From Gammaproteobacteria bacterium (lineage in GTDB: Bacteria; Pseudomonadota; Gammaproteobacteria; Thiohalospirales; Thiohalospiraceae): a stretch of 64,000 bases of DNA. A program made the position numbers and the translations under genes. Positions 1 to 64,000 of the stretch are shown here, one piece after another (position 1 is the first letter of the stretch; the number at the start of each line of letters is the position of its first letter). The notes below the pieces were generated by a model that made no database searches, was not told the DNA's origin, and was given only the letters and a program-made list of their open reading frames with translations. The stretch covers positions 3,035 to 67,034 of the forward strand of contig JAOUJT010000001.1 in assembly GCA_029883105.1 (NCBI GenBank). The letters are read 5' to 3'.

Positions 1-51
1 ATAATTAGATTCGGAGACGGGAACACTTTCTATCTATCACAGAGGAGTTCT

Positions 52-549
52 TTGGTCAGTACATCGAACATGCAACATATTACATTTAAGACACGAGAGA
101 GTGCCGAAAGAGAATTGGTCCGTTTTAATACCACACTGAAAAAGCCTCTATCGCTGTCAGCAGAAGTGAATCCTTACGAGAATGCTGAGGAAAGAGTCCC
201 AAGCCCGGCTACTCTAGAATTGTCCAGACTAGCAACCTCACAAGCTCTTGAGATCAGCTATTTGAATAATCGGCTGATAGATGTTAATAAGGAGGCAATT
301 AAAAGAGAGATGAAAGGAGCTCCTGTAGGGCTTATAGCAGTTTTTCCGATGATCTTTCGAGAAGCTACCTATCCCAGGGTATGGTATATCTCTTCAGAAA
401 AGTCATATAAAGGGTGCGAGATATTCCTAGGGCGTGACGGTGATGTCCATCTTAAAGTAGCAAATGACTCTGAGTTTTTAGGTTGGCATACAAAAGAAAG
501 TGCTCAAAATTTCCTGGAAGGGTGGAGGGATAGTCTATGCCGTCAATGA
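52..549 (+). CDS. hypothetical protein (tandem paralog A)
   Basis: 165-aa ORF with a TTG start 4 nt after AGAGGAG. C-terminal block VWYISS..SYKG.EIFLG.DG..H.K....FLGW....A..FL..WR is shared with the next ORF. Confidence 0.6.
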   Translation: MVSTSNMQHITFKTRESAERELVRFNTTLKKPLSLSAEVNPYENAEERVPSPATLELSRLATSQALEISYLNNRLIDVNKEAIKREMKGAPVGLIAVFPMIFREATYPRVWYISSEKSYKGCEIFLGRDGDVHLKVANDSEFLGWHTKESAQNFLEGWRDSLCRQ

Positions 550-920
550 TGGAAGCTCTTGAAGAGGAAGGTAAGAAGAAGAGTACGTTAGAAGCTGAGT
601 GTCTGAGACTCTCCCGAGAATTATGTGCAAAGACGGAACAATTGATATGGTTATCGAAGAAATTTGATGAAGAGAAGCTAAAAGGGTTAGACAGCCACAT
701 TCCTGCAGTCCTTATATATAATGATGAGCGTATCTTTAAAGAGATCGACGGTGGTATAACTCGTTGGTATATATCTTCGCATCAGTTGTATAAAGGAAAG
801 GATATATTTCTAGGACCTGATGGTTGTATTCATTATAAATACTCAAAGAGTTACACCTTCTTGAGTTGGTCTTCATTTCGCGATGCTTTCGACTTCTTGA
901 AAAGATGGCGAACACCTTAA
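537..920 (+). CDS. hypothetical protein (tandem paralog B)
   Basis: 127-aa ORF overlapping the previous stop. Same C-terminal block (RWYISS..LYKGKDIFLGPDG.IHYK....FLSW....A.DFLKRWR) after a coiled-coil N-terminus. Confidence 0.6.
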   Translation: MPSMMEALEEEGKKKSTLEAECLRLSRELCAKTEQLIWLSKKFDEEKLKGLDSHIPAVLIYNDERIFKEIDGGITRWYISSHQLYKGKDIFLGPDGCIHYKYSKSYTFLSWSSFRDAFDFLKRWRTP

Positions 921-929
921 TCTAAACAT

Positions 930-976
930 CCTCCTGATCACCTTTACGGTGGTTGGGAGGTAACCCTTTATTTTTT
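930..976 (+). terminator. rho-independent terminator, copy 1 of a tandem pair
   Basis: 13-bp stem CCTCCTGATCACC / GGTGGTTGGGAGG with three G-U pairs, so it folds only in + sense RNA. 5-nt loop, then TTTATTTTTT. Confidence 0.75.
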
Positions 977-979
977 CTT

Positions 980-1025
980 CTCCTGATCACCTTCGTGGTG
1001 GTTGGGAGTCTAACCTTTATTTTTT
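980..1025 (+). terminator. rho-independent terminator, copy 2 of a tandem pair
   Basis: Near-identical duplicate: CTCCTGATCACC-TTCGT-GGTGGTTGGGAG followed by TTTATTTTTT. Confidence 0.75.
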
Positions 1026-1033
1026 GATTTTAT

Positions 1034-1048
1034 CCCGTTAAATTAACC
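1034..1048 (+). promoter_or_regulatory. class-1 conserved motif CCCGTTAAATTAACC (candidate phage promoter)
   Basis: Same 15-mer at 17594-17608, a one-mismatch copy at 38811-38825, and a 14-mer at 47532-47545. Lies just after the terminators and upstream of the packaging operon. Confidence 0.5.
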
Positions 1049-1378
1049 TAGAATAGGTTCCTTGAAGGGTATATATGGAACATTCCCGTGAGGGATCCTA
1101 GGGAGGGTCTTTAGGGATCCTCTTAGAGATACCTTTAGATACCCTTTTAATACTCCCCTATATTCTATTATTATTAATAGATAACAACAGTGATAGATGA
1201 TCCCCTAAAGGATAGTATAGGGGGATATTTTTCTCCTTCAAAGGGGAGGGCACAGGGGATAATTCAACGGGGTCTTTTTATTCGGAGACTAACACGAACT
1301 CTAAGATTTCCAAGCGCGTCTGGGAGTCAACTTCAAACATTATCCCTCAAAATTCAATTTTAAAGGTATTTACAAGAT

Positions 1379-1837
1379 ATGAACAACGATGGCACAAATA
1401 TACAGCCAAGAGACGGAGGAACATCCGCCGGTAAGAAGTTAATAGCAAACTCTCGTAGGTCTAGAGCCAGACTGGAAGAGCTTGACTTTGATCCTTTAGA
1501 AAAACAAGTAATGCTCTACAGGAGATTAGTCAAAGAAGACGAATGGTGGGAGAATCTCAAGGCAGGTACCTCTGTCGTAGATGTCGATGCAGATGGTAAG
1601 AAGAAAAAGACTCTGAGATACTCTGGGATAGCTCACGCTGCTATATTAGCACAGATGCAAAAGATAGGAAATGATCTCATGAGGTATGGCTACGGTCGTG
1701 TGCCTGAGAATGTAGGTTCAGGACTTGAAGCTCCACCTCCTCTGCAGATAGGTCTTACAGGAAGTAAGGCTCAAGGAGCTCTCCAGAGCATCGTTATCGA
1801 TGTGTCCCCTAAGGTAATCAATGATGACGAAGACTAA
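1379..1837 (+). CDS. putative small terminase subunit
   Basis: 152-aa basic/acidic ORF immediately upstream of the large terminase. Call is by position only; no diagnostic motif recognised. Confidence 0.4.
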   Translation: MNNDGTNIQPRDGGTSAGKKLIANSRRSRARLEELDFDPLEKQVMLYRRLVKEDEWWENLKAGTSVVDVDADGKKKKTLRYSGIAHAAILAQMQKIGNDLMRYGYGRVPENVGSGLEAPPPLQIGLTGSKAQGALQSIVIDVSPKVINDDED

Positions 1838-2000
1838 AGCTAAGGGTATCATGTATTGTCCTATCTGTGAATCAAACCTTGTGGCTACTAACTTTCAAGA
1901 AGTTGAAGAAGGTGAGCACGATGGCTATATCTATGTACATGATGCAAACACGGTTCACACTGATGAAGATTTAGAAGCACTTGAGAATGGTGTCCAGTGA
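1821..2000 (+). CDS. small CxxC protein (59 aa, below ORF-track cutoff)
   Basis: ATG at 1821; translation MMTKTKAKGIMYCPICESNL...ENGVQ. Its stop TGA overlaps the GTG start of the large terminase (GTGA), which suggests translational coupling. Confidence 0.45.
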   Translation: MMTKTKAKGIMYCPICESNLVATNFQEVEEGEHDGYIYVHDANTVHTDEDLEALENGVQ

Positions 2001-3346
2001 TTGAGCTACACCCAGGTCAATCGGATGTCTACTCAGACCTCTTTATTGAGAAATCAATAAGGAATGCTGTTGTATGTGCTTCCCGTGGATGGGGTAAATC
2101 ATACTTCGCGACTGCAACTGCAACAACAGCTGCGTATGAACTCATGGCATTAGACCCATCTGTGCCGAATAAGAATGTTTATATCGTAGCTCCTACATAT
2201 GACCAAGTAACTGATATCTACTATCCAATACTAGCCTACGATTTCGGTCTTGAGTCTATAGCAATAAGTAGCTCAAGAGACAGAGGTAAATTTATATTCG
2301 CAAATAACGTCGAATTGCGAATGATCTCGTTCGAAGCTATTGAGAGGCTACGCGGTAAAGGTTCTTATTTTGTAGTTAATGACGAGATGTCCTCTTGGGC
2401 TAAAGGCATTGGGCCTAAAGAGGCTTGGGAATCAGTAATAGAGCCTTGTATTACAACTCGATGGAGTCCTAAGCGAGCAGCATTTTTCAATGCCCCTTCT
2501 TGTGGAAGATCTCTAACAATTTCTACACCAAAGGGATATAACTTCTTTCATGAGATATATCACTATAATGAGAGCGATGATCTTTGGGGTTCCTACCATT
2601 TTGACTATAAATCATCTCCCTATCTGGATCCTGATGAAATTGAAAGGGTTAAGTCGACAATAGACCCTATTAAGTTTGCCCGAGAGTATAAGGCATCATT
2701 TGTCGATTCTGGAAATAGTGTCTTTTATTGTTTTGATAGAGATAGACATGTTTCAAAGGAGATTGTAGACTTCGTCCCAAAAGACTCTGATCTACCAGGT
2801 GAAGATGTGCATGTATGTATCGACTTTAACGTGGGGATAATGGCCTCAGGTATCTTTGCTGTAAGAGGTAAACAAGTCCAGTTTATAGACGAGATTCAGG
2901 GACAACCTGATACCGAATCTCTGGCAGTTACCCTGAAGAAGAGATATATAGACAAGGGACACAATGTCTATGCCTACCCTGACCCTACAGGCAATAGTAG
3001 AAAGACTTCAGCGGCTGTAGGACGTACTGACTTTACTATTCTCGCTAGCTACGGCATTAATATACGAGCTAGACAGAAGTCACCACCGATTATTGATAGT
3101 GTAGCAGCTGTAAACAAACAATTATTGACAGCCTCTGGACATGTCTCTATGTATGTACACCCTCGGTGTCAGAACATAATAAAGTCTCTAGAGCGTACTT
3201 CGTGGCTGGATAACAACCCCGATAGCGCATCTATAGATAAGAAAGAAGGTGTCGAGCATCATTCAGACGGTATTCGATACGCTGTTGAATATCTCTTCCC
3301 TGTACGGAAGGGTGGAAAGACTGTTTCACGTGGATTCAATTTCTAA
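1997..3346 (+). CDS. terL: terminase large subunit
   Basis: Walker A-like ASRGWGKS, Walker B-like YFVVNDE, and a C-terminal nuclease-like region (VCIDFN...). 449 aa, positioned at the head of the morphogenesis genes. Confidence 0.9.
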   Translation: MIELHPGQSDVYSDLFIEKSIRNAVVCASRGWGKSYFATATATTAAYELMALDPSVPNKNVYIVAPTYDQVTDIYYPILAYDFGLESIAISSSRDRGKFIFANNVELRMISFEAIERLRGKGSYFVVNDEMSSWAKGIGPKEAWESVIEPCITTRWSPKRAAFFNAPSCGRSLTISTPKGYNFFHEIYHYNESDDLWGSYHFDYKSSPYLDPDEIERVKSTIDPIKFAREYKASFVDSGNSVFYCFDRDRHVSKEIVDFVPKDSDLPGEDVHVCIDFNVGIMASGIFAVRGKQVQFIDEIQGQPDTESLAVTLKKRYIDKGHNVYAYPDPTGNSRKTSAAVGRTDFTILASYGINIRARQKSPPIIDSVAAVNKQLLTASGHVSMYVHPRCQNIIKSLERTSWLDNNPDSASIDKKEGVEHHSDGIRYAVEYLFPVRKGGKTVSRGFNF

Positions 3347-3359
3347 TAGGATTAATAAA

Positions 3360-3584
3360 ATGACCGACAATATAATACCTTTCAAAAAATTCGAAGGTGT
3401 AACTGCAAAAGAGGCTTTAGAAAGTTCTCTTAATACTGGCCTTGACGATGTTATCGTTCTGGGCTGGAAAGACGATATTCTATATTACGCTGCGTCGAAA
3501 ATGAGTTCTGCTGATGCTAACTGGATGTTAGATAGTACAAAAGCAATGCTCCTCAACCGATGTAGCTTTCCAAGCGAGGACTAA
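3360..3584 (+). CDS. hypothetical protein
   Basis: ATG at 3360 just after the terL stop. The longer track ORF (3249) overlaps terL and is unlikely. Confidence 0.55.
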   Translation: MTDNIIPFKKFEGVTAKEALESSLNTGLDDVIVLGWKDDILYYAASKMSSADANWMLDSTKAMLLNRCSFPSED

Positions 3585-3585
3585 A

Positions 3586-4176
3586 ATGGCACGTTCAAAA
3601 ATAACGAATATATCGAATGACCTTACCAGTGATGGTGGCGGCGTTCTTATATCGCTTATCCAAGGGGAACAAGACGAGTTTCCCATCACACTTAACTTTG
3701 TGGATGTAGTATCTAACACGTATACTTTTGAAGCTGTCTTGATTGAAGGTGAGAATGATGGTTCAGGGCAGAGACCTGCAACAATACGAGCAACAAGCCC
3801 TAATAAAGCTGTCCTTACTGTGCGTGTACCCTTAGATAAGGGCGTCTGGAGTGCTGCTGTGACATATCTCTTCAATGATTACGTAGAGTTCGGTGGCAGC
3901 ATCTATATAGCCTCAGGGGCTCCTTCTATCAGTATTGATCCTGTAGCTGACCCTGACAATTGGACGCCTCATGTGGAGAACCGAGTGTTTATTCAATTCG
4001 GTAGTGCTCTCTCAGTAACACCTGCGTATGCAGTACAACCTGCTGTAGGTCTGCCTGTCTATGGTTTCCTTGAAATGCGTGTCACAGAACCTAACATAGG
4101 AGCTTACACTCGCACATGGAAGCCTCTGAGAGGTCTTGTAGAGTTTCTATTTAGTCCGACTGCGCAGGTGCCATAA
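3586..4176 (+). CDS. virion-associated protein with CBM5/12-like carbohydrate-binding motif
   Basis: VWSAAVTYLFNDYVEFGGSIYIASG...DPDNWTP resembles the W..x..Y..GD.V.Y.G..Y.A....P...W chitin-binding type-3 pattern. Confidence 0.45.
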   Translation: MARSKITNISNDLTSDGGGVLISLIQGEQDEFPITLNFVDVVSNTYTFEAVLIEGENDGSGQRPATIRATSPNKAVLTVRVPLDKGVWSAAVTYLFNDYVEFGGSIYIASGAPSISIDPVADPDNWTPHVENRVFIQFGSALSVTPAYAVQPAVGLPVYGFLEMRVTEPNIGAYTRTWKPLRGLVEFLFSPTAQVP

Positions 4177-4178
4177 TT

Positions 4179-4715
4179 ATGACGGTTGTTCTGAAGATAT
4201 CTCAAAGTGATATCGCTACATCTGTTGAGAAACAAGAATTGTCAGCAGGTTACACAGAACAAGCTGTCACAGTTGAGGCCCTAGGGAAAGACCTATCGGG
4301 AGTAGAGGAGAGATTCTCTCCCGATATAGCCATTGAGAAGGTCGAGAGAAAGAATGTAGATACGCCTTTGCAAGTCTCTCCTGCTCTAGAAGGTAGTAAT
4401 ATTCCTCAAGAGATGACAGCAGATGTAGCTACAAAGGAATCTGTTCAGACGATCCCAAAAGGGAAGCCTGTTATGGTTATCAGCACACCAACACGCGACA
4501 ATACATTTGTCGAAAAAAGCCTTGCTGAAATAAGCCTCGATAAATCTATTATTTACGAGCACAATTTAGATCTTCCTGTTGCAGGAGAAATCACTGCTAA
4601 CAGTGAGACAACAGATGTTATTATAAATGGTTCTGGTATCAGAAAACAAGGGAAGTATGATTCATACGCAGTACAGGGATATGTGAAAGACGAATACTGG
4701 AGAATTAATAGATGA
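4179..4715 (+). CDS. hypothetical protein
   Basis: 178-aa ORF tightly packed between neighbours. Its stop overlaps the next start. Confidence 0.55.
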   Translation: MTVVLKISQSDIATSVEKQELSAGYTEQAVTVEALGKDLSGVEERFSPDIAIEKVERKNVDTPLQVSPALEGSNIPQEMTADVATKESVQTIPKGKPVMVISTPTRDNTFVEKSLAEISLDKSIIYEHNLDLPVAGEITANSETTDVIINGSGIRKQGKYDSYAVQGYVKDEYWRINR

Positions 4716-7700
4716 CCGATATCCTTACAAGAGCAGCCAAAGGTGACCTCTTAGAGCATTTTGAAATTGATGCTAATTTCACTAATCTGAATAACGACAA
4801 AATAGAGACTTCTCTGCTAGGTCTCACTGAAGGTAAGATCCCTCTACTAGGCCCAGGAGGGCTCTTTCCAGAGTCTGTGTTTTCATCAGTAGGAGGTTTA
4901 TTCACTGAAGACGCAAGTAACAATATAGTTGGTGGCACAGGTTCTGGTGCATCACTAACTACCGGTACTTACAATTTCTTCGCCGGAAGTAATGCGGGAA
5001 ATCTGTTACAGAGTGGCAGAGATAATATAGCTATAGGATATAGGTCTCTATCAGTCAACCTTGTTAATAATAACAATGTAGCCATCGGAAGTGCTGCTTT
5101 ACGATTTGCTACTGGTGCAGCATTAACCGCTCTAGGCCCTTATGCAGGTAATAAAATATCTTCTGGTAGCAACAGTATTGCTATTGGTTGGGCTGCTCTA
5201 GGACAAATAGATGCAACTTCAGCTTCTATAACAGGGTCAGGAAATGTAGGTATGGGCTTATACGCTGTCGGTGGATTATCCACAAACCCTACAACTCTAC
5301 ACACTAATTTAGGTGTGGGAAATTATGCGTTATCCGATCTACAAACAGGGGGATTTAACACGGGATTAGGCACCCAAACCCTAGAAACTATTACAACTGG
5401 TCTTGGAAACACAGCTATAGGGGATAGAGCCGGTAGGAACTTAACTAGTTCAAGTTCTTATAATGTAATGATAGGGTTTCGAGCCGGGCCAGGTACCGGT
5501 GCTAATGTACATAATAAATTATATATTCATAACAATGTGTCAAGCACGCCTCTGATTTACGGTGATTTTGCAATTTCAAAGATCACAATCAATGGGGATT
5601 TTGATGTTACTGGTGCATTTACCTCTTTAGGTATAGATGATAATGCAACAGGAGAACGGTTGCAGATAGCTGATACCTTGTCTAGTTTTGGCGCTTCAGG
5701 TGTTTTCTACGGACTAATACATCCAGCGAATGATCAGGGCATTACTATAGCAGGAGGTAATGCACCCGCGAAAGGAGGTAACATAGAGCTAGGAGGTGGT
5801 ACTCATGTTTCTATTGCAGGGGATATCCGTATTCGCTCAGGCGCTAATTCTGTCTTCACTTGGGACGAATCTTTAGGCTCTCTCACACTTTCTACAGGGG
5901 CAGGAGTTAAAACTACAGCTCTTACTATCAACGCTTCTCAGCGTGCTACATTTAGTGGTGATGTGAGGTTATCAGGTGATACTCCGACCTTGTCTATAAA
6001 TGACGTGGTATCGGTATCTGATACCGCGATGCAAACATACATCTCACTACAACGGGCTGGGGCAGAGAAAGGATGGTTAGGCTTTGGTTCTGGAGCTAAC
6101 ACACACCTAAGCATTGTTAATAATCTTGGCGAGATAAGGTTATCTTCTAATGGAGTTACTGCACTAACCTTAGATGCTTCTCAGGATGCTACTTTCGCAG
6201 GAGCTGTAACTGTACAAGGAGTTTTCACTTCTCTGGGCATAGATGACAATGCCTCTAGCGAGCGTCTTCAAATAGCTGATGGGGATATAGTTCTCGGAGG
6301 TTGGCATGATGCAAACTATACAGTAAAAAGAGGAATAGATAATAGAATTTTAATTTTTGAGGGAGGCGTTACGTCTGCAGGTAGTGCAAGGTTACTACTA
6401 TATGGTGCGACAGAAACAACTGGTGCTGGTGATTTTGCTTTAAAGTCAGGCTTTAATACTGTCTGCTTATGGGATGAGTCAGCAGGAGCACTAACTCTGA
6501 GTACGGGAGCAGGAGCTAAAACTGCTGCGCTTACCCTAGACGCATCACAAAATGCTACATTTGCAGGTACTGTTGACGGCCGCGACGTAGCAGCAGACGG
6601 TGCGGTATTAGACTCTTTAGTGGTGACATCTGCACCAAATATTCCTGCTCGCAATGCTGTACTAAATAAAGAACCTGTCAGTCAAGGTGAGTCTACCCGT
6701 ACTGGTATGAGTTCTACAATCTATACAGGTACTTCTAGTGCTAATCCGGTAGCCTCTGGTATTGATATGGCTACTGGTGAATTCGGAGGACTAGTCTGGA
6801 TAAAGAGTAGAAATACCGTAAGTAATCATGCTCTATTTGATACAGTTAGAGGAACTACCCTTGAACTTAAAAGTAACAGTAGTGGAGTAGAAGTTATTAA
6901 TTCAGATGCTCTAACTGCTTTCACCTCTACAGGATTTAGTCTAGGAGCTGATGCTAATGTAAACTCTATCGGTAATACCTATATAGCATGGTCATGGCAG
7001 ACTAATAAGAAAATAACTGGTGTTACTAATAGAAATAAATCTTATACTTGCCACTATAATCCTGACATGGGGTTTTCAATTGTCAGTTATGTGGGTGATG
7101 GTGTTGCTGGTCATGAGATACCACATCATCTAGGTGTATCTCCTGAACTATCAATCTTCAAAAATATAACAAGTTCGAATAACTGGATTTTGCAGGGGAA
7201 AGATATCGGGAATTCTGAAAGCGGGGACTATATTCTTTTAAACGCTACTAATACTCTCACGAACACTACATCGGTCAAGTCTATTTTTACGGAAGAAACC
7301 GTGAGTCTTGGAATAGCGAGCTATAATACTTCGGGTGTAAGTAATATTGCTTACCATTTCTCTTCAGTAGAGGGTGTTTCTAAAGTTGGTAAGTATATTG
7401 GTACAGGCGCTATTGGCAATTACGTGGAATGTGGTTTTACACCAGCATTTGTGATGATTAAAAATATAACAACTGCTGAAGATTGGCAAGTGTTAGATGT
7501 CATACGTGGAGGTGGAAACTTATTACAAGCCAATACTACTTCAGCGGAACAATCTGTTGTGCTACTAACTATTAATGCTCAAGGTTTTATTCTACTTGGT
7601 AGTGGAGGGACTAATAAACTCAATGATGAATATATATTTTTAGCCTTCTCCTTAGCCACTTCAGATGCTACAAAATCATGGACAAATTATAGTTATCCAA

Positions 7701-8953
7701 CTACTGCTGATACACTCAGTATTGCACAAGATACGTTAATTTCATTTGCTGAAGGATTTAGCGCAGTTGGTCAAACAGATACTCAGGAGAATGTCGGTGC
7801 AGGTGTAACTCATACGCTTGGTGTCGGGCATGAAAATAAACACTACTATATCTACAAAGATAAAGCTGGCGCATTCGGTGTTACCGAGAATCGACCACTG
7901 GAAGACTCTGATAAGTGGGGTGATAGATCACCATCTGATGCTACCTTACGTACTACCTCAAGGCATTTTGATTACGAGAGTGATACAGGAGTTGTGTTAG
8001 CAAGTGGCGAAAACTCTACTAACTATGCGTATAATGCATTTAATAAAGATATAAATGACATTATTACAGTAGGTAGTTACTGGCAAATTGCGTCCTCTAC
8101 AATATCTTGGTTACAGTACAAGCAAACCGAGAAACGAATTCTCAAATCATGGAGAATAAAAGCACATGGAGACTCTACCGAATTACCTTCACGACTAATC
8201 ATCCAAGGCTCAAATGATGGTCTTAATTGGATTAATATTGATACTACGTATTCAGCTTCTAATTACGTTGGGAGTCTGCTTAATTTGTGGGGAGATCTGC
8301 AATCTACTGCAGACAATACTGTAGCCTATTTATACCATAGAATTTATATCACAGCTAATAACGGTGATCCTACATATACAGGTTTTAGTGAGTTAGAATT
8401 TAACACTATTCTCCCATCAGATCGTTTTGATGTAGCTGAAGGTGTACTTTATAACTCTGCTGGTTCTCCTATTGCTAGAACTTATCTCGCTGAGTTCCGT
8501 ACTGATGACAATGGCGGCGTAATTAATAATACAATCCGTAACTTTACTCCAGCTAAGCAAAAATTCACTGAAGCTGAGATTCAAGGGAAGTTAAAAGTTC
8601 ATGATGAAATTGAGAATAGGGGTATCTGTACGGCATGGGTGAACTTCGATGGTACTCAGAATCCTCCTTTGATACTGGATAGTTACAATGTAAGCGATGT
8701 AGTTGATTTAGGTGTTGGAGCTTACAAAATTATATTTGAAACTCCGATGGATTTACCTGCTTATACAGTCGCTGGTTACGCACAACATGCGGAGAGTGTT
8801 ACAGATTCTAGTTTCAATATACGTGGTTACGGGAATTCTATCACTAAACAGTCTGTGACTGTTCAATCAACTGTGGTAAACGAGACATCATCTGCGAGAA
8901 CTGATTTAGGCGCAGTATGTGTATCTATATTTGGAGGTAAGAAAATACTATGA
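4712..8953 (+). CDS. tail fibre / receptor-binding protein with internal repeats and a discoidin-like domain
   Basis: 1413 aa, Gly/Ser/Thr/Asn-rich. Repeated blocks FTSLGIDDNA.(G/S)ERLQIAD and WDES.G.LTLSTGAG.KT.ALT..ASQ.ATF.G. F5/8-type-C-like segment WRIKAHGD...LIIQGSNDGLNW...FSELEFN. Confidence 0.75.
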   Translation: MTDILTRAAKGDLLEHFEIDANFTNLNNDKIETSLLGLTEGKIPLLGPGGLFPESVFSSVGGLFTEDASNNIVGGTGSGASLTTGTYNFFAGSNAGNLLQSGRDNIAIGYRSLSVNLVNNNNVAIGSAALRFATGAALTALGPYAGNKISSGSNSIAIGWAALGQIDATSASITGSGNVGMGLYAVGGLSTNPTTLHTNLGVGNYALSDLQTGGFNTGLGTQTLETITTGLGNTAIGDRAGRNLTSSSSYNVMIGFRAGPGTGANVHNKLYIHNNVSSTPLIYGDFAISKITINGDFDVTGAFTSLGIDDNATGERLQIADTLSSFGASGVFYGLIHPANDQGITIAGGNAPAKGGNIELGGGTHVSIAGDIRIRSGANSVFTWDESLGSLTLSTGAGVKTTALTINASQRATFSGDVRLSGDTPTLSINDVVSVSDTAMQTYISLQRAGAEKGWLGFGSGANTHLSIVNNLGEIRLSSNGVTALTLDASQDATFAGAVTVQGVFTSLGIDDNASSERLQIADGDIVLGGWHDANYTVKRGIDNRILIFEGGVTSAGSARLLLYGATETTGAGDFALKSGFNTVCLWDESAGALTLSTGAGAKTAALTLDASQNATFAGTVDGRDVAADGAVLDSLVVTSAPNIPARNAVLNKEPVSQGESTRTGMSSTIYTGTSSANPVASGIDMATGEFGGLVWIKSRNTVSNHALFDTVRGTTLELKSNSSGVEVINSDALTAFTSTGFSLGADANVNSIGNTYIAWSWQTNKKITGVTNRNKSYTCHYNPDMGFSIVSYVGDGVAGHEIPHHLGVSPELSIFKNITSSNNWILQGKDIGNSESGDYILLNATNTLTNTTSVKSIFTEETVSLGIASYNTSGVSNIAYHFSSVEGVSKVGKYIGTGAIGNYVECGFTPAFVMIKNITTAEDWQVLDVIRGGGNLLQANTTSAEQSVVLLTINAQGFILLGSGGTNKLNDEYIFLAFSLATSDATKSWTNYSYPTTADTLSIAQDTLISFAEGFSAVGQTDTQENVGAGVTHTLGVGHENKHYYIYKDKAGAFGVTENRPLEDSDKWGDRSPSDATLRTTSRHFDYESDTGVVLASGENSTNYAYNAFNKDINDIITVGSYWQIASSTISWLQYKQTEKRILKSWRIKAHGDSTELPSRLIIQGSNDGLNWINIDTTYSASNYVGSLLNLWGDLQSTADNTVAYLYHRIYITANNGDPTYTGFSELEFNTILPSDRFDVAEGVLYNSAGSPIARTYLAEFRTDDNGGVINNTIRNFTPAKQKFTEAEIQGKLKVHDEIENRGICTAWVNFDGTQNPPLILDSYNVSDVVDLGVGAYKIIFETPMDLPAYTVAGYAQHAESVTDSSFNIRGYGNSITKQSVTVQSTVVNETSSARTDLGAVCVSIFGGKKIL

Positions 8954-9336
8954 TAGCTTATAATCAAGGAAATGGGCAAATTGCTATTTGCTCTCAAGTA
9001 TCCAGTGTGCCTGAGGGTGCTCAATATATTGAAACTCATGTAGCTCCCATGGATAAACTATTTCGATCAGCATGGAGACTAGGTGTTGATTCAATTGAGA
9101 CTGATCTGTCCGGAGCTAAAATAATTGCTCATAATATGCGTCGAGCAAAACGAGAGATTGACTTTGCGCCTTATGACGAAATTATTGCTAAGCAGATTCC
9201 AGGACATGATGCAATAGCTGCTGAAGCTGCTAGAGCTGATATACGAACAGCAGATGCGTTACTGCAAAGTAACATAGATGCTTGTTTGGACGAGAACACC
9301 CTACGGGGTGTAATAGAACCACTAATAACTGTATAG
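8950..9336 (+). CDS. hypothetical protein (possible fibre-associated)
   Basis: 128-aa ORF with start overlapping the fibre gene stop. No diagnostic motif. Confidence 0.5.
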   Translation: MIAYNQGNGQIAICSQVSSVPEGAQYIETHVAPMDKLFRSAWRLGVDSIETDLSGAKIIAHNMRRAKREIDFAPYDEIIAKQIPGHDAIAAEAARADIRTADALLQSNIDACLDENTLRGVIEPLITV

Positions 9337-9345
9337 GAAAATAAA

Positions 9346-9600
9346 ATGGCTTTAACAGAAACAAGAATACCAGATCGAGTAATAACTCTTGAAGATGGGC
9401 AAATCGAAATACGTTACGCTAATCGAATCTTTCGGAACGGTAACTACGTCACCACAGACTACGACGTCGAGCGTATCGATGTTGGCGAAGATGTGTCAGG
9501 GAAAGAAGCATTGGTTCGTGATGTAGTGAACGGAAACGTTTTCACCGCCGAGCGTATAGCAGCTAGACAGGCAGTCAAAGATGCTGAAGATCGGCAGTAG
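9346..9600 (+). CDS. hypothetical protein
   Basis: 84-aa ORF with ATG 9 nt after the previous stop. Confidence 0.5.
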   Translation: MALTETRIPDRVITLEDGQIEIRYANRIFRNGNYVTTDYDVERIDVGEDVSGKEALVRDVVNGNVFTAERIAARQAVKDAEDRQ

Positions 9601-9964
9601 TGTACTACTATGCTCTCTGATGGGGACAGTCCTAGCGGATGACCTAGGGATAGGCTTCATAGATCGGACGGTCCATCTTCAAAGTTCAGACTCTGTCTTG
9701 AATGAAAACCATCATGGTCTCTACCTACGCTACAAGAGACTACGAATAGGAGAATACCGAAATAGCTATAATATGCAAAGTAACCTGTTAAATTATGAAC
9801 TCAGTGAGCATTCAAATTATAGTACATTTGCAGGCATTGCTGATGGGTATCCTCAGAATAGACATCTCGGAGAGTACCGAATGATGTTCGGAGTAAGGGT
9901 TCGCCTAGGATTCTTGCGACTATTGATAACACCTGCTTTTATTGCGAGCAGTTACGAATTTTAG
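9581..9964 (+). CDS. small secreted protein with C-terminal aromatic signature
   Basis: Signal-peptide-like N-terminus MLKIGSSVLLCSLMGTVLA|DD. Alternating hydrophobic pattern; last residue is Phe (…SSYEF). Confidence 0.5.
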   Translation: MLKIGSSVLLCSLMGTVLADDLGIGFIDRTVHLQSSDSVLNENHHGLYLRYKRLRIGEYRNSYNMQSNLLNYELSEHSNYSTFAGIADGYPQNRHLGEYRMMFGVRVRLGFLRLLITPAFIASSYEF

Positions 9965-9972
9965 GAGAACCT

Positions 9973-10350
9973 ATGGTTATTGTATGTGACGATGACATTT
10001 CATGGTTAACCTTCTTCAGCACTTGTGCAGAGAATACATTTGAAGATCTTATAATGACACAGTCAGGGAACTCACTCCTTGAGGTGTTAGAAGCACGGGA
10101 AGAGCAACCTTGTCTTGTTTTTCTAGATTTGAATATGATTCGAAAGACAGGAATTGAAACGGCTATTGAAATTAAGAAAATAAATCCCACTATTCCTATA
10201 ATAGTGATGAGTGCAGACATAACAAGAGATAGACTCAATGACGTCTACAAAACAGGTCTACAGATGTTCCTTCGAAAGGAGTATAATGTAGAGTATTTCT
10301 CACGGAGGTTGGCTAGTATCAAGGAGACCTACCTCCACCACTGTCAATAA
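9973..10350 (+). CDS. stand-alone CheY-like response-regulator receiver domain protein
   Basis: AGGAGA RBS. Motifs: VIVCDDD (acidic pocket), LVFLDLNM (phospho-acceptor Asp at nt 10126-10128), IIVMSA (S/T), MFLRKE (Lys). 125 aa with no output domain. Confidence 0.8.
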   Translation: MVIVCDDDISWLTFFSTCAENTFEDLIMTQSGNSLLEVLEAREEQPCLVFLDLNMIRKTGIETAIEIKKINPTIPIIVMSADITRDRLNDVYKTGLQMFLRKEYNVEYFSRRLASIKETYLHHCQ

Positions 10351-10363
10351 GCAGGACGGCGAT

Positions 10364-10792
10364 ATGTTTGAGACCCTATTTTCTGAGGTTAATAATGAAA
10401 TCATAAAAACTATCGGAGTTGTACTGGTGGGTGTTGTTATTGTGTTCACCAAGAGCCTATATCGTCAAATTTTGAGGTTACAACTATATGTTTCTAGAAA
10501 ATGTGAAGAACGTCGACACGCTCGACTCAAGAAACTTGCAAAACTTCTATGGGATTTGTCTATGGAGGATCAAGTGATGAATGCTCTTGAAGCAGTACAG
10601 CATAACAACGATAGAGAACATGAAAGAGTACGTAAGGACGGTGCTCGGACACTTATGATTTTAGAAGGATTCTTGACGGATAACAAAGCGGAGAACGTCG
10701 AAATACGACAAGCTCTCCTTGAAATAAACCAAACGCAACGTGAAATAATGCGCCAACTTATGGCGGGTGTTGCAAACAAAGAGGCATATTAA
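10364..10792 (+). CDS. membrane-anchored coiled-coil protein
   Basis: N-terminal TM segment IIKTIGVVLVGVVIVF followed by a charged helical region. Confidence 0.5.
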   Translation: MFETLFSEVNNEIIKTIGVVLVGVVIVFTKSLYRQILRLQLYVSRKCEERRHARLKKLAKLLWDLSMEDQVMNALEAVQHNNDREHERVRKDGARTLMILEGFLTDNKAENVEIRQALLEINQTQREIMRQLMAGVANKEAY

Positions 10793-10797
10793 AAAGA

Positions 10798-10970
10798 TGA
10801 GTGCAGAACCATTAACTGTAAATGACTGTGAATTAATTGTACAGTTATTAGATCGAGTATCTATTACAGGACATCAAGAACGAGCGGCTATGAATCAAAC
10901 AGTCGACAAGATCTTACGTCTTCGAGAGAGTCTAGCAAATCCTCCCGAAATCCCTGATCCCGACGCCTAA
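10798..10970 (+). CDS. hypothetical protein (57 aa)
   Basis: ATG at 10798 after the previous stop. The track ORF start at 10767 overlaps the upstream gene. Confidence 0.45.
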
Positions 10971-10993
10971 AAGGGGGTGATCAAAATCTACTG

Positions 10994-11009
10994 TGGAGAG
11001 GCCTCTCCA
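10994..11009 (+). terminator. palindromic hairpin (weak terminator candidate)
   Basis: TGGAGAGGCCTCTCCA is a perfect palindrome followed by TCTCTTT. The U-tract is poor. Confidence 0.3.
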
Positions 11010-11036
11010 TCTCTTTAACAAACCAGGATTATTTAA

Positions 11037-11360
11037 ATGTCTGAACAAAAAGTAGCAATGCCGCAAGGTAAAATAAATCTAGAGGTGTCTACCTCTGATG
11101 AAAGTGACGTATCGCAGAAAGAGTCTAGCGATGCAATGAAGGCAATGGAAGCGCTGGAAGAAGCGAAAGCAGCAGAAGCAAAGGCAATTGAAGAAGCAGC
11201 TGCCAATGCGGAACCCTTCACAAGCTCTTTAGATCGAATCCCTTCGAATTGGCATATTGTCGCAGGTAAGTACAAGAAGACTGTCGATGCCACCAACGAA
11301 GTCACAGGTAATACCTTCAGTGGTCCTATCCGTGAATTTAATGCCAAGCTAAGAGGTTAA
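11037..11360 (+). CDS. acidic hypothetical protein
   Basis: 107-aa ORF directly upstream of the portal gene. Ala/Glu-rich. Confidence 0.5.
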   Translation: MSEQKVAMPQGKINLEVSTSDESDVSQKESSDAMKAMEALEEAKAAEAKAIEEAAANAEPFTSSLDRIPSNWHIVAGKYKKTVDATNEVTGNTFSGPIREFNAKLRG

Positions 11361-11364
11361 TCAA

Positions 11365-12975
11365 ATGACTGTAGCAAACGCCGCTGATGTCACCAGAACA
11401 GTAGCAGATCCTAACGCTGAATACCTATCAATGCGTGATATATGGGATCGAAACAGGGCTGTATGCGGCGGCGAGCGCTACGTAAAGGCCTTAGATCAAC
11501 GCTTAAGTCCTAGCATGCAAAACATGCTTATTCCTTTTTCCCCATCTATGACGCAGCCTCAATATGACTTCTATCGTTTAGAGGCTGAGTTACCTGGGAT
11601 TGTGTCTCAATTTTCAAAGATGTTGGTAGGAGGTCTTCTGCGCAAGACCCCTGTACTAACTCTACCTGACGACATGCCTGAAGGTGTCCGTGAGGAGGCT
11701 CACGACTGGATCATGAATAGCTTCACCCAGGACAATTCATCAATCACATCCTTTCTAGACACCGCCTTGTGGGAAGAGATTCAAACAGGACGTGCCTGGG
11801 TATATGTAGATTATCCTTTTGTTGAAGATGCAGATTCACTTACAAATGCAGACTTCAGAGAACTTGCTCCATTTCCTATCCTATGGAAGCCTGAAGAGAT
11901 TGTGAACTGGAAACTTGGAAAGGATGAGAAAGGAAATGCAGTCCTAAAACAGATCATTGTACGGACACTAGTCGAACAGTATGGTGATACTGAAGACACT
12001 GAATTTCATCCTACATTTAAAGATACAGTTTATGTTCATGAACTCGACAGCGTCGGATATTATCAGATTCGCGTATTCGAAAGAGCTGATGATGTACAAG
12101 ACGCACCGGTCGTTAATGGAAATCCCTACAAGAAACAATCCGATAGTAAGGTGGCTTTTCCTCTTGTAGACACGATCACTGGGATCAAAGCAAATGGCGA
12201 ACGTTTGACACGAATCCCTGCATGGCCTCTTAATGGTAGCATGAAGATTACTGATCCAATCATTTCCGCTATCGTAGACAAAGAAATCAGTCTATATAAT
12301 AAAATCAGTCGCCGTAATCACTTACTATATGGTGCTGCTACATACACTCCTGTGATATTCTCCGACATGGGTGAAAAAGAGTTCGACGAAATTGTAGCGA
12401 GTGGACTGGGAAGTTGGCTGCGGTTACCTATGGAGGCTAAAGTAGAGGTTCTAAAGACTCCTACAGATGCTCTGAAAGATATGGAGAAAGCGATTGCAAG
12501 TGCTATTGAAGAGATGGCACGCTTAGGGATTCGTATGTTAAGTCCTGAGACTGCTCAATCAGGGATTGCTCTTGAGATTCGGAATGCTGCCCAGACTGCT
12601 CAGCTAGGCTCCTTAAATAACAAGGTGTCTGCGATCATGTCTAAGATTATTGCTTTTATGCTGAATTGGCGGTATGATTTAGAATTGACAGATTCTGATG
12701 TTGAATTTGACCTTTCATCTGACTTTAATCCCATCCCACTAGGTGCTGACTGGATTAGACTAGCAACAGAATGGTATGAGAACGGTCTACTTCCACGTAG
12801 CGTTTGGCTTCAGATTCTGAAACAGAATGACATTGTCTCTCCTGACTATGATGATGAAGACGGTCAGACAGAGATTATTGAAGACGACCTGATACAAGGT
12901 CAGGCGAAGGCCGAAAATGAAGATATCCAAGATCAACTTGACAAAGAACTGGAAGATGAAGATTTAGATGCCTAA
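11365..12975 (+). CDS. portal protein
   Basis: 536 aa. N-terminal pattern IWDRNRAVCGGERYVKA...QYDFYRLEAELPGIV...LVGGLLRKTP resembles the DUF4055-type portal signature. Acidic C-terminus; followed by the MuF-domain gene. Confidence 0.75.
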   Translation: MTVANAADVTRTVADPNAEYLSMRDIWDRNRAVCGGERYVKALDQRLSPSMQNMLIPFSPSMTQPQYDFYRLEAELPGIVSQFSKMLVGGLLRKTPVLTLPDDMPEGVREEAHDWIMNSFTQDNSSITSFLDTALWEEIQTGRAWVYVDYPFVEDADSLTNADFRELAPFPILWKPEEIVNWKLGKDEKGNAVLKQIIVRTLVEQYGDTEDTEFHPTFKDTVYVHELDSVGYYQIRVFERADDVQDAPVVNGNPYKKQSDSKVAFPLVDTITGIKANGERLTRIPAWPLNGSMKITDPIISAIVDKEISLYNKISRRNHLLYGAATYTPVIFSDMGEKEFDEIVASGLGSWLRLPMEAKVEVLKTPTDALKDMEKAIASAIEEMARLGIRMLSPETAQSGIALEIRNAAQTAQLGSLNNKVSAIMSKIIAFMLNWRYDLELTDSDVEFDLSSDFNPIPLGADWIRLATEWYENGLLPRSVWLQILKQNDIVSPDYDDEDGQTEIIEDDLIQGQAKAENEDIQDQLDKELEDEDLDA

Positions 12976-15900
12976 TGTAAATACAGCGATCTATGATGGT
13001 AAAGTAGATCGCGCTGCTATGCTACGCCTGTACGAACAGAATACCCATGGAAAGATAGAAGCTGTCTTTGATGGTCATGTAGTTCGTCTAGATAAGCTAG
13101 TGAAGAAGTCTAAAATTAATTCAAAGACTTTCAAAGACTTTCAAAAGAATCTTGATATCGAATTGAAGAAGACCTACAAGGAAGCCTTTAGTGTTTCTAA
13201 AAGGTCACTGCTTGACATGGCAGCAGATCAAATGTCGTTTACATACCAGAATTTAGATGCTGCATTAAGTAAGGTGTGGCGCACAAAGAGACCCCAAAGA
13301 CGTATCTCTGAAGATATTGTCTTAAAACAACCACTCTACGAGAATAGAACTCTTGAGATGGGTTGGAAAGGGGTCTCTAAAAACGAACGAAAAAGACTTG
13401 CGCAAGTGATTCGTAAAGGTATTGCAGACGGTGATACCGAAGAGATCATCGCCAGGAATATCAGAAGAGGCAATGTTCATAAAATAACCCGTAATCAATC
13501 GCGATCGTTAGTGACCACTGCAATGACGAGTGTTAATGCTCAGGTCGATCATAGTGTCTATGTCGAGAATGAAAAAGCACTTCAGGGTTGGCAGTATGTA
13601 GCTGTTCTTGACTCAAGTACTACACAGATATGTGCCTCCCGTGATGGTAAGATATATGGCGTCGATGACACAGCGTACCTCCCTCCTGCTCATTGGCAGT
13701 GTCGTTCGACAATAATCCCTGTGGTTAAGAAGTGGGAAGATCTTGCAAGTCTAGAGAGCGTTGCTCAGCTGCGTAGAAGAAATATGGCAAAACTAAGCCC
13801 TGCTCAGATAGCTAGATACGATGGCCAGACGCCTCTGAAAGAAACATATAATGCCTGGCTCCTGAGACAGCCTTCAAAGATCCAATATACGCATCTAGGT
13901 GATTGGCAGAAAGTAGACCTTTTTAACAAAGGGAAGATACATCTTTCTAAATTTACTTCTCCGGACGGTAAAACATTAGGGATTCGTCAATTGCGTCGGA
14001 TGACAGATTCTGAGTATGCACCTCCAACAGGTTCTCAACGTTTTGCATTAGCAAAGGAAAAACTAGATGCGATGAATCTTGGTGCTATCTCTCCTGATGA
14101 TTTTATAAACGACCGTAAGATGACAAACACCCTAAAGAATTTCTACATTCTTCAATCAAAAGAATTGGACGGTACTTTATCACTTACTAACTATAGAGGA
14201 AATCTCATAGGAACAAAGAGAGCACAGAAACGAAGAGTGCTTACAAGACCTCCCAGAGAAGAACAGGTGATTTTCAATCCGGTCACAGGTCGTTATGAAG
14301 ATTCAAGAATGTTTCAGCCAACACCTTCTGTTCTCGTGAACAATATGAGGCTTGTGAATGAGAGTAGTATTCTTAAGGTCGCAGATAAAGAATACATCGA
14401 TCGTTTTATTGGAAGTCTCTCTGAGTATATGAGTGTAAATGAAAGAGCTGTCGTGGCTGATAATCTGAGAATTCTCTTCACAAGATATCGAAAGAACCCC
14501 GAGAATTGGGTTAACTTTAAAGCCATTTCACAAGCACAGATTAAGTTTGACGTAATGAATGTCTCTGACACAATCGAGACACAGCTCAGAAGCGATGCGA
14601 ATCTACTGAAGAAGCTTAAGCAGGATAATTACATTGACCCTGTCCTAGGTCCTGTTACCTTTGAAGATCTTGACAAACACTTCATAAGTAATATATTAGA
14701 ACGTAATAAATGGGAAGATCGTATTGCTCCTAAAATCTCAGAGGAACTCCGTGACGTTTTCGATCACAACATACCATTTAAAATACGAAGACGTTTGAGT
14801 GATTCAAATTTACAGCAGTTCTATCTAAAATTTGCACATAGACTTTCTCTGGCAGACAGTCCTGATGTAGACCAGCTAGCGGCTGCTTTAGGTCGTGATC
14901 TGTACAATCTTGCGAACTATAATGGCAATCGTCGACAATGGTATGACCTAGGTAAGAAACTTTTAGAGTCGAATAATAAATTCTTCGAACTAGAAACCTT
15001 TGGAGTTCAGAAAAGACGTATGAAAAGTAGAATGAGTGGTCAGCTATTTGGACCTTATTACGACACGTTCTCTTACAACATTCGCATCACAGACCCTCGT
15101 ATCCAGAGGTATTCTCAGCTAAATAGAAAGATTGAGGTAGGTCTCAGGATCGGTGTCACAGATGTCGGTAATCGACTGGTCTTTCGAGAAGGTTATAAAA
15201 CGTACTTCATCAAAAACCGTCTTGGCCTCTACACAGACACTCGGATACCAATTACGTCAACAAGCAGTTTTATGGACTTTCCAGAAGGTCTTATAGACAA
15301 AGAAATGGCCGCATCTTTGAACTGGGCAGCTAAGACTGAGTATCGAATCGATGAGGACTTCTACGACTCGATCATGCATATAATGAACTTCACAGACGAT
15401 AAAGGTAAGGCAAAATACTTCGATGATATAAACGAGTACCGTAAATATATAGCAGCTAGAGGTGATGCGTATGAAAGATTTAAAGCGATGGAGTGGTTTC
15501 GTAAGAGAGGAGTTGCTTTTAGTAATCATCCTTTTGTTGACCACCGTGTGCGTATCTATGACCGTGGCTTTATCGGTCCTCAGTCTGGTGAAACTTTTAG
15601 ACCTTTCCTGAATACTGCCAAGGAGAAAGTCTTAGGCATCGATAACTTTAGAAATCTGCAAGATCAAATTGGAGCTTTCTTAGGAGGTCTCGATGACTAT
15701 TTTGAAGGTCGTTATAACTCTCTAAGTGTGACAGGGCGACAGAAGATTGCAATAAAATGGCGTAAAGAGCTGGTTACTATTGGAAATCATATGATACGAA
15801 ATAAGCCAAATGATGTCCGTAAGATTCTTCAGTCAGACATGGTGGCTAGAATCGAAGGTGAAGAATTAGGTAAGTTTCTCAGATTCGCAATTGAAGTTGC

Positions 15901-17587
15901 TAAGATAGATAATTATCTAGACGGTGTCTATAACAAAACCTCTCTTCAAAAGCTTTCTAAATACAAGACAGCTCTCGCTCTTGAACAAGACGCATCGTCT
16001 TCAGGTGCCCAGATCATTGCGCTAACCACACGAAATAAGCAATTAGCAGAGCTTAGTAATGTTGTCCCTACAAACCAGAAACGACGACTCTACGACGAAA
16101 TAGCAGCTGCCACGTTCAACGATCCAGCGTTTAGAAAACTAAATGAGAAGTTTGGACTTACTGAGAAAGATTTACGCAAGGCTGCGAAGGCTCAGAACAT
16201 GGTAACCTTTTATGGAGCAGGAGAGAAGACAGGGATTCTGAACGTTGAAGGTAAATTGGCAAAAGTTCTTGAGAGACAACCTGGTACTCTCGTTGTGAAG
16301 GCCTCTGATCGCGACGTTGTCCTCAGTGAGATATCAGCACGCATTGCTCGTTATGAACGCTTTGATCCTGCTATTGCTGAAGAATTGAAAGTCCTTAGAA
16401 GCAATGTACGTGACATATTCAACAAAGGTCTTCATGTAGGGGATGACATCATGGAAGACTTATATTTCTTGGACCCCGCGACCAAAGATCTGGTGTTACA
16501 AATGACGCAAAACTACACAAAGGTCGTAACCCCTGATGATTTTCGGCAGATTGCTAAGATTATGAGTATGCATCTTGGCGAACAGGTTCCTATCTTGAAA
16601 GACTTTACAAAATATTTAGGGCGACTGGGTGAAGACTTTCTCATCAACGCTAAACCTTCTAAGAGTAGTTTTTCCTGGAAAGGTATTTTAAAGGAGCGGT
16701 TATTTGGTTCATCCCGTGATGGTTATAAGCTGTCGAAAGAAACCAGTAAGCTTCTGGGACTCCCTGCAAACACAGCTATCTCAAAGCAGATTCTGAGTAA
16801 GTTTGGCTTCTGGCGTCCTAATGGAACTCTCAGCCAGCTACTCTATGGAGTAAAGGATCCAGGAGATCGCAGAATAGGAGCTAAGTATTTCAAGATTCAA
16901 ATAACAAAATTTAAGAAAATCTTTTCAATCGAAGTTTTCAAAGCCAACAGATTGCCTAAAAGGTGGACAAACATCCCCTGGAAGAACTTCGATGGGAAGA
17001 CAATTGAGCAGAACTTTACGCAGACCTTCGAAGAGCGTCTGTTGTATAGAGATAAGGACGGTAACTGGGTTACGAATATTCTTCAAGTACCTCAAAAGAC
17101 GCAGGCGACTTGGTGGGAACAAATTCTCAATGATGCAGGAAATATTGACGATATTGCTGATGCTACAAAGGCTAGAACTGCCTATGCTGTAAATGGGAAT
17201 CACTCCAATGATGCTGTGATTGTCAAGCGATTCCATTTGTGGGGTAAGTCTGAAGATGTTCCTACTTCTACAATTCATGACGCTTTCTTTACTAATATCG
17301 CGGATATGTTAAAAGCACGGTCGGCTCTGCGTAAAATATATGCTGATGCTATGAAAACAAATGTTATAAAAGCAACTCTAGATGAGATGTTAGCGAGAGG
17401 TCTCCCTCGTGCACTTTATGACAAGTATTTGAATGAAGCCATTGAAATAGGCCTTATCCCTGTACCAGGAAGGTCTCGAGTAGGCGGCAAGCTACTAAAA
17501 GATACCGACATATTAAACTCTGAAGACATCTTAAAGAAGGTTAATGAAGTCTTTCAGGAAGATGCTTATTGGTACGGCGTGGGGTAA
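12968..17587 (+). CDS. minor head protein (MuF / SPP1 gp7 domain) fused to a T7-type single-subunit RNA polymerase domain; putative virion RNAP
   Basis: MuF signature GWQYVAVLDSSTTQICASRDGKIY...PPAHWQCRSTIIPV. RNAP motifs in canonical order: DHRVRIY..GPQSGETFRPFL, LEQDASSSGAQ (motif A), RKAAKAQNMVTFYGAG (motif B), TIHDAFFT (motif C). Confidence 0.85.
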   Translation: MPNVNTAIYDGKVDRAAMLRLYEQNTHGKIEAVFDGHVVRLDKLVKKSKINSKTFKDFQKNLDIELKKTYKEAFSVSKRSLLDMAADQMSFTYQNLDAALSKVWRTKRPQRRISEDIVLKQPLYENRTLEMGWKGVSKNERKRLAQVIRKGIADGDTEEIIARNIRRGNVHKITRNQSRSLVTTAMTSVNAQVDHSVYVENEKALQGWQYVAVLDSSTTQICASRDGKIYGVDDTAYLPPAHWQCRSTIIPVVKKWEDLASLESVAQLRRRNMAKLSPAQIARYDGQTPLKETYNAWLLRQPSKIQYTHLGDWQKVDLFNKGKIHLSKFTSPDGKTLGIRQLRRMTDSEYAPPTGSQRFALAKEKLDAMNLGAISPDDFINDRKMTNTLKNFYILQSKELDGTLSLTNYRGNLIGTKRAQKRRVLTRPPREEQVIFNPVTGRYEDSRMFQPTPSVLVNNMRLVNESSILKVADKEYIDRFIGSLSEYMSVNERAVVADNLRILFTRYRKNPENWVNFKAISQAQIKFDVMNVSDTIETQLRSDANLLKKLKQDNYIDPVLGPVTFEDLDKHFISNILERNKWEDRIAPKISEELRDVFDHNIPFKIRRRLSDSNLQQFYLKFAHRLSLADSPDVDQLAAALGRDLYNLANYNGNRRQWYDLGKKLLESNNKFFELETFGVQKRRMKSRMSGQLFGPYYDTFSYNIRITDPRIQRYSQLNRKIEVGLRIGVTDVGNRLVFREGYKTYFIKNRLGLYTDTRIPITSTSSFMDFPEGLIDKEMAASLNWAAKTEYRIDEDFYDSIMHIMNFTDDKGKAKYFDDINEYRKYIAARGDAYERFKAMEWFRKRGVAFSNHPFVDHRVRIYDRGFIGPQSGETFRPFLNTAKEKVLGIDNFRNLQDQIGAFLGGLDDYFEGRYNSLSVTGRQKIAIKWRKELVTIGNHMIRNKPNDVRKILQSDMVARIEGEELGKFLRFAIEVAKIDNYLDGVYNKTSLQKLSKYKTALALEQDASSSGAQIIALTTRNKQLAELSNVVPTNQKRRLYDEIAAATFNDPAFRKLNEKFGLTEKDLRKAAKAQNMVTFYGAGEKTGILNVEGKLAKVLERQPGTLVVKASDRDVVLSEISARIARYERFDPAIAEELKVLRSNVRDIFNKGLHVGDDIMEDLYFLDPATKDLVLQMTQNYTKVVTPDDFRQIAKIMSMHLGEQVPILKDFTKYLGRLGEDFLINAKPSKSSFSWKGILKERLFGSSRDGYKLSKETSKLLGLPANTAISKQILSKFGFWRPNGTLSQLLYGVKDPGDRRIGAKYFKIQITKFKKIFSIEVFKANRLPKRWTNIPWKNFDGKTIEQNFTQTFEERLLYRDKDGNWVTNILQVPQKTQATWWEQILNDAGNIDDIADATKARTAYAVNGNHSNDAVIVKRFHLWGKSEDVPTSTIHDAFFTNIADMLKARSALRKIYADAMKTNVIKATLDEMLARGLPRALYDKYLNEAIEIGLIPVPGRSRVGGKLLKDTDILNSEDILKKVNEVFQEDAYWYGVG

Positions 17588-17593
17588 TAGAAC

Positions 17594-17608
17594 CCCGTTA
17601 AATTAACC
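17594..17608 (+). promoter_or_regulatory. class-1 conserved motif CCCGTTAAATTAACC
   Basis: Exact copy of the 1034-1048 15-mer. Lies in the gap between the MuF-RNAP stop and the scaffold gene. Confidence 0.5.
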
Positions 17609-17691
17609 CTGTTATTTAGTGTAACAAGAGTCTTAACAATTAAACGTGTTGCTGTGCGACACATAAATGAGCTGTGCTCAGGAAAAGAAAG

Positions 17692-18378
17692 ATGCCAGAT
17701 GAAGATGACGATACCAAAATCAAGGATCCCAAGAAAATTGTGGTCGGTGATACTGATGAAGCGACAAAGCTTCTCATCGCCCAACAGATTCAAGATGGGA
17801 TTGCTGAGTCTTTAAAACCTATCAAGGAAAATCTTGATAAGGCGTATAAGGCTAAAGAAGAAGCTGAGGCCCGTGCTCTAGAGCTGGAAAATAAGCAGAA
17901 AGAACGCGAGCTTAAAGATTTGGAAGAAGCAGGAAAGCACAAAGAAGTTTACGAACAACGTCTTGCTGATAAGGAAAAAGAACTGGAAGACACCGCCCAG
18001 ACTATGAAGTCTTTGGCTCAAAAGAACATCGAACTGACGAGAGATATTGAAGTTCGAAATGCTCTGCGAGAGTTTGACTTTAGAAACGCCAATGCTAGTG
18101 ATATGGCATTTCGAGAAGTCATAGGAAGTCTTACACAGAACTCCTCTGGAACATGGGTAGACGGTCAAGGTAGATCTGTCCTGGAAGTTGTTAAAGGTTT
18201 CGTTGATAACGAGACAAATGCTTTTCTTCTTAAACCGAAATCATCATCAGGCTCCGGCACACAACACGGGGACGAAACTCCACCTGCCATTACGAAGACA
18301 GATTCTCTCTTCGGGATGAAGCAGGCGGATGTACTAAAACTAGCCTCTGAGGGTAAACTACCCAGAACGAGGCGCTAA
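17692..18378 (+). CDS. scaffolding protein
   Basis: ATG at 17692 after AGGAAAAGAAAG. Charged, Glu/Lys-rich coiled coil; sits directly upstream of the major capsid gene. Confidence 0.65.
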   Translation: MPDEDDDTKIKDPKKIVVGDTDEATKLLIAQQIQDGIAESLKPIKENLDKAYKAKEEAEARALELENKQKERELKDLEEAGKHKEVYEQRLADKEKELEDTAQTMKSLAQKNIELTRDIEVRNALREFDFRNANASDMAFREVIGSLTQNSSGTWVDGQGRSVLEVVKGFVDNETNAFLLKPKSSSGSGTQHGDETPPAITKTDSLFGMKQADVLKLASEGKLPRTRR

Positions 18379-18393
18379 TAGAGGCAATTTTAA

Positions 18394-19611
18394 ATGCGTA
18401 CTGACATACGAGTTAATGATACTGGTGGTTACACACCTTACGTTCTACAAGAAACTATCGGAGCCTACTCTGACGAGGCATACACCAATGCCCGTAAGTT
18501 ATCAGGAACCGATATCGTCCAGGGCGATCCTGATATCGATACTGATGGTGAGACCTATATTGGTCAAATGCGATGGTTCACCCCATTAAATCCTGTTGTT
18601 AATGTTGCATCTCTGACTGATGCGACCAATGGTACTCCTACCACTTACGGTTCACAGTTCTTGCAATATGTGAAATCGGCTCGTACACACGGTGCTGAGA
18701 AAGTTAACCTTTCAAAGATTGTCACTCAAGACGACGGTCTGGCAAAAGTAGGTCGTGATCTGGGTGAAACTCGTGCACAAGATGAGCATGATGCAATCCT
18801 GGCTATTCTGAAAGGCGTAGCCATCTCTGAGCTTATGTACGGTGCTGCTCAGGCTACCGGCGCTTCAGGTCTTGGTGGTCAGTCATTCTCAAATGACCCT
18901 TCCGATAATGCTTATGGCTTCTATGTCGATTTAGGTGCAAGCAAGGTTGTTACTGATGCAGCTGCTGCTAATATTGGTGCACAACGAGCTGCTGGCTTTC
19001 TGAATGCCTTTGGTCAAGCATATAAGGACCATGAGCCTGAGTACGCATACCTCGTTGCCAGTCCTGCTGTTATGGCTTCACTGCGCTCTGCTAATCTGGT
19101 AGATTCTGATCGTGTCACTGACGGTAATGTTGAGTTCAACACTATCTTCCAGGGCAAGTTCCGATTGATCCAGACTCGTGCTACCCAGTCATTGACTGCA
19201 GCTGAACGAGCAATGTTTGCAGCCACTTCTGTAGCGTCTGAAGGTGTCGATATTGTCGGCACGTTAACTTCGTATATCGTACTGCCTGGTGCTCTTGCAA
19301 TGGAGCCTTTGACTATCGATGAAGACGTTGAGATCGAACGAGCAGCTGCTGCCTACCAAGGTGGTGGTACTACTCAAATATGGTATCGTTGGGGTTACAT
19401 CCTACATCCTGCTGGTTACAACTGGGCAGGTTCTCAGGATGCATTTCCTACCAATGCAAATTACCAGCAAATCACTGACGGAACTACTCCTGTAGCTGTT
19501 GACTCTATCGGTGCTGCTACCGTGAATGGCCTTGACGGCTTCACTGGTGTATGGCAGCGTAAGACAAGCTCAGCTCTGTCTCTGGGTATCCTCCCAGTCT
19601 TCCACTCTTAA
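18394..19611 (+). CDS. major capsid protein
   Basis: 405 aa, positioned after the scaffold gene. Ala/Gly/Thr-rich composition typical of capsid proteins. Family not identified by eye. Confidence 0.75.
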   Translation: MRTDIRVNDTGGYTPYVLQETIGAYSDEAYTNARKLSGTDIVQGDPDIDTDGETYIGQMRWFTPLNPVVNVASLTDATNGTPTTYGSQFLQYVKSARTHGAEKVNLSKIVTQDDGLAKVGRDLGETRAQDEHDAILAILKGVAISELMYGAAQATGASGLGGQSFSNDPSDNAYGFYVDLGASKVVTDAAAANIGAQRAAGFLNAFGQAYKDHEPEYAYLVASPAVMASLRSANLVDSDRVTDGNVEFNTIFQGKFRLIQTRATQSLTAAERAMFAATSVASEGVDIVGTLTSYIVLPGALAMEPLTIDEDVEIERAAAAYQGGGTTQIWYRWGYILHPAGYNWAGSQDAFPTNANYQQITDGTTPVAVDSIGAATVNGLDGFTGVWQRKTSSALSLGILPVFHS

Positions 19612-19632
19612 TCAACCTGGAGAGCATTACTA

Positions 19633-20115
19633 ATGGCTTTAATTAAGAATACAAATGCTTATGTAGACTTAGCTGAAGCCACAGCCTACTTTGCTGATCG
19701 TTTAGACGCCGCTGCATGGGACGACACTGTCGATGCTGAGAGAGAAAAGGCTCTGGTGACTGCCACGATGATGCTTGATAACCTGCGTTGGACAGGACAG
19801 GCTGCTAGTGATGCTCAACTACTTGCTTTCCCTAGGATAGGTGAGTACTTCGATCCTCGTAAAGGGACTTCTGTGACTTTAACGGAAGCGGAGGTCCCCT
19901 TACGAATTATTAAAGGAACCTATGAATTGGCATACCACTTGCTTAATAACGATGGATTGTTAGATGATACAGGAAGTGTCGCCGAGATAGAAGTGGATGG
20001 TGCTGTTAAACTAAAAGGTGTACGAAGTGCTCCTGATATTCCTTCTGTTGTCTACACCACTATAAAACCTTTGTTGGAGAATAGAGGGATTTCTACATGG
20101 TGGAGGGCTAACTAA
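19633..20115 (+). CDS. head-tail adaptor / connector protein
   Basis: Position, plus N-terminal pattern YVDLAEATAYFADRLD..W......EKALVTAT.MLD.L.W.G typical of gp6-like adaptors. Confidence 0.55.
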   Translation: MALIKNTNAYVDLAEATAYFADRLDAAAWDDTVDAEREKALVTATMMLDNLRWTGQAASDAQLLAFPRIGEYFDPRKGTSVTLTEAEVPLRIIKGTYELAYHLLNNDGLLDDTGSVAEIEVDGAVKLKGVRSAPDIPSVVYTTIKPLLENRGISTWWRAN

Positions 20116-20471
20116 TGAGCTACGCTGGATTAATCCGTAAGAGTGTAGACATGGCCTTTCAGTTATCAAGTGATATTCCTTCTACTGTCACCTTCACAAA
20201 AACTGCTGTGAGTGGTTTTGACTTTAATACAAAGGAAAAAATAGAGGGAGTTCCTGTAGTCAGCCCAATTGAGGCGTTTATTGTAGCCTCGAAAAAGAAG
20301 TCAAAGAAACGAAATACTATGCAGAAGCGGCTGATTATGAAAGCTGCTGATCTTGAGAGTGGAGTTTCCTTTTATGACTATGTAATGATTGATGGTCTCA
20401 AATGGTCCATCGGTCCTCCGATTGCAATCAATGAGGCTGTGATCTCAATAGAAGTATTTAGAGAGGTGTAA
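20115..20471 (+). CDS. neck / head-closure protein (positional)
   Basis: 118-aa ORF with ATGA-type overlap with the previous gene. Confidence 0.4.
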   Translation: MSYAGLIRKSVDMAFQLSSDIPSTVTFTKTAVSGFDFNTKEKIEGVPVVSPIEAFIVASKKKSKKRNTMQKRLIMKAADLESGVSFYDYVMIDGLKWSIGPPIAINEAVISIEVFREV

Positions 20472-20472
20472 G

Positions 20473-20868
20473 ATGTATACGGACATCGAAAGTGATATTT
20501 TCTCAGTATTTGGAGATGCTGCTTGGAGTGCTGAATCAGTCTCGACTTATCCCTCAAATTTTATCCCTGAAAACCCTGGAAGCGAGTTTCTCCGAGTTAC
20601 GATTCTATCGGCTGCTAGAGATATGCGTTCAGCATCCGGTCAATTGATTATCGACATATTTACCCCCGCAGGTGAAGGCCAATCACGAGCTATCGCTATT
20701 GCGGATATTCTGGATCGATTTTTTAGAAACAAGTCTTTAAAGACTGGCTTGGGTACTACTCAGTTCTTTCTCAGTAGTATTGTCCCCGCTGGTCCTGATA
20801 TGGACAACCCTTCTTTATATCGCTCCAACTATTCAATTTCGTTTAATTACTTTGGAGTTCAACAATGA
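20473..20868 (+). CDS. tail terminator-like protein (positional)
   Basis: 131 aa, immediately upstream of the tail tube gene. Pattern ...W......YPSNF.PE......FLRVTIL resembles gpU/DUF4128-type proteins. Confidence 0.45.
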   Translation: MYTDIESDIFSVFGDAAWSAESVSTYPSNFIPENPGSEFLRVTILSAARDMRSASGQLIIDIFTPAGEGQSRAIAIADILDRFFRNKSLKTGLGTTQFFLSSIVPAGPDMDNPSLYRSNYSISFNYFGVQQ

Positions 20869-21446
20869 GTCACATTTCCTCAATTGGCGCAGGTATGTTT
20901 TCAGACCTCGCTATTTGCCGCGACACTACTGAAGTCGCTGCTGCCATCGCCAACCCTTCAGAAGCAAACTTTAAAGCCTGTTTTGCAACTGAGCTAGCTA
21001 ACGGTTCTCCTGTCACGGTAGCTGCTGGTGAATTTACGCGTATCAAAAATATTCGTGAATTTCCTGCAATGGGTACTCCTCCGAATGTTGTCAATGTACC
21101 GGTTTACGGTCAGAAGACTTCTTCGCAGATTCAGGGTCAGTCTGATGCTCCTTCAATGGAAATTCAGATGAACTATGTAGGTACTGAATGGCAGGATGCT
21201 GCTGATTACCTAGGTAGCCTGGTCGGTGACGGTCTGCAATATGTATTCCGATTTGCCTTGTTAAATGCCGAGCCTGAGTCTGGCTTTGCATCTGCTGTTG
21301 GTGAATTGGGTGCTGTTGAGAACAGCCAGTATTTCTGGATTGGTAAAATGGAAGCTATCCAAGTCAATCCTCAGCTGACTGATTCAAATACCGCCACTGT
21401 CACAATTACAGTTCAATCTGATTTCTATGGTGCTTTCACCAGCTAA
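20865..21446 (+). CDS. major tail (tube) protein
   Basis: 193 aa. Positioned upstream of the chaperone pair and tape measure, and followed by a strong terminator as expected for a highly expressed gene. Confidence 0.65.
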   Translation: MSHISSIGAGMFSDLAICRDTTEVAAAIANPSEANFKACFATELANGSPVTVAAGEFTRIKNIREFPAMGTPPNVVNVPVYGQKTSSQIQGQSDAPSMEIQMNYVGTEWQDAADYLGSLVGDGLQYVFRFALLNAEPESGFASAVGELGAVENSQYFWIGKMEAIQVNPQLTDSNTATVTITVQSDFYGAFTS

Positions 21447-21455
21447 TCAGCCATA

Positions 21456-21483
21456 GGGGATATCTTCGGGTATCCCCTTTTAT
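21456..21483 (+). terminator. rho-independent terminator
   Basis: GGGGATA-TCTTCGGG-TATCCCC followed by TTTTATT. Confidence 0.8.
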
Positions 21484-21499
21484 TAACCATACCAGAGCC

Positions 21500-21730
21500 A
21501 TGACCGACGATTATAAAAAGCCATTCGACAAATCATATGTGTTGAGAGTAACAGCAATGCATATGCTGGAAAGTATTGACATCAGTATCGGAAAGACCTT
21601 CGAAAGGGTCAAAGATTTTGATGGAGATATCGAAAAATCACGGGAAGTGTTTGAAACATTATCTGACTTACATGAAGTCCGTAGACAAGTTTTAACCTTC
21701 CAAAATTCAAATCTAAAAGCAGGAAATTAA
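21500..21730 (+). CDS. hypothetical protein
   Basis: 76-aa ORF between the tube and chaperone genes. Confidence 0.5.
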   Translation: MTDDYKKPFDKSYVLRVTAMHMLESIDISIGKTFERVKDFDGDIEKSREVFETLSDLHEVRRQVLTFQNSNLKAGN

Positions 21731-21731
21731 T

Positions 21732-22130
21732 ATGTCAGACACACCAGTAGCCGCTGTGCCGGTACAATCAAATGTTTTCAAGAAATTGCTTGGAAAACGA
21801 ATTACATCATCTCATAAATTCATGGGCGAGAATGTCACCATTCAGAAACTTTCTGTTGCAGAAGTGATGTCTATCCAGGAATCAGCTACAAAAGCTCAAG
21901 CGCTTGCGGATGATGCAAAGAACAAACAAACGATGGGCCAGGAAGTTACAGTAGATGATAAAGAGGGTTTTAACTCACTCAAGAATGTCATCCGTATGGG
22001 TGCCCCTGAATCAACAGGTCTCGATGATGAGGATTTCAACCAGTTTCCTTTGGAAGAGTTGATTTCATTATCACAGGCAATCATGAAGTTCTCCGGTATC
22101 GATCCTTCTAAAGAGGGAAACGAGAGCTAA
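21732..22130 (+). CDS. tail assembly chaperone (gpG analogue)
   Basis: 132 aa, positioned before the tape measure. Contains a slippery heptamer near its 3' end. Confidence 0.75.
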   Translation: MSDTPVAAVPVQSNVFKKLLGKRITSSHKFMGENVTIQKLSVAEVMSIQESATKAQALADDAKNKQTMGQEVTVDDKEGFNSLKNVIRMGAPESTGLDDEDFNQFPLEELISLSQAIMKFSGIDPSKEGNES

Positions 22131-22471
22131 CACCTGAAGAGTTCGTTCTTTATGAACTTGCTTACAATCTCGGGATGACAGCACACCAGGTGGTGTATGA
22201 AATGTCAAACGAGGAATTTACAAAATGGATGGCTTACTTTGAGAAGCGTCCTATTGGTTGGCGTGAAGATCAGCGAACCTACCAAATAATGGCGTCTTTC
22301 GGTACAAAAGAAAAGCCTGAAAATTTATTCGAATCTCTCAGGAAAATGAGAACAGCTGCCACCCCTGCTGTTGAAGATGGGAAACTTAATGTGGCATCTT
22401 TTAAAGGAAGCTTGATGTTTTCTAAGATGATGTCAGCAAAAGGTGGAGACAAAATAGCTTATGATAATTAA
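21732..22471 (+). CDS. tail assembly chaperone -1 frameshift product (gpGT analogue, about 246 aa)
   Basis: The -1 frame is open from 22112 through the 22175-22471 ORF. The slip at G_GGA_AAC joins the two ORFs. Confidence 0.7.
22115..22121 (+). promoter_or_regulatory. programmed -1 ribosomal frameshift slippery site G_GGA_AAC
   Basis: X_XXY_YYZ heptamer in the zero frame (GAG GGA AAC), 7 nt before the gpG-analogue stop. Lambda G/GT uses G_GGA_AAG. Confidence 0.75.
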
Positions 22472-22772
22472 AGTGTCAGGCGTATCGGAAACAATCCGAG
22501 ATATACGTCAACAAATGAAAAGAGAAGCGGAAAGAGAGAAGAGGAAAGTCCTCAAAGCTCTTCTCCAAGACATTAAAGAAGAGAACCCTGTAGATACTGG
22601 TAAGTCACGAAACGGCTGGTATATACTAGGGAACTCTATACGAAACGATGTTGACTATGTCGAAGTCTTAAATAATGGTACAAGTACTCGCGAAGGTAGT
22701 CGTTTTGTGGAAAAAGCAGTTTTGAAAAACAGAAAAGTACGCCCTAGCGGTATTATTGTTAGAACTAAATAA
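22461..22772 (+). CDS. HK97 gp10-like tail/neck component
   Basis: Pattern ...IKEENPVDTGKSRNGWY... resembles the P.DTG.L...W motif of the gp10 family. Located unusually, between the chaperones and the tape measure. Confidence 0.4.
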   Translation: MIIKVSGVSETIRDIRQQMKREAEREKRKVLKALLQDIKEENPVDTGKSRNGWYILGNSIRNDVDYVEVLNNGTSTREGSRFVEKAVLKNRKVRPSGIIVRTK

Positions 22773-22778
22773 AGACAC

Positions 22779-22806
22779 AGCCCCACACAGCGTGGGGCTT
22801 TATTTT
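22779..22806 (+). terminator. rho-independent terminator
   Basis: AGCCCCA-CACAGCG-TGGGGCT followed by TTATTTT. Confidence 0.8.
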
Positions 22807-22823
22807 AAACAGGAGACTTAGGT

Positions 22824-25800
22824 ATGTCAGGTGTTATAGTTGATGTAGATGCCAGAACAGAGAAGGCTGAACGCGACTTACAACAGATAAATAAATCTCT
22901 TAGAGGTATAGAGACTTCAGCAAGTAATGCTGGTAAGACCATTTCACGTGCGTTCGTTGGAATAGGTGCAGCCCTTACAGCTCATTTCTCAGTTTCACAA
23001 GTCAGTGGTATCTCAACCGAATTTACAAATCTGTCCAATCAAATAGCAGTTGTGACAGGTAGAACGCGAGAACTAAACAAGGTCCAGTCCGAGTTGTTCA
23101 ACATTGCTGAGAACACTCGTGCCTCGATCTCTAACACAGTATCTACCTTTGGTAGCCTAGGACGCTCACTGCGAGGTGTTGAATCGTCTAATACTAAAAT
23201 ACTGACGGTTACAAAGGCTATTCAACAAGCAACTGCCCTATCAGGTGCCTCTTCTGAATCCGCGAAAGCTGCCATTGTCCAGTTAGGACAGGGTCTCGCT
23301 GCAGGTGCTCTGAGAGGTCAAGAACTCATGTCTGTCATGGAACAGTTGCCACGTGCTGCTATAGCGATAGCCGACGGATTGGAGGTGCCTCTGGGTGCTC
23401 TGCGCAAGCTGGGCGAGTCCGGTAAATTGACGAGTGAACAAGTTTTTAATGCACTACTTCAACAGTCTGAGAAGATAGGCCAGGAATTCAAAAGCTTAGC
23501 ACCTACTGTTCAGCAGTCAAAGAACCTTCTCACAGACAGCTTAAAAATCTATATAAGTGAGCTTGACAGGGGTATGGGTCTTTCCGATCGAATGGGCAGT
23601 TCCTTGCAAGGGTGGAGTAAAAAGATCAGAGAGGCATCTAAGGGCGCGTATGATCTCGGGAATAGAATTGCGTATAACTTGACTATCTTCAAGCGAGAAA
23701 TCAAACAGTTTGTAGGCCCTTTCGCTAATATAGGTATTGCTATCGCAAAGCAATTTAAGAAGGCCCTCCCGAAGGCGTTTCTGACACTTACATTTGAAGC
23801 GATGTATAGAGATGTCATTCGAGACCTCGATAAGTTTACAGGGGGCTATATAAGTGCTTGGAAACGTTTCAAATTCATCGATATAATAAAGATTGAGAGT
23901 GATGTTGAAATAGCGATAAGAACCCTGAAAAGACTCCATCCTAAATATTGGGCTGCAGGAGGTTTTGATGTACTGTCTCTGAAACATTTCTTTAGCGCCG
24001 AGAATTTAAATCTGTATCTACGTGCCTTACAATCACTTGCTGACGCTATTGAGAGTAACATACGTTCAGCTGCATCAGTTTTTAAGTCTCTTGCCATCAA
24101 CATCAGGTTCGGAACAGAAGCAATGTTGAGGTTTGTAGGCATCATACCCGAATCTCTTGTCATGTTTCGAGTAGGACATTTAAAGCCTTTTCTGAAGACT
24201 GTTATTGAAATTGCACGTGCCATCACAGGTACATCTCTCGAATTCTATAGAGTAGGGCGCTTAATATCGGAAGGTCTGTTTCCAGACATCATCAGTGTCT
24301 TTAGAGCTATGGGCGATATTATGCAGCAACTGTTTGGACGTATTACAAGCAGTTCTCGTCTAGCGAAGGCGATAGGTTACATCAAGACTTTCGCTGACTC
24401 TGTGATGAGGCTCTTTGAGAAAGTCTATATGAGCGTTGTCGGGGGCTCCACATGGACAGATACGATGAAAGGAATTTATGAGAAAGCTCGCTCATTTCTA
24501 GGTAAGACGCGAAAGGCCCTAGCATCTTTCGGAGAGTTTGTAATGACGCAGTTTAAGAAACTTGCTGATAAAAACCTCTGGTCAAAAGTAGGCATAGCAA
24601 TTCATACAGCTATCTTTTCAATAATCCCAGTAGCTGCATGGATTATTAGGAGTGTTATTGATATTGTGACAACATCGATTGTTGCCTCATTAGGAATGAT
24701 AGGATATCTATGGGCTAAAACTTTTAACAGCCTTGCAGAAGTTGCTCCTAAGTCTATCGCTAAAATGATACGTCGTGTAAGAGATTTTGGTCTTGAGCTA
24801 ACTGTGTTATTCGCAGGTGTTGTTATTGCAGTAGGACGTCTTCTTAAGGCTCTTCTCTGGGTTGTAGCTGCTCTAGGTAAACTCTTCGTAATGGGTGCTG
24901 TTTTCTCATTTCATGCTCTTATCTATGAAATCTCACGACTGACAGAGTACCTCCGAGGGGATGCTGTACATGATATCATTGATTTTGGTAAAAAGGTTAT
25001 TGACGTCTTCGCTGAAATCTATGACAAAGTTATAGGTAACTCGTATTGGACTGATCTGATTGAGAATATTGTCAATACTTCAAACAGTCTCTGGGACTCT
25101 GTAAAAGGAGGCTTTTTCAAGTTCTACAATAACATTGTCAGTCTTTTTAAGTCCCTCAATAAAAGAGCTTCACTTCCAACATTCGAATTTAAAAGTTCCG
25201 TCAGTATTCCATTCATCGAGGATAAAAGTCTTCTTACACGAATGAAAGATAGAATACTTGAAATGTACGCTGATGTTGCAGAAAGGTTTCCTACGATGAT
25301 AACAGGTGCCGTTCTCGCCGTCGCCGGTATCGCTGTCTCACTTTTATTTCCAGCAGGTGAGATAAAGAAAGCATTACTGAGCGGTATCTTTCTTGCCCTT
25401 ATAAAGGCCGGTACCTTGATCGCTAGCGCGTTAGGCAAGGGTGTACTAGATGTTAACTTTGTAACGTCGCTGGCCAGGTCTGCAGGTAACGCTGTGGGTA
25501 ACTTCATTGGAGGCATTCTTAGAGACCTCCCTGCTACATTTGACCTCTTGTTAGGCGCTGCCATTAACTTCATCCGTGGTGTCTTTGAAGCAGTCCTTAC
25601 ACAAATTCCAATTTTAGGAACCGCTATTAAGGGTATCTTTGGTATCTTAGATGCAACAGGGACTTCAGGAGTAGCTGGTGTCATAGGGACATTGTTTCTA
25701 GGAAAATATATTGCAAACGTTCTTGGATTCTTTGGCCTCTTTACAACACCTATGGCAAAGATGAAAGGGATCATGGGTAAACTATATACCGTTGTCTCGG

Positions 25801-28800
25801 GTAAAGGGGGAGTTCTTTCCCAGTTGGTCTTCGGTAGACTAGGACCAACAGCTGGTATCGCAATGGTCTTAGGTGTCTTGGATATATTAGGAGCCTTTGA
25901 TACATTATTTGAAGACTCCCCTTTGTTCCACTTAGCAGCACAGGGCGGTATCGTGGCTCTCATGTTAGGAGGTAATGGAGCAATCCAGTATGCGAAAAAC
26001 TTTGCGATTGATAAAATCTTATCACCTATAGGTGACGCACTTCGTAGAGGGGCGATCAATATGGGGTTTGGTCAAATCCTTGCGAATGCGATGGTTACAG
26101 GCCAGGAAGGGTTTGTTGCCTCTACTCTTGCCTTTGTGACATCAGCGATTCAATCAGTAGGTTCCCGAATTGTAAGTTTTGTAGCACCTCTCGCTAGTAA
26201 AACATACGACTATTTACAGATACTGCTGTTAGGTCCTGATCCTGCTGCGACTATCGCAAAAATGAAATTATACCTTATCGCAGCAATGGATTCAGGGAAA
26301 GCACTCTTGAGTGGGATTGGTGCCTTCTTATCGCCTCTATTAGCTAGTATGGGTTCTTTCTTTAAAGGATTAGGAGCACAAGTCTCTGGTTTGTTTTCCC
26401 AAGTGCAGACCGCCAGTGTGAGAGCAGCTTCCACAGCAACAAGTGTCGGTGGTCGTAACGGAATCTTTGGGAGAGTGATCTTCGGAGCTGCCGGTAGAAC
26501 AGGTCTTGTCCTGGCCATCATTGCACTCTTGACACTTTTCAGCTCTTCAGCAAGTGCTGCTGATAAAGAAATTACAAACTTAGCAGGCAATAACCGTATT
26601 GGTCAGGCAGCTTCCTCCTTGAAGCAAGATTGGGAAGATATCCGCGACAACAATCCTCTGGCAGCTGCAGGTATTACAGCTCTAGGTGTGTTTACCACAC
26701 TAGGTGTCTTCCTCGCGTATAAATTTAGACGTGATGTACTGACCTCTATGTTGAGTGCTTTTAACCCTAAAATTGCTTACAACTTCGGCTTTTCAAGTCT
26801 TAAAACAATCGCTAAAATCAAGTCGGCGATGCTGTCCTTGGGCCGTGTTATTGCAACATCTTTTGTTGCTTTTGAAGCAGGTTCTGCTATAGGTGAAGCT
26901 TTTGGAGGAGAAGAAGGAAGTATGATTGGGGGTACCATAGGTGTCCTCATCGCTGAAGGCCTGATACGAGCCTTTGGAGGCACTTTCAAGAAGATCTTTT
27001 CATGGCGGTTAATATGGCCGATTATCACAGGAGCTTTTGCATTTATAGGTAAAGCACTGATAGGTCTTATCTTCTCTAAAATCGCAGCTGTTGTTTCTAT
27101 TGTAGGTATTTTGGGTCTGCTCCTATTCGGAAAGAAAGGAGAGTTCTGGAATGATATTGGAAAGGCAATTCAATGGGTCAAAGAATTAATAGGGCTCAGT
27201 ACAGAGGCTTCTAGAATAGATTCAAAGTCAGGGATTTCAAATGAAGCTCTTGGATTTGCAAACCTCAATCAGATAGATGTCGCTCATTCTTTAGAAGGTA
27301 TCGACTTTGATAAGATAAGTGACCGTCAGACTGAACGACTGGAAGCAAAGCTTAATGAGGTGAATGATGCAATTCTAGAAGCACAAGAGGAAGCTTCATT
27401 TACAAAGGATGGTAAGATTGTTGAAGATACAAAGAAATCTCTTGAGATACTCCTAAAGGGTACAAAGAACTATGTCGACAAACTAACAAGCCAGAGCCTT
27501 CCTAGCTATGATGAAATAGGTGCTGCCTTAGACTCTTTTAAGTTTACAAAGGAAGCAACCCTCTTCGATTCCATCCTCTTAAATTATCGCCAGGGAGCCT
27601 TAGATGTTCTCTATGGCTTAAAAGATGTCGCTATTTCTCTGAAGGGATTACCTGATGATATAGAGAAGCGTGAACGAGCAATTCTTGCAGACTCAAAGCT
27701 CACCAAGTTCAACGCTCGATTCGTTGATGATGATCCAATTCTGAATAGCATTATCAAGGCTCAGAAAGATTTCGGTGAACCAGGTAAAGATGCAAACATC
27801 ACATCTGAAGAAGAACAGAAGTTAGTCGATCTCACAGCAGCATATATACGTAATTTGAAGATTGCTTCAGAAGAACGCATAGGACTGTTTGGGAACCGAC
27901 AGGCATTCAATGTCGAGGCAGATAGTTATAAACAGATGGCCGAAAGCGCTGCTGTTTTAAACTCAGAATTCGCGAAGTTAAAGCGTCTCTCAGATCGCCG
28001 CAATGAAGTAGAAGCCTTCAATAAAGATATCAAGCAGATCAGCAATAATCTCTCACTTATTGGGATTAATATAAAGACCTCTGAACTATTTGCCGAGGAC
28101 TCTGATGCTCTAGACCGTGTACGTATATTAGGGCAGACCGCTCGAGATGTGACAGAGAATCTAAAGAATCTTGCAAGTGTTGAAGAGATGAGAGAATACC
28201 TTATCACACTTTCTAGTGTAAAGAAAGAGCTAGGGGAAATCAAAGAGCGAGCTGAGAATGCAGGTAAGTCAATGCAGACCATTGCTTTACAAAGTCTTGA
28301 GGGTCTAGGCGATAGTCTTTTCTCAGAGGAAACTGTTAGACGTCTTCCTGAAACACTTTCAAAGGCTATTACCGAGCTATCGCGTGAGTATAAGGATAAC
28401 AGTGGATTTCTAGATCTTGAGTTCAGACCGGATGCCGTGAGTACTGCTAAGTTCAGACGAGACACTGAGCTGAAGATGCTCAATCTGAAGAAGTCTATAC
28501 ATGAAATAATGTTAGACCCTTCAAATATAGGTGGTGCCAAAGAGCTTGCCGAAGGTTTGGGTCTTGACTTTGATTCGTTACTCAAGCACAAAGGTATTCC
28601 AGGCATTGTAGACGCTTTGTCAGACGTCCTTGCTCTGCAACACGATATCGATCTTTCAAAACTATTAGGTGATGGTGAAAAATATCGAGACGCCTCTCTA
28701 GCTCTGAAGAAATATATGGAGCTACTGACTAAGGCTCCTCAGACATTAGATACACTCTTGAGCGATTTTAGCACATTGGGTGGTGATCTTAGTGTGGGTG

Positions 28801-30545
28801 ACTTTGTGACTCTAGACTCTAGTACATTGTCTAGGATGCGTGAACTCTCTACAGGTCTCCATGAACTCAATTATGAACTGGCTGAAATGGGTGAGAATTT
28901 TACTTCTGAAGAACTCAAACAGAAAATGGAAGATCGTCTAAACTTAATGGCAGAAGCTTCGAAGTTAAATCTTGAAAACCTGTATACAACACCTCAGCGT
29001 ATTTTAGATGGTCTAGGTCGCGCAGGTATCTCAGATGAGAAGCTTGTAGCGCTTCTTCCAGAAGGTACATTCCGGGAGTTTCTTGCATTAGATACAACTA
29101 TTGAGGACCTACGAGCTAAACTCCAAGACCCTCGCAATGCTGACAGTTTTGAAACTATTGCAAAGCAACTACGAGATGCACTTCTGACTGTTGACTCTCT
29201 TGAAAATAGACTTAAGCATGCGAATTTAAGTATCGCTGATGAGAGAGATACTGTCAATAGTCTCACAAGGTCTGAAACAATTGGAAAGATTACAGAAGTC
29301 TTTCCTCAAATGCAAGGCTTTACAGACTCTCTAAATCAATTACCTCTTACAGATCTTCGAAATCTATTAACATCCTCGCTAGACTTTAAACAAAAGTTCA
29401 GTGATGCTGACTTCGGTGTTGATGAGTTGTCAGCAGAGCAAGAGAAACAAATACGAGATGCCTTTGTCAAGGCGTTTGCGGTGTCACAAGAGGCTTCGAA
29501 TTTTGGTCTTACTGCAAAGAGCCTACTGCTAGATTCAGGAGTGGATTTCAAGGAATCAGCTTACAATCTTGTCACCGAGACTGCTGATAAGCAAATTCAA
29601 CAATTAGCCACCGAACTACGTGATGCAAAAGCTCAACTGAGTGCAGGTGGTAACGCAGCTACTAGAATTGCTGCGCAACAGTTGGTAAATCAAAAGAGTC
29701 GTGAACTTAGTGACGCTCTTGAAGCAGCTACCTACGATGTCAAAGAAGAAGCTTATAAGGCAGGTGGAACGTATTTCGGAAATATAAAGAGTGGATTTCA
29801 GTCAGCCTTTACAGATGGACTTAAAGGAACAAAATCGGAAGAAGCCTCAACGTGGGTAACATTCCGTGACTCTATTCTTGACATGTTTACCTCTAATGTA
29901 ATAGAGACATTCTCTGGCGGCTTTTCTGACTCCATGTTCGCCCCTATAAAAGATTCAATCATGTCAGCAGGTGCTGAACTGTTCTCAGCTGGAAGTGCAG
30001 AAGGTGAAGGTCTTACAGATACATTTGCTGATGGAATGGGTGCTGTATTTTCAAGTATGAAGACAACATTGGCGGATGGGGCATCCAGTATCTATGACTA
30101 TCTGTCTGAGATCGATTGGAGTCAAGTATGGTCAACAGTGACAAGCTTCTTTGGCTTCTCAGGTGGTGGTAGTATTCTCACCGCTGCTACAGGTGGTCGA
30201 TTGGTAGGCCCTGGTACTGGCACTTCTGATTCAATGCTGGCAAGAGTGTCAAATGGTGAATATATCATTAACGCTGCAGCAACACGTCGCAATCTTGACT
30301 TGTTAGAGGCAATTAACAGTGGATCTGTTAGCAGTTATGCTACAGGAGGTCTTGTAGGACCAAATCCAACGATGACTGATAATGCTAGAAAGTCGTCAGT
30401 CAATATTAATAGTAAATCGAAGACATCACAAGTCTTTAATCTTAATGTAACAGGGGATATCTCAAGACAGACCCGTAGTGAGATTGTACAAATGATTCCC
30501 CAAATCGCGCAGGGTGTTGGCGCATATAACAATGAATTCGGATAA
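22824..30545 (+). CDS. tape measure protein (2573 aa)
   Basis: N-terminal tape-measure signature AIVQLGQGLAAGALRGQELMSVMEQLPRAAIAIADGL. Multiple hydrophobic Gly/Ala-rich segments, long coiled coils, position after G/GT. Confidence 0.9.
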   Translation: MSGVIVDVDARTEKAERDLQQINKSLRGIETSASNAGKTISRAFVGIGAALTAHFSVSQVSGISTEFTNLSNQIAVVTGRTRELNKVQSELFNIAENTRASISNTVSTFGSLGRSLRGVESSNTKILTVTKAIQQATALSGASSESAKAAIVQLGQGLAAGALRGQELMSVMEQLPRAAIAIADGLEVPLGALRKLGESGKLTSEQVFNALLQQSEKIGQEFKSLAPTVQQSKNLLTDSLKIYISELDRGMGLSDRMGSSLQGWSKKIREASKGAYDLGNRIAYNLTIFKREIKQFVGPFANIGIAIAKQFKKALPKAFLTLTFEAMYRDVIRDLDKFTGGYISAWKRFKFIDIIKIESDVEIAIRTLKRLHPKYWAAGGFDVLSLKHFFSAENLNLYLRALQSLADAIESNIRSAASVFKSLAINIRFGTEAMLRFVGIIPESLVMFRVGHLKPFLKTVIEIARAITGTSLEFYRVGRLISEGLFPDIISVFRAMGDIMQQLFGRITSSSRLAKAIGYIKTFADSVMRLFEKVYMSVVGGSTWTDTMKGIYEKARSFLGKTRKALASFGEFVMTQFKKLADKNLWSKVGIAIHTAIFSIIPVAAWIIRSVIDIVTTSIVASLGMIGYLWAKTFNSLAEVAPKSIAKMIRRVRDFGLELTVLFAGVVIAVGRLLKALLWVVAALGKLFVMGAVFSFHALIYEISRLTEYLRGDAVHDIIDFGKKVIDVFAEIYDKVIGNSYWTDLIENIVNTSNSLWDSVKGGFFKFYNNIVSLFKSLNKRASLPTFEFKSSVSIPFIEDKSLLTRMKDRILEMYADVAERFPTMITGAVLAVAGIAVSLLFPAGEIKKALLSGIFLALIKAGTLIASALGKGVLDVNFVTSLARSAGNAVGNFIGGILRDLPATFDLLLGAAINFIRGVFEAVLTQIPILGTAIKGIFGILDATGTSGVAGVIGTLFLGKYIANVLGFFGLFTTPMAKMKGIMGKLYTVVSGKGGVLSQLVFGRLGPTAGIAMVLGVLDILGAFDTLFEDSPLFHLAAQGGIVALMLGGNGAIQYAKNFAIDKILSPIGDALRRGAINMGFGQILANAMVTGQEGFVASTLAFVTSAIQSVGSRIVSFVAPLASKTYDYLQILLLGPDPAATIAKMKLYLIAAMDSGKALLSGIGAFLSPLLASMGSFFKGLGAQVSGLFSQVQTASVRAASTATSVGGRNGIFGRVIFGAAGRTGLVLAIIALLTLFSSSASAADKEITNLAGNNRIGQAASSLKQDWEDIRDNNPLAAAGITALGVFTTLGVFLAYKFRRDVLTSMLSAFNPKIAYNFGFSSLKTIAKIKSAMLSLGRVIATSFVAFEAGSAIGEAFGGEEGSMIGGTIGVLIAEGLIRAFGGTFKKIFSWRLIWPIITGAFAFIGKALIGLIFSKIAAVVSIVGILGLLLFGKKGEFWNDIGKAIQWVKELIGLSTEASRIDSKSGISNEALGFANLNQIDVAHSLEGIDFDKISDRQTERLEAKLNEVNDAILEAQEEASFTKDGKIVEDTKKSLEILLKGTKNYVDKLTSQSLPSYDEIGAALDSFKFTKEATLFDSILLNYRQGALDVLYGLKDVAISLKGLPDDIEKRERAILADSKLTKFNARFVDDDPILNSIIKAQKDFGEPGKDANITSEEEQKLVDLTAAYIRNLKIASEERIGLFGNRQAFNVEADSYKQMAESAAVLNSEFAKLKRLSDRRNEVEAFNKDIKQISNNLSLIGINIKTSELFAEDSDALDRVRILGQTARDVTENLKNLASVEEMREYLITLSSVKKELGEIKERAENAGKSMQTIALQSLEGLGDSLFSEETVRRLPETLSKAITELSREYKDNSGFLDLEFRPDAVSTAKFRRDTELKMLNLKKSIHEIMLDPSNIGGAKELAEGLGLDFDSLLKHKGIPGIVDALSDVLALQHDIDLSKLLGDGEKYRDASLALKKYMELLTKAPQTLDTLLSDFSTLGGDLSVGDFVTLDSSTLSRMRELSTGLHELNYELAEMGENFTSEELKQKMEDRLNLMAEASKLNLENLYTTPQRILDGLGRAGISDEKLVALLPEGTFREFLALDTTIEDLRAKLQDPRNADSFETIAKQLRDALLTVDSLENRLKHANLSIADERDTVNSLTRSETIGKITEVFPQMQGFTDSLNQLPLTDLRNLLTSSLDFKQKFSDADFGVDELSAEQEKQIRDAFVKAFAVSQEASNFGLTAKSLLLDSGVDFKESAYNLVTETADKQIQQLATELRDAKAQLSAGGNAATRIAAQQLVNQKSRELSDALEAATYDVKEEAYKAGGTYFGNIKSGFQSAFTDGLKGTKSEEASTWVTFRDSILDMFTSNVIETFSGGFSDSMFAPIKDSIMSAGAELFSAGSAEGEGLTDTFADGMGAVFSSMKTTLADGASSIYDYLSEIDWSQVWSTVTSFFGFSGGGSILTAATGGRLVGPGTGTSDSMLARVSNGEYIINAAATRRNLDLLEAINSGSVSSYATGGLVGPNPTMTDNARKSSVNINSKSKTSQVFNLNVTGDISRQTRSEIVQMIPQIAQGVGAYNNEFG

Positions 30546-30557
30546 TAGAGGATTATT

Positions 30558-31274
30558 ATGTTTGGTATTTTAAATGTAACTGATAACACGAGTGACACAG
30601 GAGACGACAGTCTTTTGAATGCTGTTTTTACAGCGCCTGTGTCAATTAGATCACATCGTATAAGGTCTTCATCTGACACGCTAAGCCTAAAGGTACGGCG
30701 CGCAGAGGGAACAGCTCAGAGATGGGAGTTCCAGACAGGTGCTCACATTATAAATAGCACAGGTCACCATCTCTTCACACAGCGACTCATCCAGGGGATT
30801 TCTAATTCTGTTTACATCAGACCTCCTTTGCCCTTGAAAAAAGAGAGTCACACAGTAGGCCTCCTTCGAAAAAGCTCAGAAGTAGTTCCTTCAGAAGTCT
30901 CTCCTACAGATTCATCAGAGTATGCCTTTTCTGAGGGAACTGCGAAGACAAACGCTGCCTACTCTGCTGCGGCTTCTACTTTTGCGGTGACCTTGGATAT
31001 TTCCTCAAAGATCTTTGAATCTGATTTTATTCGGTTCGCAGGGCATGATAAGCTGTATCTGATCCATAATTTAGCTGTTAATAAAGACACGCATGTGGTT
31101 ACCTTTGCAACAATCCCAGGGCTTGTAGCTCCAGTGGCAAATGCGGAGACAGTCTATCTAGGTAAGAATGCTACAGCAAAGTGTATACTAGATATGGATG
31201 CAGCTTCAGGAATGACTTATGGAGATGGTATTCTTGAAGACCTTGGTAACATAATCCTGGTGGAAGATCTATGA
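30558..31274 (+). CDS. distal tail / minor tail protein (positional)
   Basis: First gene after the tape measure; 238 aa. Confidence 0.45.
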   Translation: MFGILNVTDNTSDTGDDSLLNAVFTAPVSIRSHRIRSSSDTLSLKVRRAEGTAQRWEFQTGAHIINSTGHHLFTQRLIQGISNSVYIRPPLPLKKESHTVGLLRKSSEVVPSEVSPTDSSEYAFSEGTAKTNAAYSAAASTFAVTLDISSKIFESDFIRFAGHDKLYLIHNLAVNKDTHVVTFATIPGLVAPVANAETVYLGKNATAKCILDMDAASGMTYGDGILEDLGNIILVEDL

Positions 31275-32119
31275 AAACTATATCAGATGCAATGCGTGAT
31301 CTCTTACAACGAGAAGCTACTGAGTCATTTCTTCTTGTTGAGATTGGTCCAAATCTAGCCTCTCAGTATTTCAGGTACGTAACACTTCCCTACGACTTTA
31401 CTCATGAAACTAATGTATATTCAGCAAACCATAATATTGTTTCAATGGATGCACCTCGGCTTTCTAACTCTGTCGATAAATCTACCTTCAAAATAACGCT
31501 AAGCGACTCCAACTTTGCAATGCGTCCTTATTTTGACGCCGGTGCTCAGGGTCAACTTTCTGGAATCCCTATCACAGTAAAGGGAGGTTTTGTCAATAAT
31601 ACAGGTCAAATCGAGTATGGAACACCTCCAGGCTTTCCCTATGATGAGTTTTTCATAATATATAGCGGTGATCTTAATGGTGCGAACTACGCAATTACTC
31701 TTGAAGAAGAAGTTATGCTTGTCATTGAAGGTGCATCTCCGATGGCTGCTCTCGATATGTCACGCTCAATGATGATCTCGAAAAGCTATATGTCAAAGAA
31801 ATTCAACGGTGACACCTCTTATGATGAGATATATGAAGGTTCTGACTCTATTAGTCTTGCTTGGGGGATGACTCCAAACAATTCTGTAAAGAAGGCAAGA
31901 CAAGCATCCATGAACGGTGGCACTCTTAAGAAGCTTGTCAAGGTACGTGATGGCCGTGATGGCCGTGGAGATGGTCGTAGTAGTTATTATAGTCCTAACA
32001 CAGGTGGCCATAGTAGTGGTAGTCCAGGCCACGGAAGTGGAGGAGGCGGCAGCGACCGAGGCGGTTCCACTGCAGGTGGTGGTGGTGGTGAAACAGGTGA
32101 TATGGGGAGTTCTTTCTAA
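31271..32119 (+). CDS. minor tail (hub) protein with Gly-rich C-terminal tail
   Basis: 282 aa, overlapping start and stop with its neighbours. C-terminus RDGRDGRGDGRSSYYSPNTGGHSSGSPGHGSGGGGSDRGGSTAGGGGGETG. Confidence 0.5.
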   Translation: MKTISDAMRDLLQREATESFLLVEIGPNLASQYFRYVTLPYDFTHETNVYSANHNIVSMDAPRLSNSVDKSTFKITLSDSNFAMRPYFDAGAQGQLSGIPITVKGGFVNNTGQIEYGTPPGFPYDEFFIIYSGDLNGANYAITLEEEVMLVIEGASPMAALDMSRSMMISKSYMSKKFNGDTSYDEIYEGSDSISLAWGMTPNNSVKKARQASMNGGTLKKLVKVRDGRDGRGDGRSSYYSPNTGGHSSGSPGHGSGGGGSDRGGSTAGGGGGETGDMGSSF

Positions 32120-35100
32120 TGAGTGTAATAGCAGCAGTAGTTGGGTTAAGCGCTTATATCGGAGGTGCCACAATTCTCACCGCCGTAATGTTAGGCGCTT
32201 CTATAAAGTACCAACAGTACAAACAACAAAAAGCCTTGGACGCTATGGAGGCAGCAGCTGATGAAGCAAAAGGTTTTGAGGTTGTAACTGAGGGGGAAAT
32301 TGATAGCGTCAAACTTGTATACGGTCGTGCAAAGATAGGTGGAACGAGAGTCTTGCATAGATTAAAGAGTAATTATGTCTATGCCGCCCCTGCTTTAGGT
32401 GGCGAAGTATTTGTCACGGAAGGTGATACTAGACTGGCAAGCTCTGTAGATAGTGTCCCTGTTCTAGGTACCATTAAGGTTATTTCAAACACAACTAGCT
32501 TCAACGGTGCTGTCGATGGTACTTGGGATAGCGACAACGAGACAATCACACAGCTAACTGTCTCAAGTGAAATCAGCAGATCATCTCCAACCGGTCCTTT
32601 TACAGTGACCACTGAGGTTGGTAAAGCAGCTATCTTCGGTAGTGCATACGTCGCGGTCAAGATAGGGCATACACCTTTCGATACCTACGGTGATTGGTCT
32701 GTTGAAGAAGGCAATGCTGAAGAGCCTATTGCGACTGTATTTAATTACAGAGTGGACTCGTATAATAACACGACAGGTCTCTTAACACTAAAATTTCATT
32801 CCGCTACAAATCCTGAGTATCTATCAGGTACTAGAACCGCATCTCTTTCTGCAAACAAGAATGGTAGTAAGAATGAATTTCTCTTTATAAATCAGGTAAT
32901 CTGTCATAAAGGTATCTCAGCCGTCCATTCTATTGATATAGACGGTCGTGACTTTAGACATCCTGATTTCGGAGCTTCAGGGCGTATCCATGTGTATCGT
33001 GATGGTGGTATAGGTGATCCTATGCTGAATGCAAACATTACGGGACAAGCTGCCTCGTTGTTTCCTGAGACAGCGTATGCTTCGATGGTATTTAAACTAA
33101 ATCGAGACGAACCACAGTACAGAGGAATCCCCGAGGTTGTCTTCTACGTTGATGGTTTCGAGTTAAGTCGCATTGATGAATCATTAGGAGTTTACACAAA
33201 GAGCTCTACAAAATATAGTTCAAATAACCCTGTATATGTGCTACTTGACTATCTAACAGCTGAGTACGGTCGCAACTTAGATATTTCAAAAATTGACCTG
33301 GCTTCTTTTCATGCAGCAGCTCAGTTGTGTGAGAAGCAAGTCGATGCAGGATCTCTCGAAGATATCGATATCAATGGTGCATTATGGAATGAGAAAGTAA
33401 AGACTACAGGCACTCGTAATATTAAGCTATATGAATGTAATTTAGTACTTGATACAGCTGACGACTTTCGAAGCAATGTCAACAAGATTCTAGGAAGCAT
33501 TCCTGAAGCTCACTTCATGTGGTCTGATGGTACCTATAAAATCAGCTTGAAATATCCAGAGGTTTGGAGCGCTGGGACTTGGCCTGCCGGTTCCATAGTT
33601 CAGTATGAGACTGGTGGTGTTATTGACTTATACCGCTCTACTGTATCAACAATCGAAGTTCCCGGAGCTGGAGTAGAGTGGGAGACAGGGCCTGACCCTC
33701 AACTTGTATCAGCCTATCTCACAGATGATGATATAATTCTTGAGAATGAGATAACAATGTCTTGGCCTGATCTTTCAAGTCGTCTCAACTACTGTACAAT
33801 TACCTTTGTGAATGAATCTAAGGACTTTGAAAAGGATACCGTAAGTTGGCCTAATCGCTATGGACCTGGTCTTACTACAGTCTACGACACGTATCTCGCA
33901 GAAGACAACGGTATTGAATTAGAGACTTCTAAGAGTCCACATGGGATAACTACTGAGTACCACGCGACAGCTTATGCTGAGATGATTGTCCGTAAATCCA
34001 GACATGCGCATGTTCTAGGGATGACTGTTACGAATGAATTCATGTACTTAGAACCAGGAGATGTAATCCATCTCAACAGTACAGAGCTTAAGGTTCCTTC
34101 AGAGATATACCTTATCGATTCTCTAAAAGTCTCTGCACAAGGAAATATCGATATTCAATTGACAAAGTTCGATGCTCGCATTCTTGCCTGGAATGCTAAA
34201 GATATGGAAGTTGTCTCTAAGCGTTCTATCTATTCAGGTGATCTACCACAGGTGACGGGTCTTGCATACACTCCTCCTGCTCCTGGAAAGGCTACGTTGA
34301 CAGGCGGAAACCTTACATGGGATCCTTCTACATATAAAACAGCTCTTAAATATAATGCGTATATTGCAGGTGGTCCGGCTGATATCCAAGACTTTAATAC
34401 GGTTTGGGAATTTCTAGGTTCTTCTACTTCGAACAGTCTCACAATGCCTCCCTTTACGCCAGGTCGTTATACATTGACTGTTGTCGCTGAGGCTCTTAGC
34501 GGTAAGGTTCCTCCGGTGTACAATCTCACAACCGGTTCTCGATGGCCTTTACTTACCGTGGATATTGCTGATAGCTTACTAGGCGGTAATCAGTTTGCAC
34601 TGACACTTTATAAATACTCCACAACAGATCTTACAGGAACTTCTGTAGAAGGTGGATCCTTTGATTTCACAAATCATGTGACAACACCACCAGTAGGGTA
34701 TTATGTATCCGAGGGTGTTGCACGTGAAAACGCAACTGATCCTTTACAGCCGGGCGATCTATATGTATCTACGGCTGTAGCTTCTGTAAACCACCCTGCT
34801 ACAATCGATATAAGTCTAGCCTGGACAGCCTTGGAACTCTTCGATCCAAAGACCACTCAGAAGACCATTAAGTTCTATGCACGAGTTCCTGCTGCTGAAC
34901 CAAATCCTTCAGCTCCTTCAGGCGGCTCCTATTTATTTCCAGAAGGCCCTGTCACACCTCCCTCCTCTGCACTTGCATCAGGTAGTTACACAGGTAAGAG
35001 TTTTTCAGTGGCGACTCAGATCAATGGTTCACCTACCGATCTTGCATCAGCAATAATAAGTGTAGATGGATTACACATGTATGTGTCAAATAATGATGGT

Positions 35101-37782
35101 AGCATTTTTGAGTATGATCTGTCGGAACCTTTTGATGTTTCGTCTGCAACTTATACATCGAGAACTATTAGATTCGCAACGACACTAGGAACGTCTCAAT
35201 ACACATCATTAGCCTTATCTCCTGATGGTAGTAAAATATTTGGAAACAATGCCAGTACTAAGAAAATACACTCCTTTAGTTTTGGTACTAACTTTGATAT
35301 CTCAACTCTTACAGAAGATGCAGGCTCTCTTAGTGTGCTTACCCAATTCGGAGCGAATGGCTTTATTAACTATGTAATAAATAGTACAGGAACACGTGTA
35401 TTTGCCCTCCATACATTGTCACCTTTCCGAATACATCAATACAATCTGAGTACTCCTTGGGATCTTTCAACAGGCGTTTACGCAGCTACTTATATAAGTG
35501 CTGTTACAAATACTACACAAGGTCTTGCGATTTCTAGTGACGACACTAAGTTATATGTCGGTGACAATACGACCAAGACTATTTTAGAGCTTTCAATATC
35601 AGCTTCGGGAGATGTCACTACATGTTCTCTCACAGGTGCCGCTACTGATTTCTCGGATACAAATGTATATGTTGTTGATTTTACATTTGCAAATGAAACA
35701 CTGATTGTATGTGGTGCTGCTATCCCCTATTTTATATATCAGTATGCAAGTAGCATTGAGTGGGCGACAGAAGACCCTGGTACTGAAGGTTCTTCGTGGA
35801 TCACTGAAGCATCTTTCTCAAGGATGGGTAGCTATGGAATAAATACTAATACGCCTGCTTATTTAGCGCCTGTCTTAGCGCATAGTCCTGGTACGCAGGT
35901 AACGAAGCAGAGAGTCTATCAGTGGTCAACAGTAGCGCCTACTTTCCTTCCAAATGCCCAGACTACTTATAACTGGCTGAATGGTACACAGGGAAATGCG
36001 ACGAACATGGGCTCATGGACGTTGGGTGTCACAGCCAGTCCAGGAGGCGTCGGTATTAGATTATGGGTTGCTGAGATTTCTACATCAGCCCCGAATGGCA
36101 CAGTCTCTACCACTCTCGCGTGGGATACAGGAAATCCAAATATATACGCAGGTGACATTACAAACTTACCCGATGGTAAGACACAGGTAGTATCTATTTA
36201 CCGATGGGATACAGCTATTCCTACTATTGTAGGTTCCAGTACCTATACCTGGGAAACGGATATCCTTTCTGTAATTCCAACAGGCTGGTCAGATACGATA
36301 CCTGCCACTGTTTCAGGCTATACACTATATGAAGCTCGTATTACACTTGTTGACATAAAAGAGGCTGTCACAACGTCTGTTGATTGGTCTGCTGCTAAAC
36401 GTCTTGCAATCAACTATGCTGGTGGTGAAGGTATTAATGCTCGCCGCGCCTACGTGTCCACCGTTCAAATAAATTCAGATGAGTCATTAGTTCTGAGTTC
36501 CGGTACAGGCTCCCTACCAGATTCTGAGGCCTGGGATTTCACCGGTGTTACTTGGAGCGATACGTTACCTACAGCAGGCGCTGGTGAAGTTGTTTACCAA
36601 TCCGATGGAATGTACGATGAGAATACCACTAATGTGACATGGTCTCCCCCTTATGTTGCTGCTTTTAAAGTAGGTGATCTTAGTGCAATATCTGCTTCGA
36701 TGGGTACCCTGAATGTAACTTCATCACTCACGATGCAAAATTCGGGTGTCATTAAGTCGGAAGATGCTACTTCTCTAGTTGCAGGCGCAGGTCTTTGGAT
36801 GAGCGGTGGAACAAGTGCACAGTCTGAGTTTAGAGTAGGGGACCCAGCTGCTAGCAACTACTTAGCTTGGTCTCCTGCTCTAGGTGTGCAGGCAAGAGGT
36901 GCTGGACTCTCCATAAATGGAGCAGCCGGAGCGATATCTCTCAATGATGAAACCTTTGGAAATAAGGGGGTACAGCTTGAGTATAATGTAGGATCTCCTC
37001 GGATATATATCGGAAATGGCGAGGGTAGTTCTATCAGTTATGAAAATAATGCATTGACACTCGGCGCTGGCGTGCATATAGATGGCGCAGATTCCATATC
37101 AGCTGTTTCCAACTTCTATCGCTCACACGATTGCACTGACACTGTTGGTTGGGGTACTTTCTTAGGTGGACCGACTCTGACCCAGTTTGACTATGGTTGG
37201 AGAGTCACTATACCAAATACTGACACCGCAGAGTTCTGGGTCTACAACACGAGGCTTTTTCTAAATAATACTGCACAATGGGGTAGTGACAGAAAAGTCT
37301 ACTTTGATATAAGCCTCGCGCCTACTCCTACAGAACCTAATCTTCGAATGGAGATTGGCATGGGATATATGCGGACGAATGTCGTATATAGAAACGGAGT
37401 GTGGTTTTCCATAATCTATGATGATACCTCACCGATAGCGGTGCGAGGTGTGTGCTATAGATGGGGTGTTCCTACTTACACAGCAGCTATGCCTTTTGAT
37501 ATCATGGATCCATCGCGCAGTGATCGCATTCAATTTTTCATAGACTACAAGCCCTCGATCAACGTCTGCGACTTCTACATAAATGGTATCTATCAAGATT
37601 CTCTCCCAATGGGTAGCGGAGATAGACCTACTACTGAAAATAGCAGCGAGACATACATGGCCGGTCTTCGGACTTACAATGCAGGAACACTTACAGGACT
37701 TCTGAATCGAAATTTCTTCATTACCCAAATTAAATGGTGGGTTGCACTTACTGGAGGAGCTTTTGCTGGGTACCCTCGTTAA
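32119..37782 (+). CDS. central tail tip / host-specificity protein (lambda gpJ-like) with beta-propeller-like repeats
   Basis: 1887 aa. N-terminal TM, then VYGRAKIGGTRV, typical of J-like proteins. Five repeats of the type SPDGSKIF...F.Y.LS.P.D.S between nt ~35050 and 35760. Confidence 0.8.
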   Translation: MSVIAAVVGLSAYIGGATILTAVMLGASIKYQQYKQQKALDAMEAAADEAKGFEVVTEGEIDSVKLVYGRAKIGGTRVLHRLKSNYVYAAPALGGEVFVTEGDTRLASSVDSVPVLGTIKVISNTTSFNGAVDGTWDSDNETITQLTVSSEISRSSPTGPFTVTTEVGKAAIFGSAYVAVKIGHTPFDTYGDWSVEEGNAEEPIATVFNYRVDSYNNTTGLLTLKFHSATNPEYLSGTRTASLSANKNGSKNEFLFINQVICHKGISAVHSIDIDGRDFRHPDFGASGRIHVYRDGGIGDPMLNANITGQAASLFPETAYASMVFKLNRDEPQYRGIPEVVFYVDGFELSRIDESLGVYTKSSTKYSSNNPVYVLLDYLTAEYGRNLDISKIDLASFHAAAQLCEKQVDAGSLEDIDINGALWNEKVKTTGTRNIKLYECNLVLDTADDFRSNVNKILGSIPEAHFMWSDGTYKISLKYPEVWSAGTWPAGSIVQYETGGVIDLYRSTVSTIEVPGAGVEWETGPDPQLVSAYLTDDDIILENEITMSWPDLSSRLNYCTITFVNESKDFEKDTVSWPNRYGPGLTTVYDTYLAEDNGIELETSKSPHGITTEYHATAYAEMIVRKSRHAHVLGMTVTNEFMYLEPGDVIHLNSTELKVPSEIYLIDSLKVSAQGNIDIQLTKFDARILAWNAKDMEVVSKRSIYSGDLPQVTGLAYTPPAPGKATLTGGNLTWDPSTYKTALKYNAYIAGGPADIQDFNTVWEFLGSSTSNSLTMPPFTPGRYTLTVVAEALSGKVPPVYNLTTGSRWPLLTVDIADSLLGGNQFALTLYKYSTTDLTGTSVEGGSFDFTNHVTTPPVGYYVSEGVARENATDPLQPGDLYVSTAVASVNHPATIDISLAWTALELFDPKTTQKTIKFYARVPAAEPNPSAPSGGSYLFPEGPVTPPSSALASGSYTGKSFSVATQINGSPTDLASAIISVDGLHMYVSNNDGSIFEYDLSEPFDVSSATYTSRTIRFATTLGTSQYTSLALSPDGSKIFGNNASTKKIHSFSFGTNFDISTLTEDAGSLSVLTQFGANGFINYVINSTGTRVFALHTLSPFRIHQYNLSTPWDLSTGVYAATYISAVTNTTQGLAISSDDTKLYVGDNTTKTILELSISASGDVTTCSLTGAATDFSDTNVYVVDFTFANETLIVCGAAIPYFIYQYASSIEWATEDPGTEGSSWITEASFSRMGSYGINTNTPAYLAPVLAHSPGTQVTKQRVYQWSTVAPTFLPNAQTTYNWLNGTQGNATNMGSWTLGVTASPGGVGIRLWVAEISTSAPNGTVSTTLAWDTGNPNIYAGDITNLPDGKTQVVSIYRWDTAIPTIVGSSTYTWETDILSVIPTGWSDTIPATVSGYTLYEARITLVDIKEAVTTSVDWSAAKRLAINYAGGEGINARRAYVSTVQINSDESLVLSSGTGSLPDSEAWDFTGVTWSDTLPTAGAGEVVYQSDGMYDENTTNVTWSPPYVAAFKVGDLSAISASMGTLNVTSSLTMQNSGVIKSEDATSLVAGAGLWMSGGTSAQSEFRVGDPAASNYLAWSPALGVQARGAGLSINGAAGAISLNDETFGNKGVQLEYNVGSPRIYIGNGEGSSISYENNALTLGAGVHIDGADSISAVSNFYRSHDCTDTVGWGTFLGGPTLTQFDYGWRVTIPNTDTAEFWVYNTRLFLNNTAQWGSDRKVYFDISLAPTPTEPNLRMEIGMGYMRTNVVYRNGVWFSIIYDDTSPIAVRGVCYRWGVPTYTAAMPFDIMDPSRSDRIQFFIDYKPSINVCDFYINGIYQDSLPMGSGDRPTTENSSETYMAGLRTYNAGTLTGLLNRNFFITQIKWWVALTGGAFAGYPR

Positions 37783-37785
37783 CAA

Positions 37786-37828
37786 TTGCGCCATATGTGG
37801 TATCTTATATGAATAGGAATAATCCTAT
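37786..37828 (+). promoter_or_regulatory. class-3 conserved element, copy 1 (TTGCGC-N7-GGTATCTTATATGAATAGGAATAATCCTAT)
   Basis: 30-nt core is identical to the copies at 39915-39944 and 40331-40360. Contains the perfect inverted repeat ATAGGA-ATAA-TCCTAT (37813-37828). Ends about 22 nt before the next start codon. Confidence 0.55.
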
Positions 37829-37850
37829 TATAATAATCAGGAGATACTCG

Positions 37851-38135
37851 ATGAAATATTTAATTATAATAATAGCTCTACTAACAACCCCCGCGTTTGC
37901 CTGTAATTCTCATGATACTAATGGGTATATATGGATTGGGGCTGGACTTCATGACAGTCCACACGATGTAGCATTTGGAAAAGAGATAGCAGAGTGGGGT
38001 GTGAGCTTCAATTTACACCAGATCAGTCCTATCAACAGCCTCCGTTTCATCCTTAAGCACGATTCAGGGATATGGACGAGGGAGAGAGACTATGGCTACA
38101 ACACTGCAACCTTCAGGCTACAAGCTAACTTCTAA
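37851..38135 (+). CDS. small secreted protein or lipoprotein (94 aa)
   Basis: CAGGAG RBS. Signal sequence MKYLIIIIALLTTPAFA|C. Ends in ...TATFRLQANF (C-terminal Phe). HDSG segment present. Confidence 0.55.
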   Translation: MKYLIIIIALLTTPAFACNSHDTNGYIWIGAGLHDSPHDVAFGKEIAEWGVSFNLHQISPINSLRFILKHDSGIWTRERDYGYNTATFRLQANF

Positions 38136-38683
38136 TGAAACTTTCAGAAATATCACGTAAAAAGTCACTGGCACGGATCGTCAGTGGCTTCATGAACATG
38201 GATGTTCCCGTAAAGGAGCGTATAGAGTCTCTTGAGAGATACCTATGCACTCTCCCTCAACAAGAAGCACCAGTTGAAGAACTCTGGGGCAAAGATGTAT
38301 ATGTTCGGGAACTTATAATCCCTGCAGGTTCTTTTGTAATAGGGCGTATTCACAAATATGATCATGTAAGTATTATGATCGAAGGCGAACTTTTAATGTG
38401 GACAGAATTCGACGAGACAATACACTTAAGTGGCTACAATAAAGTCATTGCAAAAGCAGGTATTAAACGAGTCGGTTATGTTCTACAAGAAACGAAATGG
38501 ATTACCGCTCACGGTGTCACCGAGACAGACAACTTTAAAAACCCCGTCGAGGCTTTAACCGTTGCAACATATGGAGAGTATAGCACATTCAAGGATGCTG
38601 AGATGGTATGCATCGAGGGCAACTCCATAGAACAAAACCTGAGTCTGCCGGTGTCAAAATCGGTCTCCAGAACGCCAGACTAG
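38135..38683 (+). CDS. hypothetical protein (possible cupin-like beta-barrel)
   Basis: 182 aa, start overlaps the previous stop. Beta-rich segment VYVRELIIPAGSFVIGRIHKYDHVSIMIEGELLMW. Confidence 0.45.
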   Translation: MKLSEISRKKSLARIVSGFMNMDVPVKERIESLERYLCTLPQQEAPVEELWGKDVYVRELIIPAGSFVIGRIHKYDHVSIMIEGELLMWTEFDETIHLSGYNKVIAKAGIKRVGYVLQETKWITAHGVTETDNFKNPVEALTVATYGEYSTFKDAEMVCIEGNSIEQNLSLPVSKSVSRTPD

Positions 38684-38810
38684 CACCACGATCTCAGGGT
38701 CACCCTTATGGGAGTGTGCCTGAAAAAACGACAGCAGAGACGGCCAGTCTGGAAGCCGTCCTCAAAAAATCCTTTAGAATCAAGGGGTTAGGGCGGTCGT
38801 CACCTCAGAC

Positions 38811-38825
38811 CCCGTTAAATTATCC
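38811..38825 (+). promoter_or_regulatory. class-1 conserved motif, variant CCCGTTAAATTATCC
   Basis: 14/15 match to the 1034 and 17594 copies, with the flanking C and CTG also shared with 17593-17611. Lies 170 nt upstream of the holin gene. Confidence 0.45.
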
Positions 38826-38994
38826 CTGTAGGCTCCCCCGTAATGTAGTATTTATAACTCCCTATCACCACTGTTGTAAATCTATAACAATAAAGGATTA
38901 AAGAATAGAATAAGGATATCCCCTCAAGACCTTCTCTAAAGAGGTCACTCAATAGTCCCTAGGGCTAACTAAAATATAAATAAAGAGGTATATC

Positions 38995-39531
38995 ATGGTT
39001 CCAATTGTAGCAGGTCTTCTAAAAGGAGGACTCTCGCTTGTCGCAAATGCATTTCTTGCAAAAGGTAAGGAATGGGTCGAAGAGAAAGCGGGTATCACTC
39101 TCGATCCTAAAGAACCACTCTCAGAAGAGCAGTTGGTTGCTCTACGAAAGTTTGAGATGGATAATGAAGTGGAATTGCGTAAGCTACAAATTGAAGATAA
39201 TCGTCTCGCAAAAGAAATCGACGAGATGTATCTAAAAGACACTCAGAGCGCACGTCAAATGCAGATGACGGCGTTAGAACAAGACGACGTATTCGCTAAG
39301 CGTTTCGTTTATTACTTTGCATCTTTTTGGTCACTAGGCGCTGCTATATACATTGCAGCTATAACTTTTATGGCAATCCCAGAGGCAAATACTCGCTTTG
39401 CTGACACAATATTGGGCTTTCTCTTGGGTACAATTGTCGCCCAGATCATCTCATACTTCTATGGTTCTAGCAAATCATCACAGAATAAGGATAAACTGAA
39501 AGATGAGATGCTGAAGAAGGTATTGAAATGA
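38995..39531 (+). CDS. holin (3-TM, GTA-type holin-like)
   Basis: N-terminal hydrophobic helix, central charged coiled coil, and two C-terminal TM segments. Start of the endolysin gene overlaps its stop. Confidence 0.55.
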   Translation: MVPIVAGLLKGGLSLVANAFLAKGKEWVEEKAGITLDPKEPLSEEQLVALRKFEMDNEVELRKLQIEDNRLAKEIDEMYLKDTQSARQMQMTALEQDDVFAKRFVYYFASFWSLGAAIYIAAITFMAIPEANTRFADTILGFLLGTIVAQIISYFYGSSKSSQNKDKLKDEMLKKVLK

Positions 39532-39857
39532 GGCTTGGTCAACACCAGGAAGCATTTTTCAGAGACCTCCTCAAACTGGGTATCCACGCATTATCCCTGG
39601 GATATGAGATACGTGGCGGCGAATTACAACGCCCAATAGAGATGCAAGAGCTCTATATTAAGATGGGACGCTCTAAGACGATGCGGAGTGAGCATCTCAA
39701 CAAGTGTGCGATAGATCTTTATTTCACGAAGAAAGGTAAGCTTGTGTATCCCGAGGAACTCGGACGATACTGGGAGAGCCTTGACACTCGAAATTCAGCA
39801 GGGATGTTCTGGAAGTCTTTCAAAGACGGACCTCATTATCAACGTTCAACCCGATAG
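39528..39857 (+). CDS. endolysin, M15-family zinc peptidase (L-alanyl-D-glutamate / VanY-like)
   Basis: SEHLNKCAID (H-x6-D zinc ligands) and distal DGPHYQ (third His). 109 aa. Confidence 0.7.
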   Translation: MRLGQHQEAFFRDLLKLGIHALSLGYEIRGGELQRPIEMQELYIKMGRSKTMRSEHLNKCAIDLYFTKKGKLVYPEELGRYWESLDTRNSAGMFWKSFKDGPHYQRSTR

Positions 39858-39899
39858 TACCGATGACCCCTTATGTTCTTAGGAATATAGGGGGTTTAA

Positions 39900-39944
39900 A
39901 ACTGCGCAAAAATGGGTATCTTATATGAATAGGAATAATCCTAT
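39900..39944 (+). promoter_or_regulatory. class-3 conserved element, copy 2
   Basis: AACTGCGCAAAAATGGGTATCTTATATGAATAGGAATAATCCTAT. 65/71 nt identical to copy 3 when counted through the start codon. Confidence 0.55.
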
Positions 39945-39965
39945 CACAACAACTGAGGTAATATT

Positions 39966-40277
39966 ATGAACAAGCAATTTGCAGAAATGATCGAAAAAAG
40001 TCTTTCAGGTTTTAGTAAGTACGGTTTGGAGGCGTTGGCAAAACGTAAGCTGACGGCTTCGGATATCCTTGCGAGAGCTACAAAACGGGTTGTCTCACGG
40101 GAAGATGAAGAGTATTACGTTCTTGTACGTAGTCCTACGAACGACCAGATAAAAGCCCGTATTACTGACCGCACACGGGTAGGTGATTTGGAAGGTATAA
40201 TCGATGGTCTGCTGGACCGACTTAATGACAGTATGGAAACTGACATCCACGGCAAGAAGCCAAAAGCTAAAGCCTAG
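39966..40277 (+). CDS. hypothetical protein (103 aa)
   Basis: GAGGTAA RBS supplied by the conserved cassette. Followed by the hairpin TACGGGG-N8-CCCCGTA (40292-40313). Confidence 0.6.
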   Translation: MNKQFAEMIEKSLSGFSKYGLEALAKRKLTASDILARATKRVVSREDEEYYVLVRSPTNDQIKARITDRTRVGDLEGIIDGLLDRLNDSMETDIHGKKPKAKA

Positions 40278-40315
40278 TAATTGCTCTACTGTACGGGGTG
40301 TAAAAACCCCGTATG

Positions 40316-40360
40316 AACTGCGCAAAAACAGGTATCTTATATGAATAGGAATAATCCTAT
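40316..40360 (+). promoter_or_regulatory. class-3 conserved element, copy 3
   Basis: AACTGCGCAAAAACAGGTATCTTATATGAATAGGAATAATCCTAT, with the same spacing to the start codon as copy 2. Confidence 0.55.
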
Positions 40361-40381
40361 CACAACAAACGAGGTAACACT

Positions 40382-40672
40382 ATGAAAAATCAAGAAGTAT
40401 TAAAGAAAATCCCAGAAGCCATCCTTTGGTATTTAAAGACAATGCTCGTAAATATGCTGATGCTTTTATGCGGAATCTTTCTTGTGTATGAAATTCAGCT
40501 TTTGATCCTCTATCCGATCTTAATTGCACAAGCTTTTATGTATGCTGCTTTCTTCGCAGCTATAATGACTGCTGGTCAATATATAGCTGCTAGTGTATAT
40601 GAGTGGGTCAGCCGCTGTAAATATGATCGTGAGCATGGTATCATCAACGGCAAATGCCAGGCGGCTGTCTAA
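40382..40672 (+). CDS. membrane protein (96 aa, multi-TM)
   Basis: Hydrophobic segments LVNMLMLLCGIFLVY, LILYPILIAQAFMYAAFFAAIMTAG. Confidence 0.55.
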   Translation: MKNQEVLKKIPEAILWYLKTMLVNMLMLLCGIFLVYEIQLLILYPILIAQAFMYAAFFAAIMTAGQYIAASVYEWVSRCKYDREHGIINGKCQAAV

Positions 40673-40839
40673 TGTTTAGTCTAGCAACGATCGCATTGAT
40701 AGTGAGCGGTATAAGTCTTATCACATCAGTCTTTGTAGTCCCTTATGTGATTGTTTCTTTCTTTATTAAGCTTGTACTTATTGCCATGGTCTTCGGGCTG
40801 GTGATGTATGCTATTAAGAGAGCTTTCGCAAACAGGTAA
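40672..40839 (+). CDS. small membrane protein (55 aa, 2 TM)
   Basis: TAATG overlap with the previous gene. Sequence MFSLATIALIVSGISLITSVFVVPYVIVSFFIKLVLIAMVFGLVMYAI. Confidence 0.5.
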   Translation: MFSLATIALIVSGISLITSVFVVPYVIVSFFIKLVLIAMVFGLVMYAIKRAFANR

Positions 40840-40870
40840 TCAACAAATCTTTTTTCGAAGGAGGAAAGGT

Positions 40871-41275
40871 ATGTCATCAACAATTGTAGCAATCCCAGGG
40901 TACTTCTGTATAAGTGATAAATATCCAACATCTCTGGGAAATATCAACTTGAGCTTCGAACACTATGCAGAAGGTGTTCAGCGGCTCGATTTAGCAGGGC
41001 TTGAACCTGTAGAAGTGACGTCGATTTGGAATCATGAAAAGAAACCAATGAGACGCCGGTGGGGTGGATTTGTATTCAACCTTCAAGTCTTTGGTGTGAT
41101 TGATACAAAGGCGAAATCAAAAGAGAAACCTGCGTCAAAACAGGGGAATCAAAAGACGGAACAAACGAAAACAACAAAAGGGTCTCTTATCCCATTCTTT
41201 GTGGAAAAAAGAATATATGATTATATCGTACAACAAACCAACTATGCGAGACCTGCGGATGTAATAAGATTATAG
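40871..41275 (+). CDS. hypothetical protein (134 aa)
   Basis: ATG at 40871 after AGGAGGAAAGGT. The track start at 40808 overlaps the upstream gene. Confidence 0.55.
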   Translation: MSSTIVAIPGYFCISDKYPTSLGNINLSFEHYAEGVQRLDLAGLEPVEVTSIWNHEKKPMRRRWGGFVFNLQVFGVIDTKAKSKEKPASKQGNQKTEQTKTTKGSLIPFFVEKRIYDYIVQQTNYARPADVIRL

Positions 41276-41332
41276 CTGCTACCCCATATGACACCTTCGG
41301 GTGTTGTATGGGGGCGTGTAGCTTTATTTTTT
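41274..41332 (+). terminator. strong rho-independent terminator
   Basis: CCCCATATGACACC-TTCG-GGTGTTGTATGGGG 14-bp stem with G-U pairs, an outer AGCT/AGCT extension, then TTATTTTTT. Confidence 0.85.
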
Positions 41333-41346
41333 CTTCCGGAGGAACA

Positions 41347-41481
41347 ATGGCTTCAACAAAGCTCAAAATCGTTCACTATGTTTTAATATTTAGTGTATTA
41401 GCCTTATTTTCAAAGCTGCGCCCTGAGACAATGCTTGTCGGTGCAATCGCGATCTACCTCTATCAGAAGGTAACTTCATGA
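41347..41481 (+). CDS. small membrane protein (44 aa, below ORF-track cutoff)
   Basis: GGAGGA RBS 5 nt upstream. Sequence MASTKLKIVHYVLIFSVLALFSKLRPETMLVGAIAIYLYQKVTS. Confidence 0.5.
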   Translation: MASTKLKIVHYVLIFSVLALFSKLRPETMLVGAIAIYLYQKVTS

Positions 41482-41547
41482 TAAAATTTATAGTGGGTCT
41501 ATATTTGATATCGTTAATCCCAAAGGTTATTGAGAAAATTGAAAGCT

Positions 41548-43803
41548 ATGATAAAACAAAAGATAATTCTGACAACAACAAAAAGGATAGCAAAGGAAAT
41601 TGCACCACAAAACCCCCTAATATATCTAAAAGAACATGATGTCGAAAAGTATATTAATGAATTAATCTCGACAGTCTATCTGTTCACACGCCCTAAGAAG
41701 GGTTCATCGGACCCTCTCTATATGGTTGAAATTATATCGGCTATCGGACATCGGGTCAGAGGAAAGTTAGGACTTAGAAAAGACTCAGCGTTAGCAGCTA
41801 AAACAGGAGCGTTTCTTTTATATACATTCGAAGTACTTAATATCATCCATGTTATCCTTGGAGCTGGTAGACGTGGACATAATGCGTACATTGTAGATGT
41901 TTTGGACGATGCTACGATAAATGAACTATGGAAGGAGCTAGGTGACCGCGAGATCGAGAAGTTACCTGCGCTACAGCCGCATCAGGATTGGAAGCATTCA
42001 AGGCATCCTACAGGAATGCTTATGGTAAAAACAGGATGTAAAGAGACACTTGAATCACTAACACCTCAAACACATCCTATCGTCTTCAACGTCCTGAACA
42101 GAGCTCAACAAGTAGGTTGGCGAATAAATACGGAGATTCATCACTTACAACAATGGGCACTAAAGTACAAAACAGTCGCCTTTGCAGATATATGGGAACA
42201 ACAAAACCCTGAAGCGCGTGCTACAAAATTAAGAGAGGCTCGATCTATTGACTCGATTGCGAGTAAATACCTAGGGACAACCTTCTATCATCTCTATTAC
42301 TATGACTTCAGAGGTCGTAAGTATGCAGCCACTGCTTATCTACACGAACAAGGAAGTGATGTAGCGAAAGGTCTCTTGCTCAGAGATGATAAGAAGCGAA
42401 TAGGAAAAGAAGGATTTTTCTGGCTACTTGTGAGTATCGCCTCTAACTGGGGCGGTGAGAGTGGTCGTGAAGATGGATTGAAAACAGATAAAATACCTCT
42501 TGAAGAAAGGTATCAATGGGCGCTCGCAAATGAGGATATTTTATTGTCCTACGCGAAATCACCTAAAGTGAATCAGGGATGGATGAAAGCTGATAAGCCC
42601 TGGCAATTTATAGCAGCGTGTTTTGAGCTAAGGTCTTGTTACCGATGGGCTAAGTATGACCATACTAAGCATGATCACCTAAAGGAGGAAATCTATGAAT
42701 ATGAGTCTCATCTTGAGTGCTTTATTGATGGTAGTAACAATGGCTCTCAGCATCTATGTGCGCTTACACGCGACGAAGTTACGGCTCCTCACGTTAATCT
42801 TGTGCCACTTGATTATCCTGGGGACCTCTATAAATATGTTGCAGATCATGTTTGGGACAGCTTAGAGGCTCAAGTTAATCTCCTGACAGAAGCTGAAGTT
42901 GAAATTTGTGAAAAGTTCATAGATGATCTGGTCGTGCACAAAAAGCGAATAAACAGTGCGCCCCGTGGTAGCGAAATCAAAAGGCTCCTTGTGGATAAGA
43001 TACGAAAGTTTAAGGAGGAACATGGACTTTTAATGGTGCTTGTAGCTCCTGTATTTTGGTTTAGAATCCAGGATGCTAAGGAGAAACGTAAGATTGTGAA
43101 GAGAAACACAATGACGCTTCCCTATGGCGGAACACCCTATGGACTTGGACAACAGATCATTGATGATGCTAAGAAACATGGGATTGAACAACTCCTATAT
43201 ATGGAACATAGCTGGGGCGCTTTCTTAGGAAGAGAAGTATTTAAAAACTGCCAGGAAGCTCTTAAACGACCTATGCAACTCCTTGATATCTTTGAGAAGG
43301 CAGGGAAGCTAGCAGAAGCCGAAGAGAGATTCTTAAAATGGACTGTACCAATAACAAACTTCCCGGTAGTGCAGCACTACACGGAAGGTCGTGTGAAGAA
43401 GATATGGGTTCAGTACGGACCGCCTAAAGGAACCAGAAATTCAACAGGTTACTTTACAAACACCTTACAATTGCATATTTGCTTTGTAGAAGATCCACAA
43501 CCATCGAAGCGCAAACAAGCACAGGGAGCTTCTCCTAATGCCATTCACAGCCTAGATGCAGCACACTTAATGCTTACAGTAGATGAGGCACCTTTTCCAA
43601 TAACAACTGTTCATGATTCTTTTGGATGTTTGTTAGCTGATATGCCTGAACTGTACAAACTAATACGTGAAACATTCGTAGAACTCCATGAGGTCAATCC
43701 ACTCTATTCATTGTTTGAACAGATAGGAGGCGACATCTCAGACGTTGATCTGGGGAATCTTGATATCAATTTGATACTTGATTCAGAATATTGTTTTTCA
43801 TAG
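41548..43803 (+). CDS. T7-like single-subunit DNA-dependent RNA polymerase
   Basis: YYDFRGRKY...EQGSDVAKGLL (42304-), motif A IDGSNNGSQH (42727-), motif B KRNTMTLPYGG (43099-), motif C TVHDSFG (43609-43626). ATG at 41548 preferred; TTG at 41530 is possible. Confidence 0.9.
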   Translation: MIKQKIILTTTKRIAKEIAPQNPLIYLKEHDVEKYINELISTVYLFTRPKKGSSDPLYMVEIISAIGHRVRGKLGLRKDSALAAKTGAFLLYTFEVLNIIHVILGAGRRGHNAYIVDVLDDATINELWKELGDREIEKLPALQPHQDWKHSRHPTGMLMVKTGCKETLESLTPQTHPIVFNVLNRAQQVGWRINTEIHHLQQWALKYKTVAFADIWEQQNPEARATKLREARSIDSIASKYLGTTFYHLYYYDFRGRKYAATAYLHEQGSDVAKGLLLRDDKKRIGKEGFFWLLVSIASNWGGESGREDGLKTDKIPLEERYQWALANEDILLSYAKSPKVNQGWMKADKPWQFIAACFELRSCYRWAKYDHTKHDHLKEEIYEYESHLECFIDGSNNGSQHLCALTRDEVTAPHVNLVPLDYPGDLYKYVADHVWDSLEAQVNLLTEAEVEICEKFIDDLVVHKKRINSAPRGSEIKRLLVDKIRKFKEEHGLLMVLVAPVFWFRIQDAKEKRKIVKRNTMTLPYGGTPYGLGQQIIDDAKKHGIEQLLYMEHSWGAFLGREVFKNCQEALKRPMQLLDIFEKAGKLAEAEERFLKWTVPITNFPVVQHYTEGRVKKIWVQYGPPKGTRNSTGYFTNTLQLHICFVEDPQPSKRKQAQGASPNAIHSLDAAHLMLTVDEAPFPITTVHDSFGCLLADMPELYKLIRETFVELHEVNPLYSLFEQIGGDISDVDLGNLDINLILDSEYCFS

Positions 43804-43815
43804 GAAACGTAACGA

Positions 43816-44460
43816 ATGAAGCAAATCAAACACACGCGTGAATTAAACAAAGAGGAGCTAGGACCTCTATATGACTATATCCTAGGGCTGAATGAACAGC
43901 TGCCTCTGGATATTGAGCTTGGACTTTATATCGAAATGGATCAATACCTGGGAGGCGACCTGTTTATTGTCGACAACGTTCGAGACTTTCGTCTGATAGG
44001 TGCCGCAGGTCTGGTAGATAGTCTGGATTTCTTAACCGAACCAAATCTTGCAACTGTGCCCCAGGCGTATGATCACGCAGAATATATCCTGGAAGGAGCC
44101 TACGCGGTCTTATGGGTTTTGTGCAATAATGCAGGAGGACCGAACTTTATTATCCCTCGTTACTTTGCGCAGATGGAACCTAATGTACATCGTTCAATAC
44201 GTCTCACTGAGAATTCATTGGCAGCTGACGTAGTCCCTGATAAAGAGACTGAAAGAGAAGTGATAGTTGAAAGTCACGAGGAGCCTTCTGACGAAGTTAT
44301 AGACTCTCGAAAAGAAAGAGCGATGGATGATGGACCTGATTATGAAGATGGACCTGAGTTTGAAGGATATGAAGAGCGTTGTGACAATGACGCATCTGAC
44401 CCTTTCGAAGGAATGAGCGATAGAAACGAAGAGGATCAAAAGACTGATCCCGAACTATAA
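43816..44460 (+). CDS. hypothetical protein with highly acidic C-terminal third
   Basis: 214-aa ORF. C-terminal Asp/Glu-rich tail. Confidence 0.55.
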   Translation: MKQIKHTRELNKEELGPLYDYILGLNEQLPLDIELGLYIEMDQYLGGDLFIVDNVRDFRLIGAAGLVDSLDFLTEPNLATVPQAYDHAEYILEGAYAVLWVLCNNAGGPNFIIPRYFAQMEPNVHRSIRLTENSLAADVVPDKETEREVIVESHEEPSDEVIDSRKERAMDDGPDYEDGPEFEGYEERCDNDASDPFEGMSDRNEEDQKTDPEL

Positions 44461-44463
44461 GCA

Positions 44464-44673
44464 ATGATGCTGATAACACGAAAAGATCCATTCACCGGCG
44501 TAGTGAATGAGATGACACTTGATATTACTCGCAAACAATTGGACAGATGGGAGAAAGGAGGAGAACTGATACAGAATGTATTTCCAACTTTGTCCCCTGA
44601 TGAACGCGAATTTCTCATGACTGGAATAACACCAGATTCGTGGGATGAACACTTAGGTAATGATCAAGAATGA
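44464..44673 (+). CDS. conserved small phage protein
   Basis: 69 aa. FPTLSPDEREFLMTGITPDSWDE resembles a widely distributed small phage domain of unknown function. Confidence 0.55.
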   Translation: MMLITRKDPFTGVVNEMTLDITRKQLDRWEKGGELIQNVFPTLSPDEREFLMTGITPDSWDEHLGNDQE

Positions 44674-45284
44674 GTAGAACAATAATAGTAGAGAACTGTG
44701 AACTTTGGTACTGTAAACTGGACCCAAAGTTCCCCAATAAAAAGTTCAGCAAAAAGAATCCGGCTTGGGAAATACAAATCCGGACAAAAGTAAAAGAGGT
44801 CGCTGATTTATGGCGGGAATCAGACCTCCGCGTCAAAAGGATTATTCCTGAAGATGCTGATGAGAATCCAATCATTGAGGATGCTTATTGGCGTGTGAAT
44901 CTCAGGAAACGATCCATCAAGGCCGATGGAGACCCAGCAAATCCAGTGGATGTTGTCGATGGTAATCTAGACGAGATCGATGCAAGATCGTTAGGAAACG
45001 GTTCAGTCGGAAACCTTCGTATCTTTCAATATGAATACGAGAATGACGACGATGATAAAGGTATTGCAAACATGCTCATGGGTATCCAGGTAACAAAGCA
45101 TGTTGTGTACAAACCTAAAGAACAGGCGGCTTTTGGTCAAACTACGACTGAAGTCATAACGCCAGTTGAAGACCCAGATGAGAAAGAAAATCCCTGGGAT
45201 AGTTCTGACGATGAGTCAGAAGATGCTAAAGAAAAGAAACCTATTAAAGTGGGATCGAAAGACGATGAGACTAAAGACTTCTAA
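44670..45284 (+). CDS. single-stranded DNA-binding protein, T7 gp2.5-like
   Basis: Position next to the polymerase genes. Acidic C-terminal tail ending in Phe (...SKDDETKDF), as in gp2.5. 204 aa. Confidence 0.55.
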   Translation: MSRTIIVENCELWYCKLDPKFPNKKFSKKNPAWEIQIRTKVKEVADLWRESDLRVKRIIPEDADENPIIEDAYWRVNLRKRSIKADGDPANPVDVVDGNLDEIDARSLGNGSVGNLRIFQYEYENDDDDKGIANMLMGIQVTKHVVYKPKEQAAFGQTTTEVITPVEDPDEKENPWDSSDDESEDAKEKKPIKVGSKDDETKDF

Positions 45285-45343
45285 AGTCTAGCTCGTTATC
45301 TCGATGCCTGCTAAAATACATACTGTAAAATGCACCTAAAAGG

Positions 45344-45363
45344 CATGCCGGAATCGTAACCGG
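45344..45363 (+). promoter_or_regulatory. class-2 conserved motif (CATGCCGGAATCGTAACCGG)
   Basis: One of four intergenic copies of AT(G/C)CCGGA-N3/4-GTAACCG. Lies 38 nt upstream of the next start codon. Confidence 0.5.
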
Positions 45364-45400
45364 TAAATTTAATTAAATCAATTAAAGCAGGAAAATACGA

Positions 45401-45901
45401 ATGAGTGAATATAAAATATGCTTTATCAAGGGTGATGAAGTATTAAGAACTGTAAAGGCAACCTGTCTCGAAGGTATCAAAGCTTCAGATGTCCAGGGAA
45501 AGAAACGTGTCGAAGTCTACGAGACGGTATCAAGAAAAGAATATCATGTCGCAACCATCGTAGGATCGATTTCGTTGAATTTCTGGAAGTCAAAGTTGGC
45601 TACGCCAGACCTGCCGAGCGACGAAAAAGACAATCTAGCAATAAATCCTGGACATTACCAGGGATACATTGCCGATATGCAATGGTGGGAGACGGAGCAG
45701 TATCTTGCAAAGGATTTTCAAAGTGTCTCTCTCAATCAGGTACGTAAGTACATTGCGCGAGTCGGTAAGAAGGATGATGAGCTGCAGGAGCTTTTAAAGG
45801 CAAAATGGTATCTTGACTTCCAAATTGCGAAGATGATCAATAACAATGAACCTATTCGAGTTGCAGATGTCCAATCGCTGATTGCCAGCTATAAGGTATA
45901 A
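45401..45901 (+). CDS. DUF3310-like protein
   Basis: INPGHYQG...VRKYIARVGKKDD..ELLKAKWYLDFQI matches the NPxHY ... KY..R ... KA.WYL pattern of that family. Confidence 0.5.
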   Translation: MSEYKICFIKGDEVLRTVKATCLEGIKASDVQGKKRVEVYETVSRKEYHVATIVGSISLNFWKSKLATPDLPSDEKDNLAINPGHYQGYIADMQWWETEQYLAKDFQSVSLNQVRKYIARVGKKDDELQELLKAKWYLDFQIAKMINNNEPIRVADVQSLIASYKV

Positions 45902-45917
45902 CACCTAGGAGGCTGTG

Positions 45918-46097
45918 ATGATCAGTGACGACAGAAAAGCTTTTGAAGAATGGATACAGAAACCGCCTTATGAGGAAAATACTCCGAGATACACAGAAAA
46001 GGATAGCTGGCCTGGTCAATACCAGAGTATCAATGTGCAACTCGCATGGGAGGCTTGGCAAGCGGGTCAAAACTTAGGACATGCAGGAGAAAACTAA
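45918..46097 (+). CDS. hypothetical protein (59 aa)
   Basis: ATG at 45918, 5 nt after AGGAGG. TAATG overlap with the DNA polymerase start. Confidence 0.5.
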   Translation: MISDDRKAFEEWIQKPPYEENTPRYTEKDSWPGQYQSINVQLAWEAWQAGQNLGHAGEN

Positions 46098-48103
46098 TGT
46101 TCAGACTGGTTTTTGATATTGAAGGCGATGGGTTCCTAAGAGATGTAACACGGATGTGGACGATCATTATCCATAACTTAACCACAGGCGAGCGCGTGGA
46201 ATTCCTTGAGAATGACCTAGGCTGGCAGGATTATTTTAATAATAATGTGGGGATTGTAGTTGGGCATAACATTTTAGGATATGATGTTCCTGTCCTAGAA
46301 AAACTCTTTGGGTATAAATTCCCAAAAGAAACTCAATTTCATGACACGCTTTTGATGTCACAGATTCTTGACTACCGGCGATTCGGCTACCAAGGGCACT
46401 CACTAGCGGTGTGGGGTAAATCACTAAATTATCCAAAAATTGACTTCCACGACTTCTCAAAATGGACTCCTGAGATGTCTAAGTATTGTCACCAAGACGT
46501 AAATCTTAACGTTGAGGTGTATAAAATTCTAATACAAGAATATTATGATTTGTTTGACAAACTTGAGAAAGATGAGGGAACAGGTCATAGAATAAAAACA
46601 TTTCTTCAGGCTGAACATGCTGCCACTACTTGGCAAGCTCAGGCTGAATTGCACGGCTGGCCCTTCGACAAAGAAGGAGCTATTGAACTCTTCGGTAAGT
46701 TAGAGGAGGAACTGACTGAAATTCGGGATAAATTAGAAGGAGTCTTAGGCTCAAAGTCAATTGCAATCGACAAGGTAAAAGGAATTGTGCCTCACAAAGA
46801 ACCTAAGTGGGTTGCTACAGGGTACTATCATGCACATACTGCGCAGTGGTTTGGTATCGATCCTCGCTGCGGTTCTGATCTTTCTACAAAAGAGGCTCGT
46901 ATGATCATAGCCTCCGGCGAATATGAGGAGGAAGATGAAATAATGAAGATGGCTCAGGCTATCCTGACGCATGGTGAGCGACCGATTACAGGCCCGTATT
47001 GTAGAGTAGACTTCCAGAAACTAAAGTTAAGCTCTGTCGCAGATGTTAAAATTTATCTATATCGACATGGATGGGAACCCTCCGAATGGAACACTAAATG
47101 GAATCCTGCTACTAAAAAGAATGAAAACACTTCACCTAAAATCATTGATGACGATCTCGATCTTTTAGGCGAAAACGGAAGGTTGTATCGAGCCTTTACA
47201 ACAGCAGAATCTCGATACAGTATAGTAAAAACATGGATTGAAAACGTTGATGACAATGGAATGCTTCATGGAAACTCAAGGATGATAGGAACGCCGAGTA
47301 TGCGCGCTACACACCAGATCATTGTAAATGTACCCTCTGGAGAGCTTAAGGATGATGGAACTCCTGTTAGTAAATGGGGTCCTGAGATGAGAGCCTTGTT
47401 TAGGTCAAAGCCAGGCTGGAAATGCATAGGATGTGATTCAAAAGGCAACCAGGCGCGAGGTCTCGCACACTATCTAGGAGATCAGGAGTTTATAGACGTA
47501 ATCCTGCACGGTGATATTCATGCATACAACGCCGTTAAATTAACCGAAGCATTGTCGAAGATGGGTGTACAGCACACGGTACCAAGAAGTGCCGCAAAGA
47601 GAATCCTGTATGCCTTCCTATTTGGAGCTTCAGGTAAGAAGCTGTGGAGCTATATATTTGGCACCTTCAATGCAACTAAAGGAAATAAGTTAAAAAAGGA
47701 GTTTATTAAAGCAGTACCTGGGTTTGAAGACCTTAACAAAAAGCTGGAGAATATCTATGGAAGCACCTCAAAGTTTGGATACGGCTACATTCCTTCAATG
47801 GTTGGTAATAGAATTTATGTTGATTCTTTTCATAAACTTCTTGTATATTTACTACAATCCCTTGAAAAGATTACATGTAGCACTGCGGTTATGCTCACTA
47901 TGCAGCGTCTGGAGGAAGAAAGTATTCCATACATCCCTCTCATCTACTATCATGATGAGGAGGATTTCATGGTACCAGAAGAATTTGCAGAACGTGCAGC
48001 TGAAATAGGTTCAGGCGCCTTCAAGGATGCGGCGCTCCTATATGATATCAAAATAATGGATGGTGATGCAAAGATCGGCGACAGCTGGCTAGATATTCAT
48101 TAA
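46097..48103 (+). CDS. family A DNA polymerase with 3'-5' exonuclease domain
   Basis: Exo motifs FDIEGDGF, GHNILGYDVPVL, YCHQDVNL. Polymerase motifs CDSKGNQARGLAH (A), RSAAKRILYAFLFGAS (B), YYHDEEDF (C). Confidence 0.9.
   Translation: MFRLVFDIEGDGFLRDVTRMWTIIIHNLTTGERVEFLENDLGWQDYFNNNVGIVVGHNILGYDVPVLEKLFGYKFPKETQFHDTLLMSQILDYRRFGYQGHSLAVWGKSLNYPKIDFHDFSKWTPEMSKYCHQDVNLNVEVYKILIQEYYDLFDKLEKDEGTGHRIKTFLQAEHAATTWQAQAELHGWPFDKEGAIELFGKLEEELTEIRDKLEGVLGSKSIAIDKVKGIVPHKEPKWVATGYYHAHTAQWFGIDPRCGSDLSTKEARMIIASGEYEEEDEIMKMAQAILTHGERPITGPYCRVDFQKLKLSSVADVKIYLYRHGWEPSEWNTKWNPATKKNENTSPKIIDDDLDLLGENGRLYRAFTTAESRYSIVKTWIENVDDNGMLHGNSRMIGTPSMRATHQIIVNVPSGELKDDGTPVSKWGPEMRALFRSKPGWKCIGCDSKGNQARGLAHYLGDQEFIDVILHGDIHAYNAVKLTEALSKMGVQHTVPRSAAKRILYAFLFGASGKKLWSYIFGTFNATKGNKLKKEFIKAVPGFEDLNKKLENIYGSTSKFGYGYIPSMVGNRIYVDSFHKLLVYLLQSLEKITCSTAVMLTMQRLEEESIPYIPLIYYHDEEDFMVPEEFAERAAEIGSGAFKDAALLYDIKIMDGDAKIGDSWLDIH
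47532..47545 (+). promoter_or_regulatory. intragenic copy of the class-1 motif (CCGTTAAATTAACC)
   Basis: Exact 14-mer of the intergenic class-1 motif, inside the DNA polymerase ORF in the same orientation. Confidence 0.3.
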
Positions 48104-48144
48104 TCTAGGGAAACTAAATTTGAACCTTTTTAACAGGACATTTT

Positions 48145-48393
48145 GTGGCTAAATTTAAAAAAGTACGCAAGGCTCGACTTTTCAGGGCACTTGCAATAAA
48201 ACTTACGATGATGCGATCGTACAAGCACATGTACCCAGCACCTATGCGTCTCAAGCTCATTGAAGCGATAAATGAGTTAGGGAACTCGGGACATCGTATT
48301 CGTATGGACCTCTATCGAAAGCTCACTGAGCCAGTTCTCAAAGATGAGTTTTACAGGCCTCTCCGCGTGGCGTACCACAAGCGCGGGCGTTAA
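48145..48393 (+). CDS. small basic hypothetical protein
   Basis: 82-aa ORF with GTG start; Arg/Lys-rich. Confidence 0.45.
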   Translation: MAKFKKVRKARLFRALAIKLTMMRSYKHMYPAPMRLKLIEAINELGNSGHRIRMDLYRKLTEPVLKDEFYRPLRVAYHKRGR

Positions 48394-48454
48394 ATCCAAC
48401 AGTTCGTATAAAAGTTGGTCACACTCCAGGTATGCTCTGGAATTGTGTAAGAAG

Positions 48455-48488
48455 CTATCGCTAGCAACGATGCCGGAAAAGTAACCGT
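48455..48488 (+). promoter_or_regulatory. class-2 conserved motif, extended form (CTATCGCTAGCAACGATGCCGGAAAAGTAACCGT)
   Basis: 30/34 identical to 53336-53369. The core is shared with 45344 and 48668. Confidence 0.55.
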
Positions 48489-48667
48489 GCTTTTAACCAG
48501 GAAACTATTTGGAGGAAATAATATGCCTGAATAATAAGTAACTGCAACGAAGTGCAGCTCTCTAAAACAAATACTACTAGCTAGCATAGGGCGCAATCCA
48601 CAGGGGATATCTATGCAGAAACACCTACCAAAAATCTCATGCGATGTCTAGAAAATCCCGCGCTGAC

Positions 48668-48687
48668 ATCCCGGATAACGTAACCGG
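48668..48687 (+). promoter_or_regulatory. class-2 conserved motif (ATCCCGGATAACGTAACCGG)
   Basis: Core motif with a one-nt longer spacer. Lies 36 nt upstream of the 48723 start codon. Confidence 0.5.
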
Positions 48688-48722
48688 GGCTAATCAATTA
48701 TACAATCCGTATGGAGAGCATT

Positions 48723-49478
48723 ATGGCTGAAAATGTAGATGATGGCGGCTTTTCGTCAATTCTATCAAATAACAGAGAGAGGATGGATGAAATATCAACT
48801 CTCAAAAATAGCAAGGTAACAGGAAAGGCTCGCAATGTTGGGTTCGGCATTATTCTTATTGGGATTCTCCTAATGTTTATTGTCTTTGCAGCCCAAATTA
48901 TCACAGGAATGTTTGCTCTGGTTCTTACACTAGTTGTAAGTGTCGGCGGGTTTCTGGGACTCCGGTGGTTGAAAACAATGGATCCTCTCATTCGACAGAA
49001 GACATTGAATATGCGCCTGGAGAAGATGATAGGAGAAGCCAGGGAGAGGGCGATGGAGCAGTTGCAGAATCAGGTGATGAAGAATGCTGATCGTCTGGCA
49101 AATGCGAAGGAAGCGATTATTAAAGTAGGAGCACTTATTAATAAGATGGAAAGTAAAATAAATCCTGCCGACGCTGGCTCTGCAAAGCACACTAAAAAGC
49201 TTAAAATGAAAGCAAAGATAGAAGAAGCTCACGATGCTATGAAACAAAACTATGTAGCAGCGCAGGACGCCGATCTTGCCTTTAAAGCAAAAGTACATGA
49301 GTACCGTGAAATGGATGAATTTGCAGATATCGTTTCAGACGCACAGTCTATAATGAATTCAGCAGCAGACGGTGAGCTGGAAGAACTTCTATCACTGGAA
49401 GCTTTCGGACAGATCGAAACTAACTTTCATACTGCGGTAAGCTCTTTAGAAGCTTCTGCACTAGAATTTAAAGGGTAA
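48723..49478 (+). CDS. membrane-anchored coiled-coil protein
   Basis: ATG at 48723 after GGAGAG. Two TM helices (FGIILIGILLMFIVFAAQIITGMFALVLTLVVSVGGFLGL), then a long helical charged domain. Confidence 0.55.
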   Translation: MAENVDDGGFSSILSNNRERMDEISTLKNSKVTGKARNVGFGIILIGILLMFIVFAAQIITGMFALVLTLVVSVGGFLGLRWLKTMDPLIRQKTLNMRLEKMIGEARERAMEQLQNQVMKNADRLANAKEAIIKVGALINKMESKINPADAGSAKHTKKLKMKAKIEEAHDAMKQNYVAAQDADLAFKAKVHEYREMDEFADIVSDAQSIMNSAADGELEELLSLEAFGQIETNFHTAVSSLEASALEFKG

Positions 49479-49481
49479 CAC

Positions 49482-49634
49482 ATGGGTAAGTCAACAGATA
49501 TTCAATCATCTACACGTTGGATGTTGATCATCATTGGAATAGGTCTGGCGGCAATTGTGCTGGTAGGGCTCTCTAATGCATTTATCGGCGGATCATCTTC
49601 GCCATCCTCTTCAACTGAAGAACCATTGTTCTAA
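49482..49634 (+). CDS. small single-TM protein (50 aa, below ORF-track cutoff)
   Basis: MGKSTDIQSSTRWMLIIIGIGLAAIVLVGLSNAFIGGSSSPSSSTEEPLF. Tightly spaced between neighbouring genes. Confidence 0.45.
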   Translation: MGKSTDIQSSTRWMLIIIGIGLAAIVLVGLSNAFIGGSSSPSSSTEEPLF

Positions 49635-49643
49635 GGTATTACT

Positions 49644-50591
49644 ATGAAAAAATCAAGAAAAATGTTAACAGCATTCTGTGTAGCAGCGATGCTTATTGCG
49701 AATGTTCATGCAGGACAAACACTCCGTATCGGTACAGGTTCTGAAGCCGGTACATATTTCCCTCTAGGAAACGATATCAAGGATTTCTGTGGAGGTGCTA
49801 CAAGCAAGGAACTCGATGTACAGGTCAGTGGCGGCGCCATTGATAACTTGTTGGGACTCATCGAAAAGAGATACGATGCAGGTATTGTTCAGATCGATGT
49901 GTTGAAGTTTTATGAAACAAAAATAATGCCAACAAAAGTGAATGAAAACAGACTCAAGGTTGTAATGGGACTGCACGCTGAGTCGGGACACCTTCTGATT
50001 CCAAAAGGCTATAAACCATCAGGAGGCGGCTTTGGGAGTCTTCTTTCTAGCATAGGCGAAAATATTGGCGTCAATGATAAGAAAGGTATTAGTATCGATC
50101 TTATCAAAGGTCAAGAAGTAGCCGCCTGGGGAGGGAGCACGCTTAGTTTAAAGGCTTTAAGTTCTTTCCTGAAACTAGGAGTCAAGCCTGTTGATATAAA
50201 GAAAGGTCAGGCTGTGAATATGCCGATTCTTGTTATTGAAGGACAGCCTAGTTCTGTTGTACAGGGATACCTTGACAGTGGTAAATATACGTTGGTCCCG
50301 ATAGATCCTACAAGCGTGTCATCTGTTGCGCCTTTTTACTCTGCAACAACATTGACGTATATGTCAAAGGGCAAACAGTTCTCTGTGAAATCTTTTGCAG
50401 TGCGGGCTGTCTTAATAGGGAAGGCTTCAAGGAAAGCCGAAAGGAATGTAGCGTTCTCTGAACTAGCGACATGCCTCTCTAGTAGTTTAGAGGACCTTGC
50501 AGACGATTCAGCTACAAACCCGAATTGGGAAACGATCTTCGAACTTGTAGATGAAGGTCAAATCAATTGGGGCTATTTCCCACTCCTTTAG
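49644..50591 (+). CDS. periplasmic solute-binding protein, TAXI (TRAP-associated) family-like
   Basis: Signal peptide MKKSRKMLTAFCVAAMLIANVHA|G, then TLRIGTGSEAGTYFPLGNDI, which matches the TAXI N-terminal signature (l.igTGg.gGtYyp.G). Confidence 0.6.
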   Translation: MKKSRKMLTAFCVAAMLIANVHAGQTLRIGTGSEAGTYFPLGNDIKDFCGGATSKELDVQVSGGAIDNLLGLIEKRYDAGIVQIDVLKFYETKIMPTKVNENRLKVVMGLHAESGHLLIPKGYKPSGGGFGSLLSSIGENIGVNDKKGISIDLIKGQEVAAWGGSTLSLKALSSFLKLGVKPVDIKKGQAVNMPILVIEGQPSSVVQGYLDSGKYTLVPIDPTSVSSVAPFYSATTLTYMSKGKQFSVKSFAVRAVLIGKASRKAERNVAFSELATCLSSSLEDLADDSATNPNWETIFELVDEGQINWGYFPLL

Positions 50592-50606
50592 AAAACATAA
50601 CTACGG

Positions 50607-50636
50607 AGAGCCGCTGATAAGGGCGGCTCTTTCTTT
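50607..50636 (+). terminator. rho-independent terminator
   Basis: AGAGCCGC-N8-GCGGCTCT followed by TTCTTT. Confidence 0.75.
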
Positions 50637-50657
50637 AATAAATCATTGAGAAATAAA

Positions 50658-50978
50658 ATGGCTGAATATTTAGATGAACACGTGGATTTACTAATGATAA
50701 CTTTCGGAACACAAGAAGGTATCTTTAAGGATGGTATCCCGAAATTGATCAAGGCAATTGTAGCAAACAATCCTGCGTGGTTTGTTGGTCCTGCTCTTCT
50801 TATACACTACTCATGGGTGCCGGTAATCAAGGATAGAATTAGTACAGAAGGAGGGCGTATCTTCTTCGACGGTATGCAAATGATACCTACTGAGCAGGTT
50901 GAGGAATTTACAATAGCGCTTGTTGATGCAGGGACGGTATCGGAAGAGCCATCAGAAAACCCTAAGGAGCACCATTGA
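50658..50978 (+). CDS. hypothetical protein
   Basis: ATG at 50658; 106 aa. Confidence 0.5.
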   Translation: MAEYLDEHVDLLMITFGTQEGIFKDGIPKLIKAIVANNPAWFVGPALLIHYSWVPVIKDRISTEGGRIFFDGMQMIPTEQVEEFTIALVDAGTVSEEPSENPKEHH

Positions 50979-50979
50979 G

Positions 50980-51582
50980 ATGGATACTACTGATACTAGT
51001 TGGCGCTTCGAAGGTGCCGGTGAAGATTTCAAAAATCTCTGTTTAGCTTATCTAGGAGCAGCTTCTGAAGCAGAGCTAGCCGAGAAGGAAATGTATTGGA
51101 TCCTTCCACACGGTAAACATTGTGAAGAGCTCTGGGAAATCCCTCCTGCTATCAATATTGAACTTGAATTCAAAGATGTTGGAAGACCGGCTGCGTATGA
51201 TGAGAATGGTCTGCTAGAAGACGCAGGCTTTAGTATCGGATACGTAGCGTTTTGCACCTACAAAGGACGTAAGGTTATTCTTGAATGCAACGCGAGTCCT
51301 TATTGTATTCACTGGAAGAAGTCCGACTTTCCCGAAGTCTTTGAAAGCGATACTTCGACTGATCCACTAAAGGAAGCAGACCAATTATCCTATGAGGAGC
51401 GTTGTAAGCAATACCATATATATGAAGAAAGGGCGCATACACTACAGCATCTCGTAAATATCGTAGGGAAAGCCGTCAATAATCTGCCAATCTCCAAAGT
51501 GACCTCTGATGGAATACTGTGCATGAGTGTTAGCTCGTATAATGCCTTGCTTGATACCTTGGACGAATTTGTTACGGAGTGA
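50980..51582 (+). CDS. hypothetical protein
   Basis: ATG at 50980 immediately after the previous stop; 200 aa. Confidence 0.5.
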   Translation: MDTTDTSWRFEGAGEDFKNLCLAYLGAASEAELAEKEMYWILPHGKHCEELWEIPPAINIELEFKDVGRPAAYDENGLLEDAGFSIGYVAFCTYKGRKVILECNASPYCIHWKKSDFPEVFESDTSTDPLKEADQLSYEERCKQYHIYEERAHTLQHLVNIVGKAVNNLPISKVTSDGILCMSVSSYNALLDTLDEFVTE

Positions 51583-51776
51583 TTACTATGGAGGACCCGG
51601 AAGAGATATATCTGCAACCAGAATGTTGCATTGAATCTAACACAGGGAGGTTGTGGTGTGAAGACGATATTGATGATTGTCGCGAAGGAAATCCGTGGGT
51701 TCGATATATCCGTGCCGATCTCGTTGAGAGACGCGCTACAGAGATATCGGAGCTGCAAGAAGTCGTAAAAGAATGA
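51579..51776 (+). CDS. small Cys-rich hypothetical protein
   Basis: 65 aa, ATGA-type overlaps on both sides. Sequence EIYLQPECC....RLWCEDDIDDC....WVRYIRADL. Confidence 0.5.
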   Translation: MITMEDPEEIYLQPECCIESNTGRLWCEDDIDDCREGNPWVRYIRADLVERRATEISELQEVVKE

Positions 51777-52036
51777 GTGAAAGAGTAAAAAGATATGACC
51801 ATCTGCTCACTAGGGTAGAGTATCCGAGAGAAAGAGGTTACCGCATGGAGGCTATCCGCCTGCCGAAATGGATTCATATACGTATCACTGACACGGAACA
51901 CCATAAATACTTAACAGTACATTCTCGTATACATGTCAACAAAGAAGTCAGAGTTGGACCTAGCTATAGCTTAGCCTTTACTGACCATGAAATTATCAAG
52001 GAGCTGAGCAGCGACATAAGCTATCGGTTCCTTTAA
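51773..52036 (+). CDS. hypothetical protein
   Basis: 87-aa ORF with overlapping start. Confidence 0.5.
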   Translation: MSERVKRYDHLLTRVEYPRERGYRMEAIRLPKWIHIRITDTEHHKYLTVHSRIHVNKEVRVGPSYSLAFTDHEIIKELSSDISYRFL

Positions 52037-52053
52037 CTATTAGGAGACACTGA

Positions 52054-52524
52054 ATGCCAAGTGTAAAAGAAGAATGTCCTCTTTGCGAGGCTCGCAAAAC
52101 TATGAAACGACTCCACGCTGAAAATAAGGATCTGATTAGCCGCAATGCGTTTCTAAGACAGCGTCCAGATCTACCTGTCGACAGGATTCCTGCGTATGAA
52201 GAAATGAACAAGAAGATATCAGAGCTGGAGTGGAGGCTTATGATTGATACTCTGAATCCAAATAGACGACTACATCTTGAGGCGTTAGTGGCAAAGAATA
52301 AAAAGCTTGAAGAGGAACTGGAAAAGCTGAAAACACTGGTGGATAATTCAGCAGATGCCTTTGAGTACTTTGAAACCATTGAAGCGATGGGTGACGATGG
52401 AACTATCGTCGGAGGTGAACATATAGAACTTCTCGTTAAGGCAGCTAGAATTTCCAAGGAGTATGTTTTAGAGGAGCAAGATAACGTTTTGTATGTAGTA
52501 GATTCAACACAGGAGAAACAGTAG
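52054..52524 (+). CDS. coiled-coil hypothetical protein
   Basis: 156 aa with N-terminal CPLC. Confidence 0.5.
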   Translation: MPSVKEECPLCEARKTMKRLHAENKDLISRNAFLRQRPDLPVDRIPAYEEMNKKISELEWRLMIDTLNPNRRLHLEALVAKNKKLEEELEKLKTLVDNSADAFEYFETIEAMGDDGTIVGGEHIELLVKAARISKEYVLEEQDNVLYVVDSTQEKQ

Positions 52525-52526
52525 TA

Positions 52527-52865
52527 ATGGATATCACGACGTTAAAGATAATTCCTCTCCTGGATGTCCTTTATGATCTGCAAGAGCTAGAATGTAAGAC
52601 GTTTGGAATGGAAACTCCTCCAAAAGGACACTCCTTTAAATTACCAAACGGAGAGACTGGTATTAAGCAGAGACTATGGGAGATACTTCGAGAGCGTCAC
52701 TGGGGAAATCAAGACTTTGGAAACGACAGACTCTATATAATTCCTGTAGAAGAGCTGGCGGAACTTCCCGGAGACATGTTAGTACTCATTACACGTTGCG
52801 TCGATGCTATCAATGAGCCTACGGACTCTCTACCCGCATGTCTCGTCTTTTATATTAGCTGGTAG
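52527..52865 (+). CDS. hypothetical protein
   Basis: 112-aa ORF, 2 nt after the previous stop. Confidence 0.5.
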   Translation: MDITTLKIIPLLDVLYDLQELECKTFGMETPPKGHSFKLPNGETGIKQRLWEILRERHWGNQDFGNDRLYIIPVEELAELPGDMLVLITRCVDAINEPTDSLPACLVFYISW

Positions 52866-52871
52866 GTATTT

Positions 52872-53288
52872 ATGAATACTATACACATCGCAACGTTGGT
52901 TGACTTCGCAGAAGCGATAGAGTCTGGAAAGAAACTTTTCTATACAAACGGACTTCCTGTAGGTGAGAAAACACCATTAGGTGATATTAGAAACGCCATT
53001 GAGATGAAAAGGATCATACAATCGCCGTGGACCATTAACTTCGAGGACTATCGAGGATTTCTACCCACACCTATCCTTAAGGAACCTATTAAAGGAAGCC
53101 TCTACTATACTATTGTTGACGGTCGAGCCTCTGTAAAAGAATGGACAGACTCAAATGCTGATTGGAGACTTCTCACTACAGGTTTTGTCTGGTATACAGA
53201 TGAAGATGCAAACGGATTTCTGAAAGGAATGAAATTGCTTGTAGCTCATGTAGCAGGGGTTCCCTTACGAAAATCCAACGCGCAGTAA
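52872..53288 (+). CDS. hypothetical protein
   Basis: 138-aa ORF. Confidence 0.5.
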   Translation: MNTIHIATLVDFAEAIESGKKLFYTNGLPVGEKTPLGDIRNAIEMKRIIQSPWTINFEDYRGFLPTPILKEPIKGSLYYTIVDGRASVKEWTDSNADWRLLTTGFVWYTDEDANGFLKGMKLLVAHVAGVPLRKSNAQ

Positions 53289-53335
53289 GTCGGGGTTGGT
53301 TGCACTTGTGTCTGCGGACAAGTAATATTATAAAA

Positions 53336-53369
53336 CTATCGCTCGCATCGATCCCGGAAAAGTAACCGG
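53336..53369 (+). promoter_or_regulatory. class-2 conserved motif, extended form (CTATCGCTCGCATCGATCCCGGAAAAGTAACCGG)
   Basis: 30/34 identical to 48455-48488. Lies in a 366-nt non-coding gap. Confidence 0.55.
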
Positions 53370-53578
53370 AGTCTCTGACTTAGAGACAGACCACGTCCTA
53401 ATAAAATGGGAGAATAAAATGTGAATCAGGGGAGGACTGCGGCCTAGATGTCCGTAGATAGCCGTTTTTAAGATAGTAGGCGAACAATAAAAACAAGAGA
53501 CCTGTTGAGGTTTCGATAATATGACTTCGAGTCTGCAGCAACTAGGCAGATCAAGTACGTATTTTCAACTGTGAAAGA

Positions 53579-53624
53579 AGCCTCCTTCTGGTCGATGTCT
53601 GCTAGCGGCATTCAGAAGGAGGTT
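53579..53624 (+). other. long RNA/DNA stem-loop in a non-coding region
   Basis: CCTCCTTCTG (53581-53590) pairs perfectly with CAGAAGGAGG (53613-53622) around a 22-nt loop, with two further flanking pairs. Confidence 0.5.
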
Positions 53625-53654
53625 GTATTAACTTAAAATAAATAGGAGCGTACG

Positions 53655-53819
53655 ATGATACGTGCAGTACTTGTAGGTGGTAGATGGTTAGCATTACAGA
53701 TAAGAGACGTTGAAGATGACATTCAGAACATCAATACTTTTCTTGAATCTAGTGAATGCGTTTTATTAGTAGAAGATCTAGAGGATATACCTCCTGGCTT
53801 TGAAGTGGAGATGGTGTAG
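53655..53819 (+). CDS. small acidic protein (54 aa, below ORF-track cutoff)
   Basis: TAGGAG RBS. MIRAVLVGGRWLALQIRDVEDD...GFEVEMV. The TAG stop overlaps the GTG start of the HD gene. Confidence 0.5.
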   Translation: MIRAVLVGGRWLALQIRDVEDDIQNINTFLESSECVLLVEDLEDIPPGFEVEMV

Positions 53820-54454
53820 TGATAGATTCATTTTCATTACCCACGAGGGCAGCAGAAGTAAATAGATGGGCAGGAAAGCATCTCATAGGGCGTCGAATGA
53901 ATATTAGCGAACATAGTTTCGAGGTCGCCTTTTACTCACTTCTTCTCTATCAATTAGTGGAACAGCATCTGGAGGACGCTGTTTCCTGTAAGAGAGAAGC
54001 TGATAAGGCTCACTATATAGGAAATAGAGCTATGTTGAAAATTGTCCAGGCGATGCAGGGAGAGGTACTAGAATATGCGCTGGTGCATGACATCGCTGAG
54101 ATCGTCACAGGAGATATTCCTCATGATGTGAAAAAGTCATATCCTGAGTTTAAATCTCTCCTGAAACAAATTGAGGCAGATTTTATGCGCAAGCACTTGC
54201 CTGCGTTTATGAAAACGTATGATCCTCTGGTAGTATTCATTGTTAAGGCCGCTGATACATATGCGGCCTTTCGGGAGTACTTGCAAGAAGAAAAGTATGG
54301 AAATACACTACCGGATGTCTATGAAAATATTATAGAGGCCTTTGAGACTCTATTCGACACGGAACCGGATGTACCTCAGATATGCAAAAAATCTATCTGG
54401 GGAATTCTTCTTGAACTGGGTGCTCCTGTACCCTCTCAATTACAACTCGGATGA
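53819..54454 (+). CDS. HD-domain phosphohydrolase (YfbR-like 5'-deoxynucleotidase)
   Basis: ISEHSFEVAFYS (His) and ALVHDIAEIVTGDIPHDVKK (HD ... D) match the YfbR-type pattern. Confidence 0.7.
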   Translation: MIDSFSLPTRAAEVNRWAGKHLIGRRMNISEHSFEVAFYSLLLYQLVEQHLEDAVSCKREADKAHYIGNRAMLKIVQAMQGEVLEYALVHDIAEIVTGDIPHDVKKSYPEFKSLLKQIEADFMRKHLPAFMKTYDPLVVFIVKAADTYAAFREYLQEEKYGNTLPDVYENIIEAFETLFDTEPDVPQICKKSIWGILLELGAPVPSQLQLG

Positions 54455-54461
54455 GAAAACT

Positions 54462-55316
54462 ATGGCAGTTCGGTTAATAATAGATGGCGATGTTCAATGT
54501 CATTCTGCATGTCGATACTCAGACTGGATAAGTCTTGTAAAAAAGATTGAAGGCGAATTCAAAGAAGTTCGACAGTATGACAGTGAGGGTGCATTCATTC
54601 CTCCTAAGCACACACGCCCTGAAGAAAGAAAGTATATGGAGGATTCTTGGAAAAATTTCAAGAAGGATCTTGATGGTATCTTGAAGAAGTTTTTCACAAA
54701 CGACTTTAAAATGGCCGTAAAGGGTGAGGGTAATTTCAGAGATGATATGTATCCTGACTACAAACAAAACCGAAAGAATCAAGAAGCGGTATTAAAGGCT
54801 AAGGGTGAAACACGACGTAAGTATGTAAACGGTGTTCGCGACTTAGCAATAATGGAAGGACTTGCAGTACCTGCTGATGGGATGGAGGCAGATGACTACG
54901 TCAGAATATGGGCTGAAGAGGCTCGACAAGAAGGACAAGACTTCATTATCGTCACAATCGATAAGGATCTTAAATGCATCCCAGGACGACATTACAATCC
55001 TTCAAAGAAAGAACTCATTACAATGTCAGAAGCAGATTCACTCCGGTTCTTCTATCAACAATTACTCAGTGGAGACCCTACTGATAATATCCCAGGAATC
55101 CCAGGAATAGCTGAGAAGACTGCAACTAAGGAATTAATGCATTGTATGTCTGAAGAGGAGTTTCAGGAAAATGTTGTAGGAAATTATATCGCGGCGTATC
55201 AGGAAGAGTGGTATGCAGCATTGACGTTTAATGGTGCTCTTCTGTATATTTTAAAATCAGCCGATGACAAATTTACCATCGATCATTGGCCTATCGTCAA
55301 GGAGTTAACGAGTTAA
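54462..55316 (+). CDS. 5'-3' exonuclease / flap endonuclease (FEN, T5 D15 / T4 RNase H-like)
   Basis: LIIDGD, YKQNRK, GMEADDY, IVTIDKDL, GDPTDNIPGIPGI. ATG at 54462 after the HD gene stop. Confidence 0.85.
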   Translation: MAVRLIIDGDVQCHSACRYSDWISLVKKIEGEFKEVRQYDSEGAFIPPKHTRPEERKYMEDSWKNFKKDLDGILKKFFTNDFKMAVKGEGNFRDDMYPDYKQNRKNQEAVLKAKGETRRKYVNGVRDLAIMEGLAVPADGMEADDYVRIWAEEARQEGQDFIIVTIDKDLKCIPGRHYNPSKKELITMSEADSLRFFYQQLLSGDPTDNIPGIPGIAEKTATKELMHCMSEEEFQENVVGNYIAAYQEEWYAALTFNGALLYILKSADDKFTIDHWPIVKELTS

Positions 55317-55781
55317 ATGTCTGATATATCTGTTCCCGGTGTAAAGAAGAAAAGAGCTCTATACCATAACGGTCATTGGAAGTTTCCTAAGAAGATGGGA
55401 AACGGTGTTGGTTTTATCTATGTCATCCGAGACAACGCTTTGAAGCGATTCTATCTCGGTAAGAAACTATATATCTCAAATTCAGGCAAGAAACTGAATT
55501 GGAAGTACTACAAGTCGTCTTCAACGCTGCTTCACGATATGTTCGAGGCACGAGGCGAGAATGAGTTCGATTTCATCGTGCTCGACGAGTACAAAACAAG
55601 AAGCGGTCTTTCGTATGCAGAAACATGGTCTCTTTGTTTCGTAGATTCACCCCTCTCGAATACCTGGTTTAATACCCGCATCGAGAGAATTACATGGAAT
55701 GTCACGGAACCTGTGACGGATACACATAAGCGTAGACTACATAGGTCTATCGCACTTGAAAATAGTTTAGAGGAATACTGA
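55317..55781 (+). CDS. GIY-YIG-like nuclease (possible free-standing homing endonuclease)
   Basis: GFIYVIRDNALKRFYLGKK fits the GIY-x9/11-YIG pattern. 154 aa, inserted between the FEN and primase genes. Confidence 0.4.
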   Translation: MSDISVPGVKKKRALYHNGHWKFPKKMGNGVGFIYVIRDNALKRFYLGKKLYISNSGKKLNWKYYKSSSTLLHDMFEARGENEFDFIVLDEYKTRSGLSYAETWSLCFVDSPLSNTWFNTRIERITWNVTEPVTDTHKRRLHRSIALENSLEEY

Positions 55782-56023
55782 TGTTTCAATTTATTGTACA
55801 CAAGCTGCTAGCTCTCACAGCAGTTGTAATAATGTTCAGCCAAGGGTTTTCGGCTTTTCAGGCCGGTCTTGAAATAGGGTTCAGCGAAATAGATCGACTG
55901 GATTGGTTGTTTCTGGCTATCTCAGCGGTAATGATATCCGCTATGTCTGAGCCACCTAAAAAGGGAGGTGTTGAGGGTGAGCCACCTAAAAAGGGAGGTG
56001 TTGAGGGTAAGCCAAATGAGTAA
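55781..56023 (+). CDS. small membrane protein with duplicated EPPKKGGVEG C-terminus
   Basis: Two TM segments. The C-terminus is encoded by a perfect 2 x 30-nt tandem repeat. Overlaps the primase start by 8 nt. Confidence 0.5.
   Translation: MFQFIVHKLLALTAVVIMFSQGFSAFQAGLEIGFSEIDRLDWLFLAISAVMISAMSEPPKKGGVEGEPPKKGGVEGKPNE
55949..56008 (+). repeat. perfect tandem direct repeat, 2 x 30 nt
   Basis: GAGCCACCTAAAAAGGGAGGTGTTGAGGGT occurs twice back to back. Confidence 0.95.
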
Positions 56024-57707
56024 TATCGTCCTGAAGAACCAGCCGTGTGTAGATACCGAGGGCTGTGGATCGAGTGACGCCTTGCAAATCTATGAAGCAG
56101 GGGACGGCTTTTGTTTCTCCTGTAGTAAGAAGTTTAAGAAAGAAGAAATAGCGGGAGCCTCTACAGGGGTGGTGTTCAAAAAGAAACCTTCAAATCAAAT
56201 GATTAAATGGGACCCTGACGAGGAACTCGAAAAAGTAAAGGATTATCCCATCAGAGGTTTCGTGGAGCGAAATATCAATAAACCTATTACAACCTTCTAT
56301 GGAGTAAAGGTGTCGTATAACGGTGACGGTGATATAAATAAACATTACTATCCGTATGACGGAGGTCTTGCATACCACGTCAGAAAGGTATTACCTGACA
56401 AAGACTTCTTCTGGATAAAAGAGTCGAAAAGTCTCTTCGGTAAGGAGTTATTCAATCCCGGAGGAAAACGACTCGTAATCTGTGAAGGTGAAATTGACAC
56501 AATGGCTGTGGCAAAAGCATCTTATGAGAAATATGGAAAATTCTACCCTGTCATTGGTATTGCAGGATCTTCTATGACAGAAGCTCTTCTAGAAGCGCGC
56601 GATTGGATACGCTCGTTTCAGGAAGTTATTATATGTTTTGACGAGGATGAGCCTGGTCAAAAAGCTGTCTCAAAAGCCCTTAAAATCATAGGGCTTGATA
56701 AGGCAAAAATTACACGCCTTCCTGAGAATGATGCAGGCGCTGTATTGTTAGAACACGGTCACAAGGCCTTAATGCAATGTATTTTTGATGCAGCCTCTTT
56801 TGTACCGTCAGGATTTATTACCAAAGAAGCTCTTTGGGACTCTTTGGTTGAGTATAACTCAAAAGTTTCCACACCTTATCCCTTCTGTATTAATTCACTT
56901 AATGAGAAACTTAAAGGGCGTAGAGGAGGTGATATTGCATTATTTATTTCTGGAACAGGTTCAGGAAAGAGTACCCTGATCCGAGAGATAGGATTAGATA
57001 TAATTCAAAACTCAGATGAGAAGATAGGAATTGTAAATCTTGAAGAGTCTCCTCATGAGACTGCCCGAAAATTTGCAGGAATGGCTCTTATGAGAAATCC
57101 TGCTGATGAAGAGATTCCTATCGATGAGTTGAAGCCAGGCTTTGATGAAGTGTTTGGAGATGATAGATGCCTTGTATTAGATCATCAAGGCTCCATGAAT
57201 GATAGTTCAATCATTGATAAACTTGAATATATGGCACTGTCAGGGTACACCAGTATCTTTATTGACCATATCACAATTCTAGTCTCAGAAGGAGTTGAGA
57301 ATCTAACAGGCAACGAGGCTCAGGACAAAGTAATGAATGACCTATTGAGGCTTGTCAAGCGATATCCAGATGTTTGGATAGGTCTTGTAAGTCATCTAAG
57401 GAAAGTACCTGGTGGTACTGTGTCATTTGAAGAAGGCAAGATGCCTACAATGGATGATATTCGAGGCTCTGGCTCAATAAAGCAGGTATCAATGGATATT
57501 ATTGCTTTCGCCAGAAATATGGTAGCTGAGACCGTTGAGGAAAGAAATAGAATTGATATGAGAGTGCTCAAATGTCGCTTTACAGGGCTTACTGGTGATG
57601 TAGACCCTGCATTCTATGACTTCCCAACTGGAAGGCTTACAGCTGATGTTCCAGATATCCCCGAGAAAGAGGAAACATCAGAACAAACTGAGTTTACAAA
57701 GGTTTAA
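56016..57707 (+). CDS. bifunctional primase-helicase (T7 gp4-like)
   Basis: Zinc-binding CVDTEGCGSSDA...GFCFSCSKKF, TOPRIM VICEGEIDTMAV...CFDEDEPG, Walker A ISGTGSGKST, Walker B IFIDHI. Confidence 0.9.
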   Translation: MSNIVLKNQPCVDTEGCGSSDALQIYEAGDGFCFSCSKKFKKEEIAGASTGVVFKKKPSNQMIKWDPDEELEKVKDYPIRGFVERNINKPITTFYGVKVSYNGDGDINKHYYPYDGGLAYHVRKVLPDKDFFWIKESKSLFGKELFNPGGKRLVICEGEIDTMAVAKASYEKYGKFYPVIGIAGSSMTEALLEARDWIRSFQEVIICFDEDEPGQKAVSKALKIIGLDKAKITRLPENDAGAVLLEHGHKALMQCIFDAASFVPSGFITKEALWDSLVEYNSKVSTPYPFCINSLNEKLKGRRGGDIALFISGTGSGKSTLIREIGLDIIQNSDEKIGIVNLEESPHETARKFAGMALMRNPADEEIPIDELKPGFDEVFGDDRCLVLDHQGSMNDSSIIDKLEYMALSGYTSIFIDHITILVSEGVENLTGNEAQDKVMNDLLRLVKRYPDVWIGLVSHLRKVPGGTVSFEEGKMPTMDDIRGSGSIKQVSMDIIAFARNMVAETVEERNRIDMRVLKCRFTGLTGDVDPAFYDFPTGRLTADVPDIPEKEETSEQTEFTKV

Positions 57708-57712
57708 AATAA

Positions 57713-59686
57713 ATGATAACAGTTGAAGATCTACCCGAAATTGATACCCCTTGGAGCACTGTGGGGTACCTAACATTTAAGAGAACTTACGCTCGTAAGT
57801 TTGAAGACATATCAGAAGAAGAGGCCGATGAGTCCCTTCTTGACATGAACGCCCCTACAGAAGAATTCGAAGACACGGTCGTTCGCGTAATTAACGGATG
57901 CGATAAGCAATTCGGTTGCGGATTTACGCAAGAAGAAGAGATACGTCTTGCTACATATTTCTTGGAGTTAAAGGCAAGTGTAGCGGGTAGAATGTGGTGG
58001 CAGGCTGGTACAAAGACAGTCGATAAATATGGATTAGCATCGATGCAGAATTGTGCATTCACAGTAGTGGATCACCCTATAAGACCCTTTACATGGTGTA
58101 TGGATATGCTGGCAGTAGGGGCAGGTGTTGGGTATAATATTCAACAGAAACATGTAGATAAAATACCTGCAGTAAAGGAGTGGTTTGAAGCTCCTACACG
58201 ATTTGATGATGGCGGCGCTGACTTCATTGTCCCCGACTCACGTGAAGGCTGGGTAAGACTATTAGGGAAAACCCTGAAGGCGGCATTTCTGTCACACTCA
58301 GAAGAAAAAGGAACATTCACTTATTCAACGCAAGTAATACGTGGGAAGGGGACACCTATTAAAGGGTTCGGTGGTACAGCCAGTGGTCCTGAAGACCTTG
58401 TATGGGGAATTGGAGAAATTAGCAAAATCCTCAGTAAAAGAAAAGGAGCGCGTATACGGCCTATAGACGCTCTTGATATCATGAACATCATCGGCTACAT
58501 CATTGTGGCTGGGAATGTACGGAGATCAGCTCAAATTGCGATAGGTGACCCTGATGATGTTGAATTCCTCCTTGCAAAGAGGTGGGACCTAGATGACGTA
58601 ATGATTCCGAAATGGAGAAGTATGTCAAATAATAGTGTAGCTTGTAGCGATATTGACGATCTACACCCTTTCTTTTGGGAAGGCTATTCTGGCAATGGAG
58701 AGCCATATGGTCTGATCAATCTCCCATTGTCACGAGGTTGCGGTCGATTGGGTGAGACTCAGTATCCTGACCCCAAGGTTGAGGGCTACAACCCGTGTGC
58801 GGAGCAGTCGCTTGAGCCTTACGAGACATGTTGTCTTGCAGAGGTATTTCTTCCGAATGTAGAATCAAAGGAAGAATTGATGGATATTACAAAGTTGTTA
58901 TATCGTATCAATAAGCATTCACTGATGTTACCTTCGCACCATCCAGAAACCACGGAAGTTGTACATAGAAATCTACGGATGGGAATAGGGTTGACAGGTA
59001 TTATGCAAGCCCTACCTGAGCAGCTCGAATGGCTTGATGACGTCTATAGTGAGCTTCGACGATTCGATGAGTATTATTCAAAGAAAAACAATCTGTCAAA
59101 GTCTATAAAGTTGACAACAATAAAACCTAGCGGCACACTCTCGCTACTACCTGGAGTTACTCCCGGAGCACATCCAGGGTATGCTCGTTTTATGTACAGA
59201 CGTATCAGCATTGGTGCTGATAATTCACTCGTAAAGGTCTGTAAGGATCACGGATATCCTATTGAGTTTAAAAGGAACATGGATGGCACAGAAGACTACG
59301 GAACTGTCATCGTTACATTTCCTTTTAAGTTTCCTTCGCATGCAATACTTGCGGACGATGTTGACGTAATTCAGCAGTTAAAGACAGTTAAGCTGTTACA
59401 GACTGTATGGTCTGATAACAGTGTCTCCTGCTCAATATATTACAACAAGGATGACGTACCACGAATAAAGGAATATTTAAAAGAAAACTATAGAAACTGC
59501 CACAAAAGTCTCTCCTTTCTATTACAGAGAGGGCATGGTTTTGACCAGGCTCCTTACGAGGAAATCTCTGAGGAGACCTATAATAAACTTGCAGCAGAGA
59601 CCCAACCGATCTCTAATATTAGCTCCGTCGGGAGTTTGGATATCGGTGACGAAGAATGCGAAGGGGGTGCTTGTCCCATTCGTTGA
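57713..59686 (+). CDS. nrdJ: ribonucleotide reductase, class II (adenosylcobalamin-dependent)-like
   Basis: Active-site block YNPCAEQSLEPYETCCLAEVFL and C-terminal Cys pair CEGGAC. Single 657-aa chain; no beta-subunit gene seen in the window. Confidence 0.7.
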   Translation: MITVEDLPEIDTPWSTVGYLTFKRTYARKFEDISEEEADESLLDMNAPTEEFEDTVVRVINGCDKQFGCGFTQEEEIRLATYFLELKASVAGRMWWQAGTKTVDKYGLASMQNCAFTVVDHPIRPFTWCMDMLAVGAGVGYNIQQKHVDKIPAVKEWFEAPTRFDDGGADFIVPDSREGWVRLLGKTLKAAFLSHSEEKGTFTYSTQVIRGKGTPIKGFGGTASGPEDLVWGIGEISKILSKRKGARIRPIDALDIMNIIGYIIVAGNVRRSAQIAIGDPDDVEFLLAKRWDLDDVMIPKWRSMSNNSVACSDIDDLHPFFWEGYSGNGEPYGLINLPLSRGCGRLGETQYPDPKVEGYNPCAEQSLEPYETCCLAEVFLPNVESKEELMDITKLLYRINKHSLMLPSHHPETTEVVHRNLRMGIGLTGIMQALPEQLEWLDDVYSELRRFDEYYSKKNNLSKSIKLTTIKPSGTLSLLPGVTPGAHPGYARFMYRRISIGADNSLVKVCKDHGYPIEFKRNMDGTEDYGTVIVTFPFKFPSHAILADDVDVIQQLKTVKLLQTVWSDNSVSCSIYYNKDDVPRIKEYLKENYRNCHKSLSFLLQRGHGFDQAPYEEISEETYNKLAAETQPISNISSVGSLDIGDEECEGGACPIR

Positions 59687-59697
59687 TCCATAACAAG

Positions 59698-59728
59698 AGC
59701 CCCTCTCCATGGAGGGGCTTAAAATTTT
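59698..59728 (+). terminator. terminator candidate
   Basis: AGCCCCT-N8-AGGGGCT followed by TAAAATTTT. The U-tract is interrupted. Confidence 0.5.
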
Positions 59729-59743
59729 AAAGGGTAAGAATAG

Positions 59744-59986
59744 ATGGAAGACATCTTTATAGAAGAAGCATGGGAACTGTATTGTTACGAAATGGAAGGT
59801 ATTGAAGAGACTGTGAGTAAGTTTAGTGACCTAGCACCGAGAGTTCAAGGTTACTATTTATGGCGATCTATTATGGGAGGTGATATGAGCTATAATCAAT
59901 ATTCGCACACAGGCACTTTACCAAAATCACATCGTGACTTACCGAGTCCCAAAGTTGTTCTTCGAAAGAAAAAATCAAAAATCTAA
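59744..59986 (+). CDS. hypothetical protein
   Basis: 80-aa ORF. Confidence 0.5.
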   Translation: MEDIFIEEAWELYCYEMEGIEETVSKFSDLAPRVQGYYLWRSIMGGDMSYNQYSHTGTLPKSHRDLPSPKVVLRKKKSKI

Positions 59987-59999
59987 GGGTATAAATTAA

Positions 60000-60809
60000 A
60001 TGACAAACAATGTATTAATTGAAGGGCTAACCTGCTATAGATGTGAAAGTAAGAGCGTAAGTCTCTACTCAGACCGTTCTGGGTTCTGCTTCTCTTGCAC
60101 AAGCAAATTATATGGAGTACGTACGTCCATAACGACGGTTGTATGTTTACACTTCATAGAAACTGTGGCCGCCTTATCAACGAAAAAACTGCTCTCCGCT
60201 CGTTCTGTGAGGCATATGCCAGGAGGACGTCGCCTGTGGACTGTTTGCAATCGACTTGGTTTTATAAACTTCGGGAGGTGGACACAGGGAGAACCTACGA
60301 TGGAAATGGCTAAACATCTGCACTCTGAGTATCATGAGTATAAATCTACTGCCCCTATTATATCAAAGGTAGGCTCTCCTGAGCACGTACAGAAATGGAC
60401 AGAGAATGCTCTGAAATGGTTGGAGGAAGTATATATTCGTGCGCTTATGGATAAGGACGGGCAATACAAATGTAGTGACGTCTCAGGACTGTCAGGAGGT
60501 CCTTCCTTCAATGTCTGCGCAGCTCGTATAGGTCTTATCAATAAGGTGGGTGGAGAATTTTTCTGGCCAGACCTCCAGACTGAACCTACCGAAGAGGACG
60601 CTGAGCGGCTGGCAAGAGCGTATATCGCCTATCAACATAAACGTCCCGTTGCCGCTGAGAGGGTCACAGAAGAAGTGGCTCCCGTTGAGGTAGCAGAGCT
60701 TGAACGTTCTGTGTTTGAACCTAAGGATTATTCAGGTATAGGTGCTCTTGAAAAAGTTGACTTAATGCTCGAAAAATTAGACCGTATACTGTTTCACATA
60801 TACGAGTAA
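60000..60809 (+). CDS. hypothetical protein with primase-like zinc-ribbon N-terminus
   Basis: CYRCESKSVSLYSDRSGFCFSCTSKLYG parallels the primase zinc-binding domain C....GCGSSDA......DGFCFSCSKKF. Confidence 0.5.
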   Translation: MTNNVLIEGLTCYRCESKSVSLYSDRSGFCFSCTSKLYGVRTSITTVVCLHFIETVAALSTKKLLSARSVRHMPGGRRLWTVCNRLGFINFGRWTQGEPTMEMAKHLHSEYHEYKSTAPIISKVGSPEHVQKWTENALKWLEEVYIRALMDKDGQYKCSDVSGLSGGPSFNVCAARIGLINKVGGEFFWPDLQTEPTEEDAERLARAYIAYQHKRPVAAERVTEEVAPVEVAELERSVFEPKDYSGIGALEKVDLMLEKLDRILFHIYE

Positions 60810-60894
60810 TTCTCGGTCAATAATTAATAAAAACAGTTAGGATTAAGGGTATGGGGCACCCCTTTTAAGTGCCCCTAACATTAGGAGAAAAACT

Positions 60895-61284
60895 ATGGAG
60901 ATTGAAATATCCCCAAAGCAAGCCACCCTGTTCATGAAACTTGGGTATTCTATAAAATGTTTCGTTGACGTACCTTCGGCGGAGGAAGGGCAGAGACTTC
61001 TGGAACATAAAACTAAAAGAAAAGGAGGTAAAAGGATTCCACCTGATACTCTCATCATGTATTCATCTGATGGTGAAATTCCTACTGTGGGAATGATGGC
61101 GGAAATCTGGAAAAAGATTGAAAAGAAACTCTGGAAGAATGATGTCACAAAAGCATACACCAGAAAAGCTTTCGACACTGCATGGATGAAGGAAGTTATG
61201 GCCTTAGGCTATAAATTCGACCCTTCCACATTTTCCTATCTTCTGAACCGAAAGCGTTGTATTCGGATTGCTGAAGAGCGTTAG
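60895..61284 (+). CDS. hypothetical protein
   Basis: AGGAGA RBS; 129 aa. Confidence 0.55.
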   Translation: MEIEISPKQATLFMKLGYSIKCFVDVPSAEEGQRLLEHKTKRKGGKRIPPDTLIMYSSDGEIPTVGMMAEIWKKIEKKLWKNDVTKAYTRKAFDTAWMKEVMALGYKFDPSTFSYLLNRKRCIRIAEER

Positions 61285-61335
61285 AAAAACCAAAAGGGCG
61301 GCTTAAGGAGGTCGCCCTTCTATCGAGAAAATAAA

Positions 61336-61770
61336 ATGATCAATAGTATAGATGATTATCAGTCACGTATCCGGCAGTTAGGGATGGTTGACTATGAGCC
61401 AGAATTAGCGGCTCTCAAGGAAGAACTTGTGACAAAGGCGTGTCAGGAAATGGGCTATTTTGACCAGATGAACAATACAGTGCAATATACATTGTCAGGT
61501 ATAGCCATACATTACTGGGGCGAGTTCAGAGAGGAAGCATACGACAAGCTTCTTTCGTCTGTATACACTGTCCCTTCACACGATCTCGTGTTTGCATGTT
61601 CAATTTGTATTGAAAAAGAAATAGGTGAAGTTCTCCTACAAAACTACTATTCGGTCTCTTTCGACTTAGCACCTGATGACATAGCGACACTTGAAAGTCT
61701 CGGCAAGATCCATCGCGAAGTAGAGACACAACGAATTGAAAGAACAGGCATTATCTGTTCACTATATTAA
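61336..61770 (+). CDS. hypothetical protein
   Basis: 144-aa ORF. Confidence 0.5.
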   Translation: MINSIDDYQSRIRQLGMVDYEPELAALKEELVTKACQEMGYFDQMNNTVQYTLSGIAIHYWGEFREEAYDKLLSSVYTVPSHDLVFACSICIEKEIGEVLLQNYYSVSFDLAPDDIATLESLGKIHREVETQRIERTGIICSLY

Positions 61771-61773
61771 CCA

Positions 61774-63096
61774 ATGGATATTACAATGATCACGAGTTAC
61801 GAAGTATATCAGTTTTTAGAAATAATTAGCGGATCGGACTCAAAGAAAGTAAAAATAGCTTTCTTAGAAGAGTTCTTAGACAATTCTCTGTTCAAGATGG
61901 TCTGTCAATACGCCTATCAACCAGGTCGTACGTATGGTGTCTTGAGGGTCCCTCCTTGTCCTCCCGGTTCCCAACGTTTCACTCCTGAGACTTTCTACCT
62001 CCTGGATGATTTAGCAAATAGAAAAATCACTGGTAACGCAGCTTTGGAAGCAATTTCTGAAGAGTTAACCGGCATGGATGAGTTCTCTCAGATGCTATTT
62101 GAGCGAATTTTAAAGAAAGATCTACGGGCAGGTATCACCGCAAAGTCTATCAACAAGGCCTGGCCTGGAACAATTGACACATTCGATTACATGCGGTGCA
62201 GTACATTAAAGGAACGCCCATTGTCGACAATTGAATGGGAAGAGGGAGTATACAGCCAGGAAAAGCTGGATGGAATGTTCTTAAATTTAAATGTAAAGCC
62301 TTCAGGTGTCTCCGCTCACACACGTGTCGGAACTCCTTTCCCTGTTCAGTATTTCAAGGTAGGCTCAGTACCTGCTTCTCGGTCCCGCCTTAATGTCCAG
62401 TTACACGGTGAGGTGTTGGTCTATAAGGATGAAAAATTACTTGAGCGCCGGACTGGAAACGGTCTATTGAACAGTCTCTTACAAGGTAATACTATTCCTT
62501 ACGACTACAATCTTGTCTTCAAGGCCTGGGATATGATAGAGTTAGGCAGCGAGATTGGAGGTTTTGGACCCAGACCCTACAAGGAGAGATTTGAGATGCT
62601 GACGATGTTGCTGAATAACTTTCCAGGAAACGTCAAAGTAATTGACACACGAGTCGTTTTCAAAAGAGTAGATGCCGAACAACACTTTGAGGAAGTTATT
62701 ACGAGAGGTGGTGAGGGCACTGTTCTGAAAATAGCCTCAGGTTTTTGGAAAAATGGAACATCCCGTGATCAGATTAAGCTGAAGAGTGAAAGGGAATGCG
62801 AGCTGAAGGTCGTAAAACTTTTAGAAGGAAAAGGGAAATATGAACATTCACTAGGCTCCATTCTGGCTGCATCCTGTGACGGTCAGCTAGAGGTGAAAGT
62901 GTCAGGGTTTACGGATAAAGACCGAGACTATATTTGGAATAATGGAGTACCTTCTCAAATCATGACGGTTCGGTTCAATGAAGTCATAACCAATAAACAA
63001 GATCCTCAGAAACTCTCTCTATTCCTACCACGGTTTGTAGAGTTCCGAAGTGACAAGGTTAGGGCTGACACTGCAGAGTATATAGTATCACTATGA
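61774..63096 (+). CDS. ATP-dependent DNA ligase
   Basis: Adenylation motif I EKLDGMF, motif III LHGEVLV, motif IV EGTVLK, motif V IKLK. 440 aa. Confidence 0.85.
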   Translation: MDITMITSYEVYQFLEIISGSDSKKVKIAFLEEFLDNSLFKMVCQYAYQPGRTYGVLRVPPCPPGSQRFTPETFYLLDDLANRKITGNAALEAISEELTGMDEFSQMLFERILKKDLRAGITAKSINKAWPGTIDTFDYMRCSTLKERPLSTIEWEEGVYSQEKLDGMFLNLNVKPSGVSAHTRVGTPFPVQYFKVGSVPASRSRLNVQLHGEVLVYKDEKLLERRTGNGLLNSLLQGNTIPYDYNLVFKAWDMIELGSEIGGFGPRPYKERFEMLTMLLNNFPGNVKVIDTRVVFKRVDAEQHFEEVITRGGEGTVLKIASGFWKNGTSRDQIKLKSERECELKVVKLLEGKGKYEHSLGSILAASCDGQLEVKVSGFTDKDRDYIWNNGVPSQIMTVRFNEVITNKQDPQKLSLFLPRFVEFRSDKVRADTAEYIVSL

Positions 63097-63344
63097 ATAA
63101 AATGAACCCCCGACACCGTATGATTTTACATCTCATGAGTGCTTGTGCACTGAGTGGGGAACTTGATGGAGAGAAGGAACCTCCCATCTTCAAAAGTATC
63201 CGAGCCTTCTTGAACAAAGGGGATTTATCGGAGCTGATGAGACTAGAGGCTAGGAAACCTGTAGGTCAGGTCATAAAGAAAGAACCTGTTGCGATATCTA
63301 TACCGAAACCAAAATCAGCACTTAATATCAAAATAGGAGACTAA
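63093..63344 (+). CDS. hypothetical protein
   Basis: 83-aa ORF with ATGA overlap with the ligase gene. Confidence 0.5.
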   Translation: MNKMNPRHRMILHLMSACALSGELDGEKEPPIFKSIRAFLNKGDLSELMRLEARKPVGQVIKKEPVAISIPKPKSALNIKIGD

Positions 63345-63345
63345 A

Positions 63346-64000
63346 ATGCAGTGTTCAAACTGCCGCCCTTTGCCTCGTTCAGGGCGTAAGCTGAAGAAAA
63401 TAAGAGAAATTCTTAGAACCAAGATTGATGAGTGGCTTAGAACAATCACTGACGAACGCGTCAGGGATCTTGCCTTCCGTCATGCAATCGTCTCAGGAGG
63501 GAGTATCGCGTCTATGCTTTCAGGAGAGAAAGTGAATGACTACGACATCTACTTCCAGACCAAAGAAACCGCGTTAGCTGTGGCTGAATATTATGTAAAT
63601 ATATTCAATAAGAACACTGGCTACGAAGACGGTGACTCGGATACATACATGCCTACCGTTGTTGAAGATTCGATCCAGAATATCAAAGGAGAGGTTGAGG
63701 AACGTGTCACAATTTATATGAGGTCCGAAGGCGTCGCTGCTGAATCTGAGACAGTCGCGCGAGGCTTGTCGTTTGATGACGATGACGATGCTGAAGAGGA
63801 TCTGAAGGCTGTAGAAGGTCTGGTCAATGAGGAGGACTATCGGCCTGTATTTCTATCCCGTAATGCTATAACACTTACAAATCGTGTGCAAATCATTATT
63901 CGGTTCTTTGGTGCTCCGGAGGAGATTCATAAGAACTTTGATTTTGCTCACACACTCTGCTGGTGGAGAGCCAGAGACGGTAAACTACATATTGAGCAGG
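63346..64000 (+). CDS. partial ORF (runs off the window); possible Pol-beta-type nucleotidyltransferase fold
   Basis: ATG at 63346, open to the window end (absent from the ORF track). VSGGSIASMLSGEKVNDYDIYF fits hG(G/S)-x9-13-D-h-D-h. Confidence 0.4.
   Translation, partial: MQCSNCRPLPRSGRKLKKIREILRTKIDEWLRTITDERVRDLAFRHAIVSGGSIASMLSGEKVNDYDIYFQTKETALAVAEYYVNIFNKNTGYEDGDSDTYMPTVVEDSIQNIKGEVEERVTIYMRSEGVAAESETVARGLSFDDDDDAEEDLKAVEGLVNEEDYRPVFLSRNAITLTNRVQIIIRFFGAPEEIHKNFDFAHTLCWWRARDGKLHIEQ

Follow-up and report, generated by a model that had tools for sequence, protein, structure and literature searches.

A candidate early-gene promoter repeated in three cassettes and common to an uncultured family of phages with two RNA polymerases

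From comparisons of sequence, we moderately favor the view that three repeated cassettes in the 64,000-nucleotide stretch of phage DNA analyzed here (the window) are copies of an early-gene promoter that is common, nearly letter for letter, to a large uncultured phage family encoding two RNA polymerases. When aligned with related loci, each cassette is divided into two parts, a conserved 5′ block of ~32 nt, here called motif A, and a 3′ palindrome that is not conserved. The odds also seem to us to lie somewhat in favor of a reading in which a polymerase supplied by the phage, most likely an RNA polymerase fused to a MuF domain, would recognize motif A in duplex DNA, with transcription starting near G12/A13 of the motif.

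The cassettes and their neighboring genes

The 30-mer GGTATCTTATATGAATAGGAATAATCCTAT has exactly three matches in the 64-kb window, all on the plus strand and beginning at 37799, 39915 and 40331, as originally predicted; allowing as many as 3 mismatches revealed no extra matches in the window, and the number expected from shuffles is 0. The other local details of the prediction were likewise reproduced. The sequence (T/C)TGCGC begins 13 nt upstream of every core, the ATG lies 52, 51 and 51 nt past the core start in copies 1, 2 and 3 (51–52 nt had been claimed), copies 2 and 3 are identical at 65 of 71 positions, and the core includes the perfect inverted repeat ATAGGA-ATAA-TCCTAT, with a 6-bp stem and a 4-nt loop. 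The hairpins noted upstream of copies 2 and 3 are real and strong, with stems of 14 and 9 bp. Within the window, the 16-nt palindrome is the same in all three copies, whereas neighboring non-conserved bases differ, and copy 1 departs from copies 2 and 3 at positions −7 to −1 and 3′ of the palindrome. When a position weight matrix (PWM) for motif A was derived from the relatives and scored on the window and on a shuffled window, three sites only were recovered (28.6–44.7 bits, compared with a shuffled-window maximum of 2.6).

Table 1. Coordinates of the cassettes, neighboring genes, hairpins and polymerase genes in the window.
Feature	Position	Strand	Remarks
Fusion of a MuF domain and a divergent single-subunit RNA polymerase (MuF-RNAP), 1539 aa	12968..17587	+	PF04233 plus PF00940
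Motif B	17591..17610	+	Before scaffold and major-capsid genes; PWM 33.9 bits
Motif A copy 1	37783..37815	+	Positions −16 to +16, where G of GTATC is 1 (at 37800); PWM 28.6 bits
Palindrome ATAGGA-ATAA-TCCTAT after copy 1	37813..37828	+	Not conserved among relatives
Gene a1, 94 aa	37851..38135	+	Signal-peptide-like N-terminus MKYLIIIIALLTTPAFA, C-terminal Phe; between tail gene and adhesin-like ORF
Motif B GACCCCGTTAAATTATCCCT	38808..38827	+	Before holin-like and endolysin genes; PWM 28.6 bits
Strong hairpin, 14-bp stem	39865..39896	+	−20.7 kcal/mol, z −4.5, then UUUAAA; terminator-like
Motif A copy 2	39899..39931	+	PWM 44.7 bits; positional homologue of relatives' first early promoter
Palindrome/hairpin after copy 2	39929..39944	+	
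Early gene e1, 103 aa	39966..40277	+	No homologues in relatives
Hairpin, 9-bp stem, no U tract	40291..40314	+	−15.8 kcal/mol, z −4.2; between e1 and copy 3
Motif A copy 3	40315..40347	+	PWM 39.0 bits; head of ORF run into T7-like RNA polymerase gene
Palindrome/hairpin after copy 3	40345..40360	+	
Early gene e2, 96 aa	40382..40672	+	No homologues in relatives
T7-like single-subunit RNA polymerase gene, 757 aa	41530..43803	+	PF00940 at 1.5e-67; PHROG 414; downstream of all motif A copies

The proposal that each cassette drives a small stand-alone gene holds for copy 2 only. The copy 1 gene, a1, is not stand-alone because it overlaps the start of the next ORF (38135–38683), and the copy 3 gene is not because an ORF run without a terminator-like site, none being found on the plus strand between 40382 and 41530, reaches the T7-like RNA polymerase gene. 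No Pfam or PHROG match was obtained for a1. The fact that a1 has no homologue among the 55 related loci makes copy 1 together with a1 look like a lineage-specific insertion, and the adhesin-like neighbor of a1 is present in three of these loci (L009, L029 and L048), in each case without motif A before it.

The terminator-like hairpin is located at the end of the lysis genes, immediately 5′ of copy 2. The hairpin that precedes copy 3 appears to be specific to the window, since no counterpart was seen before the non-first motif A copies of the relatives. In the history that we propose, copy 2 would be the ancestral first early promoter and copy 3 the second, and copy 1 would be a recent copy through which a secreted-protein gene inserted in the tail region came under early expression.

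Motif A in related phages and chromosomal islands

Comparison with 55 related viral contigs or loci yields for motif A the non-palindromic consensus AAAnT-GCG-S-AAAAA-nn-R-GTATCTTATATGA-W-A, of about 32 nt. This 5′ part of the cassette is the most conserved DNA word of the family among these contigs, and no 11-mers are shared more widely than the GTATCTTATATGA words, which occur 70 times in 38 loci. In a logo built from 72 sites, positions 1–13 are conserved at 90–100% and the GCG at 94–96%, and information is approximately zero past position 16, such that 13 invariant or near-invariant bases and the upstream box make up the motif.

Each phage carries one to three copies, all of which are intergenic and in the same orientation as the downstream genes; the true sites are all on the plus strand, 13–60 nt 5′ of a ribosome-binding site and ATG. 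Relative to the T7-like RNA polymerase gene, all but one of 63 sites lie upstream, at 0.7–6.4 kb (median 1.9 kb), a bias that exists despite less sequence having been surveyed on that side of the gene (312 kb, versus 440 kb downstream). The first site falls directly past the lysis-gene terminator, the order in relatives being holin-like gene, endolysin gene, terminator and motif A, and a GGGG and T-run stands just 5′ of this first site in at least 15 of the related loci. Across the loci compared, this distribution shows that motif A is a family-wide, oriented, intergenic element that marks exactly the gene block with the T7-like RNA polymerase gene. The suggestion that the cassette is a promoter-type element is supported, and its likeliest reader is a phage polymerase.

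The motif is unaltered in GC-rich phage contigs, and in full form it is also unaltered in elements of different host classes with GC contents of 0.39 to 0.62. Small integrase-bearing islands in the chromosomes of Brevundimonas, Sphingomonadales and Erythrobacter are headed by the same unaltered motif, and such islands, of the integrase/VapE type, are found in chromosomes of Alpha- and Gammaproteobacteria, at least one of them also having motif B (described below). On a reading that we judge somewhat less likely than not, these islands may be satellites or defense islands wired directly to the transcription machinery of an invading phage via a captured promoter.

Candidate polymerases for motif A

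The MuF-RNAP gene is situated among head genes, and MuF is a head-morphogenesis domain. Both catalytic motifs of MuF-RNAP align with those of the T7-like enzyme from the window, and its family profile matches T7 RNA polymerase residues 768–841 (E about 1e-5). The two polymerases occur together on at least eight contigs, and also in phage DSS3_VP1. A second motif, CCCGTTAAATTAACCCT (motif B), marks middle and late genes and is as conserved as motif A. There are 34 motif B sites after the RNA polymerase gene, and the upstream motif B precedes all motif A sites in 14 of 14 loci; placed on both sides of the early block, motif B belongs to a second putative class of promoters. DSS3_VP1 carries, at the start of its early region, a diverged A-like pair containing GAGAAAACTAAGGCATCTATAATGA that aligns with motif A at 10 of 14 positions, as well as at least 10 copies of a B-like motif. 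Two specificities, those of motifs A and B, fit two polymerases.

These features suggest a scheme in which MuF-RNAP, a candidate injected polymerase whose packaging and ejection we assume from its MuF domain, would be carried in the capsid, ejected with the DNA, and read motif A in duplex form. Transcription would begin at or beside G12/A13 of GTATCTTATATGA. A start no later than approximately position 15 is indicated because ribosome-binding sites adjoin the motif in two relatives, beginning 2–3 nt past TATATGA in L011 (at 7731) and L002 (at 6690). The resulting transcripts would supply host-takeover genes and the T7-like polymerase, which would next read CCCGTTAAATTAACCCT on the middle and late genes. 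More tentatively, and with the balance tipped somewhat against it, MuF-RNAP may represent a previously uncharacterized class of injected polymerase with a duplex, non-hairpin promoter, belonging to siphovirus-type phages (the Naomviridae and a large uncultured sister group). If true, this would constitute a two-step program independent of the host polymerase, running from MuF-RNAP and motif A to the T7-like enzyme and then motif B, and the islands may be silent until a phage of this family injects its polymerase.

The early genes of T7 are transcribed from host promoters A1–A3, and motif A has the same position as these host-read promoters. Host RNA polymerase acting with a phage factor is a possible reader, given that TATCTT (positions 2–7) offers T, A and T at the key −10 positions (T−12, A−11 and T−7), that a start ~7 nt farther downstream fits the bound given above, and that the DSS3_VP1 version includes a perfect TATAAT. 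However, an arrangement in which the sigma-70 holoenzyme uses TATCTT together with a phage factor at GCG-S-AAAA leaves only 9 nt between TTGCGS and TATCTT, with no −35 element at a usable distance, and the −10-like frames differ (positions 2–7 in the family, 7–12 in DSS3_VP1) even though the motifs themselves align. The weak sigma-70-like promoter of the original prediction, TTGCGC-N17-ATGAAT, is not supported. In 67% of the family sites, A replaces the final T of ATGAAT (position 15, the −7); the upstream box is invariant in GCG and not in TTG; and the would-be spacer GTATCTTA is itself invariant. Moreover, motif A does not change with host class over the GC range noted above, and a simple sigma-70 scan of the region gave 17 sites versus 14.2 in shuffles, which is no excess. 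We therefore regard a host-read promoter as unlikely, although it is the strongest of the alternatives.

Next in rank, and also improbable, is the possibility that the 757-aa T7-like enzyme itself reads motif A in a positive feedback on the early operon, the first transcripts being provided by some other signal. This enzyme is kept as a possible reader because placement of +1 at G12 gives a T7 promoter-like layout, with A-rich −17 to −15, T−8/C−7, AT-rich −6 to −1, and +1 G. A phage promoter is also present at the left extremity of the T7 early region. Against this stands the fact that motif A is confined to positions upstream of the gene for this enzyme (62 of 63 sites), whereas the different and equally conserved motif B is found on middle and late genes. 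A polymerase devoted to early genes would leave the late genes without one, and no other candidate for the early promoter was found.

The downstream hairpin and comparison with known systems

We return to the palindrome that follows motif A. It has no match in IMG/VR and no copies in the 64-kb window beyond the three cassettes, and its conservation in homologous phages fails when checked, as relatives carry different palindromes or none. The core hairpin is unremarkable alone; folded as RNA, it has an energy of −5.6 to −7.1 kcal/mol (z −1.4 to −2.1). Approximately one-third of the family sites have a different short hairpin that begins at the last bases of the promoter; others have no hairpin, and about half of the sites lack any stem of at least 4 bp. 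Of 72 sites, 22 have a perfect stem of at least 5 bp that starts no more than 12 nt from TGA (6.1 expected), and 14 have one of at least 6 bp (1.5 expected). Their 5′ arms mostly begin at G12–W14 (range, positions 12–15), stem and loop lengths vary among relatives (loops of 3–10 nt), and the stem sequences are unrelated and AT-rich. The mean fold-energy z-score after motif A is about −0.9 (p about 1e-5). On the template strand, hairpins past the motif are no weaker, and once composition is controlled for, the two strands show the same degree of structure (paired p = 0.41), a comparison that does not separate RNA from DNA structure. Motif B sites have the same design, with a hairpin starting within AACCCT at 28 of 54.

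The palindrome is thus best read not as the recognition signal but as a variable add-on located just past the promoter. It would be the lineage-specific form of a frequent, optional hairpin whose 5′ arm is formed by the last bases of the promoter, and its role is probably that of an accessory stem-loop at the transcript 5′ end, for example in protecting the RNA end. A role in RNA stability alone would not require that the 16-nt palindrome be identical in three copies.

This identity, within a 30-mer flanked by sequence in which copy 1 departs from the other two, is among the observations that would be explained by an operator, wherein the 16-bp palindrome at approximately +2 to +17 binds a dimeric regulator that shuts off the three early promoters. 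A position over the start site suits repression, and similarity at positions 14–33 is greater within phages than between them (0.51 versus 0.33), whereas the upstream flank is equal (0.30 versus 0.30). However, recent duplication of the cassette can explain the identity, copies inside one phage have different hairpins or none in most relatives, and none of the early ORFs was recognized as a repressor-like gene. The absence of further palindrome copies from the window and IMG/VR also counts against an operator. Conservation therefore lends no support to the promoter-plus-operator option of the original prediction; an operator specific to the phage in the window is possible, and we consider it quite unlikely.

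In phage N4, recognition requires a hairpin that sits within the conserved −17 to +1 block, upstream of +1, with a GC-rich heptamer/loop centered at −11 (PMC4496689). The inverted repeat of this promoter type (−17 to −5) has a 5- to 7-bp stem and a 3-nt loop, and its use depends on supercoiling and the host SSB. The hairpin-type promoter first suggested for these cassettes, in which the palindrome would extrude as a DNA hairpin recognized by the virion polymerase with a start ~11 nt downstream of the loop, is very improbable. In its favor, a virion-type polymerase is encoded, the window has room for a start near 37831, 5′ of the ribosome-binding site, and hairpins are enriched past the motif and no weaker on the template strand. 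Against it, the hairpin lies 3′ of the conserved block, its sequence is unique to the phage in the window, it is missing at many sites, and inspection of the consensus reveals no inverted repeat of use inside the block. With ribosome-binding sites adjoining the motif in L011 and L002, a hairpin upstream of the start cannot be obligatory. The AT-rich stems also differ from the GC-rich N4 heptamer (PMC4496689), stem and loop lengths vary, and the loop in the window has 4 nt.

The organization resembles that of N4 in several respects. A few copies (three in N4, P1–P3; one to three here) are clustered at the start of the early region (PMC4496689), ahead of genes on which the next polymerase depends, and both systems have two promoter classes (putative here) and a virion-associated-type single-subunit polymerase along with a second, smaller T7-like polymerase, the latter pairing being judged here from genes. 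The differences are that the conserved block here is linear and its hairpin is downstream, optional and variable; that, in a genome of siphovirus type, the polymerase carries a fused MuF head domain, rather than being the 3500-aa N4 gp50; and that late genes carry a phage-type motif and not host promoters.

Copy 1 and a1 invite comparison with morons such as lambda lom, which lies beside tail genes. The moron-like units of the original prediction are partly matched by copy 1 with a1 insofar as this looks like a promoter–gene unit inserted between conserved tail-region genes, absent from relatives, and encoding a predicted small protein of the secreted or envelope type. The unit differs in that it has no terminator of its own, the a1 stop overlapping the next gene's start, and in that it would use an early promoter of the phage itself and not a host promoter active in a prophage.

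Promoters of the T7 group are read as duplexes spanning −17 to +6 (PMC4496689). Motif A is similarly a contiguous, highly conserved and oriented motif that ends at a putative start site, is intergenic and co-oriented with its genes, and in the window is accompanied by two single-subunit RNA polymerase genes. With +1 at G12, it has an A-rich segment at about −17 to −15, an invariant block at −11 to −1, and a purine start. The stem-loop often predicted at the 5′ end of its transcript recalls that of the T7 gene 10 leader. Motif A differs in having an extra conserved GCG-S box at about −23 to −20, in being unrelated to the T7, T3 and SP6 consensus beyond a few positions, and in its restriction to early sites that precede the gene of the T7-like polymerase itself, a role that host promoters have in T7. 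Like T7 A1–A3, the motif A copies are clustered in tandem where the early operon with the phage RNA polymerase gene begins, after the end of the late region. The pattern of conservation in motif A departs from −35/−10 hexamers, and the motif is invariant across phages and islands of different host classes.

Repeated cassettes and the part conserved among relatives

The identical 30-mer GGTATCTTATATGAATAGGAATAATCCTAT that defines the cassettes occurs exactly three times in the window (37799, 39915, and 40331, + strand; copies 1, 2, and 3), and allowing up to three mismatches yields no extra match there, where none is expected by chance. As originally noted, (T/C)TGCGC begins 13 nt 5′ of every core, the distances from core start to start codon are 52, 51, and 51 nt, and copies 2 and 3 share 65 of 71 positions. 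The palindrome ATAGGA-ATAA-TCCTAT is indeed perfect, with a weak fold (−5.6 to −7.1 kcal/mol, z −1.4 to −2.1), and the hairpins noted before copies 2 and 3 are strong. The three-copy observation holds, far above what chance would give. The proposal that each copy drives a stand-alone gene holds for copy 2 and not for copies 1 and 3. An Rfam search of 37500–41600 gave no match.

Among 55 related loci, the most widely common 11-mers are pieces of GTATCTTATATGA (38 loci, 70 occurrences), followed by pieces of CCCGTTAAATTAACCC (30 of the 55 loci). Alignment of 72 non-redundant sites gave the consensus AAAnT-GCG-S-AAAAA-nn-R-GTATCTTATATGA-W-A, hereafter motif A, which is numbered from the G of GTATC (37800 in copy 1). 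Conservation is 90 to 100% at positions 1 to 13 and 94 to 96% at the GCG, and information falls to about zero past position 16. Thus, conservation in the family covers the “TGCGC” box and the rest of the cassette's 5′ two-thirds but not the palindrome, which occupies positions 15 to 30 here. When the window was scored with a matrix made from relatives only, the three copies and nothing else were identified, at 44.7, 39.0, and 28.6 bits; shuffled sequence reached 2.6 at most.

The palindrome was expected to be conserved in homologous phages, and this expectation was not borne out. Exact IMG/VR searches with the 30-mer and with GTATCTTATATGAATAGG found no match. A metagenome scan with GTATCTTATATGAATA returned 120 or more matches, mostly due to chance; the full motif is present in only 10, none of which carries the palindrome.

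Motif A also contains an invariant ATG (positions 10–12). In copies 2 and 3 it opens a 14-codon frame (39925–39969 and 40341–40385) whose TGA overlaps the main start codon (ATGA), and in copy 1 (37809–37811) it is in frame with gene a1, located 3′ of that copy. Because these reading frames follow no consistent pattern among relatives, they probably arise by chance.

Two RNA polymerases and two motifs in one phage genome

All genes in the window lie on the + strand, and the window is most of one phage genome. It combines a siphovirus-type structural module (terminase, portal-like protein, tape measure, and tail proteins) with a T7-like replication module (gp2.5-like SSB, family A DNA polymerase, 5′–3′ exonuclease, primase-helicase, ribonucleotide reductase, and ligase). 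Two single-subunit RNA polymerases are encoded, a T7-like enzyme and a MuF-fused polymerase (MuF-RNAP). The latter keeps both catalytic aspartate motifs (QDASSSGAQ and TIHDAFF). In searches of PDB sequences, the sole match of its family profile was T7 RNAP motif C (T7 RNA polymerase residues 768–841), and the single sequence found no match. A 30-nt sequence is perfectly duplicated in tandem (TGAGCCACCTAAAAAGGGAGGTGTTGAGGG twice, 55948–56007), and the duplication covers the position (55968) predicted as the GTG start of the primase-helicase gene.

The nearest cultured phages are the roseophages DSS3_VP1 and DSS3_PM1 (Naomviridae), which have the same gene order and are 34% identical to the window in the T7-like enzyme and 29% over 90% in MuF-RNAP; the MuF-RNAP of EBPR siphovirus 1 is 58% identical. 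In IMG/VR, 55 loci carry the T7-like enzyme at 41 to 75% identity and at least 164 viral contigs carry MuF-RNAP, and the two occur together on at least 8 contigs. A megablast search of the cassette region against GenBank phages gave no match. In several relatives (L124, L147–L150; L032, L035–L040, L043, L047, L048, L050, L152) the MuF-RNAP or T7-like polymerase gene is interrupted or longer by ~0.7 to 1 kb, and in EBPR siphovirus 1 (L152, 20046–25419) an HNH endonuclease gene separates the two halves of the interrupted gene. These interruptions suggest that mobile introns or inteins have entered the two polymerase genes.

Features of the window and of the bacterial islands, with their coordinates
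Feature	Position	Strand	Description
Hairpin before copy 2	39865–39896		14 bp, −20.7 kcal/mol, then short U run
Hairpin before copy 3	40291–40314		9 bp, −15.8 kcal/mol, without U run
Motif B, A-n-CCCGTTAAATTAACCCT	1031–1050, 17591–17610, 38808–38827, 47528–47547	+	
Motif B, minus-strand copy	about 1255–1274	−	No genes predicted on minus strand
Third repeated intergenic element	45327–45362, 48452–48487, 53333–53368, ~48670–48689		Short hairpin then CCGGAAAAGTAACCG(G); replication region
Tandem 46-nt terminator-like units	931–976, 980–1025		85% identical; CTCCTGATCACC...GGTTGGGAG + T run
Gene a1	37851–38135		94 aa; AXA-type signal-peptide-like N-terminus; C-terminal ...FRLQANF
T7-like RNA polymerase	41530–43803	+	757 aa; PF00940, 1.5e-67
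MuF-RNAP	12968–17587	+	1539 aa; among head genes; MuF head-morphogenesis domain joined to divergent RNA polymerase domain
Islands headed by perfect motif A	L281:1794–5973; L279:3248–8000; L287:985–6286; also L275, L280, L284, L288–L291		

Motif A is present in one to three copies per phage, mostly two. In a count for which the downstream sequence available exceeded the upstream, 62 of 63 sites in relatives lie upstream of the T7-like polymerase gene, at 0.7 to 6.4 kb (median 1.9 kb). The recurrent order is an adhesin-like gene, motif B, a holin-like gene, an endolysin gene, a terminator, the motif A copies, hypervariable small genes, the RNA polymerase gene, motif B again, and then SSB and the rest. 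This layout is as expected for early promoters. By gene order, copy 2 is the positional homologue of the first early promoter in relatives, and copy 3 stands at the head of the ORF run that leads up to the polymerase gene. Relatives lack any counterpart of copy 1 and a1, which look like an insertion between the gene for a 1887-aa tail protein and the adhesin-like ORF, which are the neighbors of a1. A possible role for the a1 product is superinfection exclusion, as an early-expressed envelope protein.

Motif B, the second family-wide motif, precedes capsid, lysis, and terminase-region genes in the window and also the SSB gene in relatives, and it is often followed by a hairpin of CCCT...AGGG; in the window, one copy falls within the DNA polymerase ORF. 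Motif B is a candidate for the promoter that the T7-like polymerase uses. Its likeness to the T3 promoter (AATTAACCCT) was deemed a coincidence, since conservation ends at CCCT. Two distant loci (L052 and L053) were scanned for diverged versions of motif B, and nothing useful was found. A third repeated element matches motif B by eye at 11 of 16 positions and is almost phage specific, with one similar site elsewhere (L040:5703). Tandem terminator-like units stand directly before the motif B copy at 1031 and probably mark the end of replication-region transcripts.

Transcription start and the role of the hairpin

At two sites in relatives (L011, 7731; L002, 6690), the ribosome-binding site starts 2 to 3 nt past TATATGA, and so transcription must start no later than about position 15. 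This bound rules out both a −10 element at TATGAW and a hairpin upstream of the start.

Hairpins are nevertheless frequent immediately after motif A. Of the 72 sites, 22 have a perfect stem of 5 bp or more where 6.1 would be expected, and 14 have one of 6 bp or more where 1.5 would be; the mean fold-energy z is about −0.9 (p ~1e-5). Their 5′ arms mostly start at G12 to W14, the last conserved bases of the motif, and their sequences are unrelated among phages (e.g., GATAAC/GTTATC, ATAGAC/GTCTAT, GGTATA/TATACC, and AAGAAC/GTTCTT). Motif B has the same design, wherein a hairpin incorporates the conserved CCCT at 28 of 54 sites. We read these hairpins as a probable common construction of transcript 5′ ends in these phages. 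When wobble pairs and strands were used to discriminate RNA from DNA hairpins, the raw result favored the antisense strand (p = 0.006), which proved to be a composition effect of the A/C-rich sense strand: the strand difference disappeared after shuffling controls, a result that fits an RNA and a DNA structure alike.

Copies within one phage carry differing hairpins or none in most relatives. It is unusual that all three copies in the window share one 16-nt sequence; this could reflect recent duplication or a phage-specific regulator. A palindromic operator, one of the functions originally considered, is unsupported for the family and possible for the window's phage only. The sigma-70 reading does not fit a conservation pattern that is unlike −35/−10 hexamers. 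Recognition through the hairpin fares worst, given that the hairpin lies outside the conserved block and is variable and optional. The hairpin hypothesis is what made the cassettes look special, and it is corrected here to an accessory role: the hairpin is not the signal.

Bacterial islands, polymerase assignment, and known systems

GTDB species genomes contain 18 matches to the pattern GCGSAAA-N5-GTATCTTATATGA, compared with ~2 expected by chance by our own arithmetic, and several of these matches fall in large chromosomal contigs (Brevundimonas, Sphingomonas, Erythrobacter, Caenibius, and Marinomonas). There, in Erythrobacter, Sphingomonadales, Brevundimonas, and others, motif A is followed by a small co-oriented gene set that ends with a tyrosine integrase. 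In Erythrobacter (L281), motif A lies 120 nt from a host photosynthesis gene; the genes it faces, all in the same orientation, are small ORFs and those for a VapE-like primase and a tyrosine integrase. A VapE-like primase is also found in L279, and related integrases (55–76% identical) and small ORFs recur in L279, L280, L287, and L289. A Brevundimonas island (L287) has a motif B-like site at 3181, before a 532-aa ORF, and tRNA-Thr(CGT) lies 2 to 8 kb upstream in five island loci. No phage structural or polymerase genes are present within the 8-kb island loci, and no att-site repeats were found around the islands. These look like small satellite-type or defense-type islands wired to the promoters of this phage family and possibly switched on by the phage's polymerase. 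The taxa that bear them suggest likely host groups.

That motif A stands at island heads favors seeing it as a portable promoter recognized by some component that the phage supplies. Two conserved motifs with complementary distributions accompany two phage polymerases that travel together. Motif A is most likely a family-wide early promoter, used by a polymerase of phage origin. MuF-RNAP, entering together with the DNA, would read motif A, and the T7-like enzyme, as a product of the early operon, would then read motif B. We infer these pairings from several observations: motif A is confined to the block holding the T7-like polymerase gene, its conservation does not resemble that of −35/−10 hexamers, it stays the same across phage contigs and chromosomal islands whose hosts differ in class and GC content, and the DSS3_VP1 version (10/14 identical in the core) has changed along with both polymerases. 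Host polymerase acting with a phage factor is a possible alternative reader, as TATCTT (positions 2–7) carries key −10 bases; the hexamer-unlike conservation and the constancy across hosts point instead to MuF-RNAP. It is also possible that the T7-like enzyme reads motif A, given that, with +1 at G12, the layout resembles that of T7 promoters; the confinement to the block encoding that enzyme again favors MuF-RNAP.

DSS3_VP1 (L151) could serve as an experimental model. It has a diverged motif A-like pair (...GAGAAAACTAAGGCATCTATAATGA; 35779–35821 and 36226–36268) directly 3′ of the tape-measure gene, and at least 10 copies of ATAGGGTGCGTTAAAGAGGGGGA within 2237–46577, which share CGTTAAA with motif B. 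Pelagibacter phage Kolga, which has a T7-like RNAP and a MuF protein without a polymerase, was examined to separate the two motifs by presence and absence; it is too divergent, with no recognizable promoter-like repeats.

These findings define the promoter of an uncharacterized two-polymerase phage group, and they supply for this widespread group a precise ~32-nt consensus and a companion late motif, from which the polymerase assignment is directly testable. Should the assignment prove correct, single-subunit RNA polymerases delivered by the virion would extend beyond N4-like and crAss-like phages and would not have to rely on hairpin promoters, and there would be two new orthogonal polymerase/promoter pairs. 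The promoter at island heads suggests a simple way for satellites or defense islands to sense this phage family.

Our literature search found no published account of this group's transcription, promoters, or MuF-RNAP. The founding paper on DSS3_VP1 leaves RNA polymerases unmentioned and names a promoter only in passing, about an intron, and a 2017 survey reported virion RNA polymerase modules only in N4-like phages (PMC5512222). The likeness to N4 is one of outline, with a polymerase that is injected (here, presumably), few early promoters, and then a second small polymerase. The N4-type promoter is defined by a hairpin within the conserved block and by conserved loop bases (PMC4496689), and motif A has neither. 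At the sequence level, and apart from the start, for which there is a bound, motif A instead has the features of a T7-type duplex promoter.

Follow-up and report, generated by a model that had tools for sequence, protein, structure and literature searches.

Phages T7 and Xp10 start transcription with the RNA polymerase (RNAP) of the host, and T7-type RNAPs in long-tailed phages such as Xp10 have, to our knowledge, so far been treated as rare curiosities. Phage N4 has two polymerases of its own, an injected virion RNAP (gp50) and RNAPII (gp15/gp16) (PMC4496689). The N4-type virion RNAPs carry a metallopeptidase domain and are confined to N4-like podoviruses, to which injected single-subunit RNAPs have until now been tied (PMC5512222). 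A preprint on the Thermus phage P23-45 describes a virion RNAP fused to the tape measure protein together with a nonvirion RNAP; the virion enzyme transcribes the pre-early genes, including the gene for the nonvirion RNAP (bioRxiv 10.1101/2022.12.01.518664). The Ruegeria phages DSS3_VP1 and DSS3_PM1 belong to the Naomviridae and have dU-substituted DNA; their published description makes no mention of RNA polymerases (PMC8323127).

The window (the whole 64-kb stretch of DNA analyzed here) is part of an apparently complete siphovirus-type genome of about 74 kb, which encodes a canonical T7-family RNAP and a second, diverged RNAP fused to a MuF protein. The occurrence of this pair in 18 near-complete relatives and in DSS3_VP1 suggests that two phage polymerases act in a relay like that of N4, one so far undescribed. 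No description of this two-polymerase design in long-tailed phages was found in the literature; it is a fresh variation on the strategy of N4 and P23-45.

Genome organization and the canonical polymerase

The main genes of the window, by coordinates or start position, are as follows.

1997, TerL
11365, portal
12968..17587, + strand, fusion of MuF (a minor head protein associated with the portal) and a highly diverged single-subunit RNAP, 1539 aa (MuF-RNAP)
17674, scaffold
18394, major capsid protein
20865, major tail protein
22824, tape measure, 2573 aa
41548..43803, + strand, canonical T7-family single-subunit RNA polymerase, 751 aa
43816..44673, + strand, two small genes for products of 214 aa (acidic tail) and 69 aa, following the RNAP gene and preceding SSB
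44670..63096, + strand, T7-like module for replication and nucleotide metabolism, following the RNAP gene
44670, gp2.5-like SSB
45401, nucleotide kinase
46046, family-A DNA polymerase (T7-like PolA)
54342, 5'-3' exonuclease
55968, primase-helicase
57713, ribonucleotide reductase (RNR)
61774, ligase

The ends of the contig overlap by 133 bp (128/133 identical), as expected of a complete phage genome, and its GC content is 42.4%, against 48.7% for the bacterial MAG bin that contains it. Besides a tape measure and a major tail protein, the genome encodes tail completion proteins, indicating a siphovirus-type and not a podovirus virion. The original prediction placed every credible gene on the + strand, and a greedy tiling of ORFs along the full 74-kb contig bears this out: 85 of 93 ORFs are on that strand, the eight minus-strand ORFs are gap fillers of 45-110 aa, and GC skew is positive in 31 of 32 bins of 2 kb. 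The further claim that all long minus-strand ORFs lie inside longer + strand genes holds for every ORF above 100 aa except 51572-51904, whose product is low-complexity and Ser-rich, and which is covered on the + strand by two abutting ORFs (51579-51776 and 51773-52036). A link between the two-polymerase design and noncanonical DNA through a PurZ-like gene was considered and dropped; the gene is missing in the 18 relatives and in DSS3_VP1 and is an accessory of the window phage, not a family trait.

The canonical RNAP opens the replication module, as predicted, with T7-like genes from SSB to ligase following from 44670 onward. Its open frame spans 41530-43803, and the ATG at 41548, favored by the N-termini of homologs (consensus MKxxL...), gives 751 aa plus a stop codon; the frame predicted earlier is thus present, but the length of 752 aa given for it had counted the stop. 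All four motifs quoted in the prediction were found, DFRGRKY at residues 253-259, DGSNNGSQH at 394-402, KRNTMTLPYGG at 518-528, and VHDSFG at 688-693. The protein matches Pfam RNA_pol (PF00940, 1.4e-67) and phrog_414 (2.7e-113), and T7 RNAP PDB chains match it over T7 residues 287-883 (E about 4e-46). D394 and D690 correspond to the T7 palm aspartates D537 and D812 and are invariant in alignments of 24 and 47 sequences; R514, K518, Y526, G527, and H667 (T7 R627, K631, Y639, G640, and H784) are invariant or nearly so, the T7 pair H811-D812 is also aligned to invariant residues, and the DxRGR motif (T7 421-425; here D253-F-R255-G-R257-K-Y259) is invariant in the family.

An AlphaFold model (pLDDT 89.5, pTM 0.80) has T7 and mitochondrial RNAPs as its best Foldseek matches (E 1e-29), with TM scores of 0.73 (3e2e) and 0.67 (promoter complex 1cez); the fold agrees with the initiation and intermediate complexes of T7 RNAP. 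The β-hairpin at 100-118 aligns with the T7 intercalating hairpin (T7 230-245), and a long β-hairpin at 612-652 aligns with the T7 specificity loop and is about 11 residues longer. The N-terminal domain is about 140 aa shorter than that of T7 (188 versus 325 aa), and no basic AT-rich recognition loop was recognizable in the alignment and model against T7; a cofactor may be needed. The product is apparently an active T7-family RNAP and would be the nonvirion transcriptase of the phage; by itself the enzyme is ordinary.

Homologs of the canonical RNAP form at least 501 metagenomic protein clusters (E≤1e-10), and the best 120 of these at least 501 are 58-68% identical and 674-799 aa long. The same lineage occurs in the siphoviruses DSS3_VP1 and DSS3_PM1 (Naomviridae) and in Pelagibacter phage Kolga, so the original statement that T7-type RNAPs meet long tails only in a few lineages such as Xp10 was too narrow. 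A megablast search with 20 kb against named phages gave no match, and relatives were found at the protein level only.

The MuF-RNAP fusion and its co-inheritance

The MuF domain (PF04233) occupies residues 144-250 of the fusion, which also matches the head morphogenesis family phrog_241 (1.9e-55); the polymerase part is the C-terminal 900 aa of the 1539, and the Pfam matches to PF00940 are weak. In 17 homologs the residues D858xRxRxY, D1008, K1074/Y1082/G1083, H1412, and H1437-D1438 are invariant, and the window protein has V in place of the usual G of DxRGR. The gene lies between those for portal and scaffold, the usual place of a packaged MuF protein. Annotations of DSS3_VP1 and DSS3_PM1 call the fusion no more than 'minor head protein-like' or 'head morphogenesis'; in DSS3_VP1 it is gp108 (1463 aa), and the canonical RNAP is gp080.

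Profile comparison by hhalign joins MuF-RNAP to the canonical family (98.3%, E 2.2e-14) at 17% identity. In the tree, each enzyme forms a separate deep clade (100/100) with a DSS3_VP1 orthologue inside it, and both clades are recovered with and without the N4 virion RNAPs. By these profile and tree data the two polymerases are homologous but ancient paralogues, in keeping with the predicted pair of highly diverged enzymes; the low identity and separate clades rule out recent duplication, which had been named as an outcome that would refute the prediction. MuF-RNAP could not be placed as sister of the N4 virion RNAP or of Alteromonas phage H4/4 gp3, since three long branches meet at one node; a clade of MuF-RNAP with H4/4 gp3 is compatible with the data (p-AU 0.35).

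Both polymerase genes are present, in the same order, in all 18 related IMG/VR records checked (56-81 kb in length, 15 of them rated at least 90% complete), and in the cultured phage DSS3_VP1 in the order seen in the window. That one polymerase gene is a decaying or noncatalytic relic, or that the pair is an artefact of assembly or binning, is extremely improbable: the GC content of the contig differs from that of its bin and the V in DxRGR is unusual, but both frames are open and full length, the catalytic residues are all invariant in 24 canonical and 17 MuF-RNAP sequences, the terminal overlap is that of a complete phage genome, and the same gene order recurs in 18 independent assemblies and one cultured phage. 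The 18 co-inheriting genomes and the invariant residues in practice refute this reading. Both enzymes are thus shown to be intact, anciently diverged, and always co-inherited. The pair belongs to the core of a large siphovirus lineage from the environment, of which DSS3_VP1, a phage of Ruegeria pomeroyi DSS-3, is a cultured and tractable member.

Promoter-like motifs and the proposed relay

The window contains two classes of repeated element together with hairpin terminators; a further motif is confined nearly to the window phage.

931..1025, + strand, two tandem hairpin + CTTTATTTTTT terminators (repeat D11; -21.1 and -18.5 kcal/mol), closing the preceding gene block
1034..1048, + strand, promoter-like motif of class-1, CCCGTTAAATTAACC, preceding the packaging genes
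17594..17608, + strand, class-1 motif past the MuF-RNAP gene and ahead of the scaffold/capsid genes
37784..37861, + strand, repeated cassette copy 1, core GGTATCTTATATGAATAGGAATAATCCTAT (direct repeat family D1, three copies)
38811..38825, + strand, class-1 motif with one mismatch, ahead of endolysin-like genes 38995-39857
39900..39977, + strand, cassette copy 2 (core at 39915-39944), 51 nt ahead of gene 39966
40316..40393, + strand, cassette copy 3, 51 nt ahead of gene 40382, with no further copy before the RNAP gene
41272..41332, + strand, hairpin + CTTTATTTTTT terminator/attenuator, some 220 nt before the start of the RNAP gene
47531..47545, + strand, putative class-1 motif with one mismatch, within the DNA polymerase gene, the only intragenic copy
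45348, 48473, and 53354, class-2 motif CCGGAAAAGTAACCG

With at most one mismatch allowed, CCCGTTAAATTAACC has four matches in the window, all on the + strand, where 0.00 are expected. The copy after the MuF-RNAP gene occupies the same site in 54 of 80 related loci, always on the + strand and within diverged flanks; the motif itself varies little among relatives, mostly at three central bases. Its pairing with a lysis gene recurs in two relatives (L009 and L016), and in 8 of 8 relatives examined the first copy past the RNAP gene lies 35-52 nt ahead of the SSB gene. Homologs of the 214-aa and 69-aa genes, whose products gave no family match, keep their place ahead of that first copy. DSS3_VP1 has its own motif, ATAGGKTRCGTTAAAGAGGGG, in 11 copies that have the core CGTTAAA in common with class-1; none lies between 29.4 and 45.9 kb, the interval that includes its RNAP gene (42.4-44.6 kb). 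From the lysis-gene copy to the RNAP gene, no class-1 motif was found in the window or in the relatives examined. A search of the AT-rich Kolga genome for a promoter motif gave nothing clear. The class-2 motif has 11 of 15 bases in common with class-1 and was considered as a variant of it, but it is absent from the relatives' class-1 position, makes its own CCGG...CCGG hairpin, and is not counted as a promoter.

The cassette core is identical in all three window copies; 15 of 27 relatives have it as well, always ahead of the RNAP gene and never downstream. DSS3_VP1 has two similar cassettes (…GGCATCTATAATGA; 35.8 and 36.2 kb) at the matching place. Between the cassettes and the RNAP gene stands a strong terminator, a predicted hairpin of -26.2 kcal/mol followed by a T-run; 22 of 27 relatives likewise have a hairpin with poly-T, 167-292 nt ahead of their RNAP gene. 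No conserved motif was found in the 170-290 nt between terminator and gene, so expression of the RNAP is assumed to occur by read-through. The motif layout and the terminator are thus shown to be conserved across the family.

The position of the canonical RNAP gene, in a block free of class-1 motifs and behind three cassettes and a presumably leaky hairpin/poly-T terminator, suggests that its earliest transcripts are made by a different polymerase. From this layout we lean, with moderate confidence, toward a relay in which another polymerase would make the canonical RNAP and the canonical RNAP would then read the class-1 motif. MuF-RNAP would be the likeliest first enzyme; it may be made late, be packaged at the portal, and enter the next cell together with the DNA. 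The canonical enzyme so produced would read CCCGTTAAATTAACC-type promoters before the packaging/portal/MuF-RNAP block, the scaffold/capsid block, and the lysis genes, and in relatives also the SSB/DNA-polymerase block, transcribing along the single coding strand to yield the next generation of MuF-RNAP. The predicted division of labor, with one polymerase injected early and one synthesized later, is consistent with gene position and motif layout. Several observations count against the relay: a strong terminator stands before the RNAP gene, the N-terminal domain of the canonical RNAP is short, Kolga has this enzyme but no RNAP domain on its MuF protein, the window phage lacks the class-1 copy ahead of the SSB gene that 8/8 relatives have, and cassette copy 1 is followed by a 94-aa ORF and then a tail-fibre-adhesin-like gene, an odd place for a strictly early promoter.

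In a stronger version, the whole programme of this widespread lineage, the Naomviridae included, would run free of host RNAP: MuF-RNAP would transcribe the canonical RNAP gene from the GGTATCTTATATGA-type cassettes, and the canonical RNAP would use CGTTAAA-type promoters for everything else, the next MuF-RNAP among it. This would be the N4 strategy with an origin independent of Schitoviridae; we put it forward tentatively. It is somewhat unlikely, in our estimate, that host RNAP instead reads the cassettes and makes the canonical RNAP for middle and late transcription, a programme of the T7/Xp10 type in which MuF-RNAP might help pull in the DNA, prime synthesis, give a short pre-early burst, or do nothing for the RNAP gene. 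T7 and Xp10 do begin in this way, and Kolga has an RNAP of the same lineage with a plain MuF protein lacking an RNAP domain, so the canonical enzyme can work in a host-started programme. The hairpin with U-tract before the RNAP gene is of the classical type that stops bacterial RNAP, a perfect TATAAT lies within the DSS3_VP1 cassettes, and the cassettes resemble stand-alone promoter-gene units, one of them ahead of the tail-fibre-like gene. However, a scan for the sigma-70 consensus around the cassettes showed no enrichment (23 sites versus 20.9 expected), a result that taken alone is neutral as to host promoters, the MAG bin being an unreliable link to the host, and the cassettes of the window and DSS3_VP1 have no -35 element in common. 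The cassette core is nearly unchanged in relatives whose proteins are 52-68% identical and is kept in part in DSS3_VP1 (about 30%), and some function is called for where all genomes checked have kept an intact RNAP on a head protein that is packaged.

The assignment of motifs to polymerases was made by logic. No sequence feature ties a motif to an enzyme, and comparative data cannot separate the assignments because the two enzymes are always co-inherited, and the two motif classes are co-inherited as well; the two could be reversed, with MuF-RNAP reading class-1 and the canonical enzyme the cassettes, or one promoter class could serve both. We consider this improbable, since the gene for each enzyme would then need its own product, and starting the two circuits would take a third polymerase. 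In addition, the bulk late genes (capsid and packaging) have class-1 motifs before them, an arrangement more suited to a plentiful soluble enzyme than to a handful of copies bound at the portal, and the layout resembles that of T7, in which the series of phage promoters starts just past the RNAP gene. The relay as first set out remains our preferred reading, and in it we infer the packaging and injection of MuF-RNAP, the motif-enzyme pairing, and independence from host RNAP. If true, it would provide a second, independent model of host-independent phage transcription, two new orthogonal polymerase/promoter pairs for biotechnology, and a concrete function for a MuF fusion, and it would explain the strictly one-strand gene order.

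Comparison with described phages

The canonical RNAP has the fold and catalytic residues of T7 RNAP (BLAST E 5e-54) and hairpins that align with its specificity loop and intercalating hairpin, with a shorter N-terminal domain and a longer putative specificity loop. Both genomes have co-oriented genes and an RNAP gene that ends the early block, with phage promoters or promoter-like motifs starting just after it (in T7, the first lies 26 nt past gene 1); the sequence of these motifs, compared with the T7 class II/III promoters, and the siphovirus virion differ. Xp10 (Xipdecavirus) likewise joins a siphovirus structural module to a T7-like replication module, and its 746-aa RNAP is 27.5% identical to the canonical RNAP (E 1e-49) but groups in the tree with Autographiviridae enzymes, outside the canonical clade. 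Its genes run in two divergent arms and include a single phage RNAP gene and no annotated MuF-RNAP, whereas the window has one coding strand and two RNAPs.

N4 (Schitoviridae) is the closest parallel in logic: both phages have two single-subunit RNAPs of the T7 family suited to a relay, with one RNAP among the virion genes, presumed to be delivered with the DNA, and the other in the early/replication region. In contrast to the 3500-aa stand-alone virion RNAP of N4, a podovirus, the window enzyme is the C-terminal part of a MuF protein in a phage with siphovirus-type tail genes. MuF-RNAP barely matches the N4 mini-vRNAP (BLAST E 0.4), and the two are separate long branches in the tree; a tblastn search with the mini-vRNAP gave 369 records and, among the matches listed, only phages annotated with a virion RNAP. 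The canonical RNAP, far nearer to T7 RNAP (E 5e-54) than to N4 RNAPII (E 5e-6), is one chain, not split like gp15 and gp16, and the late genes of N4 use host RNAP. P23-45 is also a long-tailed phage with a virion structural protein fused to an RNAP, but its RNAPs are of the two-barrel (cellular) type and the carrier is the tape measure, not MuF.

The nearest described phages are DSS3_VP1 and DSS3_PM1, which have siphovirus morphology, orthologues of both polymerases (34% and 29% identity), and the same one-strand order of TerL, portal, MuF-RNAP, capsid, tape measure, small genes, RNAP, kinase, and PolA. They show no nucleotide similarity to the window, and their proteins are only about 30% identical; at 29-34% identity for the polymerases, the window lineage is therefore related to the Naomviridae but forms a separate family-level group.

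Genome organization and coding strand

The window (positions 3035-67034) lies on a contig of 74,179 bp, the longest of a 3.03-Mb MAG. The contig ends share a 133-bp overlap (128 identical), and with 42.4% GC the contig differs from its bin (48.7%); it thus represents a phage genome, complete or nearly so, that was binned with a bacterium. It encodes two single-subunit RNA polymerases (RNAPs):

12968-17587, + strand: MuF-RNAP, a MuF minor head protein fused to a diverged RNAP (1539 aa)
41548-43803, + strand: canonical RNAP, of the T7 family

The left part carries the structural genes, in the order terminase, a 1413-aa fibre protein, portal, the MuF-RNAP fusion, scaffold, major capsid protein, adaptor, major tail protein, a 2573-aa tape measure, and a 1887-aa distal protein. 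A stretch of small genes lies between this module and the canonical RNAP gene, which is followed by genes for a gp2.5-like SSB, nucleotide kinase, family-A DNA polymerase, 5'-3' exonuclease, gp4-like primase-helicase, ribonucleotide reductase, and ligase. The original observation that all credible genes are on one strand extends to the full contig, where a tiling with 93 ORFs has 85 on the + strand and eight short gap-fillers on the other. Two abutting + strand ORFs better explain the stretch of the sole doubtful minus-strand ORF (51572-51904), and GC skew is positive almost throughout.

Two further phage genes lie outside the window, one encoding a peptide deformylase (contig 69546-70136, window coordinates 66512-67102; Pfam 1.2e-25) and the other a PurA/PurZ-family adenylosuccinate synthetase (contig 72901-74064, window coordinates 69867-71030; Pfam 3e-46, phrog_1211 3e-51). 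An HD-domain protein (53819-54454) matches the phage "dATP triphosphohydrolase" family phrog_7076 (1.7e-18). PurZ, dATP triphosphohydrolase, and family-A DNA polymerase form the known gene set of 2-aminoadenine (Z-base) phages. The best phage matches of the PurZ-like gene are to large Rhizobium, Vibrio, and Mycobacterium phages, not to classical Z-genome phages; because it is absent from the 18 related genomes and the cultured Ruegeria phage DSS3_VP1 that were searched, it appears to be an accessory gene of this phage.

The canonical RNA polymerase

An open frame spans 41530-43803; the ATG at 41548, a start consistent with the N-termini of homologues, yields 751 residues. All four motifs cited for a T7-like polymerase are present in the translated ORF, which matches Pfam RNA_pol (1.4e-67) and phrog_414 (2.7e-113); on these grounds the original observation is genuine, far above chance level. 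Residues 148-750 align to T7 RNAP residues 287-882 (HMMER, E about 4e-46), with T7 D537, R627, K631, Y639, G640, H784, and H811-D812 corresponding to D394, R514, K518, Y526, G527, H667, and H689-D690, and the DxRGR motif at D253-R257. These catalytic residues are invariant or nearly so in alignments of 24 and 47 sequences. An AlphaFold model with 47 relatives as input (mean pLDDT 89.5, pTM 0.80) is closest to T7 and mitochondrial RNAPs, with a TM score of 0.73 against the T7 intermediate complex (3e2e).

Relative to T7, the enzyme has a shorter N-terminal domain (residue 188 is the counterpart of T7 325) and a specificity-loop hairpin (612-652) extended by about 11 residues. A beta-hairpin predicted at 100-118 aligns to the intercalating hairpin; no AT-rich recognition loop is evident from comparison with T7 and the model. 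The label "canonical" is therefore fair for the catalytic core, while promoter binding may differ in detail. Considered by itself, the enzyme adds a new member to the T7 RNAP family.

Directly after the gene lies a 214-aa protein (43816-44460) with a very acidic C-terminal third; family searches gave no match, and weak homologues occupy the equivalent place in relatives. Possible roles are those of a cofactor for the polymerase, an inhibitor of host RNAP, or a DNA mimic.

Distribution and ancestry of the polymerase pair

No nucleotide similarity to named phages was found. By canonical RNAP protein, the nearest named phages are Ruegeria DSS3_VP1 and DSS3_PM1 (34%), followed by Pelagibacter Kolga and Aegir (28%) and then Autographiviridae. 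Homologues form at least 501 clusters in a large protein database, the best 120 of which are of the same length and 58-68% identical, many on contigs of 60-97 kb. MuF-RNAP is 58% identical to gp47 and gp49 of "EBPR siphovirus 1" (partial genome), a homologue split by an HNH gene. Its DSS3_VP1 counterpart, annotated "minor head protein-like", is 29% identical across 90% of the window protein; DSS3_VP1 is a siphovirus with a tail of 230-240 nm, and its genes stand in the same order on a single strand. All related IMG/VR records of 56-81 kb retrieved with either polymerase were searched for the other gene, and 18 of 18 carry both; Kolga is an exception, with the canonical enzyme and a 633-aa MuF protein lacking a polymerase.

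A second, related phage is represented in the same MAG by a fragment, contig C164 (3216 bp), whose MuF-RNAP sequence covers the C-terminal 828 aa and shares 63% identity with that of the window. Group I introns (Rfam RF00028, 64-78 bits) break up the canonical gene in several relatives (loci L045, 7491-7724; L038, 1876-2106; L047, 7550-7746; also genomes G008, G009, and G013, and JF412302 gp48), adjoining catalytic-motif codons at about residues 250, 390, and 515-530. Some relatives have in-frame inserts in either polymerase (open frames of 994-1698 aa) or an HNH gene; both window genes are free of interruptions.

The two enzymes were predicted to be highly diverged paralogues, and profile-profile comparison bears this out (98.3% probability, E 2e-14, 17% identity over 644 columns). 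Invariance of DxRxRxY (858-864), D1008, K1074/Y1082/G1083, H1412, and H1437-D1438 in the MuF-RNAP family indicates that its polymerase is very probably active. Maximum-likelihood phylogeny places the two polymerases in separate clades, which together with the 17% identity rules out a recent duplication. The canonical enzymes of the window family, DSS3_VP1, and Kolga form a single clade (100/100), with Autographiviridae plus Xp10 as its sister group (89/82). A second clade (100/100) comprises the MuF-RNAPs, that of DSS3_VP1 among them; its branch is about 3.5 substitutions per site long and it is distinct from N4 virion RNAPs. The topology is unchanged without the latter. Since orthologues of both enzymes occur in DSS3_VP1 (Naomviridae) within these separate clades, the pair is older than the split of this lineage from Naomviridae, and it was not acquired as a unit from N4-like phages.

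In pairwise comparison beyond its own family, the MuF polymerase comes closest to gp3 of Alteromonas phage H4/4 (E 7e-12) and not to the N4 vRNAP (E 0.4); a clade uniting it with gp3 is neither supported nor rejected (p-AU 0.35). This podovirus (vB_AspP-H4/4, L162, NC_047834; Autographiviridae) also has two single-subunit RNAP genes (921-3047 and 19779-22169), with gp3 at the extreme left end and gp29 closing the replication module.

Promoter-like motifs and a proposed transcription relay

The window has four copies of the class-1 motif CCCGTTAAATTAACC at no more than one mismatch (0.00 expected), and a further one lies elsewhere on the contig; all five copies are on the + strand and four are intergenic.

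Intergenic class-1 copies (window coordinates)
1034, + strand: before packaging genes
17594, + strand: before scaffold/capsid genes
38811, + strand: before endolysin-like genes
65002, + strand, outside the window: before a late accessory block

The copy 3' of the MuF-RNAP gene is kept in 54 of 80 related loci with diverged flanks. Short TGT-loop hairpins (GAGC-TGT-GCTC, GGGC-TGT-GCCC, GAGT-TGT-ACTC) immediately 5' of the ribosome-binding site of the scaffold gene (17652-17680) recur at the same place in eight loci (L094, L101, L110, L120, L126, L135, L136, and L152) and persist in relatives even without the class-1 motif.

The canonical RNAP gene lies in a conserved interval without class-1 motifs, and the series restarts just after it, much as the phage promoter series of T7 begins just after its RNAP gene. 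In all eight relatives examined the first motif past the gene, usually separated from it by one or two small genes, stands 35-52 nt before the SSB gene. DSS3_VP1 has its own 21-nt motif, ATAGGKTRCGTTAAAGAGGGG, with the core CGTTAAA in common with class-1; 11 + strand copies occur within 50 kb and none at 29.4-45.9 kb, the interval containing its RNAP gene. Given this arrangement, the simplest reading is that the canonical RNAP would read class-1 promoters and be unable to start its own synthesis.

Upstream, a 78-nt cassette occurs at 37784, 39900, and 40316, with a 30-nt core identical in all three; the core recurs 5' of the gene, and never 3', in 15 of 27 relatives, and DSS3_VP1 has two cassettes ending GGCATCTATAATGA at the equivalent position. 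Another polymerase would read these cassettes and pass a terminator into the canonical RNAP gene. MuF-RNAP is the favoured candidate, since all genomes checked retain an intact polymerase on this portal-associated, presumably packaged protein, the cassette core does not resemble a sigma-70 promoter and is kept across hosts, and the resulting cross-wired circuit, with cassettes driving the canonical RNAP gene and class-1 motifs the MuF-RNAP gene, would be self-consistent. Three features count against it. A strong predicted hairpin with CTTTATTTTTT, one of four, stands between the cassettes and the gene (41272-41332, about 220 nt 5' of its start). Cassette copy 1 precedes a tail-fibre-like gene. 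The window phage, unlike the eight relatives, lacks the class-1 copy before the SSB gene, its first motif past the canonical gene being a class-2 element at 45348. That host RNAP instead reads the cassettes into the canonical RNAP gene is a serious rival, which we consider possible but rather unlikely.

Among 27 relatives, 22 have a hairpin with poly-T 167-292 nt 5' of the RNAP gene, and no conserved sequence was found between the two in those compared. Behind cassette copy 1, the stretch 37851-38683 codes for a 94-aa ORF and then for a 182-aa protein similar to short tail fibre/adhesin proteins (phrog_12032, 7.8e-28), apart from the main tail genes. A gene at 44464-44673 overlaps the SSB start at 44670. 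For the class-2 element, a structured RNA would account for the observations no less well than a promoter.

Full-text literature searches turned up no account of a MuF-RNAP or of a polymerase pair in Naomviridae, and the two-polymerase design is therefore regarded as a new form of a known strategy. The Naomviridae paper makes no mention of RNA polymerase (PMC8323127), and a 2017 survey of packaged multidomain proteins confined N4-like virion RNAPs to N4-like phages (PMC5512222). In its working the proposed relay resembles N4, in which an injected vRNAP is followed by RNAPII, although the window phage is not a member of the N4 group. P23-45 is closer, being a siphovirus with a vRNAP fused to a structural protein and a non-virion RNAP, but the window phage does not belong with it either.

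Follow-up and report, generated by a model that had tools for sequence, protein, structure and literature searches.

What is a TAXI-type periplasmic binding protein doing in the replication block of a phage, in a cassette that brings no permease? To our knowledge, TAXI-family binding proteins have been understood only as feeders of TRAP-type carriers. The cassette was identified in a window of 64,000 nucleotides (the whole stretch of DNA analysed), which belongs to a siphovirus-type phage of about 74 kb encoding T7-like RNA polymerases. It consists of three co-directional and closely spaced ORFs, here designated g1, g2 and g3 (Table 1), which encode a membrane coiled-coil protein, a membrane peptide and the binding protein, respectively. 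As the trio recurs in unrelated phages and bacteria without a transporter, it probably represents an undescribed envelope-spanning device rather than a borrowed uptake gene.

A repeated intergenic element precedes the cassette and a strong terminator closes it; PolA is encoded upstream, and a primase-helicase and RNR are encoded downstream. The ORFs, the terminator, the repeat and the setting among replication genes had been described in the initial annotation, and all were confirmed. The genes are separated by gaps of only 3 nt (g1 to g2) and 9 nt (g2 to g3). No match to the cassette region was obtained in a near-identity DNA search of GenBank phages.

Two copies of the repeated element (class 2, ~45 nt), which may be a promoter or an RNA element, fall within the untranslated leader of g1. 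The element is truly repeated, its three confirmed copies aligning with a mean column identity of 78% and sharing the core GAT(G/C)CCGGA(A/T)AA(C)GTAACCG. An Rfam scan of positions 48100-50800 gave no match, and the fold of the whole leader is unexceptional (z = -1.1), with no significant structure. At the other end, the terminator hairpin (50605-50632) has a folding energy of -18.8 kcal/mol (z = -4.88), with none of 200 shuffled sequences folding equally well. The arrangement supports the prediction that the cassette is a self-contained transcription unit.

Table 1. Features of the cassette and its surroundings (positions within the window)
Feature	Positions	Strand	Remarks
PolA	46046-48103		upstream of cassette
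Untranslated leader	48394-48722	+	329 nt, 5' of g1; no credible ORF
Class-2 element, copy confirmed at 48455	about 48440-48490		in leader
Class-2 element, copy confirmed at 48668	about 48640-48690		in leader
g1, predicted inner-membrane protein	48723-49478	+	251 aa; alternative start 48711 (255-aa form)
g2, single-pass membrane peptide	49482-49634	+	50 aa; one TM segment by hydropathy
g3, secreted divergent TAXI-fold ligand-binding protein	49644-50591	+	315 aa; signal peptide residues 1-23
Intrinsic terminator	50605-50640	+	closes cassette; GC-rich 11-bp stem, then UUCUUU
Class-2 element, copy confirmed at 53336	53322-53372
Primase-helicase	55968-57707		downstream of cassette
RNR	57713-59686		downstream of cassette

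The TAXI-fold protein g3

Both the cleavable signal peptide and the TAXI-typical N-terminal block that had been ascribed to the third gene were found in g3. The signal peptide, as read from the sequence, comprises an MKKSRK n-region, a hydrophobic core and the site VHA/G, and in the AF2 model a helix at residues 3-22 is separate from the fold; the N-terminal block is TLRIGTGSEAGTYFPLGNDI. The TIGR02122/NMT1-like profile that had been anticipated for this protein was recovered in part. While g3 exceeds the cut-off of Pfam NMT1_3 (PF16868; 30.8 bits against 27), it falls below that of TIGR02122 (47.7 bits against 84.35), where only the N-terminal third is covered, whereas all eight close relatives match TIGR02122 (best E 1.9e-15). 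In PHROGs, g3 matches phrog_6856, a family with no assigned function.

A profile of the g3 family matched the PDB sequences 4ddd (1.7e-15) and 1us4 (6e-12), and the AF2 model (pLDDT 92, pTM 0.87) retrieved TAXI structures at all of the first seven Foldseek ranks (4ddd, 1us4, 9ibo, 8u79, 8s4j and 9ibp; E 3e-16 to 8e-13), with other SBP and LysR folds beginning at E 1e-8. The TM-scores to the TAXI structures are only 0.55-0.62, which could be due either to a difference between open and closed states or to true divergence. It is concluded that g3, although divergent, is genuinely a periplasmic binding protein with the TAXI fold.

In VcGluP of Vibrio cholerae the amino group of the ligand is held by Y45, Q93 and E125, plus H123 and G203 (PMC11574862). 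Residues Y38, Q83, E113, H111 and G200 of g3 align with these in the same order, the equivalences being taken from an HMM alignment rather than from a bound-ligand structure. Across 24 trios all five show no variation or almost none, and they are kept even in the copies of Ralstonia and Achromobacter phages, which are only about 25% identical. The equivalent of VcGluP S75 is Ala in g3 of the window and Ser in most relatives. From this conservation g3 is predicted to be ligand-competent, and the assignment of the third gene as a TAXI-type receptor is thus borne out by the modelled fold as well as by the retained amino-group pocket. Its clade is further marked by an invariant, clade-specific cysteine pair (C49/C277), which fits a periplasmic protein, and by a conserved C-terminal block (DLADDxxTNPNW...W.YFP).

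The likeness to characterized TAXI-TRAP systems (VcGluP-VcGluQM of V. cholerae, 8S4J/9IBO; TtGluBP of Thermus thermophilus, 1US4/8U79) therefore extends to the TAXI Venus-flytrap, the GTGxxxGxY motif and the Tyr, Gln, His and Glu residues that serve the amino group of glutamate in VcGluP. The differences lie in the sub-cut-off TIGR02122 score, the cysteine pair and C-terminal block of g3, and its neighbours: a DctQM-type permease is linked in TAXI-TRAP operons and none is linked to g3 in the contexts examined, while those operons lack the two-TM coiled-coil protein and microprotein that near-obligately accompany g3.

Linkage and distribution of the trio

Related loci were sought in genome contigs with a tight g3 alignment as the query. 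The gene order of about 250, 45-60 and 300-335 aa was found to recur in nearly all contexts examined, the one exception (locus L041) having g1 and a 41-aa ORF without a TAXI gene. The trio is present in seven GenBank phage lineages, whose flanking genes are unrelated; cultured carriers include Vibrio phages SRILMA, Va1, K406 and RYC, Ralstonia phage RP12 and Achromobacter phage Motura. It is likewise found in metagenomic phage contigs between 31 and 301 kb long, T4-like and jumbo phages among them. It also occupies 12 bacterial chromosomal sites in marine Gammaproteobacteria, as isolated insertions far from transport operons. An insensitive pattern scan of IMG/VR recovered one contig. Start and stop codons of the trio genes overlap in RP12, Motura, FLC4-3B and locus L012, which together with the short gaps in the window counts for co-expression.

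When flanking ORFs of 26 loci were compared all against all, only g1 and g3 were common to all, and neither a TRAP permease nor a fourth shared gene family was found around the trio. The lack of a DctQ/M-type permease, first remarked upon for the window, holds for the surroundings of the cassette there, and none recurs beside the homologous cassettes. The "ABC transporter subunits" near the RP12 trio proved to be a separate ModA-like SBP and permease which are missing in the related phage FLC4-3B. In distant phages and bacteria alike, the trio forms a module with near-obligate linkage, and it is mobile between them. This linkage makes g1 and g2 likely partners of g3.

These data bear on the reading of g3 as an auxiliary metabolic gene, in which the secreted protein would feed a TAXI-TRAP or GltS-type permease of the host and so boost uptake, with g1 and g2 being unrelated or helpers. 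The retained TAXI pocket would suit such a role. The binned host genome does encode, elsewhere, a canonical TAXI binding protein beside a fused TRAP permease, and TAXI proteins are known to pair with membrane proteins of more than one type (TAXI-GltS, PMC12344293). However, g3 is unrelated to the host protein at the sequence level (BLAST E 0.13), the relation being one of fold only, and its score for TIGR02122 is below the cut-off. As the deepest g3 branches are also all from phages, g3 is not a captured host gene. With the near-obligate linkage to g1 and g2 across Vibrio, Ralstonia and Achromobacter phages and bacteria, the absence of any TRAP permease recurring beside g3, and the distance of the isolated bacterial copies from transport operons, a metabolic role is considered quite unlikely. 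The same linkage, host comparison and lack of a recurring permease speak against the earlier suggestion that g3 is an orphan which joins a transporter of the host. The label of moron or auxiliary module given at that time agrees with the patchy and mobile distribution, but the picture of incidental neighbours that came with it is not supported.

Two known systems may be compared. The PstS protein of cyanophages is closely homologous to that of the host and works with the host PstCAB. Like g3, it is secreted, is of the type-II periplasmic binding protein kind and is encoded by the phage with no permease of its own; unlike PstS, g3 is unrelated to the TAXI protein of the host and travels with two dedicated membrane partners. 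A TAXI protein with a non-TRAP membrane partner is known from TAXI-GltS of Bordetella pertussis (PMC12344293), where the partner is a full multi-pass secondary carrier, whereas the partners in the trio total three TM helices.

The membrane proteins g1 and g2

The start of g1 at 48723 is preceded by a GGAGAG Shine-Dalgarno sequence and agrees with the 251-aa database entry P0056. Hydropathy indicates two adjacent TM segments (about residues 40-88 of the 255-aa form), and the AF2 model (pLDDT 83) contains helices at residues 11-28, 35-58, 62-108, 110-145, 154-222 and 227-250. According to this model, g1 would consist of an N-terminal cytoplasmic helix followed by a TM hairpin, the second TM helix of which is predicted to run on into a long antiparallel cytoplasmic coiled-coil hairpin and then a conserved C-terminal helix. 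At 50% identity the g1 family falls into 267 clusters, almost all with a length near 250 aa. Across the broad family, conservation lies mainly in the cytoplasmic segments and not in the TM helices; only P88, N96, A106 and L223 are near-invariant, all of them cytoplasmic, and no TM residue is conserved. Conservation is strongest in two segments, a juxtamembrane helix (DPxxxQKxxN...EA) and the helix at the C-terminus (LxxMLSLEAFxxIExxF). Within the close family, a Q58/G62 motif at the periplasmic turn of the hairpin is invariant.

No enzymatic or known signalling domain was detected in g1. Searches of g1 and g2 against Pfam, NCBIfam and PHROGs returned nothing significant, the g1 profile gave only chance coiled-coil matches among PDB sequences (E >= 0.025), and the g1 fold had no significant match in PDB or BFVD outside its own family. 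Neither MCPsignal nor HAMP was among the Pfam matches listed for g1 and 67 family members, and the fold comparison with the chemoreceptor 2ch7 reached E 1.1 only. Of the 67 members, five matched Phage_holin_3_6 (best E 3.8e-4) and one SLATT_1 (3.7e-4); none of these matches reaches the gathering score, and all lie only in the TM hairpin, a region whose composition by itself can give such scores.

Weak Foldseek matches of g1 to Vipp1/PspA (E 0.25-0.5, TM 0.26-0.40) raise the question of membrane-stress maintenance, in which g1 would be an anchored PspA/ESCRT-III-like coiled coil that keeps the inner membrane stable in late infection, while g2 would serve as its anchor and g3 as its sensor. In favour of this, PspA was found in none of 13 genomes (the binned host and its family), and pspA has been reported in huge phages (bioRxiv 10.64898/2026.10.24.761521). 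Homology of g1 to PspA was nevertheless rejected, as hhalign of the 67-sequence g1 profile against bona fide PspA gave a probability of 0.4% and PspA_IM30 was absent from the best 25 of the 32 Pfam families matched by the 67 members. Since the fold matches are also non-significant, and of a kind that any long helical hairpin gives, this role appears extremely unlikely.

The peptide g2 has a basic N-terminus, a single TM segment, a Ser/Thr/Gly-rich tail and a C-terminal aromatic residue (...EEPLF). By the positive-inside rule it is predicted to adopt an N-in/C-out topology with the tail in the periplasm. A homologous small ORF occurs at the g2 position in nearly all loci, with a TM sequence that is not conserved and a tail that drifts freely, -ESPF being a common ending. 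An aromatic residue is present within the last three positions in 23 of 26 copies, compared with a frequency of 6.8% in the rest of the tail. It is not universal, as the deepest lineages end in IVLSH or IIIR, and some copies have one or two residues beyond the Phe. These copies tell against the idea that the carboxylate of the terminal Phe occupies the g3 pocket as a tethered ligand, and they make the strict form of that model unlikely; the idea is further weakened in that the conserved pocket residues of g3 are those which bind a free amino group.

In systems that depend on an SBP, the last component is normally a translocator in the membrane. A new minimal transporter or channel could accordingly be imagined, with oligomers of g1 and g2 forming the conduit and g3 delivering or gating the substrate. 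The fold of g3 is that of the ionotropic glutamate receptor ligand core (the PDB title of 1us4 is "putative GluR0 ligand binding core"), and the invariant Q58/G62 turn in the close g1 family would be in keeping with such a function. A pair of g1 and g2 provides only three TM helices, however, with no conserved TM residue in the broad g1 family and an unconserved TM sequence in g2, and the g1 fold resembles no transporter or channel fold. A conduit is therefore regarded as very unlikely.

A possible periplasmic sensing complex

The reading preferred here, to which a probability of about one half is given, is that the trio forms a self-contained, transporter-independent inner-membrane complex which senses a small molecule in the periplasm. 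Exported g3, a Venus-flytrap receptor with a stabilising disulfide, would bind a small amino-group molecule, probably one that also bears a carboxylate. The flexible periplasmic tail of g2 would end in an aromatic or hydrophobic patch that tethers g3 at the membrane surface. The membrane base and output would be g1, its TM hairpin anchored next to the TM segment of g2 and its coiled-coil hairpin reaching roughly 90-100 A into the cytoplasm, as estimated from helix lengths. Closure of g3 upon the ligand may then alter the packing or oligomeric state of g1 and g2, so that a periplasmic cue crosses the membrane. Physical contact among the three proteins is something we infer, the structure predictions being of single chains, and so is the nature of the ligand; the cytoplasmic part of g1 might act as a scaffold, carry a signal or perturb the membrane.

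A similar logic is seen in LuxP-LuxQ, TorT-TorS and the pairs of binding proteins with chemoreceptors, in which a periplasmic flytrap passes its ligand occupancy on to a membrane protein whose cytoplasmic part includes a helical hairpin. Unlike these sensors, g1 has no detected kinase, HAMP or MCP signalling domain. It is also predicted to expose almost nothing to the periplasm, so contact with g3 would have to pass via the g2 tether.

The cassette might instead serve in sequestration or exclusion. Proteins known to act in exclusion, such as Imm and Sp of T4, are small and located in the membrane or periplasm. In superinfection exclusion or envelope defence, the trio would stop a second phage at the entry of its DNA or by blocking its tape-measure protein, or would sense a sign of attack in the periplasm and let g1 perturb the membrane, and the bacterial copies would be domesticated defence genes. 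In favour of this are the predicted envelope location of all three proteins and the patchy, horizontally mobile distribution with deep lineages in phages; the weak resemblance of the g1 TM hairpin to two-TM holin and SLATT families points the same way but is below significance. On the other hand, PADLOC-DB v2 gave no significant match for g1, g2 or g3 of the window, Pokkaliibacter or RP12, and most of the 81 ORFs that flank the bacterial copies at the 12 sites are housekeeping genes, showing no pattern of a defence island or a prophage. Conservation of the pocket residues argues for ligand binding and not for simple steric blocking. Exclusion or envelope defence is rated as rather unlikely.

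The sensing complex can be taken one step further. Tentatively, and with less confidence, the trio may represent a class of periplasmic receptor not recognised before, split into parts, independent of transporters and originating in phages, in which the TAXI head would act through its tether to switch the oligomeric or conformational state of g1. The ligand would then be an amino-acid-like compound common to the periplasm of Vibrio, Ralstonia and Achromobacter, for example an amino acid or a peptidoglycan fragment. Such a receptor would provide large phages, and the bacteria which acquire it, with a ligand-gated membrane change or signalling, with lysis timing or the exclusion of competitors as possible uses.

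No description of the trio was found in the literature on phage TAXI modules or on exclusion or defence systems with binding proteins. What has been identified is a well-conserved TAXI-fold clade with a microprotein and a two-TM coiled-coil protein as constant partners. The module occurs in many large phages that infect different hosts, and it has moved into marine bacteria. For the function-free "hypothetical" genes of SRILMA, Va1, K406, RYC, RP12 and Motura this offers a testable hypothesis. If the trio does form a ligand-responsive complex, it would represent a new means by which a virus monitors the chemistry of the periplasm of its host, and transmembrane signalling would gain a new minimal architecture.

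Phage setting and layout of the cassette

The window corresponds to positions 3035–67034 of a 74-kb contig (C53) which was binned in a 3.0-Mb metagenome-assembled genome, and its source is a tailed phage with all credible genes on the plus strand. The 1539-aa ORF at 12968–17587 has a MuF/SPP1 gp7-type head-morphogenesis domain (residues 2–408) and a T7-like RNA polymerase region (~856–1089). The structural region includes an 1887-aa ORF without a PHROG match at E ≤ 1e-5 (see table).

The three ORFs of the cassette (g1, g2, and g3) were found as described in the initial annotation, with spacings of 3 nt (g1–g2) and 9 nt (g2–g3). The start of g1 most likely lies at 48723, given the GGAGAG ribosome-binding site ahead of it and the match to a 251-aa database entry. 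From 48711 to 50591 all three genes run in one frame, with nothing but TAA stops and the 3- and 9-nt spacers between them. This is likely to be chance, as start and stop codons overlap across different frames in other trios. The strong terminator proposed after the cassette was recovered as an intrinsic terminator with an 11-bp stem (-18.8 kcal/mol, z = -4.9). Upstream of g1, a 329-nt untranslated leader bears two copies of a ~45-nt repeated element (the class-2 element), and a third copy at 53336 brings the confirmed total to three. The element had no match in an Rfam search and may be either a promoter or an RNA element; folding of the full leader gave no exceptional structure (z = -1.1).

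Features of the window and of related loci (L-numbers) that carry g1 or g3 homologues
Feature	Coordinates	Strand	Setting
MuF-type head protein fused to RNA polymerase	12968-17587	+	window
Tape-measure protein	22824-30545	+	window
1887-aa ORF	32119-37782		window
Second T7-like RNA polymerase	41530-43803	+	window
PolA	46046-48103	+	window
g1	48723-49478		window
g2	49482-49634		window
g3	49644-50591		window
Primase-helicase	55968-57707	+	window
Ribonucleotide reductase	57713-59686	+	window
Small secreted xRAYxF protein	L002:3795-4067		marine phage locus
Small secreted xRAYxF protein	L011:8988-9251		marine phage locus
Small secreted xRAYxF protein	L012:6803-7057		marine phage locus
Small secreted xRAYxF protein	L014:4274-4531		marine phage locus
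NadR-like gene and PnuC NMN transporter	L011:5221-6995		directly upstream of trio, 161-kb phage contig
PRPP synthetase and nicotinate phosphoribosyltransferase	L003:6422-9399		downstream of trio, Vibrio phage RYC
Homospermidine and glutathionylspermidine synthases	L006:4998-7823		downstream of trio, Achromobacter phage Motura
ModA-like binding protein (SBP_bac_11) and ABC permease	L004:4912-6437		right after TAXI-like gene, Ralstonia phage RP12

Properties of the three products

The product of g3 has a predicted classical signal peptide, and its proposed TAXI-type identity (TAXI being the periplasmic binding-protein family of TRAP transporters) was borne out at the level of fold. It scores 30.8 bits against Pfam NMT1_3, barely over the 27-bit threshold; a profile built from 37 sequences of the g3 family matches TAXI proteins of known structure (4ddd at 1.7e-15, besides 1us4, 8u79, 8s4j, 9ibo, and 9oz4); and the top seven structural matches of its confident AlphaFold model (pLDDT 92) are all TAXI proteins, with non-TAXI binding-protein folds trailing by five to seven orders of magnitude. 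In fold and pocket g3 is a TAXI homologue. It does not qualify as a TRAP subunit in the operational sense, since it lacks a permease partner and its TIGR02122 score (47.7 bits) is under the curated cut-off of 84.35 bits.

In the Vibrio cholerae TAXI protein VcGluP, residues Y45, Q93, and E125 bind the amino group of the ligand; H123 and G203 are close by, and no Arg or Lys takes part (PMC11574862). These positions are occupied in the HMM alignment by g3 residues Y38, Q83, E113, H111, and G200, respectively, which are invariant or nearly so across 24 trios and are kept even in Ralstonia and Achromobacter phage copies of ~25% identity. That these pocket residues are kept argues that g3 still binds a small ligand bearing an amino group. 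An invariant pair of cysteines, C49 and C277, also marks the g3 family, as does a conserved block at the C-terminus (DLADDxxTNPNW...W.YFP) which was not seen in the aligned parts of canonical TAXI proteins.

The 50-aa g2 product is a single-pass protein with an N-in/C-out orientation suggested by positive charges lying only ahead of its transmembrane segment. Its Ser/Thr/Gly-rich tail could not be aligned among relatives, although 23 of 26 copies carry an aromatic residue among their final three positions (background 6.8%), bacterial copies typically ending in -ESPF.

Positive charges flank both sides of the two adjacent transmembrane helices of g1, indicating an N-in/C-in hairpin. In its model (pLDDT 83) the second helix, kinked near residue 109, continues on the cytoplasmic side as far as residue ~145; a helix of 69 residues then comes back toward the membrane, and a final conserved helix follows. 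The family comprises 267 clusters at 50% identity, nearly all of ~250 aa, and searches of Pfam, of PDB by sequence and by fold, and of viral folds gave no relative beyond it. Tests for PspA/ESCRT-III membership and for a chemoreceptor domain were negative, and matches to 2-TM holin and SLATT families were sub-threshold and composition-prone. A PspA_IM30 gene was present in none of 13 genomes (the binned host and 12 sampled members of its family) and in 9 of 14 control genomes. The conserved positions of the broad g1 family (P88, N96, A106, and L223) are cytoplasmic, which favours signalling or scaffolding as the output of g1 over a conserved pore lining.

Linkage of the trio in phages and bacteria

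Searching GenBank phages by tblastn identified g3 homologues in Vibrio phages (phiTY18, SRILMA, TDDLMA, Va1, K406, K354, K408, and RYC), Ralstonia jumbo phages (RP12, RP31, FLC4-3B, FLC1-1B, and RsoM2USA) and Achromobacter phage Motura. Genes of ~250 aa and ~45–56 aa lie immediately 5' of the homologue in six of seven records inspected, the deviating RsoM2USA having genes of 308, 122, and 300 aa; flanking genes are wholly different among phage records with the trio. The trio is also present on metagenomic phage contigs between 31 and 301 kb long, a T4-like one among them, and in chromosomes of marine Gammaproteobacteria, namely Pokkaliibacter, Vibrio nigripulchritudo, V. owensii, V. xiamenensis, V. 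viridaestus, Enterovibrio, Grimontia, Motilimonas, two Marinobacterium species and one Saccharospirillaceae genome.

All-against-all comparison of flanking ORFs at 26 loci found only g1 and g3 common to all (g2 being under the size cut-off), with no permease or other common gene beside them. The arrangement is kept even with g1 relatives at E ~1e-9 to 1e-15. The sole exception seen (L041:3712-6154) has a 294-aa g1 homologue and a 41-aa ORF with no TAXI gene, followed after 229 nt by an unrelated PilB/MshE-type secretion (pilus-type) ATPase, in a cellular setting with NusA and pyrophosphatase upstream.

The 81 ORFs flanking 12 bacterial copies are mostly housekeeping or metabolic, with no phage hallmark among the families listed and no defence-island pattern. 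A few ORFs flanking bacterial loci L008–L024 match the MADS defence models mad1, mad2, mad3, and mad8 (best E 5e-53; one or two ORFs per model). In the g3 tree the deepest lineages are all phage, and bacterial copies fall within one marine crown clade, where they are interspersed among phage copies and do not follow the relationships of their species. The pattern suggests that the trio has been exchanged horizontally, probably outward from phages.

Four marine phage loci encode near the trio a secreted protein of ~85–90 aa with a signal peptide, a conserved xRAYxF motif and two cysteines; its copies match one another at pairwise E values of 1e-9 to 5e-20. Two loci have it immediately ahead of g1, one has it immediately after g3, and in the fourth it lies ~1 kb upstream. 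The window lacks this protein, which may be an optional fourth periplasmic component. The trio often adjoins other auxiliary metabolism genes (see table), which could hint at the ligand, with no consistent partner. The ABC genes of RP12 were rejected as part of the trio, being a separate partial ABC system missing from the related phage FLC4-3B.

Possible function of the trio

Given the near-obligate linkage, tight gene spacing and complementary topology (a periplasmic g3 receptor, a g2 tether and a g1 hairpin whose remaining domain is cytoplasmic), the simplest interpretation is a complex of three parts. The initial annotation had suggested that g3 could plug into a host transporter, and the genome of the putative host, assigned by binning, does encode a TAXI-TRAP operon. 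Nevertheless, this is disfavoured by the linkage of g3 to g1 and g2 and by its lack of similarity to the binned host's own binding protein (E 0.13). Overall, the observations of that annotation were confirmed and its interpretation was supported in part. We put the probability that the trio is a transporter-independent, ligand-responsive envelope device at roughly one in two. Of the alternative biological roles, exclusion or defence is the most plausible, yet an unlikely one. No component matches in PADLOC.

No description of the trio was found in the literature on phage TAXI modules and on exclusion or defence systems with binding proteins. The trio represents a new variation on binding-protein-dependent membrane systems, common enough among phages to justify experimental work.
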